Part shown: positions 1-64,000 of the stretch, one piece after another
Numbering within the stretch: position 1 is the first letter of the stretch
Layout: every line of letters starts with the position of its first letter
Source: Massalongia carnosa
Taxonomy: Eukaryota
Direction of reading: 5' to 3'
DNA length: 64,000 nt
Assembly: GCA_965645245.1 (NCBI GenBank)
Contig: OZ287069.1
Span: forward strand, 1 to 64,000
The notes under the pieces: model-generated
What the model saw: the letters and a program-made list of their open reading frames with translations, nothing else
Told to the model about the DNA's origin: nothing
Database searches by the model: none
Made by a program: the position numbers and the translations under genes

Positions 1-832
1 CCCTAAGGCGTACCCTAACCCTAACCCTAAGGCGTAACCCTAAGGCGTACCCTAACCCTAACCCCAAGGCGTAACCCTAACCCTAACCCTAAGGCGTAAC
101 CCTAAGGCGTAACCCTAACCCTAACCCTAACCCTAACCCTAACCCTAACCCTAAGGCGAACCCTAACCCTAACCCTAACCCTAACCCTAAGGCGTAACCC
201 TAAGGCGTAACCCTAACCCTAACCCTAACCCTAACCCTAAGGCGTAACCCTAACCCTAACCCTAAGGCGTAACCCTAAGGCGTAAACCCCTAACCCTAAG
301 GCGAACCCTAACCCTAAGGCGTAACCCTAAGGCGTAACCCTAACCCTAACCCTAAGGCGTAACCCTAACCCTAAGGCGTAACCCTAACCCTAAGGCGTAA
401 CCCTAACCCTAACCCTAAGGCGTAACCCTAAGGCGTAACCCTAAACCCTAAGGCGTAACCCTAAGGCGTAACCCTAACCCTAACCCTAACCCTAAGGCGT
501 AACCCTAACCCTAAGGCGTAACCCTAACCCTAACCCTAAGGCGTAACCCTAACCCTAAGGCGTACCCTAAGGCGTAACCCTAAGGCGTAACCCTAACCCT
601 AACCCTAAGGCGTAACCCTAAGGCGTACCCTAACCCTAAGGCGAACCCTAACCCTAACCCTAACCCTAACCCGTAACCCTAACCCTAACCCTAACCCTAA
701 CCCTAACCCTAACCCTAACCCTAACCCTAACCCTAACCCTAACCCTAACCCTAACCCTAACCCTAACCCTAACCCTAACCCTAACCCTAACCCTAACCCT
801 AACCCTAACCCTAACCCTAACCCTAACCCTAA
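1..832 (-). repeat. Telomere (left chromosome end): distal mixed CCCTAA/GGCGTAA tract (1-~645), proximal pure (CCCTAA)26 (677-832)
   Basis: C-rich strand at the window start. About 31 GGCGTAA units (a few GGCGTA/GGCGAA) counted by eye, each separated by at least one CCCTAA. One hybrid CCCGTAA at 670-676, then uninterrupted CCCTAA to 832. Confidence 0.97.
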
Positions 833-3800
833 GCGCCTCGAGATTCTATGGAAGCGTTATCGCTGAATGTACCCATGGCCCTTCCTCCGACACGATCTAG
901 ACAAGAAAGAAAGTGCCCCTTCCGCTACCTCTGACTCTGTAAAGCCGCGCGGCGTGGATTTACATGACTAGGCTATATCGTGGTATCGATGATTTAATCA
1001 AAAAACATACCGCCGGATATCTCGAGACGGGCCATTGAAATGACAGGGCTGTCGGGGACCTGCTTTGTTTTTTTGACAAAATCGGGCTCGGCTTTATACT
1101 TACCCTCAAGGTCGTCTGTTGAAATTTCTTTTGAAATTTCTTCGGAAAGATACTGCTGATTGTATTTTAATACATTTTCTCCAAGTTTCTTCAATCCCTC
1201 AACATAAAGATTAGATGTTGGATTAGTTGAAAATCGATCATAGCTTCTTTTACAGAGTGATTTATGCGCTAGTGCCGTAGCCATGCCCCACACATCCTCT
1301 GCGGCCGATTTTGCTGGATGCCTTGAAGAGTTGACTCTTCCAAAGTAAAAATCAACGATTTCTTTGAGCTTCATAAGATATGGACCGTTGAGTGCCCAGT
1401 TCTCGAGCAAGGTGTCACTATACTTTGAAAAATAAGATTGCTCGTGCTGGAACGTCTTGAGGTTATTGTTTAGTATCTCTAAAAGCCGATCAGTCTCAAA
1501 ACTCGACTCTTCGTCACCGCGTAAATTGACAAGACTATTCATTAAAATACTTTCCTGTAGCCTTATGGTCGCTGCGAAAGAATCAATCGCATGAAGGGTG
1601 TATAGAAGAGCTTGCGCATATTTCGGGGTGCCAGCTACGCTTGCCTGAAAGATCACCGTTGCGTGGCGCAATGCGTGACGAAGTAGTCCAATATCCGCAT
1701 ATTTGATTGCGTATCGAAGTGTTAGATACGATTCAACGTGATCACAGAAGTTCTGATGATTCTGAAATTGTTGATCAAACGTTGGAGGAAGCATATCTAT
1801 TGACGTTGAGGGTAATTCCGCGTGAAGTTTGCGAGATATCCTGCCCAACATATTCATCCAGGTGCCATCCTGCCCGCAAGTCTGCGCTGTGAGCCACGAA
1901 ATAGTTACTTCGATTCGCTGCGGAGCATATCCATCCTTTCGTAAAAACCTAATCCACGTCCCAACGATTCTAGCTTGATAGCTCTGAATGATCAGATCCT
2001 CTAAGGCCTGGAAATCGTTCGGCTGCACGACACGAGCGCGGCCCCACCGATCGGCGGCATATTGAAGAGTCGAAGGATCAACCGGCTGGGCCTCTCCCCA
2101 ATGTATTTTATGAATAAGCTGCAGCATGTTAAAGCGAAGATGCCATAACCCTAATCCCGGTAAAATCCAGTCGAACCGATCGAAAGATTGCTCCGATATC
2201 CCACAACGTAATTCCTTGCCAGATTGCATTCTCGACCATGTCTTGAGGTCACCATAGATAAGCCGAATGACGCTCGCAAACGTCGAGTTATCCTCCTTGA
2301 ACTTGAACTGTCGCACAAATATATCCTCCAATATTTGAATATTATTAGATGTTGTGCTCTCATCCTTCATGACTGGTTTGAAAGGAATGTAATTGGTCTT
2401 GGATTTTTTCATCTTATTCAGCACGGGCATTGCAGTCGACCAAGGAAGTTGAACGTCGCCGATCTCTGGGCCATAAAGCGCTCGAATCGCTGACTCTAGA
2501 TGATGAAGACGAATCTAGGTACGCGGTACATTAGCGATTGAGCGCGGTATATACACCTCGTCCTGTATTGAACTCACCTGCATCTCGAGATCACCAGTCT
2601 CCAGCATTCGCGCAATTCTTTCAGCTGATAAAAGATGCGTGGCGGGGCGCCACATATCCTGCCTCAAAGCGCCGGCATCGAATCCTTGCCCCTGGAAAAT
2701 TAGAACGGTAGTGATTGATCTGACGTCTCTATTATCCCCCGTGGGCTCTCCTCGTTTACCTTCTGCGAAGTCAAAGTTATCGTATGTCAAGATCATGTTT
2801 GAGCCTTGTCCTAGCATCTGAACCTTTCGTTCGGCCTCCTTAATCAAGGACAACATGCGCCACTGCAGGGTAGTATATGACATCGTAAGGTAAAAATGAC
2901 AGAGTGTATCTAGAACTCGCCGCCTCGCCCCACCTTGATAAATATAAAGGCCTAAGACGGACTGAATATTGGTCGCCTTATTTGGTCGCAATTTGTGACA
3001 AAGCATTGCCAATATAACGGTGTGCCGGCCGCTGGGAGAATCCAACGTCACATCGAGAGGTTCCTGCGGGCGAGCCTCGCGACAAACACTATCAATTAGC
3101 TCAAGCCATCGTGGCGCCAACTGCTTGGCGGCAGATGCAGCAAGTTTAATAGCCTCCAAGGTCCCAAACTAGACTGTCGCAGAGGGCGGCTGGAAAGGGC
3201 CAAAGGCTGCGTGATCTGCCAAAGCTTTGATTTCTTCACGAAGCACATCCGCTGCCCAAACCCATCCTCTCTCGCGAAGGATAGTGGATATTCTACCAGG
3301 CCCAATGAGGCTTGAAAAGTCTTCTTGCCACCCAATATCGACATAGACAAAATCGAAGAGCTGGCCTTGCGCCTTTCGCATACTATGACGGGCTCGATTC
3401 TTACAAAGTGTTGATAAAAAATCTTTTACCGACCAATTTAGAGAGCTCAGAAATTTAAGCACCTCAACCAGCTTGTCGTAATCTGATATGCGCCGGCGGT
3501 GGCGTTTCGCGCCTCCATTTTTTTCAGGTAAGGCAGGAGGGGAGGAGGAAGAGGGGGAGCTATCATTACTGCCTGACGGCGATGGGTGGGGCCGCTTGAG
3601 CGCACCGGCGGGAGTCAAGGGACTTGTCCGTAGGTCGGTAAGTGGCGAGGAGGGGCCCCCGACAAGAGCCATGGCTTTCGTCAGATAGCTTCAATCTAGA
3701 TAAATCATACAATACCATTGATTGGCCGTCGTTATTCATATCATCACGATCTTTGTAACTCAATGTAATCGCGCCACATGAAAATAATCAATTCATCAAC

Positions 3801-4175
3801 CTCAAAATTGAGCGAAAGCGAACAATTTATCACTTAATCGACTTTCACATCGCTTTTCTTAGCCTGACAGTAGTTATAACACATGATTATCGAGTCATCC
3901 ATCTTGAGAGGTGCGTTTTCGGTATAAAATACAGTCTCTGGTAAACTAATACTACCCTAATCATTGTATTAAATCCATAAAAGGAATGGTTGCACTGCTA
4001 AAATTTTTATTACGCGGATCTGGCCGTAATTTTGAGTTTTGCGCTCAGACGTGCTATCGCACTGATGTTAGTCAGCAGCGACGCTAACCCGAAGGGGCTT
4101 AGCGAAAATAGGCTAACCCGGAGGGGCTTAGCCGGCTCATTGAGCCACGCACGTCTGAGGTACTGAGGCAATCTA
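833..4175 (-). mobile_element. DUF6589/Academ-like DNA transposon, truncated by the telomere
   Basis: Carries a DUF6589-type transposase-like gene. The proximal end reads TAGATTGCCTCAG on the minus strand (Academ-like TAG terminus). Homology of element X copy 1 to copy 2 starts at exactly the next base (4176 GTAGATCGGGGCTCGG vs ~20770 GTTGACCAGGGCTCGG). No matching distal TIR before the telomere. Confidence 0.6.
994..3672 (-). pseudogene. DUF6589-family putative DDE transposase (~870 aa), one intron, one premature stop
   Basis: ORFs 3169..3672 and 2515..3159 are in one frame separated by TAG at 3169-3171. Intron 2515-2577 (GTGAGT...GCTAAT...TAG, 63 nt) joins in frame to 994..2430 via IRLHHLES...STAMPVL. 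Motifs YDNFDF, GDLKT, GLGLWH, GTPKYA, ETDRLLEILN. Confidence 0.75.
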
Positions 4176-5603
4176 GTAGATCGGGGCTCGGATTTGCGAT
4201 GCATGTACTCTGCGCGCTACGCGGTGCCTGCTGTACTGTTGGTTGTAGACTTTGGCCTAGGGGGGGTTCTCTTGAAGGCACGGGTTGTGCTGCTTCGACA
4301 GATCCAGCAGGTTGATGAAGATCCAAGGGCGGAGGTGTAGATATAGCAATGCTGGGAGATAGGCGTGAAGTGGGCGAAGTAGGGTTAGAATCGACACCTG
4401 TCATGGGCTTCATCCATTATAATAGCGTGTTTATCTGCGTTGGGAACGAAGTCCCACGTCTACTACTGGTGTTACTTGACTGAGCCTTGGAAGTCCTGCT
4501 GTGACTGCGTCATGTATCTGCAGTATGCAGTGAACTGCCCTTTTGTATATCTGTATTCGGTGGACTATGGATTGGTGTGCTGTTGTGTCTAGGTGCTGCT
4601 GATTCGACATTACTAAACTGCTGGGTGGCGTAGTCAGAATACGTTGACCCGGCCTTGCTGCTCTCCTGCCTCTCTTGTTGCCCAATTCGTAGTGCCTAGA
4701 GCACTGCTGCTGCCTCAAGATAGGCTGCCGACTCCTCCAAGCGTGCCGTGACCTCCACATCACAGTCTGCGTCTTCAGTATTTGTCACCTCCCATGTGCG
4801 TATTTTCTCAACCTGGTGAACGATTTTGGGTTCCTCGTGTAGGGAATTTGGAGTTGCAGTTCGAGGGGGATTATCCTTAGTATGCTTCGGGCTCAAGCTC
4901 TTCCTCACAATCTTCCGCTATATCGCGATCCGGAGGGACTGGTATGTGGAGGCTGGTTCGCAGACCAATGGCCGGCAGGGTGTCGCTAGGGATATCGGAT
5001 GTAGGTAGAGGCTCGTAGGCACAAAGTCGACGGGACCTGCAAGACCAACTGGGCGCGTTAGATTTTTGTAATAACCTTGACTCTGCCGTCTCTTGGCCGC
5101 TGCAGCTTCATCAGCAGTAGAGTACTTTCGAGGCCTACCACAAAATTTTTTCAATGACTCCGTAGAAGGCATGATCGATGAAAAGTGACGCTGAGCAGTC
5201 GAAGTTCTAGAGATGAGGAATTTAGGAAAAAACCCTAATTCGGTTAGCGCGGTAGGTAACACGAGAAAAGAACGGCAGCTAAGAATGTAAAATCAATTAC
5301 AGGTCTAAGTTACTCATCGCATGATCACATTATTCACATCAACGCATGATCGATCACATCTCGTAGTTAGGATTAGGATTCGCATGAGAAATACAGGAAA
5401 AAACCCGAATTCGGTTAGCGCGGTACGGTGGTCCGGCAGAATCTAGTGACATGACTTCTCCTCTTTGAATTATCACAACACAACCAATAACGCTTACAAT
5501 GGTTAACGACGGAATGAGAATGATGATTGAAGTCCTTGCCGATCGATTGCGCCGAAAAAATCCACCACTTGTGTTCTAACCTTCACCCCGGATTCCGACA
5601 TCA
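4176..5603 (-). mobile_element. Element X copy 1 (5' portion; unclassified mobile element)
   Basis: Colinear homolog of 20770-21913 + 26113-26400 + 26896-27176. Ends at ...CCGGATTCCGACATCA, abutting a truncated Gypsy LTR. Confidence 0.7.
4696..5172 (-). pseudogene. N-terminal exon of the element X protein (AT-hook GRPRKY, acidic region), frameshifted
   Basis: ATG at 5172 gives MPSTESLKKFCGRPRKYSTADEAAAAKRR. Continues in ORF 4696..4908 (DNPPRTATP...ARLEES), homologous to 21483..21815. Confidence 0.55.
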
Positions 5604-7252
5604 TTTCGGATAGCTAACCGGCTAGTGCTTCGTTCAAGCAGTTAAGGTTGATTCAATGAACTAACTGGCTGGTACCCAGTCACTCCATGACACCAGCTCC
5701 CCTTTTAGGTCCGAGCTCCGCGAGGACTACCGGGCTTGCTAGGCCTCAGTCGATGAAAGTCTTCCAATAGGTCGGAGCAGCGGGTGATGTCCTTAGCTAC
5801 GGTCCAGTCGGGTGCGTCACATCCAGTCCACTTGATTAGGTACTGTAAACGTCTTCGAAAGAAACGGGAGTCCAAAATTTCCTCGACCTCCCACTCCGTT
5901 TCACCTTCAACTTCGACAGGAGGGGAAGGAGCGGGTATGTGGCCGACGTGGGGGTGTTGAGAGACAGGTTCTAGGAGGGAGACATGGATCACAGGATGAA
6001 CGTTCATGGAGGCGGGAAGGTCTAACTCGTATGCGTACTTGCTGACAACTTTCTTTATAGTGAACCTTCCAAGCATTTTCCAGTCTAACTTTCGCGATGG
6101 CCGTTTGGTCTTTATATGTCGAGCGTCCAACCATACCTCGTCACCGATCTGAAACATAGGAGCCGGGGTCCTACTTGCATTAGAAGACGCTTCGAAACGT
6201 ACTTGAGCTAGGCGCATTTCGTCGCCGAGGTGTTCACTGATACTTTGCATTTTGAAAGCAAATTCGTCAGCGCTAATGACATGTGCATTGGGAGAGTCGC
6301 GATGAACAGGTTCAAGACCAAGATAGGGGTGGAAACCATAGTTGGCAAGGAATGGGCTGACGGACGTTGTCTCGGAGTCGGAGTTATTACTAGCGAACTC
6401 AGCCATGGGTAGCCAGTCGGTCCAATCATCTTGTTGATAAGACACATAGCTTCTGAGGTATTGTTCCATGACTGCATTATAACGTTCCGTTTGACCGTCA
6501 GTTTCCAGGTGAAACGACGTAGGTAGCCGACTGTTGATCCTTAGTCGTTCACATAGTGCTTTCCAAAAATCAGCTATGAACTGGCCTCCTCGACCCGACA
6601 CAATGGAGTCGGGTAGGCCATGAAATTTCCAGAAATTTTCAACGTATAGTCTAGCCAAGGCCTTAGCGTCGGTGGTTTCTCTGCAGGGAATAAAGTGCTT
6701 CATCTTGGTTACTCGACAAACAACGCTTAGCAAGGCGTTTTTATTACTACTTTCGGGTAGGCCGGTAACGAAATCCATAGATATGTCCTTCCATCGTTGT
6801 TGGGGAACGGGCAAAGGTTTTAACATTCCGTACTTGGCATGATAGGAAGCTTTACTGCGAGAGCATGTATGACAGTGTTGAACATAGCGAGCATTGAACT
6901 GATGATATCGGGGCCAGTAGTAGTCTCGCGCCATCAGACTAAATGTTTTAGATCTGCCTAGATGGCCGGCGACTAGGCTGTCGTGAAATTCCTTGCATAG
7001 TCTCATTTTTAGTTCATGCCAATCAGGGACATAAAGCCTTTCCTTGTAGTATAGTCTTCCATTCCTGTCTTCGCATTCGGCTAGGGTGATGTCCTTGCTG
7101 TGTCGAGCACCGTTTCGGAGAAGGGTCAGGATTTTGTTAGGCGTGGGGTCATGTTCATATCCTAGATCAATGAGTTCGTCTATAGGTTTCTCTTTCGAGT
7201 CGATGGCAGGGGCGAGATTCGATGGTTCAATGGCGATGTCAGGTGCGATGGT
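5604..7252 (-). mobile_element. Truncated chromovirus Ty3/Gypsy (integrase-chromodomain, PPT, partial 3' LTR 5604-5692)
   Basis: PPT AAAAGGGGAGCTGG precedes TGTCATGGAGTGACTGGG. The LTR matches the first ~90 bp of the solo LTR at 41357. Cut at both ends by element X sequence. Confidence 0.88.
5705..7006 (-). CDS. Gypsy integrase + chromodomain fragment (frame extends upstream to ~7250)
   Basis: H-H-C-C zinc finger, WKDISMDFVTGLP, ETDGQTER, GPF-like GRF, chromodomain WEVEEILD...YLIKWTG. The second catalytic Asp appears mutated (SIVSGRG). Confidence 0.9.
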   Translation of the reverse strand: MRLCKEFHDSLVAGHLGRSKTFSLMARDYYWPRYHQFNARYVQHCHTCSRSKASYHAKYGMLKPLPVPQQRWKDISMDFVTGLPESSNKNALLSVVCRVTKMKHFIPCRETTDAKALARLYVENFWKFHGLPDSIVSGRGGQFIADFWKALCERLRINSRLPTSFHLETDGQTERYNAVMEQYLRSYVSYQQDDWTDWLPMAEFASNNSDSETTSVSPFLANYGFHPYLGLEPVHRDSPNAHVISADEFAFKMQSISEHLGDEMRLAQVRFEASSNASRTPAPMFQIGDEVWLDARHIKTKRPSRKLDWKMLGRFTIKKVVSKYAYELDLPASMNVHPVIHVSLLEPVSQHPHVGHIPAPSPPVEVEGETEWEVEEILDSRFFRRRLQYLIKWTGCDAPDWTVAKDITRCSDLLEDFHRLRPSKPGSPRGART

Positions 7253-7677
7253 ATGGAAGGATCCAATGCGTCAGCCGGATGAAGTGTAAGAAGTCATCAA
7301 GCCATCGATCCGCCCGGCCGTACCCAAGACGCTGTTCTAGCATCACGAACGTCTTGTTCAGGATCACGCGGTACGGCTTGGTACCCCAGCCACGCCGCTC
7401 TTCCTCATCGGATAGGAATAGGAAGTTGAGGAGACCTATAGCCTTGTCGAACCGCATCTTGTTCCCGGTGACCATGTGCGGTGAACCTGGCTATCCAGTA
7501 ACTGCGTCGACTAGGAACATCCTCTTCATGTCACGGTAGCAGAACCTATACTCTGCAGGCGGCTTTGCACCTTCGTGTCTTAGCTCCTTAGTTAGCTTGT
7601 TGATCTTGTGCATGGCCTTCCAGATATCTGCGTCAAACTGCTCGAGGTTAAGAACGTGAAGGTACTCCAGCCAGGAC

Positions 7678-8107
7678 TGTAATAGCGCGGCAATACAGGA
7701 CTGCGCTTGCTCCTGAGATGACTCACCCAAGAAGACCGGGTGACTGATAATCCGGATGCTTAGTCATGATAAGGCGGATAGCAATACTAAGCCATCAGCA
7801 ATCAGCCTTACCAGTTTATTAGGCAGCAACTGAAGCTATTCAGATAAGCCTCGATCTCATGGGAGGCCTGGGACGCCTAGGAGACCTCAGCTGAAGGCAA
7901 CAAGGCTATCTGCTAGACCTCAGCTGAAGGCAACAAGGCAGACAGGTAACCAGACAAGTAGTTAGTAAATAGGACCCCAAGGGGTATATAGAAAGCTCGA
8001 TTCCCATCTTCAGGGAATCAGCTTTTAGCTTTAGCACCTACCAATCTATTAGCAGTCACACTGAGCATTATAACCCATAAGGACTAGTGTCTACTGTCCC
8101 TCTTATA
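7678..8107 (+). repeat. 5' LTR (TGTAATAG...CTCTTATA)
   Basis: Direct repeat of 13615-14044. TATA box near 7985. Internal duplication AGACCTCAGCTGAAGGCAACAAGGC. Confidence 0.95.
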
Positions 8108-8207
8108 ATTCTAAAAGCTCCATATCTTAGGATAGCTTGGTCCGACTGTTGATAGTTCAATCCTATCACACCTACCGTCCAAACAATTCAAACTATTTAT
8201 CGTCAAC

Positions 8208-9362
8208 ATGAACACACGAGGACGAAGCGGCCAGAATTCGGCCAATCCCACGTCCAATCAGGGTGATGACCTACTGGACTACGATACGCTGGAACAAACA
8301 CCACCAAACCAGCTAATCGACGAGATTAGAGCCATGCAGGCCCATTTGACCGAACAGACAGCAGCCATGCAGGCCCAGGCCACCTTGTTGACTCAGCAAA
8401 GTACCCGTCTCGCTGCCAATGAAAGGGAATTAGAACGACTGCACGAGGAAAGAGAGTCTCGTCGTCCTCGCTCCATGGAACGATCTGTCAGGTATAACCT
8501 CAAAGCTAAGTCGCCCGACCCGTATTATGGCAAGGACCATAAGACCTTGTTCGAATTCACCAGACAATGCGAGGCTGTCTTTAACACTAGTGGCATGCCT
8601 GAAACGGAACAAGATCGTCGTATAGCCTATGCAGGCAGCTACCTTCGAGACACCCCTAGCGACAATTGGCATGAGATACTATCACGAGGGGGTCATCTGA
8701 ATCTTACCTGGAAGGAGTTCAAAAAGAACCTCATGAATCAACTAGGCTCTACAGAAGTTTTCAAAGATCGAACCTGGATGCAGTACCATCATGCACAACA
8801 ACGTCCCAATGATACTGTTCAATCCTTTGCGGCCTACTTACAACGCCTACGAACAATATTAGCCGATGCAGATCCGGAACATCCTATTACCGAAGAACAG
8901 ATGGTCCAGAAGCTTCGTACGGGAGTCATACCAATAATTCGGAATTCCTTAGCACTAGGTCATCGACATCCCGCTACCATAGCGGAATTCATCAGTGATG
9001 CACAACTAGCTGAGGGAGCGGCTGTTTTGCCATCATCAACAGGTAGAGGCTACTCCAAGCGGGAGCAAGGTGCCCCGGCTTCTAACGATCAGGGCCGCCG
9101 AGAACCATATCCAACTAATCATCGCGGAGGTCGAGGCGGAAGAGGTCATCGAGGTAGTCACCACGGAAGAGGCAATAGAGGCGGAAGAGGCCGAGGCGGC
9201 AGGAATGCGGCTCCGGCTGGTACTAGCGCGCCGTCGACCAATAGCAATGCCATTCCGCTAGGCACTGTGACCGAGATACAAGACAATAACAAAAATAGCT
9301 GCTATAATTGTGGATCCCTCGAACATTGGGTAAAAGACTGTCCCCATCCAAAAAAAGCATAG
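8208..9362 (+). CDS. gag: Gag with CCHC zinc knuckle
   Basis: 384 aa. PDPYYG capsid-like motif, RGG-rich region, CYNCGSLEHWVKDC. Confidence 0.93.
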   Translation: MNTRGRSGQNSANPTSNQGDDLLDYDTLEQTPPNQLIDEIRAMQAHLTEQTAAMQAQATLLTQQSTRLAANERELERLHEERESRRPRSMERSVRYNLKAKSPDPYYGKDHKTLFEFTRQCEAVFNTSGMPETEQDRRIAYAGSYLRDTPSDNWHEILSRGGHLNLTWKEFKKNLMNQLGSTEVFKDRTWMQYHHAQQRPNDTVQSFAAYLQRLRTILADADPEHPITEEQMVQKLRTGVIPIIRNSLALGHRHPATIAEFISDAQLAEGAAVLPSSTGRGYSKREQGAPASNDQGRREPYPTNHRGGRGGRGHRGSHHGRGNRGGRGRGGRNAAPAGTSAPSTNSNAIPLGTVTEIQDNNKNSCYNCGSLEHWVKDCPHPKKA

Positions 9363-12300
9363 TCGCCGCTGCTGCCTCCCTACCGGCGACTACTATCAAA
9401 GAGGCATCGGCAAGTCCTAAGACATTGGAAGTCGCACCCTGCATAGAGTACGAAATAACACACGCTAAAGAAACAGCAAAAGCACTAATTGACAGCGGAA
9501 GTGAAGTTAACCTTATTTCTAGAGCTTACGCAAATATATGCGCTCTGACAGTGTTACACTCCAGCGTCAGTTTGGAAGCTATTAATCACCAGCAAGTCAT
9601 GACACATGGCATGGGTCTGTTGGTGTTCGGGGTAACTGATCAATTAGGTCAGCAACGTTTCTTTGAGGAAACATTCCTAATAGCAGATATACCTCATAAT
9701 ATCGTGTTGGGCATGCCATTCCTGCAGCTAGCCAATCCCGATATCGATTGGTCAGCAAGGACCCTGAATTGGCGAGAACTAAGCGTTCAATCGGCCCTGA
9801 TGACTACTCATCGGATAGAGATTATAGAACCAGAAGTCTTCATAGAAGAGGCGTTATCAGAAGATACACCGACCTACGTGGTCCATGCTAAGGCGCTAGG
9901 TGTAGATAACATCCATTCAAGCCGTCGAGCTAGAATAGCCTCAGTGAAGGTACAAGAAATCAAGGTCCCTGAGGCTTATAAGGATTTCGCAGATGTCTTT
10001 TCGGAAGATAGTGCAGCCGAGCTACCAGAGCACGGGCTACATGATCATGCGATCGACCTCGTGGATGGAAAGCAGCCTCCATATGGACCTATTTATAGCC
10101 TATCAGAAACAGAGCTCACAGTGCTAAGGGCCTACCTCGATGCTCACCTGGCTAATGGGTTTATCCGGCCATCTACCTCACCAGCTGGAGCTGCTATTCT
10201 CTTCGTGCCTAAGGCAAATGGTACCCTGAGGCTCTGCGTGGATTATAGGGGTCTGAACAATCTGACAGTTAAAAATCGCTACCCGCTACCATTAGTAGGC
10301 GAGTCTTTAGATCGACTAGGACGGGCCAAACAGTACACCCAATTGGATTTGACTGCAGCCTATAATCGCATCAGAATTAAGAAAGGCGACGAATGGAAGA
10401 CAGCCTTTCGCACCCGATATGGCCATTTCGAATACTGCGTCATGCCGTTCGGATTATCCAATGCTCCGGCCTCCTTCCAAGCCTATATCAATAAAGCGTT
10501 GGCACTAAAACTGGATGTCTTCCGCATCGTTTATTTGGATGATATACTGATCTATACCGAACAGAAGGGTAAGGCCCATGAAGATGCTGTGCGATGGGTG
10601 TTAGAACAACTCCGCAAGCATGGCTTATTTTGTAACTTACAAAAATGCCGATTCAGCACCGACGAAGTCGAATTCCTAGGCTATGTCATCAATCCTAAGG
10701 GTGTTTATATGCGAAAAGATCGCATCCAAGCAGTGCAAAATTGGCCACGGCCCACATGCGTACGCGATGTACAGGTGTTCATAGGCTTCGCGAATTTCTA
10801 TAGACGATTCATTCGTGGGTTCAGTAAAATAGCAGGGCCACTTACCGCTATGCTGAAAACAAAGCCCGCTAATCATAGACAGAAAGCACCTAAGGGTGTC
10901 GAAAGCGAGTTCCTTACGGAGGAAGCTCTAGAGGCTTTTGAGAAGCTGAAAAAGTCGTTCATAGAGGCCCCGGTACTAAGGCATTACGATGCTAGTAAAC
11001 CAGTACGCGTGGAAACCGATGCGTCAGGTTATGCTATTGGCGGCATATTGGCTCAGCAAGATGACGAGGGACAATGGCACCCTGTTGCCTATTACTCACG
11101 CAAGATGCTACCGGCTGAGCGTAATTACGAGACCCATGATGCTGAACTATTAGCGATAGTCGAGGCCTTCAAAATTTGGAGACGTTACCTTGAGGGGTCG
11201 TCTCACGAAATTCTCGTGTTGACTGATCACAATAACCTTACGAGGTTTATGGATACCAAGCGCCTAAGCGGCAGGCAAGTAAGGTGGGCTCAAGAGCTTT
11301 CCAGGTATAATTTCCGCATCGATTATCGTCAGGGTAAGAGGAACCCAGCCGATGGGCTGTCAAGACCTCCTACCGCTGGCGATGATGATGGCGAAGTGCT
11401 GGTTGAAAACCGCAAAACGCTCCACCTTTTGCAGACATCCCTAGCAGATAAGAACGCACGCGTTTGTCTAATGAGGGCAATGTCAGGGGAGTCGTTAGAT
11501 GATGCTTCTGGCCCGACGGGGTCTCACCACGGTGAAATATGGAAGATCATAACATGCGGAACATTGGTTGTTCCGAAGGTGAAGGCATACTGGAGTTCAT
11601 TGCGAAACTCTCTCGCACAGCGCGAGTCACCTTATACTCAACCCGCTTCTAGGGGAGTATTAGAGCGTCTTCCTGAGTTGCAACAGGTTGACGAGGTCGC
11701 TATCACTGTTCGGAAAAGGTTAGCTACCTTGAAAGACAGTGACGTGTCGGGGACACAGGAGGTGGCGCCCTCCAGCGAGCCATGGTCGGACTCGGACCAC
11801 TGTCTATTCCATGAAGGAAAGGCCTACATCCCAGCCTCCTTACGAGGAGAAATTCTTGAGTTAAATCATGATGATCCGCTGGCAGGGCACTTCGGGAAAG
11901 ACAAGACGATTGAGCTAGTGAGTAGAAAGTACTACTGGCCATCGATGAAGTCAGACATAGCACGCTATGTAGAGGGTTGCGACGTCTGCATGAGTAGCAA
12001 AGCTACGAGGCATAAGCCTTATGGAAACTTGCAGTCGTTGCCTATACCAACTCATAAGTGGAAGGACATTACGATGGACTTCGTCACTGGCTTACCTAAG
12101 AGTAAGGACTGGAGGGGAGTTGATTATGACTCCATCCTAGTCGTCGTTGATAGGCTCACCAAGATGGTGCACTATGAGGCAGTGAAGAAAACGCTGACTG
12201 CTGAACAGTTAGCTGAAGTGCTAAGGCACTGCGTGTTCAAGTATCACGGCCTACCTGACTCCATAGTCACCGATCGGGGCTCGCTATTTACATCAAACTT

Positions 12301-13237
12301 CTGGTCATCCCTATGCTATTACATGAAGATAAAGCGTAGGCTAAGCACAGCCTTCCATCCACAAACAGACGGTCAGACAGAACGTCAAAATAGTACCATG
12401 GAAGCTTACCTTAGGTCTTACTGCCGTTTCGAGCAAGATGACTGGGTGCAATGGCTCCCTACCGCTGAATTTGCATACAATAACACCCGTCATTCAAGCA
12501 CCAAGCTCACCCCGTTCGAGGCTAATATAGGCTACCACCCAAGGATGAGTTATGAAGATAACCAAGACCCTCGATCGAAGTCGAAGACAGCTGAGGAACA
12601 GGCTAAAAATCTACGCAATTTGTTAGCAGAGTTGAAAAATAACCTGCAATTAGCCCAAGACAATCAAGCCAAATATCACAATAGAACGGTGAAAGAACGT
12701 TGCTACGCTCCCGATGATATGGTTTGGCTAAACAGCAAACATATTAAGACGAAAAGGAACAAGAAGCTTGAGCATAAGTTCTTGGGTCCCTTTAAGGTGT
12801 TGAGGCCTGTAGGCACTCAAGCTTACGAGCTAGAACTTCCGAAAAGTTGGAAAATACACCCAGTCTTTCATGTGTCTCTACTGGAAAGAGACACCACCAG
12901 AAGGGAGGTAGTAGACGAACAAATGGCTGAACAGCTTGAATTCGAAGACGATGACATGCAAGAGTATGAAGTAGAGTGCATACGAGATAGTGCAGTCTAT
13001 GCAAAAGAAGCAGAAGACGGACGACCGGCTGGATTATATTATCTAGTGCATTGGAAAGGTTATCCCGACGCGGAAGACACATGGGAGCCCGTCGCCGGCG
13101 TCAAACATCTACGAAAGCTATTGAGGGAATTTCATGAGAAAAATCCTACCAAGCCAACAGCAAAGTCCACCCCTCAGGCCACTAGGACTCCCTCATTAGC
13201 GAAAGAAACAGGACGACGCACAAAGAGGACTAAATAA
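9308..13237 (+). CDS. pol: Pol (protease-RT-RNase H-integrase-chromodomain), -1 frameshift from gag
   Basis: ALIDSGS, YLDD, ETDAS, SIVTDRG, TDGQTER, GPF, YLVHWKGY. Slippery A AAA AAA just before the gag stop; pol is in the -1 frame. Confidence 0.96.
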   Translation: MWIPRTLGKRLSPSKKSIVAAAASLPATTIKEASASPKTLEVAPCIEYEITHAKETAKALIDSGSEVNLISRAYANICALTVLHSSVSLEAINHQQVMTHGMGLLVFGVTDQLGQQRFFEETFLIADIPHNIVLGMPFLQLANPDIDWSARTLNWRELSVQSALMTTHRIEIIEPEVFIEEALSEDTPTYVVHAKALGVDNIHSSRRARIASVKVQEIKVPEAYKDFADVFSEDSAAELPEHGLHDHAIDLVDGKQPPYGPIYSLSETELTVLRAYLDAHLANGFIRPSTSPAGAAILFVPKANGTLRLCVDYRGLNNLTVKNRYPLPLVGESLDRLGRAKQYTQLDLTAAYNRIRIKKGDEWKTAFRTRYGHFEYCVMPFGLSNAPASFQAYINKALALKLDVFRIVYLDDILIYTEQKGKAHEDAVRWVLEQLRKHGLFCNLQKCRFSTDEVEFLGYVINPKGVYMRKDRIQAVQNWPRPTCVRDVQVFIGFANFYRRFIRGFSKIAGPLTAMLKTKPANHRQKAPKGVESEFLTEEALEAFEKLKKSFIEAPVLRHYDASKPVRVETDASGYAIGGILAQQDDEGQWHPVAYYSRKMLPAERNYETHDAELLAIVEAFKIWRRYLEGSSHEILVLTDHNNLTRFMDTKRLSGRQVRWAQELSRYNFRIDYRQGKRNPADGLSRPPTAGDDDGEVLVENRKTLHLLQTSLADKNARVCLMRAMSGESLDDASGPTGSHHGEIWKIITCGTLVVPKVKAYWSSLRNSLAQRESPYTQPASRGVLERLPELQQVDEVAITVRKRLATLKDSDVSGTQEVAPSSEPWSDSDHCLFHEGKAYIPASLRGEILELNHDDPLAGHFGKDKTIELVSRKYYWPSMKSDIARYVEGCDVCMSSKATRHKPYGNLQSLPIPTHKWKDITMDFVTGLPKSKDWRGVDYDSILVVVDRLTKMVHYEAVKKTLTAEQLAEVLRHCVFKYHGLPDSIVTDRGSLFTSNFWSSLCYYMKIKRRLSTAFHPQTDGQTERQNSTMEAYLRSYCRFEQDDWVQWLPTAEFAYNNTRHSSTKLTPFEANIGYHPRMSYEDNQDPRSKSKTAEEQAKNLRNLLAELKNNLQLAQDNQAKYHNRTVKERCYAPDDMVWLNSKHIKTKRNKKLEHKFLGPFKVLRPVGTQAYELELPKSWKIHPVFHVSLLERDTTRREVVDEQMAEQLEFEDDDMQEYEVECIRDSAVYAKEAEDGRPAGLYYLVHWKGYPDAEDTWEPVAGVKHLRKLLREFHEKNPTKPTAKSTPQATRTPSLAKETGRRTKRTK

Positions 13238-13614
13238 GGCCAGCACTCTTTTCCTACCACCTGCCCACGAAAAAAGGTTGGAGGTTTTTAATGAGGCTGC
13301 GCTAGGAGCTCAGCAATGTGTTGCAGTAACGTCATGCTCGATTCCATCCAGGCCAGTAGCTCTTTTCCTAGCACCTTCCCTAGAAGGGAGGTGGGAGGTT
13401 TTTAATGAGGCTGAGCCAGAGCATCAAGTTATGTTATCCTAATATCTTCCAAGCTCTTACAAATCCCAACTCTTGCTAGCCTGCATTCAAGCGGCCATCG
13501 ACGTTAAAGCCATCGGCACGATTAACCGCTTGCAATTACCACGCGATGATGGGCTGAACGCACGAACTACCTGGGATGAATTTCGCAGGAGCTCATTACT
13601 AGAAGGGAGGTAAT

Positions 13615-14044
13615 TGTAATAGCGCGGCAATACAGGACTGCGCTTGCTCCTGAGATGACTCACCCAAGAAGACCGGGTGACTGATAATCCGGATGCTTAG
13701 TCATGATAAGGCGGATAGCAATACTAAGCCATCAGCAATCAGCCTTACCAGTTTATTAGGCAGCAACTGAAGCTATTCAGATAAGCCTCGATCTCATGGG
13801 AGGCCTGGGACGCCTAGGAGACCTCAGCTGAAGGCAACAAGGCTATCTGCTAGACCTCAGCTGAAGGCAACAAGGCAGACAGGTAACCAGACAAGTAGTT
13901 AGTAAATAGGACCCCAAGGGGTATATAGAAAGCTCGATTCCCATCTTCAGGGAATCAGCTTTTAGCTTTAGCACCTACCAATCTATTAGCAGTCACACTG
14001 AGCATTATAACCCATAAGGACTAGTGTCTACTGTCCCTCTTATA
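13615..14044 (+). repeat. 3' LTR
   Basis: Copy of 7678-8107, preceded by the PPT. Confidence 0.95.
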
Positions 14045-15289
14045 AGGACTTAGGCAATCGAGGGTTCTCCTGCACATTGTACCTCTCATACTATGACGCC
14101 GCTTGGTTGAAACGAATGAAGAAGTCGCGGAGATCCTTTACTGCTCTCCACCTCCGCTTAAACTCCTCGTGCATAAGCATGTTCCCAACTAGGATGTTCT
14201 CACCATGTGGTGCTACTAGTCGCCACGTCTCCCAATTGATCTTTTGCTTGAACCACCCTAACCCGGATAGCTCTATACTCTCCTTCATCCCGAGTCCTTC
14301 CTTGACGATGGTCTTCCCTCCTTGGATAACCCTCTACCGGTCCTTAAACAGTAGGGACTCTCGTGCCAGCATATTTCCACCGTAGCAGAAGCGGATGTCC
14401 CGCAGCGCAAGATGATGGTCTCAGGCAGCGAGTACGTCTTAGCTGTGTGGGCAAGAACATGTTCGAACAGGAAGCAGTATTTGTTGATCTATGCGTGGAG
14501 GAGGCATAGAAAGTCGATTGTAGGTACAATGTAATATGCCAGTAGAGACGGTGTGTCTGCTATGTCGTCTGCGTCATAGATGTTCCACTGGCACCACTGT
14601 TCATATATCTCCTCCATCATGGTTAGGGATATCCGATGTTCTTCCCTCACTCCATAAGACTTCCAGTGACTGTCCATGAGGTTTGCATGAGCCCGCTTCT
14701 TACTGTGGAGATAGGCAAACTCGCACACACCCCTAGAGAACGTGATATCTCCGCCCTCCTGTTGTAGAGAACGCACATATCTAGGGTCTAGGGCTCGGTT
14801 CTCCACCGAGTCGTCAGTAAAGACGTACACTTTTCGAAGAGTCGAATAGAGTCTTGGCGAGAATATAGAACTGAGAATATATCAGCCCATCCTTGGTCTT
14901 GTCACACTGCGGTGCAGAAAACAGCGTCTGGCTCATCGTATCTCGCATGGTAGCCTAGGAGTATACAGTACGCTTCGGGTTCTCTTTAGCCTTGCTTCCA
15001 TCCGGGTTGAGGACCATCCTCGTCCTGCAATACTCATCTAGGCAGCACTTCTTCCACAAGATCACCTCGGCTTCGTGGTTCTCTGGTATCTGATCACGAG
15101 AAAGTGCCATCTCAGACCTGAGATGTTTCGAATGAAAAAATCTAATTTACTACTACTTTTCATTTACTTACTATTTGGCTTGCTATTTTTTCATGCCAAT
15201 CTCAAAATATCTCTAATTTCTGCTCCGGACCTGCTCCGCTTCTCTCCGCAACGGCCCTGCGCCATCTCCTCCTTGGCACCCGCCAAAGT

Positions 15290-15905
15290 ATCTGTCAAAG
15301 CATCTTCCAAATTGTCTCCCAGATAGCCTCCGCTGATTATTATAAGGCCCCTCATCTAGTCCCTTAATAGCCTTTCAAATAGTCTCCGCTGCTTTTCAGA
15401 TTGTCTCCCAGAAAGCCTCCCACAAAGCCTCTTAAATAGCCTCTCAAATAGCCTCCCAAATAGCCTTTAATTATCTCCCAAGTATCTCTTAAATATCTCC
15501 TCAATAGCCTCCCAAATATTCCCCTAAATAGCTACCAAATAGCCTCTCAAATAGTCTCCGCTGCTTTTCAGATAGCATCTCAAATAGCCTCCCAAATAGC
15601 CTTTCAAATCGCATCGCATATTGCCTCCCAAATAGTTTCCCAGATAGTCTTCACCGCTTTCAAGTAGTCTCCCAAATAGCCTTCCAGATATTCTGCGCTG
15701 CTTTTCGAATAACTCTTCAAATAGCCTCCCAGATAGCTATCAAATAATCTCCCATATAGCCTCCCAAATAACTTTCCAATTAGCCTTCCAAATAGTCTCC
15801 CAGATAATCTCTGCTGCTTTTCAAATAGCCTTTCAAATATTCTCCCAAATAGTTTCCCAAATAGTTTCCCAAATAGCTACCGGATAGCTTCTTGAATAGC
15901 TTCAA
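15290..15905 (-). repeat. Degenerate 12-bp tandem repeat (CCAAATAGCCTC) encoding E/K-A-I-W repeats on the minus strand
   Basis: Dozens of imperfect units, many with TGG-to-TGA and GAG-to-AAG changes. Directly follows ORF 15925..16350. Confidence 0.85.
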
Positions 15906-15924
15906 TATATATCTCCCCCGTTAT

Positions 15925-16350
15925 CTATTTTTTTTCCGCCGCTTTTCGCATAGTTTCTTTAGCTTTTTGGACTCGTGCATCTTGAATTCGTCTATTTTCT
16001 CGAAGCTGTCGATAATGAGGCACTCTAGAAGCATAAGAATAATCGACTCCGTTTTCTCCCTTCCAACCCGGTTTTTTTATTATATGTCGTTTGACGTGAT
16101 TATAAGCTCGTCCGTCTCGAGTCTTATCTATATCATCGTCAATTTTTTTCGTCAAAATATCTTCCGTTAACATTCCTGTATCGAGTTCAGGTTGATATTC
16201 AGCAAGCGTTTCTCGTGCGAGCGATAAATATTTAATTTTTGCACTCGATAACGCGGCAACCCGAAACTCGGAAACGATAGAAGAAAAAATGGGAGCATCT
16301 GAAGAAACAAAACGGGATCGCCAATGAATAACAGGAGTTTGTTTTTGCAC
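15925..16350 (-). pseudogene. Helitron-carried ORF remnant of unknown function, probably once continuous with the EAIW repeat
   Basis: 141-aa frame ending ...ETMRKAAEKK; KAAE units recur inside the downstream repeat. No Rep or Pif1 motifs. Confidence 0.4.
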
Positions 16351-16584
16351 CTAATAAAATCATTAATCAAAACGTCAAAATTCAAATGAGAATTCTTACC
16401 CGAAAAACGCCGTACGGCGAATTGTTGTTATTGTTTATATTTTTGCGGCATCGTTCGATTTGATTTACGGAACGTGCGGAGGCCTGAGTAAGAGCAAAAA
16501 CGTGTTGAGATATGAAGAGCTAAAGTAGATAGAATTATTAGCTGGCTGAGATGAAGGGAGCTGCGATAGAGAAGATTCTTTACC

Positions 16585-19165
16585 GAGTACGGATACGTGG
16601 ATACCCCTTTGGCTACCTGGTCACCCCCTGAGGTTACCTGGACACCCCCCAGTGATACACGGACACCCCCTTCCTAGAATAGGTAAGAATCAAGGGTTCA
16701 GCCCCCTCACTTACCCACTTCGGGGTAAGCTCCCGAAGGTGCACCTCGGGAATTTTATTTCAACCGTAAACACCAACATTTTGGCACTTCGTAAACATCA
16801 TCATCACCAACATTTTGACACTTTATCATATCTGCACCACCTCCTGACCCCCCACCTCCTGCCCACCTCCTGACGGACTTGCACCCCTCGAAGATGAACC
16901 AGCTACTCTACCCCGACCACCTGGCCCTCTACCCCCTGGCGAACTTGCACCCCCCGAGGATGGACAAAGTTTTGAAAGTCTGGAAGACCTGGTTCTACGA
17001 GTCAATGAGCATGCTGGTCGTCAAGGATACGCAGTCGTTTTGGGTCGAACCAAGAAGTCGAAACTTAAGGTAACAAGAAAGGCATGGCTGATATGTGATC
17101 GAGGAAGAAAAACCGACGGACCAAGAGGTCAGGATCGGCGACATACGGGTAGCCGACGAATTGAATACCCTTTCTCTTGTGTGGCCACACGAGAAAACGA
17201 CAGAGGTATCTGGTTTTTGGAGGTGGTCAAATCGACTCATAATCATGCTTCTACCCTCGCTGGTGCTTATCCAGCGTTGATGAAATTGGCGATGACGAAA
17301 GAGGTTAAAAGTGAGATTTCCCGAGCTCTGATCGTGCAAACAGCCCCTTTCAAGATTTTATCTAGTCTTCGTGTTGCTGATCCGACGACGGGAATCAATT
17401 TTGACGATCCAGAAAATCCCTACATCATCAATCCCTTATTCAAACCTCGGGATATCTACAACGTCAAAGCACAGCTTCGTCGCGAGACACTCGGCCCATT
17501 GACTCTGGTTCAGGCATTAATCCGAGAGCTGGATCAAGGAGATTGGACGTATCAGATGCAAAATGATGATCTAGATAGAATAACTCATTTATTCTTTATT
17601 AAGGGCTGTTCTCAACGACTATTGAAGACGAATTACGAGGTGTTGGTAATGGACGCCACTTACCAAACCAACAGATATAAGATGCCCTTATTGATCATCA
17701 GTGGTCAAACCGCCCTACATACCAACTTCTATGTGGCATTTTGCTTCATGGCCAAGGAAGCCACGTCTGATTATACCTGGATGTTGCAGCAATTGCGAGG
17801 TATGTATGATGGGATGATGCTTCCTAACCCGATCGTCATAGTCACGGACATGGAAAAGAGTCTGATAGCTGGAATTGAGGATGTTTTCCCCGCAACCAAT
17901 CATCTGCTTTGCTTATGGCACATCAATAATAACGTCCTGACCAATTGCAAGAAGAGCTTCGATACCAAAGAGGCGTGGGACTCCTTCTTCGCTGACTGGA
18001 AAACGGTCGTTTATGCCTCGTCAGAACCAGAGTTTTTGGAGTCATGGGAGCGATTCAGGATTCAGTATCAGGGTCAGGATCAATTTGTGGAATATCTAAA
18101 CGACATCTACATACCCTTCCGACATCGTTTTGTCAAGTGCTATACCAGTATGATTACTCATTTCGAAACCACCACTACCTCTCGAGGTGAAGGTGGGCAT
18201 GCAGTACTTAAGCGACAGCTAGGGTCATCATCTGGAGATCTTAAGACGGTGGTGGACGGAATCAATCTTCTATTGATCAATGAACTTCACAATCATCTGA
18301 TTCGTCTTGATGAAGCGAAGGTGCGACTACCTATGGATATTCGCATACCTATCTTTCAGGAAATCAGTCCATACGTCACTTCTATGCTTTGAGAAAGATA
18401 ATACCTCAATACGAACGTTTGGTTGGTCAACCATCAGCTATTCCGGCCTGTACTGGAACGTTCAGTTTAACCATGGGTCTTCCGTGCAGTCATAAGATTC
18501 AGGAACGATTGTATTGGGATGGGGGGGGAAAGTTGCTATTGGAAGAAATTCATCCTCATTGGAGGTTTGATAGGACAGCCCGTGTGGCTATTGATAATCC
18601 TTATCTTCGGGTTCAGGCACCCGAAGTTGCTAGACCAAGGGGCAGACCTCCAGGTGCGGAGAATTTGAATAGAAGACAGCAAGCATTCGAGGCATCTACT
18701 AATCGTGATCCTTCCCTTTTCGAGCGGGTGGACCCGGATGCAGATCAATCAGCCGTTCATCGAGCGGACCCGGCACCTGGTCGTGGACGAGGCAGTATAA
18801 CAAGGGGATTGGCAGATAGGCTGACTACAAATGACTCGGAGGCGGGGACGGCGACAGGGGGGGGGGGACGGCGACAGCAAGCGGAGATGAGGAGGTTATC
18901 ATCATTAATTAGACCAAATGAGGCTTAGTTTCTAGAATCAGAGTCTGATTTGCAAAGACAGTGCCAATCGACTTCGTTTCAGAAATTCCCGACCACTTTC
19001 AAAAGTTGAAGGAAAAAATTGCCCCGATATGCGCCCGGGAGCTTACCCCGAAGTGGGTAAGTGAGGGGCCTGAACCCTTGATTCTTACCTATTCTAGGAA
19101 GGGGGTGTCCGTGTATCACTGGGGGGTGTCCAGGTAACCAAAGGGGTGTCCACGTATCCGTACTC
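16585..19165 (+). mobile_element. Mutator (MULE) DNA transposon nested in the Helitron
   Basis: ~150-bp TIRs GAGTACGGATACGTGG... / ...CCACGTATCCGTACTC. 8-bp TSD TCTTTACC (16577-16584 / 19166-19173). The left TIR has a ~22-bp internal duplication. Confidence 0.93.
17040..18928 (+). pseudogene. MULE transposase with a frameshift near 18385
   Basis: FAR1/WRKY-like N-terminus (C...HNH), VMDATYQTN, IVTDME, CLWH, TSRGEGGH; SWIM-like GLPCSH in ORF 18389..18928. The frame extends upstream of 17040. Confidence 0.9.
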
Positions 19166-19186
19166 TCTTTACCTGATTGAAATGGA

Positions 19187-19266
19187 TAAAAGCTGCGGTG
19201 AAAAGAGCTGCGGTGAAAAGAGCTGCGGTAAAAAGAGCGGCGGTGAAAAGGCTACGGTGAAAAGAG
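19187..19266 (+). repeat. 15-bp tandem repeat AAAAGAGCTGCGGTG (~5 copies) inside the Helitron
   Basis: Seen directly. Confidence 0.85.
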
Positions 19267-22200
19267 ATAGTTAAACAACACGAAAAGCACCGTAAACCAA
19301 ATCGAGTCCGCACTAAACCTCTTATGGAGGATTTCAAAGAAAATCTGATGCTTCGCGAAGAGACCTCCTCCCCCCACGGCAAACGGGCGAAAAAGCACGC
19401 ACGTTTCGAGATATCGACTATGGTTGATATGATTCATAGGTCTGCAAAGTTTTACGATATCACACGATGAAATGCATGCTCGCAGTGAGGTGCCTCTTTT
19501 TGGTCCTTGCCGTACGGCGTCCTTTCCGTATTATTTGATAATTTAGTACTGTTCCGCAAGCCGCGTTCCATTTTTCGGGTTAAATCTAACCGAATAAGGT
19601 TGTGTTGCCCAAAGTAGCAGGGGAACTACTTCAGTAAAATATAGATAAGGAAGCGCGCTGTCCTGTGAGGTAATCTGCTTTGCAATGTCCACAAAGGTAC
19701 GATCTGGGTTGTAGAATTCCAGATCTGCTGCATCCAGCCACTGCCTCTTCCAGCCATTGCATGCTTCGACCAAACTAGTAGAGTCATTAGTTGCCAGCTT
19801 GGTGTTCTTGGAATGCGTGAACAGTGTTGCGCCTTGGAACCGATAAAACCCAGGATTCTCATCTATGGTCCTACCAACCAAGGTCCAGAGCTCATCGAGG
19901 TACCGCGGCTGGATCGTATGGGCAACTAACAGCTGGTTGGCAGACTCCTTCCGTTTGAGGCTCTCTGCAGATATCGCCATGGATGCAAGGTCGGCTATGC
20001 GAGAAGAGGCCGGATAGTTCAGCAGTATGTTGGAAGACTTAATAACCTTGGTGATATAGGGAAGAAGGATATCATCCAACCAGAGCTGCTCGTCACGCTT
20101 ACTGAAATACGAGGTATGCTCACAATCGCTTCCTTTTTGCAGGGCGGGAAAGAAGAATAACATGAGAAGATCGCTCTTGCCAACCACGCGCCCAAAGCTG
20201 TAGTGGGATATCTTATGCAGCGGGACATATCTTAGGGAGGGATTGTCCTTGATCGTGGAACCAGGGACCTTCAACCCAAAGTGTATGTCGCCCGTGAGAT
20301 TGAGGACGGGGTGGGCCTTGGGGAACCACTCTATCCCGCGACGGGCAAACCCGAGACTCTGGGGGAAACAACAGGTGCTGTCGATGTCAAAACTGACCCT
20401 TGCTTGACGATTCTTCCGACTTGTAGCGTGTTTCTTGGACAGGCAAAGACTCGGAGGTAGTCCATCGTTATGGGGAGTGGCTTCGTCCAGGCGAGCACTA
20501 GCAGTGCCTTCGAATGCCGCCTTGTAGCCGACGCCCTGGATATCGGTGGCTCTCATCAGTCGGGGGCTTTTGAGGACCGGGAAGCGGAGTGCCCCCGTTG
20601 TGTTACCCTTTAACAATGGAAGTAATATCAGGTATGGATGAGCACTCTGAGTGCACACCTCGGCGTCGGTGGTGTTCTTCATGCTGGCGATCGGCTTCGG
20701 TATGCTGCTCATGAGTGCAGCACCGGAATTTACGTAGCTGCTTGGCCAGCTTAGAAGATGTGCTCTCAAGTTGACCAGGGCTCGGATTTGCGATGTGGGA
20801 ACTCTGCGCGCTACGCGGTACCTGCTGTACTGCTGGTTGTGGACTTTGGCCTTAGGGGGGTTCTCTTGAAGGCACGGGTGGTGGTGCTTCGACGGATCCA
20901 GCAGGTTGATAGAGATCCGAGGGCGTAGGTGTAGATATAGCAATGCATGGATATGGGCGTGAAGTGGGCGAAGTAGGGTTAGAATCGACACTTGTTAAAG
21001 GCTTCATCCACGATAATAGCATGTTTCTCTGCGTTGGGAATGAAGTCCCACGTCTACTACTGGTGCTACTTGACTGAGCCTTGGAAGTCCTGCTGTGACT
21101 GCGGTGTGTATCTGCAGTATGCGGTGAACTGCTCTGTTGTATATCAGTATTCGGTAGACTATGAATTGGTGTACTGTTGTGTCTAGGTGCTGATGATTCG
21201 ACTGTTAGAATGTACAAATCAGTCTACTTCATTTCAGCCGCACTTACCTTCTACCGCACGAGTATGACGCACGCTAATGGCTAGACGTATCGCTAGTCTA
21301 ATACTAGCATACCGTACATTGTCTAGAAATCTAGCCATTCCCACTATATAGAACAATAGCAAGCGTTCTATCCTCTATCTACTAAACTACCTTTTGATAT
21401 CGACATCACTAAACTGCTGGGCGGCATAGTCAGAATATAGTGACCCGGCCTTGCTGCTCTCCTGCCTCTCTTGTTGCCCAAATCATAGTGCCTGGAGCAC
21501 TTCTGCTGCCTCAAGATGGGCTGTCGACTCCTCTAAGCGTGCCGTGACCACCGCGTCATAGTCTGCGTCTTCAATATTTGTCACCTCCTCTTTGCGTATT
21601 TTCTCAACTTGTCGAATGATTTCAGGCTCCTCGTGTAGGGATTTTGGAGTTGCAGTTCGAGGGGGGTTGTCCTGGGTTAGGTATGCTTCGGGTTCAAGCT
21701 CTTCCTCACAGTCTTCCACTATATCGCGATTCGGAGGGATTGGTATGTCTGGGCTGGTTCGCAGACCAATGGCAGGCAGGGTGTAGCTAGGAATATCGGA
21801 TGTAGGTAGAGGCACGTAGGCAACAAAGTCGACGGGACCTGCAAGACCAACCGGGCGCGATGGATTATGGTAATAGCCTCGATTCTGCCATCTCTTGGCC
21901 GCTGCAGCTTCATCGAGATGCTTAGGGACAGTTCCCCCCCGACCGTCCCCCCCCCCCCCCTCTGTATAAATCCTTACTAATAAACAGCCTTTTATTACTC
22001 ATCCAGGGTGCGTACAAGCTAGCAGTTACACTACGTATTAATAATGTTACTGTTACTGACTAAGTGTATTCCATACCTACAAATCTACCGATTCCGATGA
22101 CTTCAACTCCAAAAACGCGTCAGCCAATTGCGATACATCATCTTTTCTAGGCTTCATGGTTTTAGCCACTTTTCTCATCGCCGTTCCTTTCTCGCTTGAG

Positions 22201-22526
22201 CCCTAGCCTGTTTGACTGATTTCTCGACTCTTTGCTGGGATTCCAACTCCAAATGAGCCTTTGATTTCTTCGCCACACCCCGAGACCTTCGCGTTGTTGC
22301 AGAGGAAGTAGGGAGAATTTGACTGGCGCGCACGTTTTGGCTAAGACTATAAAGAGATGGAGCAGGCGCTGCCTGAGGTAGGGCTTTTTTACTATGCTTT
22401 GCCAGCACATCGTCAACATCTTCGAGCGAATCCGACGAGGCTTCAGATGTAAGAATAATATCATTTGCGTCATCCGAAGGAAGCATAGGATCCATATCAC
22501 GACCGAGAATTGGCTGAGTGCTTATA

Positions 22527-24854
22527 ACGTAGCTCACTGGGCAACGGGACAAACTGGGCAACGTGACTAAGTAATTCCGAAATCATCACTTTTTGACCAC
22601 TCTAGATTATGAAGCCTTCATTACATACATTTTACATACAAATTCAGCTTCAGATATCACAGTAGATTATATACATCATTTTGAAACTCTACAATCATGG
22701 GTATAGATAATAAACCACCTCCCACAAAACCTCCATTCCTTCATGTTTTCACCCCACCTCCACCTATCAACAACGATTACAGTCAGCCTTTTTGGCCTGG
22801 AAACAGGCCGATAGAGCTCTTTCCATTACGAAGGCAGCTTTTCTATATGATGTTTCAAAGTCTACCCTTCATGCCCGCATTCAGGGTCGTCAACCACGAT
22901 TTACGTCTGATCAACTTAAATAACAGCTGACCCCCGAGGAGGAGGACGCTTTGAAAAACTGGGTTTTACAACTGTACGCCTGGGGCTGGCCTGCTAAAAT
23001 AGCTCAGCTACGTCAGATGGCCATAGAATTACTACGAGCAAGGGGGAATCATACTGTGCTAGGAGTCAATTGGCAACAGTATCTTTTGCATCGTTATCCA
23101 GATCTGCAGGCTAAATACAGTCGCACACTAGATCATGAACGATTATTCGCTGAGAATGAAGAGATATTTCAGCACTGGTTTGACCTTTTCCTCTCCATGA
23201 AAGAAAAGCACGGAATTCTTGATGAAGACATCTACAACATGGACGAAAAGGGAGTCATGATAGGGGTAGCTGCTAGTGCTAAAGTAGTAATTTCTAAGCA
23301 CGAAAAGCAAGCCTTTTCAGCACAGTCAGGTAATCGAGAATGGGTGTCATTGATCGAGTCCATTTGTACTACCGGTCGAAGTTTACCTCTTTTCGACATC
23401 TTCAAAGGAGTCAACAAGCAAAAGGCCTGGTACGATGCACTAGAGGACATTGACACTGAAATAGCTACCAGCGAAATCGGATGGATAGATAATGAACTAG
23501 GACTTGCTTGGTTGAAAAAGTGTTTTGAACCTGCCACTGCAAAATATCTACACGGTGAATATCGACTTCTTATAGTAGATGGTCGTGCTTCCCATATTTC
23601 TACCGAATTTATCAAGTTTTGCGACGAAAAGAAAATCATTCTTTTGTGTCTACCTCCACATACTACCCATATGTTGCAAACTCTGGACGTGAGTGTTTTT
23701 GGGCCCTTATCACGGGAGTACAAAAAACAATTGGAGGTCGTCACCCAATTCAACGTCTGTTCAGTGGACAAGGTAGATTTTTTGAAGATCATTCAAAAAG
23801 CAAGAACAGAAGCAATCAATACAAAAAATGTGCTGACTGCATGGAGAGCAACCGGATTAGTACTATACAATCCGTCATCAGTTCTTCAAAAACTCACTAA
23901 TAAACAATCGGTGTTGTGAAAGACTGATAGCATCACCACTACTACCACCACACCACCACCACTACCACTACTACTACCACCACTACGAATATCACCTCCT
24001 CTTATCCTAACAACTCCGACTACCCTTCAAAACTCTCACGAAATTGAAAAGACACCTGCAAATATCGATCAAATAAATCAACTGATTCGTCGAATTCGAA
24101 ATGATGAAGAATCAGACTCGACTCCCGTTCGAGCGCTAAATAAATTGATAAAAGGCGCTAAATATGCCTTCGCAGACTCTACCTTACTACGTATCACCAA
24201 CAACGAGCTTCTTCAGGCCAATGTACGGCGCCATCATCGAGCCAATCGTAGCGGGGCTCCCTATGGAGGAAAGGCTCGAGTTCTAAGCCTTGAAGACGTT
24301 CAACAAAGACAGCAATGGGCCAAAGATAAACAAAAGGTAAAATACAGAAAAAAGAAGGCCGCTTAGCTAAAACGAGCTGAGCAGGACCTTATCAAAACTT
24401 TCAGGGAAATGTGTCGATTTGGACCTGATTTACTCTGACAAACGTCTACTGCATCTTCGACGAAAAGTCCTCAGAAAAGTCCTCAGAAAGCACCTGATAG
24501 TTCACAAAGTAAACCTATTTGTTCTATTCAAAGACGATTACTACATCCTCCCGTGCTTCAACCAATGACAGAAGAGGTAGAGGGGGTGGAGGAGGTAAAG
24601 GTGAGTAGGGGGTTAGAGGTGGAGGTGGAGGTGGTAGAGGAGATAAAGAAGGTTCAAACTACCAGACGGGGTCGTATTATACGTCAACTACGTAAAATGT
24701 GATTAAGTTGCATACAGACAAAGTATGAATTTCACGTCTAATAGACATTGAAGCCGAATTTGTATGTAAAACGGGTGAGAGGGAGGCTGTAGAAATTAAG
24801 CGAAATTTAGTTAGTCCCGTTGCCCAGTTTGTCCCGTTGCCCAGTGAGTTACGT
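22527..24854 (+). mobile_element. Fot1/pogo-type Tc1-mariner DNA transposon nested in the MULE
   Basis: ~48-bp TIRs ACGTAGCTCACTGGGCAACGGGACAAACTGGGCAAC... containing an internal direct repeat. TA TSD (22525-22526 / 24855-24856). Confidence 0.95.
22697..24366 (+). pseudogene. Fot1/pogo DDE transposase with stops and frameshift
   Basis: HTH/CENP-B-like region (VSKSTLHARIQG...LTPEEEDAL), YNMDEKG, LLIVDG, HMLQTLDV. Stops at 22921, 23917 and 24364. Confidence 0.9.
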
Positions 24855-26400
24855 TATACTGCACCTCGTCATCGTCGTCGGAGACGATAGACGCGTTTTC
24901 GATTCTCTCCATAACTAAGTTTTCTCCTAAACCTATTGTACCCGATATTAGCCGACCCGAGCGCAATAACTTTGCAACATCGTGAATTTTACCATCTGTT
25001 TCACCTTTAACCTCGTCGTCGCCCCCAGCACGCAATCTATTATATCTAAGCCTCCTCCCTTGTTCAATAGAGTCCCTTTGCCTAGTACGTCGCTGTTCAG
25101 TTTCTCTAGCCTCAGCTGCCTCGCGACCAATGTAGGCACGTCGACGACTCCCTCCTTTCTTATACATGAGGTTTTCTTTGGGCCGAATTTCATCGGGGAA
25201 TGTGGTGGGGATGAGAGGTCTTATCAGCTCCTTCTTTTGCCATTTCTTATTGAACTTTTCAACGATATGAGCATGCTCGCGAGCGTATTCCTCCCTTCGA
25301 TGAGAATCTTCTATTGATTGATGCAGGTCAATAGATTGATATGCCACAGAATGTAGCAAATCAAGGCCCCCGCGGCGAAATCTATCCTCACTCAACACGA
25401 CTTCTTCGATCTCGACCTCATCCTTATCCGCCTCAATCTCTCCCGCCCCTTCGACCTCATCGACGATTTTTTCGACCCCGGGCTCGGAGCCGCGAGCGAA
25501 ATTGAAGGTCATTTGCCAAGAGACCGCATAAGGTAGGCAATAAAAAAACCAGCGGGGGTGGATAAGGGAAACGAGAATAGGGACCGAGTCGATGATGTAT
25601 TTATACAACCAGCATTTTCATAGGAGACCGTACCTTAAAGGCAACTAACAATCATAAACACAGCTTCCACCATCAAGGACAATAGAAAGGATTCGTTCAG
25701 CTAATGATTTGGCGGCATCGAGTTCTCTTGAAACGAGGCTAATGGCATGATGCGTAATTTTCCCAATGAGTAACGTAAAAGCATTTCTATCGATCAATCT
25801 AGGATTGCGTATTCGCTGCTGATTGCACAAAATTTCCTGATATAATTGTTTTTTCCGCATCTCATCACATATTTTCTGCACCGAGTGTGTTATAGGCAAG
25901 GGCAAATGGTAAGTGAGGGTGAGGGTATGCTTTATCAGACCGAGTAGGGTAATTATTAGGAGCAATAACACGTCATACAATTAAAACCGAAAAGAGTGTA
26001 ATGTGCTATTGGCAGTTGCATTACTAGCTTGTACGCACCCTGGATAAGCAGTGAAATTGCTGTTTACTAGCAAATATTTACACAGGGGGGGGGAATGTCC
26101 CTAAGCACCTCGCAGCTTCATCAGCAGTAGAGTACTTTCGAGGCCTACCACCTGGCTTTTTCAATGGCTCCGTAGAAGGCGTGATTGGGGAAGAGTGACG
26201 CTGAGCAGTCGAAGTCTTAGAGATGACTAGCGACCGCAATACCTCTGAAAAATGAGGGATTTAAGAAAAAACCCTAATTTGGTTAACGCGCACGACGCAG
26301 TACGTGACACCAGAAAACATTGATAAAATCCACCAGAACGCCAGCTAAGAATTTAAAATCAATAACAGGTTTAAGTTACTCATCGCATGATCTCATCGCA

Positions 26401-26890
26401 TGTCACGGACATGGTCCAGATAGGGAGATATATAAGAGTTACTATTTAGAAAGCTAGGTCTAGGGATAGTATACAAGACGTCCGACGAAGAGCTCCAAAC
26501 ACCTGAGAAACCACATAGGTTTTATAGCCATGGCTTCCAACTCCCCTATTCTTGACTTGCCCTTATCTCTGTTCCTGTTCTAATTTCCTAACCATGATCG
26601 CTTTGACCTGATCCACCTTTCTCCATGCCGAAGCAATCTCTCTCTGCTGGGCAATCCCAGTCGTAGGCTTGGATAGTGGAGACGTTGAGATTGGATAGGG
26701 GATATAGAAGTTTAGGAGTGCACTGAAGGCAGCGGAAGAACGTCTGAACACATGGGGCGAGGTTTCAGGATAGTTCGGAATAACGGGCCATGGTTCTATT
26801 CAACATGCAGGGCAGGTTTCACGGCAAGAGAGCCTGTTAAATACTAACCAGATCAGGAAACGTGGGAGGGTGCGATGTAATTCCATGACA
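26401..26890. mobile_element. Solo LTR (490 bp)
   Basis: TGTCACGG...CCATGACA with TSD TCGCA (26396-26400 / 26891-26895). Absent from X copy 1. Confidence 0.9.
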
Positions 26891-29253
26891 TCGCATGATA
26901 ATATCATTCACATAATCGCATTATCGATCACTTCTCGTGGTCAGGATTAGGATTTACATGAGAAATACAGGAAAAAACCAAATTCGGTTAGCGTGGTAAG
27001 GTGCTCGGGCGGAATCGAGTGACACGACTTCTCCCCTTGGAATCATCACAACGCAACCAACAACGCTTACAATGGTTACCGACTGAATGAGAATGATGAT
27101 TGATGTCCTTGCCGATCGATTGCGCCAAAATAATCCACTACTTGTGTTCTAACCTTCACCCCGGATTCCGATATCATATGCTAACTTTATAAGGACCTTC
27201 GGTGGTTAAATCTTGGCCGAGCGTATCCTAAAGCTGACGTGGTTGAGGGAAGACGTGCGTTCCACAAATGTTAACATAGTGTGGAGGGGTGAGATGCTGA
27301 GTACTAGTGATACCAGACATGCTGGCGCTGGTCAGCGAGAACTGCAATCGGTGAAGGATTCGAGTATTCTCAGCTCGAAGCACTTCTTCTTCGCCTTGGC
27401 TCCTCTGAGGATAGCGAGATAAAGCATCGGCAGCTCCATTAGCCTTGCCTTGACGATAATCGATGCGGAAATTGTAACGAGAGAGTTCTTGCGCCCAGCG
27501 ATCCTGGCGGGGGCTTAAACTCTTCGTATCCATAAATCGCCGCATGTTGTTGTGGTCCGTAAGCATGAGGACTTCATGCTTATTACCATCGAGATAATGC
27601 CTCCAACTCTTAAGGCTTCAACGATGGCTAGTAGTTTCCCATCGCGAGTTTCGTAACGAGTTTCTGCAGGAATTATTTTCCGAGAAAAATACGCTACTAG
27701 GTGCCATTGACCGGTTTCGATATCCAGCTGGCTATGAACGCCACCTATAGCGTAACCCGAGGCGTCCGTCTCAAGTCGGATGTGGCGCTTAGAGTCAAAA
27801 TGTCGGAGGATCGGTGCTTCAGTGAACGCCTGCTTCAATTGGGCAAAGGCTAACTTAGCGGCAGGAGTTAGGAAACAAGATTCTTCCGCTCCGCGCCTTG
27901 CCTTTGGGGATGGGCCAGTGTTGGCTACTAAGTTTGTTTTGAGCATTAAGGTGAGTGGAGTAGCAATCTTGCTGAACCCCCGGATGAACCGCCGGTAGAA
28001 GTTGGCGAATCCCTTAAACACCTAGACGTCCCGTACTGACTTGGGTTCTGGCCAGTTCCTGATAGCTTCAATCCTTTCCTCTTCCATACTGAAGGTATTC
28101 AAGTGAGATCCATTAATCTTCTGCGCCCCAACATCTGTTTCCCTAACACGAAGGCCTAGTTTCGCGGCATAAGCGGGGTGCACTGCGTTGACCTCGCTGC
28201 CGGAATCTATCAAAGCTTGTACCTCGTCTTGATCTTTCCTCAAACGGACCGGATATCGAATACAAAGAACCCGTTCAAGATTAACCTCCTTACTAGTTTC
28301 AGTCATAGGCGCGGAGGTTGCCAAGACCGATACTAGTTTTTTGAGGTGTCCTTCTTAGGCTCGCGACAAGTACTTGCGTAGTGTCCCTTCTTGTCGCAGT
28401 TGAAGCAGGTGATTTGGGAGAAGTCCCTGCTGGTGCCACTGGAAATGTTGGCACCGGTGGCCGGAGTGGACTCCGAGCCTTTGCAATCTCGACCTTGATC
28501 AAGATATCGCTGCCTTTTCTTTTCTATCCGAGCTTTCTTGGCAGCAATCTCGCTATTCTCTAGGCACGAAGAGTTTAATTGCTTCGGACCCGACGTTTTG
28601 GGCTTTTCGCTAGGCTCGTCTCGAGGGTCTCGAGTAGAGGTCTAGGTTTGGCTATAATAGCATGAGCGGGCCGGGTTCTATGTCGACAGCACTGATCCAT
28701 CTCACGAAGGATCGATTGCGGCTGCAGGCTAGATTTTGCCTCAGTATCGATCGTTTTTTCGACCAGCTCCTCCCAACTGTCTAGTTCCCTTTCTCGTTGT
28801 TCTATCTGAGCCTTTATCGAAGGCTTGAGGCCTTCACGAAAGAACCGGATAAGGTCCGACTCCTCTGAAGTTCCCTTAGCATCAAACTCCAGGAGTATCG
28901 ATTGCAGATATTCCAGGTGAGAAGCTCAATCCTGAACTTCTTCATGTTGGTACTGGGAGTCCCGCTTGATCCTACTCCGGTGTCATGGTGCGAATAAGGA
29001 TAATCTAGGAAAGGTAGTCACAAGAAGGTTGCTAAGATTGCTAAGCGATACCCCCGACATTTAGCGTCGCGGGAGGTAGCGCATTGGGTTTAGCGGGAAG
29101 CTAACCTCATCAAGGTTAGTAAAGGGATCAAGGAGTTATAAGAAAATCTCTGCAGCAATTGCTGCTTTCTTCTTTGTGTTCGTCTTGTTTATTTAGCATA
29201 GCTATTAGCTAGCCATCAAGACCATCATCACCACCACTTGAGTAGGCCTTCTA

Positions 29254-30561
29254 TTGCCCACCCGTTACATTACGAACACCTCCCCCATACCTCAAGTGGT
29301 CCTTCGTCCCCAGGTCCTTCTCCCGAAAAGGATGACCTCCAGCTTCTCCGCCGAGGCATCTACCTCTCTCTCCGAAGGCCAGACCTTCGATCTTCCCCCT
29401 CCGGACTTCAAAAACGAAGCCTCTCTTGCCCCTCACGTCATCACGCCTGATGCTTGGAGCCACTCGATCCAGAAATTTCCCCACGAGTGGTACAATTTTT
29501 CTATTCAAGCTGCCAATCAGATCACGTCCCTCTCGAGCTCCCTGGACATAAAAACGAGTCAGTGCGAGTCTTTAGAATCGGAGCGTGATCAAATCCGCCG
29601 TCAGCTGCGTGACTCCAATGACGAGCTGATCGCGGCTCGAGCCTTGATCATCAGCCTTCGCGGACACCCATCCCCCATCAGCCACGCAGACTCCCGATCG
29701 GAGAGACTCCCGGATATTCCCAAGTTCTCGGGAAAGAAGGAGGATTTACGTTCCTGGACAACCCAACTGCACTTGAAACTTTTCGTCAATAAAGACCGCT
29801 TCACCGGAGAAAAATCAGGACTCATCTATGCTATCAGCCGATTGGAGGGGCGTGCGCTCTCCCAGGTACAACCGTATGTCAAGTCACAGCACGAAATCTC
29901 TCTGCCGGATGTACCGTCCCTCCTGGTGCTGTTGGACCGTGCGTTCGGGGACCCTGACCGAAAGGCCACCGCGCAGCGTGAGCTGCGTGCCCTTCGTCAG
30001 GCAAATCGAGAGTTCCATGTGTACTTAGCAGATTTCCAACGCATCGCCCCGGACACCAATTTTGATGAGGAAGCTCAACGCGCTGCCCTGCAACAAGGTA
30101 TCAGCGAAGAACTTCAACAGCTAATGGTAACGCAGCTGGTCCCGGAGGACCTCAACGAGCTGATCTCGTTACTGCAACGGCTAGATACTCGCCAGCGCAA
30201 TGTCAATGCCCTGCTCCGGAAGCCCTACTCGCCCCGGTCCGCCCCATCTTCTTCTGATGCGGGGACCACACTTCGTAACCCTCCGTCTGGGGGGGTTGCC
30301 CTACCCCGAACCGTCTTCCCCGCCGCTGCCGCTCCCGCCTCGCCTCCAGACGCCATGGACCTCTCCGCCTTCTCTCGAGGCAAGTTATCCTCGGCGGAAG
30401 TAACTCGTCGTATGAACGAGGGGCTGTGCCGTTACTGCGGGGAGTCCGGGCACTTTGCGGCCAACTGTCCCAAACTGGCACGAGGGGGGAAACCCAAGCC
30501 GTCACGACTCAACGAGTCTACCCTTGCGGAGTCGACGGAAAACGCTGTGTCTTCGAGCTAA
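29254..30561 (+). CDS. gag: Gag (first ATG ~29332) with CCHC knuckle
   Basis: IPKFSG, AMDLS, CRYCGESGHFAANC. Confidence 0.93.
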   Translation: MPTRYITNTSPIPQVVLRPQVLLPKRMTSSFSAEASTSLSEGQTFDLPPPDFKNEASLAPHVITPDAWSHSIQKFPHEWYNFSIQAANQITSLSSSLDIKTSQCESLESERDQIRRQLRDSNDELIAARALIISLRGHPSPISHADSRSERLPDIPKFSGKKEDLRSWTTQLHLKLFVNKDRFTGEKSGLIYAISRLEGRALSQVQPYVKSQHEISLPDVPSLLVLLDRAFGDPDRKATAQRELRALRQANREFHVYLADFQRIAPDTNFDEEAQRAALQQGISEELQQLMVTQLVPEDLNELISLLQRLDTRQRNVNALLRKPYSPRSAPSSSDAGTTLRNPPSGGVALPRTVFPAAAAPASPPDAMDLSAFSRGKLSSAEVTRRMNEGLCRYCGESGHFAANCPKLARGGKPKPSRLNESTLAESTENAVSSS

Positions 30562-33500
30562 GTCGCTCTCGAAGACCGACGGAAGGATTTCCTGTGTCAA
30601 TTTCGGCTTTTTCCATATCAGAAGACTCGTTAGATGGTAGACATTTCGTCGTATCCATAGAACTCTCTGTAGAAAATCGCGTTTTACACACACATGCATT
30701 AATAGATTGCGGCGCTTCTGGCTATGCATTCATTGATTCGTCCTTCGCGCAAAGAAATTCCCTGCCTCTCACCCCCCTTGTCCGCCCTCGCGTTCTCGAA
30801 GTTGTGGACGGCCGACCAGCCGCGGCTGGTATGCTCACACACCTGGCCAAGTTGAAGATGAACGTCAACGGGCATCACGAGCACGGCTCATTCCTTGTGA
30901 CCCAGTTGGGTCACTATCCGGTAGTCCTGGGAGTCAAATGGCTTCAAATTCACGACCCTTTCGTCAGCTGGTCTCGAAATACTCTGACCTTCTCGTCCTC
31001 GTATTGTCGTCTGGAGTGTTTAGAGAATAAACACGTCCCTCTTGTTATTCCTGGCCTTTCTGATCTTTCCGAAGAGTCTCCTCCCCCGGAGTCTGCTTCC
31101 TCAGTGCGTCTTGACCCTCTTGAAATCCGTGAGAACAAGGTCTCTCACGCGAATCCTGAATTCTTGAAACCCACCGAGTTTATTGAACATATCGAGTTTA
31201 TTGAACATCCCGAGCCCATGATCCGAGTCCCGAGTTCACGTCTTGAACCCCCGAAAATCACCAAGTACACTGAACACTCTCAGCCTCCGAGTCTCGTCCC
31301 AGAACTTAAGAAGTCCAGCGCCTTGCCCATGAAAATCTGTATGATAGGAGCCGCGCCATTTTCCACCCTGATGAAGGATCGAAAGAACGAAATCTTCACT
31401 GCGTCCTTGTACGAGATCGAAAAAGCCATACAAGCCTTGAAAAACCCGAGCAACCTCAGCCTTGCAGCCGCATCTCTGGATGATGTGGCCAAATCCTTGA
31501 AACCTAAGAGATTCATCGATCCTGCTACCGTAGTACCCGAGGAATTTCATGATCTCCTGGACGTGTTCTCCAAACAAGAGGCCGATAAACTGCCTCCGCA
31601 TCGTTCATACGATCACAAGATCGTGTTGATGGAGGGCGCAGTTCCTTCTTCGGGTCCTCTATACAAGATGTCAGCTCCCGAGCTTTTAGTTTTGCAGAAA
31701 TATCTCAAGGAAAACTTAGCCAAGGGATTCATTCGAGCCAGTTCCTCTCCTTGTTCCTCGCCGGTATTGTTCGCACGAAAGCCTTCAGGCGGACTGCGAT
31801 TCTGTGTCGATTACAGAGCCCTGAACGCGATCACCGTAAAGAATCGCTACCCAATACCCCTGATTCAGGAGACCCTCGATAGGCTCGCAAAAGCCGTTAT
31901 ATTCTCGAAATTTGATATTGTAGCGGCTTTCAATAAGCTGCGCATGCAGAAGGGACAGGAATGGATGACGGCCTTCAAAACAAGATATGGGCTTTTCGAG
32001 TATGATGTTCTTCCTTTCGGATTGTCTGGAGGTCCTGGATCCTTTCAGCATTACATTAACGATGTACTCCGCGAATATCTAGACGCCTTTTGCACCGCGT
32101 ACATCGATGACATCTTGATTTACAGTAAATCGAGAAAAGAACACAGTATCCACGTAAGAAAAGTTTTAACAGCTCTACGAGAAGCGGGGTTGCAACTGGA
32201 CATTGAGAAATGCGAGTTCTTCGTCACCGAGACAACATATTTGGGATTGATTATCTCCAATAAAGGAATAAGAATGGATCCTCGCAAAGTTCAAACCATC
32301 AAGGACTGGATCACGCCCAAGAATGTTAAAGATATTCAAGCCTTTGTAGGATTCGCGAACTTCTATCGCCGTTTCGTCAAAAACTTCTCCGCCATTGCCG
32401 CACCCCTGATAAAGCTGACTCGAAAGAGTGTGATCTTTTCTTGGAATCAGGAATGCGAGACCGCATTTCAAAGATTAAAGGACGCGTTCATGAGCGACCT
32501 TGTTCTGATGCATTTTGATCCTGAGAAAAAGATCGTTGTAGAAGTTGACGCCTCGGATTGGGTAGTGGGGGGAGTGCTCTCGCAACATGACGACGAAGGA
32601 ATTCTAAGACCTGTGGCATTCTTCTCAAAGAAACACTCACCAGCGGAAGTAAATTATGAGATTTATGATAAAGAGCTTATGGCTATCGTTCGTGCCTTTG
32701 AGGAATGGAGAGCTGAACTCGAAGGAGCCGCATTTCCAATACAAGTAATTTCCGATCATAAGAATCTGGAATATTTCATGACAACGAAGCAATTGAGTAG
32801 AAGGCAAGCACGCTGGTCCGAATATCTTTCTCGTTTTGATTTTCAGATTGTGTACCGCCCAGGGAAGAGTGGCGGAAAGCCCGATGCCCTTACCAGAAGG
32901 TCTCAAGACCTACCTGAGGGGGGGGATGATCCACGAGTGAAGATCCAACATCAAACGGTCTTGAAACCTCGAAATCTTGAACTTCTAGCGAACGGGTTAG
33001 CAAAGGAATCTTCGGAAGAGAACGATATTGAATCAGGTTTAGATCAAGAGGAAGTCAAGACCCTGGAAGAATTATGGCAGGAGGCTCTGAAAAATGATCC
33101 TTTCCCTGTCAAGATACTGAACCTGTTGCGGTCAGGAGCAAGGCACTCCAAGGATATCTCGTTAGCGGAATGCACCGAAATCAACGGTCGATTACACTAT
33201 CGAGAGAAAATGTTCGTTCCCGACTCTCATGCTTTGAAAATGAGGCTCTGCGAGTCTGTTCATGATAGTCCAGTGGCAGGTCACCCCGGCCGAGCCAAGA
33301 CCTTTGATCTTTTACAGCGCCACTATTACTGGCCTCGATTTTATCAGTTCGTAGCGAAGTATGTACAGCACTGTCAAGTATGCGCACGAAGCAAATCATC
33401 TCGTCAAGGGAAAATGGGAGTTCTCAGACCACTGCCCATTCCCGAGCGTCGCTGGCAAGATATCTCAATGGACTTTGTCACTGGACTGCCGGAAAGCAAT

Positions 33501-34517
33501 GGATTCGACGCTATACTGGTCGTGATCGATCGTCTGTCGAAAAGACGTCACTTCTCTTCATGTCTCACTACAATCAACGCTCAAGAATTGGCTGAGCTCT
33601 TTCTTCGGGATATCTGGAAACTCCATGGACTACCAAGCACCATTGTATCAGATCGAGGAGTGCTTTTCGTGGCGGAGTTTTGGAAAAAGCTGTGTCAAGG
33701 GTTGGGAATCAAGAGTCTTCTGTCGACAGCCTTCCATCCAGAAACAGATGGGCAGACGGAGCGAGTAAATGCCTCCATGGAACAATACCTTCGCAGTTAC
33801 ACGGATTATCTTCAGGATGACTGGGCAAATTGGTTGCCCATGGCGGAATTTACAGGAAACAATGTCGTGTCCGAAACGACTGGGTGCAGCCCTTTTCTTG
33901 CGGAGATGGGATACCACCCGCGTATGGGATTTGAATCAATGGAACCCTCTAGGTCCCCGGCCAGTTTGAACGCAGGGGATTTCGCCAAGAAAATGCAAGA
34001 TATCACGATCGTGCTGCAAGAGGAAATGAGATTCGCGCAAGCACGATACGAAGCAGGGGCCAACGAAAATCGCGTGCCAGCACCGGTTTATCAAGTAGGA
34101 GACGCAGTATGGCTAAGCACAAAAAACATACGTACACAACGACCCGCTCGAAAGCTCGATTGGAAGAATCTAGGCCCATTCAAGATATCTAATGTGGTAA
34201 GCAAGTATGCGTATCGACTCGATCTCCCCATCGGCATGAAGATTCATCCCGTGTTTCATGTATCTCTTCTCTCGCCCGTGCCTCAAGATCCTCACCCTGA
34301 TCACGTTCCACCTCCTCCTCCACCAGTCGAAGTTGACGGCGAAGAGGAGTATGAAGTGGAGGATATCCTCGATTCTAAGAAGTTCCGGAATCGCTTGAAG
34401 TATCTGGTGCAGTGGATCGGTTGGAACGACCCCACCTGGGAGTACGCAGAGTACGTCATCAATGCCAACGAAAGAGTAGCAGACTTTCACCGACGATATC
34501 CAGAAAAGCCCCGATAA
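30426..34517 (+). CDS. pol: Pol (protease-RT-RNase H-integrase-chromodomain), -1 frameshift
   Basis: ALIDCGA, YIDD, EVDAS, IVSDRG, TDGQTER, GPF, YLVQWIGW. Candidate slippery site G GAA AAC at ~30537-30543. Confidence 0.96.
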   Translation: MPLLRGVRALCGQLSQTGTRGETQAVTTQRVYPCGVDGKRCVFELSRSRRPTEGFPVSISAFSISEDSLDGRHFVVSIELSVENRVLHTHALIDCGASGYAFIDSSFAQRNSLPLTPLVRPRVLEVVDGRPAAAGMLTHLAKLKMNVNGHHEHGSFLVTQLGHYPVVLGVKWLQIHDPFVSWSRNTLTFSSSYCRLECLENKHVPLVIPGLSDLSEESPPPESASSVRLDPLEIRENKVSHANPEFLKPTEFIEHIEFIEHPEPMIRVPSSRLEPPKITKYTEHSQPPSLVPELKKSSALPMKICMIGAAPFSTLMKDRKNEIFTASLYEIEKAIQALKNPSNLSLAAASLDDVAKSLKPKRFIDPATVVPEEFHDLLDVFSKQEADKLPPHRSYDHKIVLMEGAVPSSGPLYKMSAPELLVLQKYLKENLAKGFIRASSSPCSSPVLFARKPSGGLRFCVDYRALNAITVKNRYPIPLIQETLDRLAKAVIFSKFDIVAAFNKLRMQKGQEWMTAFKTRYGLFEYDVLPFGLSGGPGSFQHYINDVLREYLDAFCTAYIDDILIYSKSRKEHSIHVRKVLTALREAGLQLDIEKCEFFVTETTYLGLIISNKGIRMDPRKVQTIKDWITPKNVKDIQAFVGFANFYRRFVKNFSAIAAPLIKLTRKSVIFSWNQECETAFQRLKDAFMSDLVLMHFDPEKKIVVEVDASDWVVGGVLSQHDDEGILRPVAFFSKKHSPAEVNYEIYDKELMAIVRAFEEWRAELEGAAFPIQVISDHKNLEYFMTTKQLSRRQARWSEYLSRFDFQIVYRPGKSGGKPDALTRRSQDLPEGGDDPRVKIQHQTVLKPRNLELLANGLAKESSEENDIESGLDQEEVKTLEELWQEALKNDPFPVKILNLLRSGARHSKDISLAECTEINGRLHYREKMFVPDSHALKMRLCESVHDSPVAGHPGRAKTFDLLQRHYYWPRFYQFVAKYVQHCQVCARSKSSRQGKMGVLRPLPIPERRWQDISMDFVTGLPESNGFDAILVVIDRLSKRRHFSSCLTTINAQELAELFLRDIWKLHGLPSTIVSDRGVLFVAEFWKKLCQGLGIKSLLSTAFHPETDGQTERVNASMEQYLRSYTDYLQDDWANWLPMAEFTGNNVVSETTGCSPFLAEMGYHPRMGFESMEPSRSPASLNAGDFAKKMQDITIVLQEEMRFAQARYEAGANENRVPAPVYQVGDAVWLSTKNIRTQRPARKLDWKNLGPFKISNVVSKYAYRLDLPIGMKIHPVFHVSLLSPVPQDPHPDHVPPPPPPVEVDGEEEYEVEDILDSKKFRNRLKYLVQWIGWNDPTWEYAEYVINANERVADFHRRYPEKPR

Positions 34518-35401
34518 CTCACACCAACCATGAAGCAATTATGCCTGCGTGGAATCAGGCCTGAAGGAGGGAGCTACTGTCATGGTGCGAATAAGGATAA
34601 TCTAGGAAAGGTAGTCACAAGAAGGTTGCTAAGATTGCTAAGCGATACCCCCGACATTTAGCGTCGCGGGAGGTAGCGCATTGGGTTTAGCGGGAAGCTA
34701 ACCTCATCAAGGTTAGTAAAGGGATCAAGGAGTTATAAGAAAATCTCTGCAGCAATTGCTGCTTTCTTCTTTGTGTTCGTCTTGTTTATTTAGCATAGCT
34801 ATTAGCTAGCCATCAAGACCATCATCACCACCACTTGAGTAGGCCTTCTATTGCCCACCCGTTACATCCGGGTTGCGTCCACAAAAGCCCTGGAGTCCTT
34901 AAATTCTTCCGAAGGAGAACCTTAAACTCGATCCAAGACAAAGGTCCTACCTCTTCGCCTTGGCTTCGACGTTTGTGCTGGTGCCAACGAAAGCTGATCC
35001 AGTCACGAAGGAAAGATACGGCAAAGGGTGTACGGTTTGACCCAGTGGCGCAGGCGGTGTCAAAGTAGTCTTTGCATTATAAGCAGAAATAGTAACACTC
35101 CATATAGGACTTCCCATAGTAGAGATCTGGGATCCGAGCTTTCAACTGACCTTCACGGGGGCCTTCATGTCGACTGCCTTGTGCCTAGAGGAACGACTCC
35201 ATGCAGAGCTTTGTGATTCGCTGCAGATCTTCCTCGGTGTATTTGTCCGGGCCCGTAGCTTCCTCAGTGCTGGGTGCCGGTATCTCTTCCGAAGGCCTTG
35301 AAGTATCTTCTGCCTGGGGAGATCTTGTTGGACCTTGCCGAACGTTCCTGCGAGGGCGAGAGCTTGATGACATCGTTTGCGGAGTTCAAAAACAGATGGC
35401 T

Positions 35402-35817
35402 TGTAATAGGGTAGGCCAAGTATGCGTTCGCTGAACGTAAGACTGGCCTATGTGGCTGTGTGGGATATATACAGCCAAAACAACCACCAAGACAATAAGG
35501 TCCCGCCTAACCCAGTTAGGCATAGTGTGGGGACCTAACTTATTATGGAGGTGTTTTCGTAGTACACGAAGTATCCCCTCGCCTCGCCTCACCTCCCCTA
35601 GCTCGCCTGCCTAGTGTCATCTACCTGTGTCTTTCGGTGACCGAAGTATTTCGGAGACCGAAAATACCAGGTAGTATGGGCAAGGTACGGAAGAAGAGCT
35701 TAGGTTGTGGATTATCCTATTCTATATAGATCAATGATCAAGCACTTCAAAAGGGTAGCATTTAGTCTACCCTTTGACCCGACCCAACCTATTTGTACCT
35801 CTATTGTGACCATCACG
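35402..35817. repeat. LTR-like block, probably the 5' LTR of the decayed minus-strand Gypsy
   Basis: TGTAATAGGG...CCATCACG lies ~30 bp upstream of the gag ATG. No partner LTR or TSD visible. Confidence 0.45.
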
Positions 35818-36026
35818 TTGTGTAGCCCCTGTGGATCCCATCTTCCAGTAGTGAATGCCTGCTGGGAGAAGGTCTCCCCGTTTCATGGCTCCACTAGCTA
35901 AGCTTCCTCCAAACGGGCTGGCTGACCCGTAGGGTATGATAGCAATTAGAATTTTAAAGGGCTTCGAGATCAGTGTCGCTCGTGAATAGCTTACTGGTCT
36001 CGTAGCCCATTATAGATATGTAGATA

Positions 36027-36130
36027 GTTCGGTCGCAAAAGTGTCTGCCCCCCCACCCATTTTTTCCCCTTAGGGGGGCAGACACTTTTGCGACCGAACC
36101 TTGTACGCCGCTTAAGTAAATCTGGTCCCT
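36027..36130. repeat. Hairpin module copy A (~25-bp stem plus conserved 30-bp tail)
   Basis: GTTCGGTCGCAAAAGTGTCTGCCCC ... GGGGCAGACACTTTTGCGACCGAAC followed by CTTGTACGCCGCTTAAGTAAATCTGGTCCCT. Confidence 0.9.
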
Positions 36131-36385
36131 CCATGATTGCGCCGTCTCCGCAATGGGTACGGCTTCCTTGCCTTCATGCGATGCTGCGGGTCTTGGAAAT
36201 GAGACTGCACCTGAGCCGGCCAAATGACATGTTGACATTTGCGACACACGATCGCAACTCGCTTAACTGTTTAATGAGTAATGCGCTCATGATTGTAATA
36301 ATAATGGTCAGTTTGGGGATGTGATCTTCCCTTTTATTGTATGGTTCGGGATATGGGCTCGCTTCTTCGCGCAAGCGGGATCTTA
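36131..36385 (-). pseudogene. N-terminal (DUF3505-like zinc-binding) fragment of a telomere-linked helicase gene
   Basis: IVCRKCQHVIWPAQVQSHFQDPQHRM. Diverged duplicate of 38428-38694. Confidence 0.6.
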
Positions 36386-36769
36386 TGGGGAATGAAGTCG
36401 AATGGTTTTATGGAATTGACAACTACATTTTAATACGACAACGTTAGTTCTTACATATTCGAAGTCGCCGAGTGAAACTGTACAGTTTATATACAAATTA
36501 TCTTTCACGGTACTCATCATCTGCTGATGTTGAACGGCGGCGAGTTTTGATGTTCCTGTGCTTTCACCGCTCAAAAGCTCCTCAAACACTCTTTGCGCCG
36601 CGATTTTTCTAAAATCAAGGAAATATCGGAACTTTTCCCTTGAAACATATGTTACAATTTCGAAGACATGCTATTTCTGACCGCTTAAATCAAGAAAATC
36701 GGCCCAGAGGGTGGAATAGCAACCAATCCTTGAATGATTTTCTACCGTACCAACTCAGACGACTGGTAG

Positions 36770-36872
36770 AAGGTTCGGTCGCAAAAGTGTCTGCCCCTCT
36801 TATTTTTCCTCCTAGGGGGGCAGCCACTTTTGCGACCGAACCTTGTACGCCGCTTAAGTAAATCTGGTCCCT
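36770..36872. repeat. Hairpin module copy B
   Basis: Same stem (one mismatch) and identical tail as 36027-36130; the loop differs. Confidence 0.9.
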
Positions 36873-38590
36873 AAGAGTAATATAGCCCATCGGAGAGTAA
36901 GAGGCTTTGCATAGCTAAGTGTTCCGCACCTGGCTAAATAGCCCTCCCAAATCCTCCATACCGGCTCTCTCTGCAGCAGGGATAGCCCACTCCCCTAGCC
37001 ATGCTCTCCCAACATATACTAGCCCTGCCAGCAAATATGTGAACAGATATGCTAGTCTGAAGTTCCCAGATTTACCATCAATTCCCAGAACGCCAACAAA
37101 ATGCCGAAGCGGACTAAGAAACGGATCCCTATCAAGACGCTGTGTCCAGAAATTAGCTGACACTTGCAGCATCTCCTCTTCCAGAACTAATTCGGAGTAA
37201 TCTTCAAGACTCCCTCTCTATGCTGCTGTAAAATAGAAACCATGTTTCTTAAACAGCTCTGCATCGGCCAAGTGGAGGACATTCAGGCAGTAGCAAAAGA
37301 ACCGCGTCCAGTAAATCAGATTTCGGTCCATGCTTGCCTTCTCCTGCAAAAGGCTAAACGGCCGGCTGTGAGTATCGTCATGATGGGGACTGGCCAGAAG
37401 TAAGCGTGTCATCAAAGGCATGCTCTTCAGGCCATCAATACAGCGGCCAAAAAATAGCCGGTTCATCACAGCAACTATCCTCCGCAGCTCGTCATCTTCC
37501 CGACCAGGCATACGACTACAAGTATAGATCTCGACAAGATCCCTCTCTTAGAGATGCATCCGCCACGCTGCTCTCTTTAACCAGTTTGTTATCTCGTGCT
37601 TGTCTACCCATGCTCTCGCACCCTCGCCGCATATCTTGCCGCAATGCGATCAACGGAAAAACCACCACACTCACCCCTCCGTGCCCGCACGACGCCGGCA
37701 CCATAAATGTCATGATTTTGCCGCCTCCGGTAGCCATCATGCATATATCATGCCCGCCACCTGTCATCTATGCCCTGCTTGCAAGTCCGCCATATTGTTT
37801 AACCCATCGTCGGCCGTCTCCTCGTTTTCCGTCTCGATATGAAATGACAAACCGTCTCGCATGTACTTTCGACTGATGTCAATGACAATCTCCCCATATT
37901 CCTGAATGCCCAATGACACCCCTATGCTAAATCAACTCTCGCCTTGCAAAACCGTCCGCAGTCGCTGTGACGTCTACCGTTTACTATCCGGGTCGGGCAG
38001 CTAGATGAACGCTAATACCTAATCTCTCTCCCAAAACGTGATTTCTAGTTGGGGCAAAAACTGCAATACTAACCATATGTAATACATCAACAACTCCCCG
38101 ATCTCGCGGCGCAAATATCTATAAATCACCTTGACATCTCTTTTCCTCACCTACCCTTTATAATATCGGGTCACCCACACCATCAATCCCTGCTCCATGT
38201 GTCGAGGTCGATCTTATCTTGCTGGGTTTGCCTTTTCATGACTGCATCGACCAATCGTGCTTCTGTTTATAATGCGTCTTCATTTTCTTCTCACTGTGAC
38301 AAATATACTGAAATCGTTCGGGTTGAAGGTAACAAAACAATCTATCTAAATGCATTGCCAGTCCGTGAATCCTTCTATCTACTTGATAGATAAGGATTAA
38401 CTCTATGGGGTACTGGATTAAATTGGGCCATGATTGCGCCGTCTCCGCAATGGATGCGGCTTCCTTGCCTTTCATGCGATATCGCGGGCCTTGGAAATAA
38501 GACTACACCTGAGCCGGCTAAATGATATGTTGACATTTGCGACACACGATCGCCACTCGCTCAAATGCTTTAATGGGTAATGCGCTCATG
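36873..38590 (-). pseudogene. Rearranged fragments of telomere-linked RecQ-like helicase (TLH) gene(s)
   Basis: DUF3505-like N-terminus (YICHSEKKMKTHYKQKHDW); VTRYYKG...KVIYRYLRREIGELLMYYIWLV; RecQ motifs I/Ia MATGGGK...VVVFPLIALRQD (37516..37767); then RPFSLLQE and DPFLSPLRHFVGVLGID blocks out of the usual order. Confidence 0.72.
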
Positions 38591-38694
38591 ATGATAATAG
38601 TAATGGTCAGTCCGGGGATGAGATCTTCCCTTCCATTGTGTGTTTCGGGATATAGGTTTGCTTATTCGCAGAGTGGGCGTAAGCGGGATCTCAT

Positions 38695-39055
38695 TGTAAT
38701 GGGCTACGAGACCAGTAAGCTTATCACGAGCGACACTGATCTCGAAAGGGGAAATGCTCAGCGTGAGAGGAGGAAAATAGCTACTACGTGCTAGTCTCCG
38801 AGAGTATACGTGATCCAAAGAACTAATGGATGTAGAAGTGCTTAGACCAAGAGATCTCGTCCGAGACCCAAACGTAGGTTGTTCATAGAATAAAGACTAA
38901 TTGCTAACGAATACTACAAGATTCGTTCTGATATTTATCCTACTCACCCCAAGCCTATAGCCTTGGGAGCCTTGGAACCTTAGGAGCCTTGCAAGCCTTG
39001 GGAGTCTTGCGAGCATTACAGCCTTGCAATCCACATCCGACTTTATCGCATTACA
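38695..39055 (-). repeat. LTR (probable 3' LTR of a minus-strand Gypsy)
   Basis: Minus strand TGTAATGC...CCCATTACA preceded by purine-rich GAGGGATGGTTGGA. Its end is repeated in inverted orientation at ~35960-36014. Confidence 0.6.
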
Positions 39056-40250
39056 TCCAACCATCCCTCAGGATCCATCCACGAATTCGGCGTTCGCTGG
39101 ATCATCTAGTCAGCCTCGAGCAGCCTTCTAGATCTTCCCTTGCAAGGTAGAACAATTCTACCCCCGGCTAGATCCCTCACTACATGCCTCAGGCAATATA
39201 GCTTCATTTCGCCGTCACCACTAACTAGTGATGGAAGGTTACCTCCGACTGAATACCTCGCTACACTGCGGACCTGCCTCTAGACACAAGGTCTAGACAA
39301 CGAGGTCATGTAGGTTCATTCAGCCGACATCACTACCAACGTAGTAATAAAGGTTGAAGCTGAAGTTTACACCGGGGAGCCTAGCTCGAGCTGCGTCCAG
39401 CGAGCCGTGCCTCCTGCTACCTCTCTTGAACCATCAAGAGATCCAGTAGCTCCGAGTAGGCCAGTAGATTCCATATAGAGTTCCTCGGCGTCTCCACAGG
39501 AGTCCGCCTTACACTCCATGGCAATCTACCACCACGGCCTCGACAGGTGTTTGATCTGTAAGTAGTCAAGAACGTGATAACAATAACTCCGAAGTTTCGG
39601 GGCAAGATGGCAGTGTGTCAGCCTCGACGGCTTATGCGACTTCGTACTACGGCATGGTCCACGCTAGTTAATCCCGCAACAGCCATAGGCGATCACGTAT
39701 CCCTCTAGCGCCATCCGTATTACAGCGTATCTTTTGCAGTGATCCTTCATGTCGAACCAGAAGTAGTTTTCCATCAGTGACTGATACATGCTTTTATATC
39801 CCGGGTGTCCTTGCAGAAGAGGTTCGTGATGTTTCTGCAACAGGCATAATTGAAGGGGTTCATGATCTGGGACATACAGCCTTTCTTTGACAGATAGTCT
39901 TTCATCTTTCACTTTGAGATCTCCCATGGCTAATTTGATCCCTTTCTTTATAAGATGCGATGGAAGCTTGCGAAGTTCTCCTGTTATGGCAGCGATTATG
40001 TATTGAACTACTTCATCTTTTTCATAAGCTTCTTCAATTAGTTCTTCTAGAGGTTTCGCTGATGGATCTTCTTCTGAATCGTCGCCTAGTTCGTTCACCA
40101 GATTTTCATTTAAAATCTGACTCGGAGCCTCTTCATCGTCCTCGATGTCCTGAGGTTCCTCAGCTTCTTCGTCATTGTCATTTGTTCTTGTGTTTGCACA
40201 GAAGATCACTGATAAAGTTTTCTTTACGTCATCGTCAAGTTGATGCTCCT

Positions 40251-40531
40251 TGTTATGATCTACCTAGAGACTAGTCATAGGGACACTAGAAACGAATACA
40301 ATCAAGATGAAGAAGAAAAGATCAATTGAAAGACAAATCTCGCTCCTATATAGTCCAGCGGCCCCTAGCCCTCGACCGACTCGTGGAAGGATCTAGAAGG
40401 TTCGAGCATTGACCAGCTATGGAAACCGTGAATGCCACGATGAGTCTAGCGCGCACACGCGATCCCGTGACTTCGGCTTGTGGCTTGTTCCGCTCCGGTC
40501 TACCGAAGTAGTGCCGAGTAGAACCGTGACA
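40251..40531 (-). mobile_element. Solo LTR (281 bp)
   Basis: TGTTATGA...CCGTGACA with TSD CTCCT (40246-40250 / 40532-40536). Confidence 0.92.
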
Positions 40532-41356
40532 CTCCTGTAGCAATGTCTGGAATTGATGTTGTTATCGAGAGTCGTCAAACCCTTTTGGAAGATCTTAAGA
40601 ACGTCGAATAAGTGTGTCCGGCTTTTCGCCTTGTCTGCCCGGTCGATACATGATTTTGAAATTGAACTCCGAAAGGAATTCAACCTATCGGGCCTGTCTG
40701 CGGTTTCAGTTGCTTTGTCGTCATAAAGTGTTCCAGGTTTTTATGATCAGTATAAACTTTAATTGGCTGGTCAGGCGCAGCACTTGCTGCCTCGGTCCGC
40801 CAAACCTCGAAGCTCTTTATGATAGCGAGGAGTTCCTTATCATATATCATGTAATTACATTCGGCCGGTTTCATCTTCTTGGAGAAATATGCTACCGGTT
40901 TGAGCACTCCGTCATGCATCTGAGATAAGACTCCGGCAGTGACGAATTCCGAAGAGTCTGTTTCTATCCATGTCTCTAGAGACGGATCATAGTGCGCTAA
41001 CACTGGTACAGTAGTGAAGGCCTCATTCAAATCTTCGAAAGCTTTTTTACAATCTTCGGTCCAGATGAACACGTTATATCGGGTTCTCTTCTTGCCCGAC
41101 TTGGTCGTTATTTGTTCCCCTTTTGTCAATTCCGTCAGAGACCTTGTACGCTGAGAAAACTTTGATATGAATCGTCGATAGAAATTTGCAAAGCCTAGAA
41201 AAGTTTGCACGTCCTTCACGGACTCCAGAGTTTCCCATTTCAAAATCGCTTCAATCTTCTCGGAATCCATTTGTATTCCTTCAGTGGTGACTATAAGTCC
41301 GAGGTATTTTATTTTAGTCATCGAGAATTCACATTTGTTAATGTCAACTTGGAGTC

Positions 41357-41700
41357 TGTCATGTAGTGACTGGGTACTTGCCAGTTAGTTCATTGAATCA
41401 ACCTTAGCTGCTTGAACGAATTACTAGCCGGTTAGCCATCCGAAAGGAACTAAGCTTAATCCGGTTCAAAGGTAAGTGTTCCGACTATCAATAGTGTCAT
41501 GGCGATAGTTTCATGCTAGGGACTTGGGGAAATTGGATCAACGGCTGGATTGGGACTAGTTCCGTTCGCCAGAGTCTTATACTCGCCTACGTTGGATTTT
41601 CTGTTTCTTTTCTCCTTGTCGAACGTCTTGTCCACCTAGCTAGACAATCAAGTAACACGTTTGCACCCCCTGAATTCCTACCTAACCTCGCACCGTGATA
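41357..41700 (+). mobile_element. Solo LTR (344 bp), same family as the partial LTR at 5604-5692
   Basis: TGTCATG...CGTGATA with TSD GAGTC (41352-41356 / 41701-41705). Removal restores the RT frame GLQVDINKCEF. Confidence 0.92.
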
Positions 41701-44700
41701 GAGTCCTCGTTCCCCCAAGCGTTTAAGAACCTTCAAGACGTGATCTGAATGTTCTTCCTCATTATCACTGTAGATCAAGACGTCATCCAGATAAGCAGTA
41801 CAAAAGACGTCTAAATATTCCCGAACTGAATTATTTATATAACTCTGAAAAGTCCCTGAAGTTTTGCATAAATCGAAAGGCATGACCAGATATTCGAACT
41901 TGCCATATCTTGTGTTAAAAGCGGTAAGCCATTCATGTCCTTCTTTTACTCGAAGACGATTGAATGCCGTAATCATGTCTAGTTTCGTGAAGCGTTTTGC
42001 CTGCGAGAGTTTTCCGAGCGTCTCGTTAATTAGGGGAATAGGATATCGATTCTTTACTGTGATGGCATTCAAGGCTCGATAGTCCACACAAAATCTCAGT
42101 CCACCGCCTGGTTTTCGAACTAGAAGGACTGAAGCTGCTGCTGCCGACGAACTAGGACGAATGAATCCCTTACCCATATGTTCGTCAATATACTTCTTGA
42201 CAGCTTCCCACTCCTGTTCTGACATAGGCTTATAGTTGCTGACATAAGGTGGTTCTTTTCCGTCCATGAGGTTAATCTCGTGATCCTCCTTAAGATATTC
42301 CGGTAGTTCGTCTGCTTTATGCTTCATAAAGACTTCTATCATGCTATGATACTCTGAGGGGATTTTCTTCAACAATTCTTCGCGGGAGTAATCGGGTTTG
42401 CCTTTCATAAACTTGTCATAATCCTTTGAGGTGACGGCCCCAGTGGTTGTGGTACAGAAGGTCTTATGTTATCGGGGAGTCCATAAGTATCCCTCGTGAT
42501 CTTTCTTCCTAACCATCCGAAAGAAATATTTCGCATTGACCGGAAGGACTTCGATATCGTCTTTTGATCCGATCCTATTCTTTGCCCTACTTCCAACAGC
42601 AAATTCGGTGCAGGTTATTCCACGCGAAAGGCATCCCATTTCCAAGCAATCGGCAGAGTTAAACTTCATAATTCGCTCTTTCCAGTCAATGCTGGGGTTG
42701 TGAGTTTGTAGCTACCCATCTCCTAGAATAATCGCGTACACGTCCAGTTTTGCTACAGAGCAAAGGACTTGTTCTTGATAATCCCCGATTTTGACGTCGA
42801 CTAGGGCGGTCCTCGTAAGAAGTTGGGCAACCTCTCTATTTCCAAGGGTCAGTTTAACCCCCGTTTCTAATTTAGAGGTGTTCAGTTTATTTACACGCGC
42901 GAAGGATTCATCAATGAGCTCAGCCTCACTTGCATTATCAACAAGTAGACGAGTCTTAATTCCAGCTATGCTAGTTTTAAATAGTAGATGCTTGCCCTCG
43001 ATCTTCTTTTCAGTATCGAGAACAGCACAACTAGAGACCCTTACTGTCTTCATTTCAGCGCTACCAATTTCACAAATGATATCTTTCTTAAGACGTCCTT
43101 GATCGCGATTTTGATCAAGGACTAAGCTTTTCCCGACTCGGAGTCAGAGTCTATCCCAACAATTCTTGTAGTGTTAAGCTTTTTTTCTTTAAATTGAGGG
43201 CAGATCGAGCCGTTTCCTCGATAACCTGACCCCCGACATGCCCAACAGTGTCCCTGACGCGACAATATATCTCGCTCTTCCTTCTCCAACTTTTTGGGGT
43301 TGGGGTCAGAATCGTACCAAACCCTATCCAACTAGCGGGTTTGACTATCGTGGCGCTGAACTTGGAGTTCGGATTATCACCCGACTTCTTCTCTTTTGCA
43401 CTCGATTGACGAGAATCGGAAATGGAGGTTTGTCCACTCGAGGACTTGCCTTCGCGACCAGAGTTCTTTGACGGACCAGTCTTCTCTGGCCGAGAAAAGT
43501 AGTGAACGACATCCTTACGTTGATCTTCGATTCTCCTAGCTTCGTCGAGCAAGGGACGAAATTCGGTGAAAACTGAACCCATCAGTGAATTAGAGATATT
43601 TGGCTTCAATGTTACAAGAAACTTCTCTACCCTCTCGTCGATGGGGGTTTTGGCCTTTTGCCAAAGCTTAAAAATTCGATGATAGTACTCGCTTACACTT
43701 TCATTACTTTTCATTGTGATGGTGATGAGTTCTTTCTTGGCATCTCGACTCTGGAGATGTATACCCATATAATGTTCGATCTCGTCGAACAGAGCGTCAA
43801 TGGTGAGAGAGTCGCCCATGTCGACGACCCAAGAGTGCATAGCCCCAAAGATAGGCGCTTCTATCTGCGATAGAGCATAACTGACCTTTTCGCCCTCGTT
43901 GGTATAAAGCGGAGAATCTGTCTTAAGCTTGTTTCGGACTGAGTATTGCCAAGGACTATATTCCTCGCGTCTCCGCCTTTCAGAGGCTTGCTGGGATGAA
44001 TGCCACGTGGACGCCAGTTCTGGGGATTTATAATGGTGCTCTGGGTTGTAGCAGTGTCCTCCCGTTGGCCACGAGAGGGGTCGGGAGCTGCTAGCCGTCG
44101 CTCAAGTTTCTCCTTCTCTTTCTGTAAGTCCTGTTGGGCCTGGAGGGTTTCTTCCAACTCAATTTCTTTATGCGAAAGCTCTTCCTGAGCAAGAAGGATT
44201 TGGCGTTCGTCTTCATCCTTTTCGTCAGCGAAACGGTCATTAATCTGCTTATATTGTTCTAAATGCTTCTTGGTCTTGATAAGCTTCTCATGAAGCCCGA
44301 AGCTTTTTTCGTACAGTGTTTTGTCATAGGGAATTGCTCTGGACAAAAACTCATACCAACGAGGACCTTCGTTCTTGTCTAGGACGGCATTTCGGAAGTC
44401 TTCTAGGATGCGAATTTTGTATCGTGCGGGATGTTTCCGAGTTCTCGTTCGTAGTATGGATGTTCCGAGATGTCAATCTCGCGAGCCCCTTCCTTCTCAT
44501 TTCCTGACCCAGCCTTCGGGGTCTTTTCTAGTGTGCATTCTATCTCGTCTCCTATCTGCTCACCGGGTGTAAGCTCGGAGTCTTCGAACGTCCCTGGCAT
44601 ACTATCAGAGCGAGCCGAATGACGGGACAAGGAACGGGCGCGAGTGTTAAAGGCAAGGCCTGCTTGAGTGTCTTCGCGAGGAGCGCCGGCCTTTCGAGCA

Positions 44701-45007
44701 GTCAGGGGAGTTTTCGAACTCATGACTGTGTTCTGGAGGGGAAAGAGCTCTGTCTTTCGATTCTGGAAGTTTTGAAGGTTCTGGAGTGAGAACCAGCTCG
44801 GATTCTCACGAGTGGTCGTTCTGGAAAGCTAAAGGAGCAGGTCGTTGTCCCTTTCTAAATGTACTGAAAGTTCTAGAAGACTAGAAGAGTTCTAATAAGC
44901 ATTAAAGGTAGTTAAATTATGCCAGGCAGCTTGCCCTGATATTATTCAGTAGCTATGAACTAGAATTTAACTACAAGGAAGGAAAGAAAAGAATAATCAT
45001 CGCTGAA

Positions 45008-48000
45008 TGTGGGTTTACCCCAACTCATGGCACCAGACGTATGACTACGTCAGTGCTTGAGTTGGATGGTAAAGTTGTTCTATTAGCTAGTAGCGAGCGT
45101 GGGCTATATAGGCGTGTGCCCCTTTTCGGGGTCACGTGGCTGACTAGGCGTCCCGTGCCTAACAGTGACGAAGGCCTTAATAGCCTCTAGTCGTGCCCAC
45201 AGCCCGTTCTATCTACTAGTGCTACTAACACTGGAACCACTTAGAAAAACGAAATAAACCCCCTCTATGCCTCGATGCCGGGTTGCATCTATGCCTGCTG
45301 TCCCCCTACGCCCGGCTTTGCTTGCCTGTGTGAGGCCTCATATAGCGTCTCACTCAACCCAACTCGCAACTGACATAGCGCGGCCTCAGGTTCATTGAAC
45401 ATCATCACCCTGCCATTTTATCGCCGCCCTACAGCCTGATGCTCGTTCTACCCACTCGGTCGTATCTAGGTTGATGCGATTAGTATCAATCACCGTTTTG
45501 AGGGCCGAGGATGCCTTTGTCTTGGTCATGGAGTCGGCGGGGTTGTTGTGGCCATGAATCCATTTCACCTCGGTCACCTCACGTCTCTCGTATGACTGAC
45601 GGAGACTCATGACATCAATCATTAAGAGTTTCTCTTGGGTCGTCCCGAGTTTTACTAAGCAGTCATATAGCGATTTTGAATCCGTGCAGAGAATCAGTGG
45701 AATGTCGGTTCCGAGAAGTTTGCTAAGGGTTGCCTTTATGACGGCCCCGATATTGAACCCATGTGCCATGCCATATAGCTCGGCGGCCAAGACACTCCGC
45801 GTCACCCTTTTACACTTAATTGATGACCAATGAATGACGTTGGCTTTGTCAGTCGAGTCAGCAAGGCATATGACATCACCGATTTGTGATGAGAGGTCTC
45901 GGTTGTTGGCAAAGGATGAATCGGTGAAAACGACCAACTGAAGGCTGTTTCGATCGAGTTTGACGTATTTCAGCCCTCGGGATTGATTGTCTATTTGCCA
46001 CTTAAGTCGCTTGTTTAGGGCATTGATATCATCTGAGGAGAACTTTGTTGACTGAGCGGCATAAGATAGATCGAAAGAGGCCTCGGGCTGACAGATGGAA
46101 GCTGTGTATGCACCTCTAGCTCGTTGGGCCACATATTGCTCTCTCGAAGACAACTTTTCTCGAACGATGCCTCGCGAGCTAGTTGTCGAGGCGTCATGAT
46201 TCTTAACCAGCGAGATGCCTCCAACACGAGTTTCCTGGCTCAACATGATGTCTCTGCTCGGGGCGAGTCGGATCATGGTGCCATTGAACTTGATTGGGGT
46301 TTCGAGGATGAGATGAGTGCGCTCTTTAGTCATGATCTTAGCCTTCTTGATAGCATCTTCTTCTTCGGCCGAAAAGGTGTCGCTTGCTAGCATAAGGGTG
46401 TCGTCAGTTTGTAGGCCAACGATGCCAATAGGCTCGGATTTGTAGAGTAGGCATGGATCGTAGGTTGACTCGGTCATGCCGAGTTTTCTAGTATGATGGG
46501 CATGATACGTGGCGAACCAATGATTGCCTGCTTCCGGGACGCCATAGAGAGGTTTTATGACTTTCAGGATGCAGTTGGATGGAGCTCCCATCATCGCGGT
46601 GAGTTCATGAGGCGGGCGGATGTAAAAGTCACGATTCAACTCGGAATTTGATTGAACGTATGCCTGAGTGACGTCGCGAAGGTATAGCTTTGTTGACTCA
46701 TTTTGAAATGTTGCTGTGAGGCAGATGATAAGACGTTGACTGACTCGTTGAATTGTCGGTGACTGTGTCAGAACGAGGTCTTTATTGAGGTCATTGTAGG
46801 CCTGTACGACCAGACGTGATTTCTCGAAAGACTTATCGGTGCCAGGATTCTTTATTTCGTCAACAAACCTCGAGTTGAAAACGCGTGCGTCATCTGGAAC
46901 GTCTTCAGAATTTACGAGTTTGAATACACCTTTTTCTAGAAGTCCGGCGACTTCCTTTTGCCTCGATGAGGTGAATTGGGGTAATTTCGAGATGTCGTCA
47001 TCATTATCTTCAGGAGTATCGATGACGAAGCAGATGTTGGAAGGCGTAGTGAAATTGACATGTTCGGGATGCTTTCTGGGTCTTCCACGGCCACGTTTGA
47101 CTGGTGCTGATGGTGCTGATGAAGGTGAGGCAGTCGGGGCAATGATTCCCGAGACGAGGGGATTCGTAGGAGGGGTGTCTCTTGCATCGATCGAGGGAAC
47201 ATGTCCCGAGGTGCGAGGGTTAATAGATGAGGCATCTCCTGTACCATCATCTATACGTCCTGCACCAACGTCGGCGTCTCCTGCGCTTTCGTCATCTTTT
47301 TCATCTTTATTTGTATCCTTCATGCCATCAGCAGCAAGGTCGTAGTACGGTTTCAACGAGGTGGAACGGAATTTGGTGGGTCCGCTCGACAGCTCGATGA
47401 TAGCCGACTCGCCTTGTAGGCTGAGAAGTTTGTATGGTCCCTTCCACGTCCCTGATCGACCTGCATTGCCTTCTCGGAATACTAGCACCGGCGAATTGAT
47501 GGGCAAGTCGTGAATCAAGGTGGTGGACGGGCCGTTTCGAGTGTTCAATGCATCATTAACCTGACGAGATGCATGCAGCTTGCGTACCTCCTCCATAGCC
47601 TTTCTCATGGCTATCGTGCGTTGGGTGATTGTAGGCGAGGGAGCATCCATTTCAGTCATTCTCGGGTAGGCACCGAACACAAGCAACGTCGGAACTAGAC
47701 CATTCGGTCCTACCGAGTCGTTGAGTGCCTTGAATGCCATTTGTAGGGCCAACTCGGGCTCGATTCCGGGAATTTCGGCAGTTATGATGCTATATGCTCG
47801 ACGAAGTGGTCCATGATAGCGTTCAACTAGACCGATGGAGTGATGCGCTTCGACGGGGACGTTTTTGACAATGATTCCCATGTTTGCAGCATATTGTCGG
47901 AATTCCCTGGCCATGAACTGTTTGCCTGCATCGGCCGAGATGAGGTCGGGGGGGCCGAGATAGGTATCGATCCAACATGCCCGTAGCTGATCCCATACAT

Positions 48001-50883
48001 GTCTGGCGGAAATGTCCTTCAGCCACCGTCCTGCTTGAAATCGAGTTGCCTCGTCGACTAACTGCAGCACCGCCTTGCCTTCTATGTAAAGAATATCGAC
48101 GACAATGTGGTAATTAAACTCGACGTCATCTTTTATGGTAAAACCGAACCTGCCTGGCGACTTTCCGTGCTTCTGACAATGGTGGCAATATTTAACGAGG
48201 TATTCTAGGGCTCGAAGGTCGACATCATGACCTGATCGCTCGAGAATCCGATGTAGGCGCGAGACTGGTGGGTGCCCGAAGCGACGATGTAGTCGGCGGA
48301 GCTCGGTGGTAGTTAAGAAGCATGGATTTTCCGAGAATGATTCAATCGCGAGGGCATATGCGGATGTGCACCATAAAAGAAACGCATGACCATACCGGCG
48401 AATCACAGGATGAGTATGTTGGGCCTGAACAACTTGATTGGTTAGGTTATTGAAGAAGGCACCTAGCTTGTCCATGTCGGCGAGGCAGAGGAGAAACGGC
48501 GTATTGACTCGTACTATATGAAAGACGATTCTTCCTATGGGGGTATTCAGGTTGGCCGTGCCGATTGAAGACGTACTACCGATACCAAAGACGAAATTTG
48601 CTGACCCAGCCGTTGTCTCGTCGAGTTTTATCGAGATGATCTTCTGCAAGGCCTTTAGCTGCCCAATGCCACCGGTTGACCGAGTTGCAGCACCGGAATC
48701 GATCAGTAGCCCTTTAAACTCGGACTCGTCGTAGCGAGTGTCGGTTGACGTGATAATACTGTAGGGCACTGAGACGGGGGCGATGGTATTGTCTGACCAA
48801 GTTATGCGATGTTCGAAGGCCTTATTGGTCAGCATGTTGATCGCATTAATAGACTCAACTGCATGAAGGGTGCCAATCGAGGTATGAAACATCTCGGTAG
48901 CGACCTCTGCATCAAGAGAAGGGTCTTTTGCCTCGATGGACAGGTCTCCGAAAAAGTGAGCTATTTCGTCTTCATCTTCATCATCGCCCTCATAATTAGC
49001 GATGTATTGACGAAGATTGCGTTCATAGCCTGAGCGATTTTTGTACTTGGGATGCCTATCTCCCCAGCGCTTCTTGGAGTCCTCCTGTTCTTTCGATGAG
49101 TGGTTCGTTGACCAGCATCCTTCTTCATCGCATACGAAGCAGCGTTTTTGACGCATTGGGCCACGAGACGGGTTTCGAGACTGGTTTCGAGATGAATAAC
49201 TTGATCGGTTGAAACGTTGTCCGCCGCGAGAGCGAGGGTTGAAACCGCCTCGGCGATACTGCCGATCGGTGAAGAAAGACTCCACATCGTCCTCATTCTC
49301 GCCTAGATAGCTCCCCTGCGCGGACTTATGCACCGCTTCATAATTGACGATTGAGGCATAGAGGTTATTGACCAATCCTGGTGTGTCCTGTGGTGGATTT
49401 GTTAAACCGGCCGCGAGTGCTGGGTGACCCCTACAGGCCCGAATGATGTTTTCTTGCAGATGAATTGACCCGTGATATGCCGTGTTGATGCCTCGTTGTA
49501 TCGTGTCCAGCTCGGTGCATAGCTTTCTGAGACACTCGGTTGTCGACAGCGAGGGGTTGGCCGAGATAACATCGGTCAGGGAGATGGTTTGCCACTTTGC
49601 CAGATTGTAGCGTTCCCACTCGGGCCCTTCAAAGAATGTCCTCATGTTTTGACAGAAATCATCAAACGACGCGGCGGAACCTCGATTTGCATAGTAATGA
49701 GTCAATGCCTGACCAGAAAGCATAATCGAGGCTCCATGAATGAACGCGATATGAGGTAGTCCGACTCGCCTGCATTTGTCGAGGAATATGGTGAGTTTGA
49801 AACCGAAGTTGTCGCCCGTGCCACTAAACTTGTCGTTATCCTTGTAGATTTTCTCTAGCAGAGTCAATTCCTTGGCGTATTGATTGGTCGAGTTCTCCTG
49901 AAATTGATGATGAGGCGTTTGATGCGATGATTGACTCGGAGGTAGTTGTTGCGAGATCTGCTGAGTAAATTGTGGGGACTGCGACGCGAGGGGTGCCTGA
50001 GGTATGTACGGATTTGGTGATGCAGACTTATGCAATGGGGTCTGGAGTCTCGTATCCTGGTACGATTTTGTTCTCGGATCCGCAGATAGACCTCGCGAGT
50101 TTGCAGCGATGAGATTTAGGTTATCTAACTCGATGATGCTCATGAGTTCTCGCTTTGGGTCGAGGGTTTTCTCGGATAGATGTTTATATCGTCCTTGAAC
50201 CCATTTAATTTGTTCGAGAGTCCAGTCCAGTTCCCATTCCGTGTTGATAGCCTTTCTCATGAAGGATGCGCGAGTCCTGCCGGGCCCGTAGTTGTGATCG
50301 ATCCAAATGCCGTGTTGATAGCAGTAGGCCTTTACGAGTTCCCAGGTGTCTCGATCGAATTTGTTGAAATGCTCCTCTTTGAAGTGCTCGAAGTTTCCCT
50401 GGACGATATTCCATAGATAGTAGTCCTCGTAGTCATTGTCTGCGTATCTTTGGAAGTGATATTTAACATATTTCTTGATTGTCTCGGCATCGGCCGTCTC
50501 CGGATCGATGCCGTTGGGAAAGGGATTTGTTGACTCGGTTGACTCGATCGCGTTTTCGGCGTTCGGAGCAACGCTCGGAGAACCTGCCATAGTCAGCGAT
50601 AGCGAGGTTTTCAGGTTTTAATGATTGGGGTATTCTGATCTGAATAGCTAAACTAATCAGTGTGGGTTTACCCCAACTCATGGCACCAGACGTATGACTA
50701 CGTCAGTGCTTGAGTTGGATGGTAAAGTTGTTCTATTAGCTAGTAGCGAGCGAGGGCTATATAGGCGTGTGCCCCTTTTCGGGTTCACGTGGCTGACTAG
50801 GCGTCCCGTGCCTAACAGTGACGAAGGCCTTAATAGCCTCTAGTCGTGCCCATAGCCCGTTCTATCTACTAGTGCTACTAACA
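45008..50883 (-). mobile_element. Full-length Ty1/Copia, fungal GalEa-like (5876 bp)
   Basis: 223-bp LTRs 45008-45230 and 50661-50883 with 3 substitutions seen. TSD CTGAA (45003-45007 / 50884-50888). CTGATTAG follows the 5' LTR in place of a tRNA PBS. Confidence 0.95.
45392..50590 (-). CDS. Copia Gag-Pol polyprotein (1732 aa)
   Basis: [14 protein letters not shown] knuckle, LLIDSGA protease, HRRFGH...CHHC + DDE integrase, [27 protein letters not shown] and NPADSMTK RNase H, in Copia order. Confidence 0.96.
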
Positions 50884-51247
50884 CTGAACCCCTAAACATA
50901 ATCTACCGTGGTGCGCTAGCCAGTCAAGCGACGCGCGCTACTGCTTAGGGGAGTCACGCTGTCCCGTGACCACCAGAGCATGTCGGGTCAGGCCAGGACC
51001 CTGACAGATACTTCGATAAAGCCTTTATTGAATTATTGTCTTCTCTCTTTCTCGCCTCCGATAACTCACGAATGCCTTCCCAAAAGCAATATGAGTCATT
51101 AGGCCGCATGACTGCCTACCAGATCGCCCTGACAACTATGTACACTCTCCTCCTCGGCCGCCCAAACGCTGATGAATTTTTCGCAGCCTCTGTCGTACTA
51201 GCTGCGGAAAAGCCAACTTGGTTTATTCAATTGCGAGAAAATGAGCT

Positions 51248-52318
51248 TCACATGACATGGTCGAGGAAATTATCATCGTCTAGGTCAGAGAGTATCTCCA
51301 CGCCCATCAATTCCAGCTCTTCTCTCGCAGGTCTATGCTTGTCATATGGTGGTGGCCGTGGATTATACCCTGCTGGTCTCTGCTGTGCAAGTGCGTCTTG
51401 CCGAAGCTCTTCAATGTAGCCACTTTCTTTGTCTATATCATTAATCTTCTCATTTTCAGGATGCCACGTAGATAGAGCGCATTTTCTTTTGTGATCATAT
51501 GGATATCGTTCTAATTTTTCGACTTTGTCATCGTCTTCCAGAGTTGGCAATGTATAATCAAATGAGGATTTAGCACTCGTTTCTCCACGAATTCGTTGAT
51601 GTTCCGAGACGTACTCGGCATCTTCATTGATCAAATCTGCGGCCACCCTGGATCGTTTGGTAGGACTGTTGCTGCGGGAAGCCGCTGCTTGTCTCCCAAG
51701 CACGACCGCGTTCGTGATCTCCTCAACAACTCGTTCGCCTGTGTCCGCTTTCAACCGAGAAACTAGTCGGCTCCTTGATCTACTGAGGAAGCCTAACAGG
51801 AAAGGAAATATAGACCAGGCGAACCTCGTAAATAGGAACTCCAAACTGCATTGGGTAATGCTGAGACGAGTACTATGATATAGTTGTCCAATATCCGAAC
51901 TTGGTTCTAGCATGTGTAGCACAAAGCCGTCGGAGTCTTTAGGGAAGAAGACAAATCTGCGCTGATCGAAAGACTTATCATATCGGATCTCAACAAGACC
52001 GCATTACCGGGATCTCTTAGAAGGTTTCCTGGATCCAGCGTCAAGAAAGAATTCCATTCGCTCATAGAATTTGACAGAAACCATTGTCTTTCGTGTTCTG
52101 GGATCAAGTGCAACTTCCGTACCACTCTCAAATGCCGTAATACGACATGTGACATCGCGTTCGCGTATCGCTGCCGTCAAATTGGACTGTGAGATAGTAT
52201 TCAAACCTGCGTCTTGAATACGCCTGCACCGCGTCCAGGTCTCTGGCAGATCTCTCGGAAAAGTCCAGTCTTGAAAGGTGGGCACGACCGGCAATCGATA
52301 AGGCTCAGGCAGGCTCAT
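51248..52318 (-). pseudogene. Fungal HNH-endonuclease-domain protein, frameshifted and 5'-truncated
   Basis: RDVTCRITA...EVA/HLIP...WF...NAVLLRSD...FD and FLFTRFAWSIF blocks spread over three frames (52004..52318, 51907..52155, 51248..51922). Confidence 0.7.
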
Positions 52319-53428
52319 AACAGGAAATTATCGACGGAGGAAGAAATTGAGCTAATAGAACAGGAGAAACAAAAAGAGAAGAACCGTCAGAAAATACTGA
52401 CTCTTCAGATCGAGAGAGCTCAATTACGGCAGGAAAATGCATTGAAAGAGGAATAATTACGAAACCTGTTATCTCTACCCGCTAATTCGACCTTTTTCGC
52501 CAGCCGAGCACATCCGAGGACAGCAAAACTCGCCCTTCCAAGTCAGCAAAAGAGAACCAGTTCAGATCGACTGGACTCAAGCGAGGAGGCTATGCTCAAT
52601 AGAGCGAGGAAGAAGTCGAGGCTGAAACTTAAACAGCCCAAAGAGTTCACGGGAGAAGAGTCTGATCCAGCCGTTTTCAAACAAAACCTGAAACGGTTCA
52701 AACGAGACATAAGAGCAAATCTGTACAAGGAGGAGATAACGGACGAACGAGAGAAGATTGACTACGCCGAGGGGTTCCTCGGGGGTAGGGCGGATCGACG
52801 ATGGGACCATGCCAAGCTCGGAATGTCACAACCAACACTAGAGGAGCTGTTCAACGTGATCGAACAATGCCGAGGAGACCCACATCTCATCATGTTAAAG
52901 GCACAACAAACGTGGCTCGAGGTAAGACAAGGCCTCTATCAGACAGCTCGGGAACACTGGGACGCCCTCGAGCGGATTCAAAGCACACTGCCACTCCAAG
53001 ACGACAACGAGACAGATTTAAAAATCAGCTTCGTTCGAACAATTCGAAAGCCGAGCATAATTCCTTTTACAGCACATCAAGTAGCAAACATAGCAGAATC
53101 TGAACTCATCGATTGTAGAAGTATGAGGTTATTCATTGTTGTTATATTAATGATTCTATGACTCTACTTCTAGGTCTGAAATCCTCCTAGTCCAGGAAGC
53201 GTGCCGCATACCGGAATAGGTCTACTTTTACATGTGACCATAATAATGTCTAGCGCCATAGGTTGGTATCCAACAACCCCCCACAAGCTATGCGCTTGTT
53301 ACGTAAGAATCGCCCACGCTAACGAATCGATTTTTATCTCGTTTTTTCTGGAAGAATCAGCAGCTGTTGGTTGCATCGGTTCATTGGTAGGTTGTGGCTC
53401 CAGGTAGTGTGGCTGTGCTGATTTGGCT

Positions 53429-56400
53429 CTAGGTCATCTTCATCTGTTCGACAAAGGTGTGGAACTTTGCGTGCGTTAGGGCCTTCGTCAGGCCGTCGGC
53501 GATCATCTCCCCAGTTGGCACGTAGGTCAACTCAATTCTCTTTGCGTCCACCTCGTCTCGGATGTAATGGTGCTGGATATCGATGTGTTTGGTTCTGGCA
53601 TGGAATACTGGGTTGTGTGCCAGAGCAAGAGATCCTTGGTTGTCACCTTTGAGTGAAACAGTGGGGTCTCCGTCGCTGGGTTTGAGGCTGTTGAGGTCTC
53701 TGTCGATCGCTTGTACGCACGAGTTCTTGTTGGAGACCTTGATCTCAGCATGCTGTTGGTCCGCTTCCAACACCCCAAGCTCTGTGAGGAGTAGACGAAG
53801 CCAGGTGGCTTCTTTGGCGGCCAGCGTGAGTGCGATGTATTCCGCTTCTGTGGAAGAGATAGCAACTGTTAATTGCCTTTTAGAGCACCAGCTTATCGGT
53901 CCCCCGTTCAGCATAAAGATGAAACCGGATGTTGACTTCCGGCTGTCCTTGTCACCTGCCCAATCCGAGTCCGAATAGCCTTCGATTTTCAGTTCTTCAT
54001 CCCCCCATAGGTTATGCCTCGATGTTTCGAGCCCTTGAGGTATTTGAGGATGGTTTTGACTGCTTTGGTGTGCTGATGGCTCGGGTTCTTGGCAAAGCGA
54101 CTTACGAGGGACGTGGCGAAGGCAATATCTGGTCTGGTCTCTACCATGGAGAACATTATGGACCCCGTCATTCCTTGGTATCTCTCCTTCTCTGGTGGTG
54201 AGGCCTCTCCTTCCTCGCGTTGGGAGAGTGGCACAGATTCTTTCATCGGGGTGTTGACGGGGTTGGCTTTGTCGAGATGGAATCTCTCCAACACTTTTTC
54301 GATGTAGGCCGGGTGAGACAGTTTGATGGTTCGTTGCTTTCGATCCCGATATATTCTCAGTCCTAGGTAAAAGCTGATGGGACCCATATCTGACATAGAG
54401 AATGCAGCTGTGAGTTCTGCTTCGACTCGCTTGATTATCCCACTGTCCTTTGGCGCCATAATCTTGATGTCATCTACGAAGACGCTGAGTACGGGACCTT
54501 TCAGCCCTGCACCCGATACGAATATACTGTGGTCTGCGTGGATGCGTTTCAAGCCTAGTTTCTCGAGGAGGAAGGCTGAAAAGCGTTCGTACCAGAGGCG
54601 GGGAGATTGTTTGAGGCCGTAGATAGCTTTCAACAGTTTGCAAACCATATTCTTTGTGGCTTCTGTCTCAGTTCCCTTTGGAATCTCCATATATATCAGT
54701 TGATCAATGAGGCCATAGAGAAAAGCCGTTTTTACGTCCATCTAGTCGATGTCCAGGTCGAAGAAGGCGGCAAGGGCGAACAGGGTTCTGAAGGCCATTG
54801 GCTTCACCACGGATGCGTAGGTTTGATCGAAATCAACACCAAACTGTTGTAGGTACCCTTTGATAACCCATCTGGCTTTGAATCTAGATACCTTGCCTTC
54901 GACATCACGCTTGACCTTGTACACCCACTTCCCCCCCCAGAGGTCGATGACCTGACTCCATCTCGTTCTTTGGTATGAGAACCCAGGTCTTGTTTTCGTG
55001 TAGAGAGTCTATTTCTTCTTTCATTGCCTGTGCCCACTGCGAGGCGTGGAGTCATTGCATTGCCCTGTTGTATGACTCAGGTTCTTCGACATCTAATTGG
55101 GTGGCAAGGACGTAGTCTCCTTTACTTTGGGCGTTGGCCTGAATGAGCCTCGAAGTCAAGATTGTGTATGGGTCGTCGTCTGCGTCATGGCCGTCCTCCT
55201 CGCATTCGATGATTGTCAGGAACGCGTTTGCTTTTTTCTCCGAGCTGTGTTCCCAGTCAAGGTCTAGCAGCTTGCTGAGATGTACTCTCAGATCTTGATC
55301 TTGAGCCTTTTGTGTAGGCCTTATCGTTCGGCCAGACCGAGACTTCCTTGTCTCCGTATTTTCATCTCTAGTAGTGACCTTTCGGCCCTTCCTAGGGGTT
55401 ACTTTACTGGGAGTTGACTCGCTGGCACCTGTTGCATTGTTGAACTTTCGGCCTACATCCAACATCTGTGTGTCGCTCGTCGCCTCGTCATCGTCATCGG
55501 AGAGTAAGAAACCTGAGAAGGTGGGAGTGTTTTTGTATTCAGGAAGCTCGGTGGACGTCTTGGCCTCGTAGTCTTCAAAGATTCTGAGATCTTTGATGCG
55601 AATGACTTTGTTCTGTTCTCGGATGTGGACTCTGTAGATTGTATGACCATCGTATCCAACAAGAATACCGCGTAAGGCTCGTGGGTTCCACTTCTCAGAC
55701 TTTAAGGCTCGTTCCTCTTCGTGTAGGAGAACGTACACTGTCGAGCCTAACACTCGGAGGTGTTGGATATCTGGGTGGATTTTCTGCTGTGCATGGTAGG
55801 GGTTGTCTCCACCTAAAGCCTTCGTGGGACGAACGTTTTTGACGTACGTCATCGCAAGAACAATTTCAGGCCACAGCTCGTCATCAAGGCTTCCCTCTAG
55901 GATTTTCGCTCTTGTCATATCCATGATGGTTCTTCCCATTCGTTCTGACACGCCGTTTTATTCCTGAGAGTACGGTGCTGAGGGTTCAAAAGTGATGCCC
56001 TTCTTCGCAAACCATTCCTCTACCCTTTTGCTCTGCAGTTCTGATCCATAATCTGAACGTAGGCGTTCGACTGGTCTCTCCTTGTGTGACCTGGTTTTGC
56101 AGAGGTTGTAGAAGGTCTTGAGACATTTGAACAAATCGCTTTTCCGGGCACAAGTGTGCACTTCGGTATATCGCGTGAAGTCATCCGTAAATGTGAAGAA
56201 GTATCTCTCCCCTCCAAAACCAACAGGGTTGATGGGACCTACTAGGTCTGTGTGTATAAACTGGTACGACTCGCTTGCTCGTTTCTGAGGCTCGTGGCGG
56301 TTGTAGATTTTTGTGGCTTTCGCACGTTGGCAGCTGTCACACACGTACTTTTCTGAGTCGTCCACGTAGTCGATCTCCAGTTTGTGGAGATGTTGCTTCA

Positions 56401-57884
56401 GTGAGGGGAAGTTGAGGTGGCCGAGTCGTTTGTGCCAGGTGGTGAGAGGTAGTTTTGATGAGGTGGTGGTCCTGTAGGCGTGTGGTGGCCACTCGTACGT
56501 GTTGTCGTCGATCTGCTTTAGATGAGTTGCAGAGACAGAGAGGTTGAGATGGTGAAGAAGGAAGCTGGTCCTCCACCTTTCGGCGTAAGCCAGGGTTTCC
56601 TTTGTTCTATCATAGAGTGTCTCGTTCTCATTATCATAGAAAATTCCATGATTGTTAAGAAGGCCGAGGCTGACAAGATTAGAAGGACTGTGGGGAAGGA
56701 AAAACACGTTGTTCAGGTTCAGGATCACTCGTTCGCGACCGTCTTTCAGGCTGCGCACCTTTCCACGGCCTGGTGAAACCCCATCTGCAGTTGAGCCTCC
56801 GATCCGGGTAGGCTTTTCGTGGTACTCAGTCATCAAGCTTCGATCATTGCACACGTGCACGTCCGCCGCGCTGTCAACCAGCCAGGAAGCGTCTCTCGGC
56901 CCTTTGACCGCTAGCACCTTTGGTTGTCAACTTTCGCGGGACGGGGTCTCGGAAGGGCTCTCTGTCTGGCTTTGGAGGTTTTGCCTAGAGCCTTTTGTTC
57001 TCATCTGGTGCAGCGAGTGTTTTTGGCCGAAGTTCGGGTTATCTCAGGAAACAACGGTCTGTGTAGTGCTGTGTATTTCCCTTCTTGATGCAATCTGAGT
57101 TTGTGCAGGTCCCCGGGGGTGCTCGATTACTAGGCTTTGGTGGTTTGGAGGTGAAGAGTGCCGATTGTTTGGGTGTGCCGGATTGTCCTGGAGTTTGGTC
57201 GTTCTCTTTCCTGATTTCTGCAAACCGGATAAGCTTTTTAGTGCTCTCGGCGATGTTTGTGTTCCCCATTTTCCACTCTGTCTCCATCATAGAGACGATC
57301 CCCGAGTATTCGTTTCCCATCCCAGTGAGCAGTCCTGCCTGCAGGAGTACCTCGGCTCCTTTTGCGGGGATCTCTGAATCTGTGGGAATGAGGCCGCACA
57401 CAGTGTCGTAGGCCTCTTAGTATTTGCTGCAATATTCGTGAATGTCTGTGCAGTCCGATAGTCGTAATTTGGTGGTCTCCAGGATGAGTTGCGAGATGCT
57501 CATTGGAGAGATGTGCTGAAATTTCGTTTGTAGGGTTTCCCACATTTCCTTGGCTTCTTTGCCCTCGATAGCTGCTTGGTGTTTGGAGGCTACCGAGTTT
57601 TTGATGATGCCCTCCGCTTTGCTCAGGGAGGCTCGGTGCTCTTTAATTTCGGTGGAGAGGGCAGTCCAGAGTGCTTGGGCCGTCATTTCGGTGGGTTTGA
57701 AGCCCATGGCTATGATGTCCGATCTGACGGACTCCTTCGTTGGCTCTGGCTTTCCGGTGACTGCCCAGGCGCAGTTCTTCTGCTTGAGCTCTCCCAGAAT
57801 GTAGGATCGCCATAATGTATAGTTCTTGGAGCCTTGGAGAATGATGCGGGGAGCCTTCTCCTGCTCTTCTCGTCGGTCTGACAT
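53429..57884 (-). pseudogene. Copia gag-pol with multiple stops and frameshifts
   Basis: WLVDSAA, WHKRLGH...CDSC, HTDLVG, RSDYGSE, MDVKTAFL, VFVDD, SSTEAEY, IADGLTK across eight ORF fragments. Confidence 0.93.
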
Positions 57885-57957
57885 TTTGTGGTTTTTTGGG
57901 CGAAGAGTTCTCAACGCCTTTGGGTTGTAGAAAGGTGGGTTGCCTTGTAGCTGTTGT

Positions 57958-58255
57958 GGTATGCGAGCGTCTTCGCTTCGTAACCTTTGGTATATGAGCA
58001 AGTTCTCCGCCACGTAGCCTTCGGTATGTGAGCGTTCTGCTTCGTATGAGCGTCTTCGCCTCGTAGCCGTCTGGTATGTGAGCGTCTTCGCTTCGTAACC
58101 TTTGGTATATGAGCAAGTTCTCCGCCTCGTAGCCTTCGGTATGTGAGCGTTCTGCTTCGTATGAGCGTCTTCGCCTCGTAGCCGTCTGGTATGTGAGCGT
58201 TTGCCTCGTAGCCTTTGGTATATGAGCGTTCTACTTCGTATTCTTTCAGTATGTG
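57958..58255. repeat. ~30-bp minisatellite with ~120-bp higher-order period in the Copia 5' leader
   Basis: Repeated GGTATGTGAGCGTCTTCGCCTCGTAGCC-like units. Confidence 0.85.
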
Positions 58256-58961
58256 GGCGTAGCACTCTTCCTATATATTGTGGTAGGTGGTCAGGCGCAT
58301 TGGCTTGATTCCACACCGCCATTTCAGAATTTGCTCCTTTTAGTAGCCAAGTGGTCTTAACCCTCCCGCCTCACACCATTCCTCCTTTTCGGGTAGGAAG
58401 TTCTTCGCTCTAGGTGCTTTGCTCTGGGGGGTGTGGGGTATTTGTGGCCTGTCGCTAGCGAAGATTAATGAGCTTATGCGCTGGCCGGGCTCATAACCTG
58501 TAGAAGTATGAGGTTATTCATTGTTGTTATATTAATGATTCTATGACTCTACTTCTAAGGTCTGAAATCCTCCTAGTCCAGGATGCGTGCCGCATACCGG
58601 AATAGGTTTACTGTTACACGTGACCATAATAATGTCTAGCGCCATAGGTTGGTATCCAACATCGATTATGTGGAAGAAAGAGACCCGACTAAGAACACCT
58701 CTCAACAGAACAGACGGGATGATAAAGAAGGACAGCCATCATACGATCACACTAGAGGAGGTTTCCGAGGAGAACAACGAAGCGGGCCTTCATCGAGGCC
58801 AATGGACTTGAGACCCAAATCCGTGGAAAACGACAGGACTCTCGCATCGGACAAAGTGCCAAACGAGGAGAAAGATCGCAGACGTCAGGCGGGACTATGT
58901 ATCAAGTTTGGTAAAGGCCCACATCGGATGGAGGAATGCAAAACTGGATGGTTCTATAGAG

Positions 58962-61900
58962 CGAGAAGACTCGGGACAGTCCCCCCCCCACCGTCCCCCC
59001 AGCGAAAATCATTGCAAATTAGGACTAGCTACAAGCCACCTCCCCATACTAAATATGTGCACGTCCACCGTCTCTCCGCAAGCTTCCTCTAGCTGATTTA
59101 GCTTAGCCCCGCATTCTGAAAAATCCTCATCTATTCATACTACTACTATTACTACTACTCCTACCACTCATTGCGATGATCTCAATTCTGAAAATGCATC
59201 ACTCAATTGCGAAACATTATCCTTTCTAGGCTTCATAGTCTTAGCAACCTTTCTTGCAGCTGCGTTTTTCCTCTCCTCAGCCCTTGCTTGTTTGGCCGCT
59301 TGGTCGGCCCTCTGCTGAGACTCCAACTCCAACTGAGCCTTCGATTTTTTGGCTACCACACCCCGTGACCCTCGTGTTGTTGTTGCAGACGATGTGGATG
59401 GTAGCTGGCTAGCGCGGATGTTTTTTTGACTGAGGCTATAAAGGGAAGGAGCTTTTGGAGAGGGAACCGTTTGGGAAAGAGCCTTTTGGCTATGTTCGCC
59501 AGCACTTCATCAATATCTTCAAATGAATCGGAAGAAGATGCCGGGGATGGAGGGATAAAATCATCATTCTCATTCAGAGAGAGTGGAGGATCGGGGGTAG
59601 GCTGAGTTGCTATATATTGCAGGGCATCGTCGTCAGATACGATGATAGCATCTCCGGAATCTATACCGAATATTAGCCGCGCTACATCGATCGCTTTGCT
59701 GATATCGTGGGTTTTTTATCATCAATCATACCCTTGTCTTCACCGCCTGCCCGCAATTCATCCTCATGCCTTCTTCTCCTCCCTTCTTCAATCGAGTCCT
59801 TACGTTTAGCACGTCGCTGCTTAGCTTCATCTGCCTCAGCTGCCTCACGGCCAGTGTAAGCCCGCCGGCGACTCCCACTCTTTTTATACATGAGGTTGTC
59901 CTTCGGTCGGATTTCGTCGGGGAAAGTTGTAGGGATAAGTGGCCTCGCCAGCTCCTTATCCTGCCATTTTTTATTGAAAATAGCAGTGAATTTGGCGAAT
60001 TCACGAGCGTATCCCTCCCTTCTATGCACATTTTCTATTGATTTATGAAAATCAATTGATTGATGTGCGGCCGCATGCAGCAAATCAACACCCCCGCGAC
60101 GAAATCTATCCCCAGTATTATTGTCAACTGCCTTCTCGATTTCCTCCTCCGGCTCAGATTCTTGACTTTGTTGAGCATTCTCTCCCTCATCCGCCTCCTC
60201 ATCCTGCTCTTCTGTGGTCTTCCTGTGAGCTGCTCTCCGAAACATCTCAGCGAAATTTATGGTGGGGTCGAAAACCATGCTCCACGAGACCACAAAAGGC
60301 GGGCCATCGAAAAACCAGCGGGGATGAATGAGGGAGATAGGTATGGGGATAACATCAATGACGCAACGATACAACCAGCATCTGCACGGAAGACCGTATC
60401 GTGGAGGCAAATCACAATCATACATACAATCCTCACCGGTTGGTTCGATTAATGCAGTCCCTTCAACTCCAAAAGAAACCTGTTGATTGAAATCTTCGGC
60501 TAAAATTTTAGCTGCATCCAACTCTCTAGATATGAGGTCAATAGCATGATGAGTTATTAAACCTATAAGGCCTTTGAACGCACTTCTATCCATTAGCCGG
60601 GGGTTGTTGATTCGTTGATAATTGGTTGATATTTCGTAGTCAACCTGAACCCTTTGCACTGTTTCGCATATTTTCCGCACCGAGTCCTTAATAGGTGTAT
60701 GCCTATTTGTCACATTCTTTACCAACGGATGCAAACCTTCCACCCTTTGTGTGCTATGTGCACCTAAATTAGGGAACTTTCTGGTGTATGCGGAAACAAA
60801 CTGACATTCCTGACGTTGATAATAGCTAGTAAAATACTCCTGGAAATAGGAGTGAGTTAGCCCTTATTAACGTTTTTTGATGGCTTCATACCTTTTCTGA
60901 AGCATGAAGCTTCAATATCAACGCGTTTCTCTTCTCATCCAGCTGTTCAACGGTAGGAGTTTTGATCCACTCCCATATCAATTCATGCAGTTCTTTCCGT
61001 ACTTCTAAAGGATATGAACCCGCCCTGATCAGGCGTTTCTTGATTGCCTCCGCTGCGTGCCACGTGCATAATTGCAACACACAATCAGGGTCGGTTTCGT
61101 GTATTGATTGGGCGACTTGCCATGCAACGGTCATTGCTGCATCCGGGTTTATTTCCTTAGCCCGTTTTTTATGCATCGCTGCAGTCAATCCAGCGGCGAA
61201 GTCTCCGAGGATGACCCTAGGACCAGGACATGTATCATGAAAAAAGAGATCTTTCATACAATCAAATAGAAACGTAAAGCACTCAGCCGATTCAGAAGTT
61301 ATATAACAATAGGCCGCGGGGAAAGTCTGATTTGTGTTGGTGATGCCAACCAATACCGATAGAGGTAAGTTCAACTGATTTGTATTGAACGTAGCATCCG
61401 TTTCTATCAAAAATCCACTGACGAATCGTCTAGTCAGTCGGATCTGTTCAGCGTTACAGAAAAAGAAATGTTCAACAACACGTCTTCGGGGAGTATTGTT
61501 TTCAACGAGATATTTCTCCAAAGTCCGTACATGAAACCCTTCTTCTTCTAGAAATCCAAGTGCATAGATCAACTCTTCTTCAGGTATATGTTTGCCCTGG
61601 GATCGAGCCAGGTTGTAATAGTCCTTCTTCGAAAGGCGCAGGCCAGTCATTCCCAAAACGCGAGATGCTTGACCGTATCTAGTTGATGCATCACGGAGAC
61701 TTTTTGCTTGATCTAGGGCAGTTGCTCGATCGAGGTCTTGGCTACGATGCTCTTTGAAACCGAAGGGGTCTGTAGCCATCTCGTGATTGTGATCAGGATT
61801 GGTGATGATTAATCTCCAGGATTCGTCTTTGTTTTGCTTCAGTCTTAGTCGATATTTGCACTCGTTGAACGAGACCTTCGTGTTTTTTCGTACGCGGTCC

Positions 61901-62381
61901 TTCTCCTCTAGCTTTCTAGTGTTTCTTTCTCTTTTGTGATGACGGGTGCAATCTAGTATAACGAGATGATTCTTCTTATCATTAGTCTCTGTGACCAATG
62001 CAAAGCCTTGAGTAAAGGCATAATTCTGAAGGCGGGTTTTTCCCTCCTCCCAGGAGATAAAGATTTCACTCTTACTCGGAGGAAGACGATGAGAAGACGG
62101 TAAACTCGCTATAGCCCTTTGCAAACGTGCATCCAGGGACGTTGATGTGAGGGCCATAGCAAAGAAAAAGATTAGGGAGAGAAGAAGTGCGGTCTACCTA
62201 TCATAGTGATAAATTTATACAGAGGGTTGGCTGCCTATACCTATAATATTATTAATAGAGACGGTGAACGAGGTATATGCACCTAATTATTTAGTATGGG
62301 GAGGTGGCTTGTAGCTAGTCCTAATTTGGAATGATTTTCGCTGGGGGGACGGTGGGGGGGGGACTGTCCCGAGTCTTCTCG
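58962..62381 (-). mobile_element. Near-intact Mutator (MULE) DNA transposon (3420 bp)
   Basis: ~93-bp near-perfect TIRs CGAGAAGACTCGGGACAG... / ...CTGTCCCGAGTCTTCTCG. 9-bp TSD TCTATAGAG (58953-58961 / 62382-62390). Confidence 0.96.
59168..62157 (-). CDS. MULE transposase, spliced (introns 60840-60891 and probably 59661-59731); possible frameshift in the last exon
   Basis: FAR1-like C..HNH, ETDATFNTN, ILGDF, CTWH, STQRVEGLH (E in exon 2), SWIM-like CDLPPRYGLPCRC. GT-AG introns with CTAAC/CTAAT branch sites restore the frame. Confidence 0.88.
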
Positions 62382-64000
62382 TCTATAGAGGAGGAGATCC
62401 TCGGATCAACAAACACCAGTCGACGAACATTGATTCCAACCCTAATCTACTACCGATTAGAGAAGAACAGAGAAAAGGCCGGGCTCAGTAGACGACCCCT
62501 CTCTACTGGGAATCATAACCTCGGGGGGAGAAATACGAGAAATACCGCAGTCGGCAAACAATTCCGACAGACAGAAACCCCAGCCGAGGAGCGACGAGGA
62601 GGATGAGTCACAATCTGGAGTAGAAACCACAAGCGCCTCCCCTATTCAACTCCACGTATACTTAAAGTCAAAGGACAGTCAATCGATTAAGGCTAATGCA
62701 TTCACCGACACATGCGCTAAAGTCAATATTATCACTCTTTCACTACTACAAAAGCTAGATCTTACGGCAAAAATAAATCGATTTCAGGCTCAAGGAAGAA
62801 ACTTTGATGGAAGCATCATCAAGTTGGTCGGGTCAATCGAATTAAAAGCTTCTATCTGCGATACCGAAAACAATAAACTAGAAACAACCGACACTTATAT
62901 TGTAGCCGGAACCGCACCAAATGATATCATGCTAGGACTACCATTTCTCGAGAAACACGACCCAGAGTATAACCTCAAAAAACGGAGACTGCGATGGAGG
63001 ATTCAGGCATGCCAGCACAGAAGAAAAACAAAAAGACAAAGAGGATATGGACTATTATCGTATCCAGAACATATCAATTCGATACAGACAAAAATCTTCC
63101 CGACACTAGCAGCCCTAAACATACGGTGTCCTATCCTACTCGGCGCACTTACACAGATAATTACTCCGCCATCAATGCCAAATTTCTCAAACAACAACGA
63201 GGACAAAACCGAGGACGCCGAGGACGAGACCGAGGAGACCGAGGACGAACTCAATAAGAAATCATCCTCGTCAAAAATTATCGACCCACTGCCAACAGAA
63301 CTTCAGGATTTTTGGGAACTCTTCAATCGAAAGGATAAGCCATTACCCGAACACTCACAATGGGATCACGCCATCAACATCGAACCCGGAAAGAAACCAC
63401 CATTTGTGTCCCTGTACAATCTATCATCAACGGAGCTGCAGTTTCAAAAACAATACCTACAAGACCATCTCCGAGAAGGCCTCATACGACACTCACAATC
63501 CTCGGCTGGAGCCTCGATGCTCTTTCGACCAAAGAAAGACGGAGGCCTTCGACCCTGTATAGACTACAGAGGATTGAACAATATCACCATCAAAGATCGA
63601 TGTCCATTACCGCTGATAACAGAAAGCCTAGATCAATTAGGAGGCGCAAGATGGTTCACAAAGTTGGACATCAAGGATGCATTCAATCGACTTCGAATAA
63701 AAATGGGAGATGAATGGAAGACAGCATTCCGGACCCGATTCGGACTCTTCGAATATTAGTTATGCCCTTCGGATTAACGAACGCACCCGCATCCTGGCAA
63801 GCGTTTATGAATCGCTCCTTCGCCGAATTTCTAGACATATTCGTTCTCGTTTATCTAGACGATATATTAATCTACAGCAAGACACGAGAGGAACATATAG
63901 AACAAGTCCGAAAGATTCTGAAGCGTCTCGAAGAACTCAATTTATACCTCAAACTATCTAAATGCGAATTCTTCAAGACTGAGTTGTCCTTTCTAGGATT

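Follow-up and report, generated by a model that had tools for sequence, protein, structure and literature searches.

The closest parallels to the telomere array considered here come both from altered telomerases and from errors made in the reading of telomeric repeats. In budding yeast, telomerase RNA mutants that read through the template boundary are reportedly due to Tzfati et al. in 2000 and Seto et al. in 2003; a weakened boundary helix is said to lead to the copying of bases 5' of the template, with the result that non-telomeric bases follow a complete repeat. We know of no natural case of template-boundary read-through at telomeres of the TTAGGG type, and a natural template-boundary mutant would be very rare. 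Excess telomere length is a known effect of unrecognised repeats in template mutants; for comparison, a normal whole telomere in filamentous ascomycetes measures ~100–200 bp, 156 bp being typical. Errors in nanopore reads of telomeres are, in the parts of two studies drawn on here (PMC9414165, PMC12455769), strand-biased, different from read to read and interspersed with correct repeats, and they can shift the length of the unit from 6 bases to 5 or 7. In three human nanopore data sets, reads laden with such miscalls make up 40–60% of the telomeric reads, according to the part of the first of these studies that we draw on (PMC9414165).

The array described below stands at the start of a 64-kb stretch of DNA, the whole of which is called the window. 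It combines a block of ordinary repeats with a longer outer block into which a second unit, GGCGTAA, is set at intervals. The chromosome end itself is probably real, and consists of about 26 canonical TTAGGG/CCCTAA units on a truncated copy of a transposon. Our interpretation of the variant units leans towards an artefact.

Two zones in one telomere array

The array occupies positions 1–832 in C-strand orientation, starting at the first base of the window, and the non-repeat flank begins at 833. A run of CCCTAA at the start of a sequence, on the C-strand and followed by unique DNA, is the arrangement of a canonical TTAGGG-type chromosome end. Greedy parsing of positions 1–840 into units gave 101 CCCTAA, 24 exact GGCGTAA and 12 other tokens, all on the + strand, the start of the flank at 833 being counted as one of the 12. 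The array consists of two sharply different zones, since 677–832 is free of variant units. The distal zone (1–676, + strand) contains 74 CCCTAA and 31 units of the GGCG type, GGCG(T)A(A), which read TTACGCC on the G-strand; these comprise the 24 GGCGTAA, 4 GGCGTA (at 7, 44, 559 and 622) and 3 GGCGAA (at 155, 300 and 640). The proximal zone (677–832, + strand) is made up of 26 perfect CCCTAA units, with neither a variant nor an anomaly. Variants thus account for 31 of the 105 distal units and for none of the 26 proximal ones; at the distal fraction of 0.295, a series of 26 successive normal units has a probability of 1.1e-4.

The distal zone is also the noisier. In addition to the short variants, the parse found CCCCAA at 62, an extra AC at 286 and an extra A at 445, and at 670–676, where the mixed zone switches to the pure one, it found a hybrid unit, CCCGTAA, with the CCC of a normal unit and an inserted G like that of the variant. 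Off-grammar tokens number 12 in the 676 distal bases, compared with none in the 156-base pure block. One base is missing from 7 of the 31 variant units, whereas an anomaly of any kind affects only 3 of the 74 normal units (Fisher p = 0.0067), and the variants that are one base short are consequently 6-mers again. The variants are therefore confined to a noisy zone in which the length of the unit is unstable, as is to be expected of an artefact. Beyond the array, positions 827–2430 were compared with contigs from the public sequencing runs X1, X4, X5 and X7, which carry four organism labels. The 1,600 bases that follow the array are free of indels relative to X1, X4 and X5; X7 alone shows one, an inserted A at 999, and the other differences from the run contigs in those bases are substitutions. 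Intact transposon open reading frames of 1,309, 1,363 and 1,732 aa are present in the window, and within the mixed zone the six-frame ORFs reach at most 36 aa, too little and too simple a sequence to be of use in a protein search for further ends.

The order of the units in the mixed zone follows a rule. A sequence-only reading of this DNA had claimed about 31 GGCGTAA-type units, never adjacent to one another, separated by 1 to ~7 CCCTAA and lacking a higher-order period, and this description is borne out in each respect. The count is 31, provided that the seven short units are included; there is no adjacent pair among them (P = 2.9e-6 if the 31 variants and the 74 normal units were ordered at random); and the CCCTAA spacers between them are 1–7 units long, with a mean of 2.4. 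Tandem Repeats Finder, run on the array, returned only a period of 6 and a loose period of 25 (80% matches), so that there is no real higher-order repeat. Ten spacers are one unit long, eight are two, eight are three, one is four, two are five, none is six and one is seven, which is near to a geometric law starting from 1 (expected 12.7, 7.3, 4.2, 2.5, 1.4 and so on; chi-square ~4.6, 2 df). The density of variants is even, with 7, 8, 8 and 8 units in the successive quarters of 1–676. In 31 of 31 cases the variant is followed by TTAGGG, and it retains the TTA start. An order of this kind, with variants non-adjacent, TTAGGG always next and spacers near-geometric, could be produced by one template. 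A templated two-unit telomere would also be expected to carry the variant throughout the array, old proximal repeats included, and here it does not. With 26 pure units on its proximal side, this telomere does not carry the variant as a steady-state property, and the pure block likewise contradicts a two-motif telomere that would be steady-state and species-wide.

A Bsu36I site, CCTNAGG, arises at every CCCTAAGG. It had further been proposed that the variant gives the G-strand a fold-back. That proposal finds no backing in the calculated energies: in DNA folding, 150 nt of the mixed G-strand reach −9.7 kcal/mol against a shuffle mean of −18.3 (z = +3.5), the pure strand giving 0. The mixed strand is thus predicted to fold more weakly than its own shuffles, and the model contains no special hairpin.

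Searches for the motif elsewhere were largely negative. In the 64-kb window, GGCGTAA occurs outside the array at two sites (38676 and 56582), in unrelated contexts, and TTACGCC does not occur on the + strand; no donor variant array, no template-like site outside the array and no Rfam family, hence no telomerase RNA, was found in the same 64 kb. The 19-base string c-V-c, in which c is CCCTAA and V the variant unit, has one match in JGI metagenome contigs and none in prokaryote genome contigs or viral contigs, and the 19-nt string was not found as a gene-like site in the metagenome, genome and viral collections scanned. The metagenome match (L001, 600–730) is a degenerate interstitial telomere-like tract of TTAGGG, TTTAGGG and other units, in which c-V-c occurs once, by chance. 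Two matches of a V-c-c string among genome contigs lie inside bacterial MAG contigs and were rejected as chance. No array of the motif was found in the scanned collections, which are poor in fungal chromosome ends, and since they hold so few of these their silence is weak evidence. A full-text search for telomere papers with any rotation of the 13-base c+V unit found none, and returned primers and one aptamer only; papers on Peltigera and Trebouxia, in the parts drawn on, report nothing unusual about mycobiont telomeres.

The word content of positions 1–1300 was also compared with public runs. The share of these words is 0.44, 0.44 and 0.43 in X1–X3, which have one organism label, and 0.26–0.29 in X4–X7, which have four others; the values then reach a plateau near 0.13, and the small shares of X8–X20 carry no weight as evidence. 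By make-up, 0.345 of the words are unique, 0.117 are pure telomere, 0.279 are clean variant and 0.235 contain anomalies, and unique words that avoid the seven differences common to all four compared runs amount to 0.211 of 1–1300. A share of 0.44 corresponds approximately to the transposon and pure-telomere words together, with little left over for variant words, although other splits are possible, depending on how the words were sampled.

The flanking transposon and the junction

The first gene past the telomere, and the first unique sequence, is an ORF of 478 aa at 994–2430 on the − strand that belongs to a high-copy element and encodes a DUF6589 protein (PF20231, E 2.7e-60). Its only named relatives in a protein search are from Teloschistes exilis and Icmadophila ericetorum, both lichen-forming ascomycetes, at 61–62% identity, which makes a lichen-type filamentous ascomycete the likely host and renders plausible the mention of filamentous ascomycetes in the sequence-only reading. 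The closest relatives of the protein are the 72 members of one cluster, which come from ENA contigs of 1.3–3.8 Mb, and the clusters of the DUF6589 family in a protein atlas come from Basidiomycota, Mucoromycota and Arthropoda only.

The element is present in all four of the compared runs at 95–99% identity, and its differences from the window are common to all of them. To the left of 831, the copies of the flank in four of the four runs run on into element sequence and not into telomere. Since copies elsewhere extend past 831 into the element, the copy in the window is a truncated one capped by the telomere. It should be noted that the run contigs match other copies of the element and not this junction, and that contigs drop rare variants. 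At the junction (831–834, as defined by the flank copies in the four runs), the window copy and the other copies have only the AA at 831–832 in common; this is TT on the G-strand, where telomerase could have primed. Judged from these alignments, the junction looks like a healed chromosome break, with de novo telomere addition onto a broken copy of the transposon.

The element (833–2430) is extremely abundant in X1, with a word depth of ~17,000 in a run of 814 million letters, and it is also found, with the same consensus differences, in X4, X5 and X7 (lichen metagenome), under three other organism labels. Its spread over the runs may reflect either a fungus that commonly co-occurs in the samples or an element that is shared. 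At approximately 9 of the 16 sites where the window copy differs from the shared consensus, as read from X1, the window shows T or A and the consensus C or G, which fits a C-to-T type of decay (RIP-like or deamination) of the telomere-adjacent copy. The whole 64 kb is rich in transposons of the gypsy, copia, MULE and DDE_1 types, which lie densely, and with long open frames, at 5700–64000. An ORF scan placed gypsy gag/pol at 8208–13237 and 29254–34517, a copia-type polyprotein at 45392–50590, MULE transposases at 17040–18392 and 60886–62157, and DDE_1 at 22951–23919; no ordinary host gene was recognised among the scanned ORFs of the window.

Origin of the variant units

On balance, we consider it probable that the outer 676 bases come from a read extension with low coverage and no polishing, and that a systematic miscall runs through them. 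The 26 canonical units would then be the true, well-covered telomere, beyond which the assembler would have extended the contig with the tail of one read, or of very few long reads, past the point where most end; assemblers favour the furthest-reaching read. Ordinary CCCTAA would there have been miscalled as GGCG(T)A(A), systematically and in a read-specific way, and base modification or damage might be the trigger. Each miscall event would cover about two units, and it is this assumed footprint that would keep the variant from ever being doubled. We infer the low coverage, the platform used for sequencing and the occurrence of a miscall, and we use them here to account for features that can be read directly from the array and the searches: the array has two zones and a particular pattern of noise, and neither the collections nor the papers that were searched contain the motif. 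Several of these features favour a miscalled tail. The sharp switch, 156 bp from the junction, is where coverage and polishing would drop. The hybrid CCCGTAA at the switch looks like a half-corrected variant, and alternation of the variant between 6 and 7 bases is expected if a true 6-mer has been mis-decoded; the instability in length and the hybrid unit both favour an artefact over telomerase. The contrast between the distal noise and the clean 1,600 bases downstream also counts for it, as do the traits of published nanopore telomere errors given above, how common such reads are and, weakly, the lack of other sightings of the motif.

Set against a miscalled tail is the fact that GGCGTAA is not among the described nanopore artefact motifs (CTTCTT, CCCTGG, TTAAAA and CCCTAGG), and a systematic miscall is unlikely if the assembly was made from PacBio HiFi reads. 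A plain per-unit miscall alone does not predict the strict non-adjacency of the variants, and the molecule would need to have had a telomere ~5 times the length of the pure block, unless the call was inflated. Added to this is the consideration that a telomerase model fits the grammar without extra assumptions. On such a model, which is possible but to our minds rather unlikely, the variant units are real and telomerase very recently began to read ~4 nt past its template boundary. After ...GGGTTA, at a rate of ~0.42 per cycle, GGCG in the RNA would be copied as CGCC before a restart at the 3' end of the template, and the outcome would be TTACGCC and then always TTAGGG; the longer, 19-nt template of the sequence-only reading is the same idea. 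A change of the boundary element or of the template, affecting this individual or one lineage of its nuclei, would be the origin, and the purity of the 26 proximal units requires that it be recent. The over-long telomere would be accounted for if proteins that count telomere length bound the variant poorly. What speaks for read-through is the grammar itself: the absence of adjacent variants, which random order makes so improbable, the spacers that start at 1 and fit a geometric law, the even density along the 676 bp, and the TTA start with TTAGGG next in every case. There is also precedent, in the parts of the sources drawn on here, in the naturally mixed telomeres reported to be 'turning over' in Mimulus (PMC12455769) and in Neurospora crassa, in which expression of a template-mutant telomerase RNA together with the wild-type one leads to mutant repeats at, or close to, the 3' end, the layout seen here (PMC3592445). 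The grammar nevertheless favours telomerase only modestly, since miscalls that depend on context can follow the same rules.

Of the earlier proposal that a single-template telomerase makes both units, the predicted grammar agrees exactly with the array; a standing property of the telomerase is argued against by the purity of the 26 proximal units (P ~1.1e-4) and by distal noise that restores 6-mers. The same pure block rules out a long-standing trait, and read-through would accordingly require a rare, recent event to have been caught in a natural sample. To account for the 7 of 31 variants that lack a base, the enzyme would have to be imprecise or further read errors would have to be invoked, and a telomerase model accommodates the hybrid at the switch only ad hoc. 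It is also not self-evident that a 3' end which, after CGCC, has no complementarity to a template of C, U and A only should always restart perfectly, and the motif was not encountered independently in the collections and literature searched. We regard it as doubtful that a wild lichen-type ascomycete, or a nuclear lineage of one, harbours a natural boundary read-through telomerase that has just begun to act and has let the telomere grow to ~5 times the normal length. Other explanations that take the DNA to be real, either as captured by recombination or as canonical bases that were modified and misread, seem to us improbable. In the former case, another variant array or an extrachromosomal telomeric circle would have served as donor, and recombination or break-induced replication would have placed a copy of it, the distal array, on a normal telomere. 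The two-zone structure and the excess length would fit such a capture of foreign repeats, but rolling-circle copying or unequal exchange should leave a higher-order period, of which there is no sign, and neither the window nor the scanned collections contain a donor array. Alternatively, the stretch might be chemically modified, for example by methylation of the C-strand, its bases being canonical and only misread. Each variant unit makes a single CpG, as might be the case with a basecaller that allows for methylcytosine at CpG sites alone; this hypothetical modification, however, overlaps with the miscalled tail that we prefer.

The array would be of interest in either case. Were the units real, they would represent the first case of a natural TTAGGG-type telomerase that adds a second, C-containing unit by boundary read-through, and with the old pure repeats still present it would offer a direct view of the evolution of telomere repeats and of the effects of a variant on length control. 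If, as is more likely, they are an artefact, then chromosome ends in long-read assemblies can carry, beyond a well-covered canonical block, false repeats that obey rules and look biological, and such ends are unfit for inferring telomerase templates without the support of raw reads.

Comparison with described systems

Among the described systems, errors in nanopore calling of repeats (Tan et al. 2022, PMC9414165; Topsicle 2025, PMC12455769), as set out in the parts of these studies drawn on, resemble the array in presenting a C-strand array with a consistent wrong unit among correct ones. They differ in that the four units described, listed above, occur mostly in runs, and the same parts include neither GGCGTAA nor strict non-adjacency. 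The Mimulus lewisii telomere of AAACCG and AAACCCG, known to us as cited in part of PMC12455769, is comparable in having two unit lengths in one array, which are attributed to a template in transition. Its units are one base apart and the data are species-wide, whereas the units in the window differ in 4 bases, their mix is distal only, and they are known from one end.

The template-mutant telomerase RNAs of Neurospora crassa (Qi et al. 2012, PMC3592445) are likewise from a TTAGGG-type filamentous ascomycete. In the part of that study used here, mutant and wild-type units are mixed at or near the distal 3' end and the old proximal repeats are unchanged, as in the window. The N. crassa mutations are engineered single-base insertions, with no more than 3 consecutive mutant repeats and in ~20% of clones (PMC3592445, same part). 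By contrast, the array in the window has a 4-base replacement of GGG in 31 units over 676 bp, and it comes from a natural sample. The boundary mutants of budding yeast with which we began are different again from the array in the window, being reportedly laboratory-made and set among the irregular repeats of yeast.
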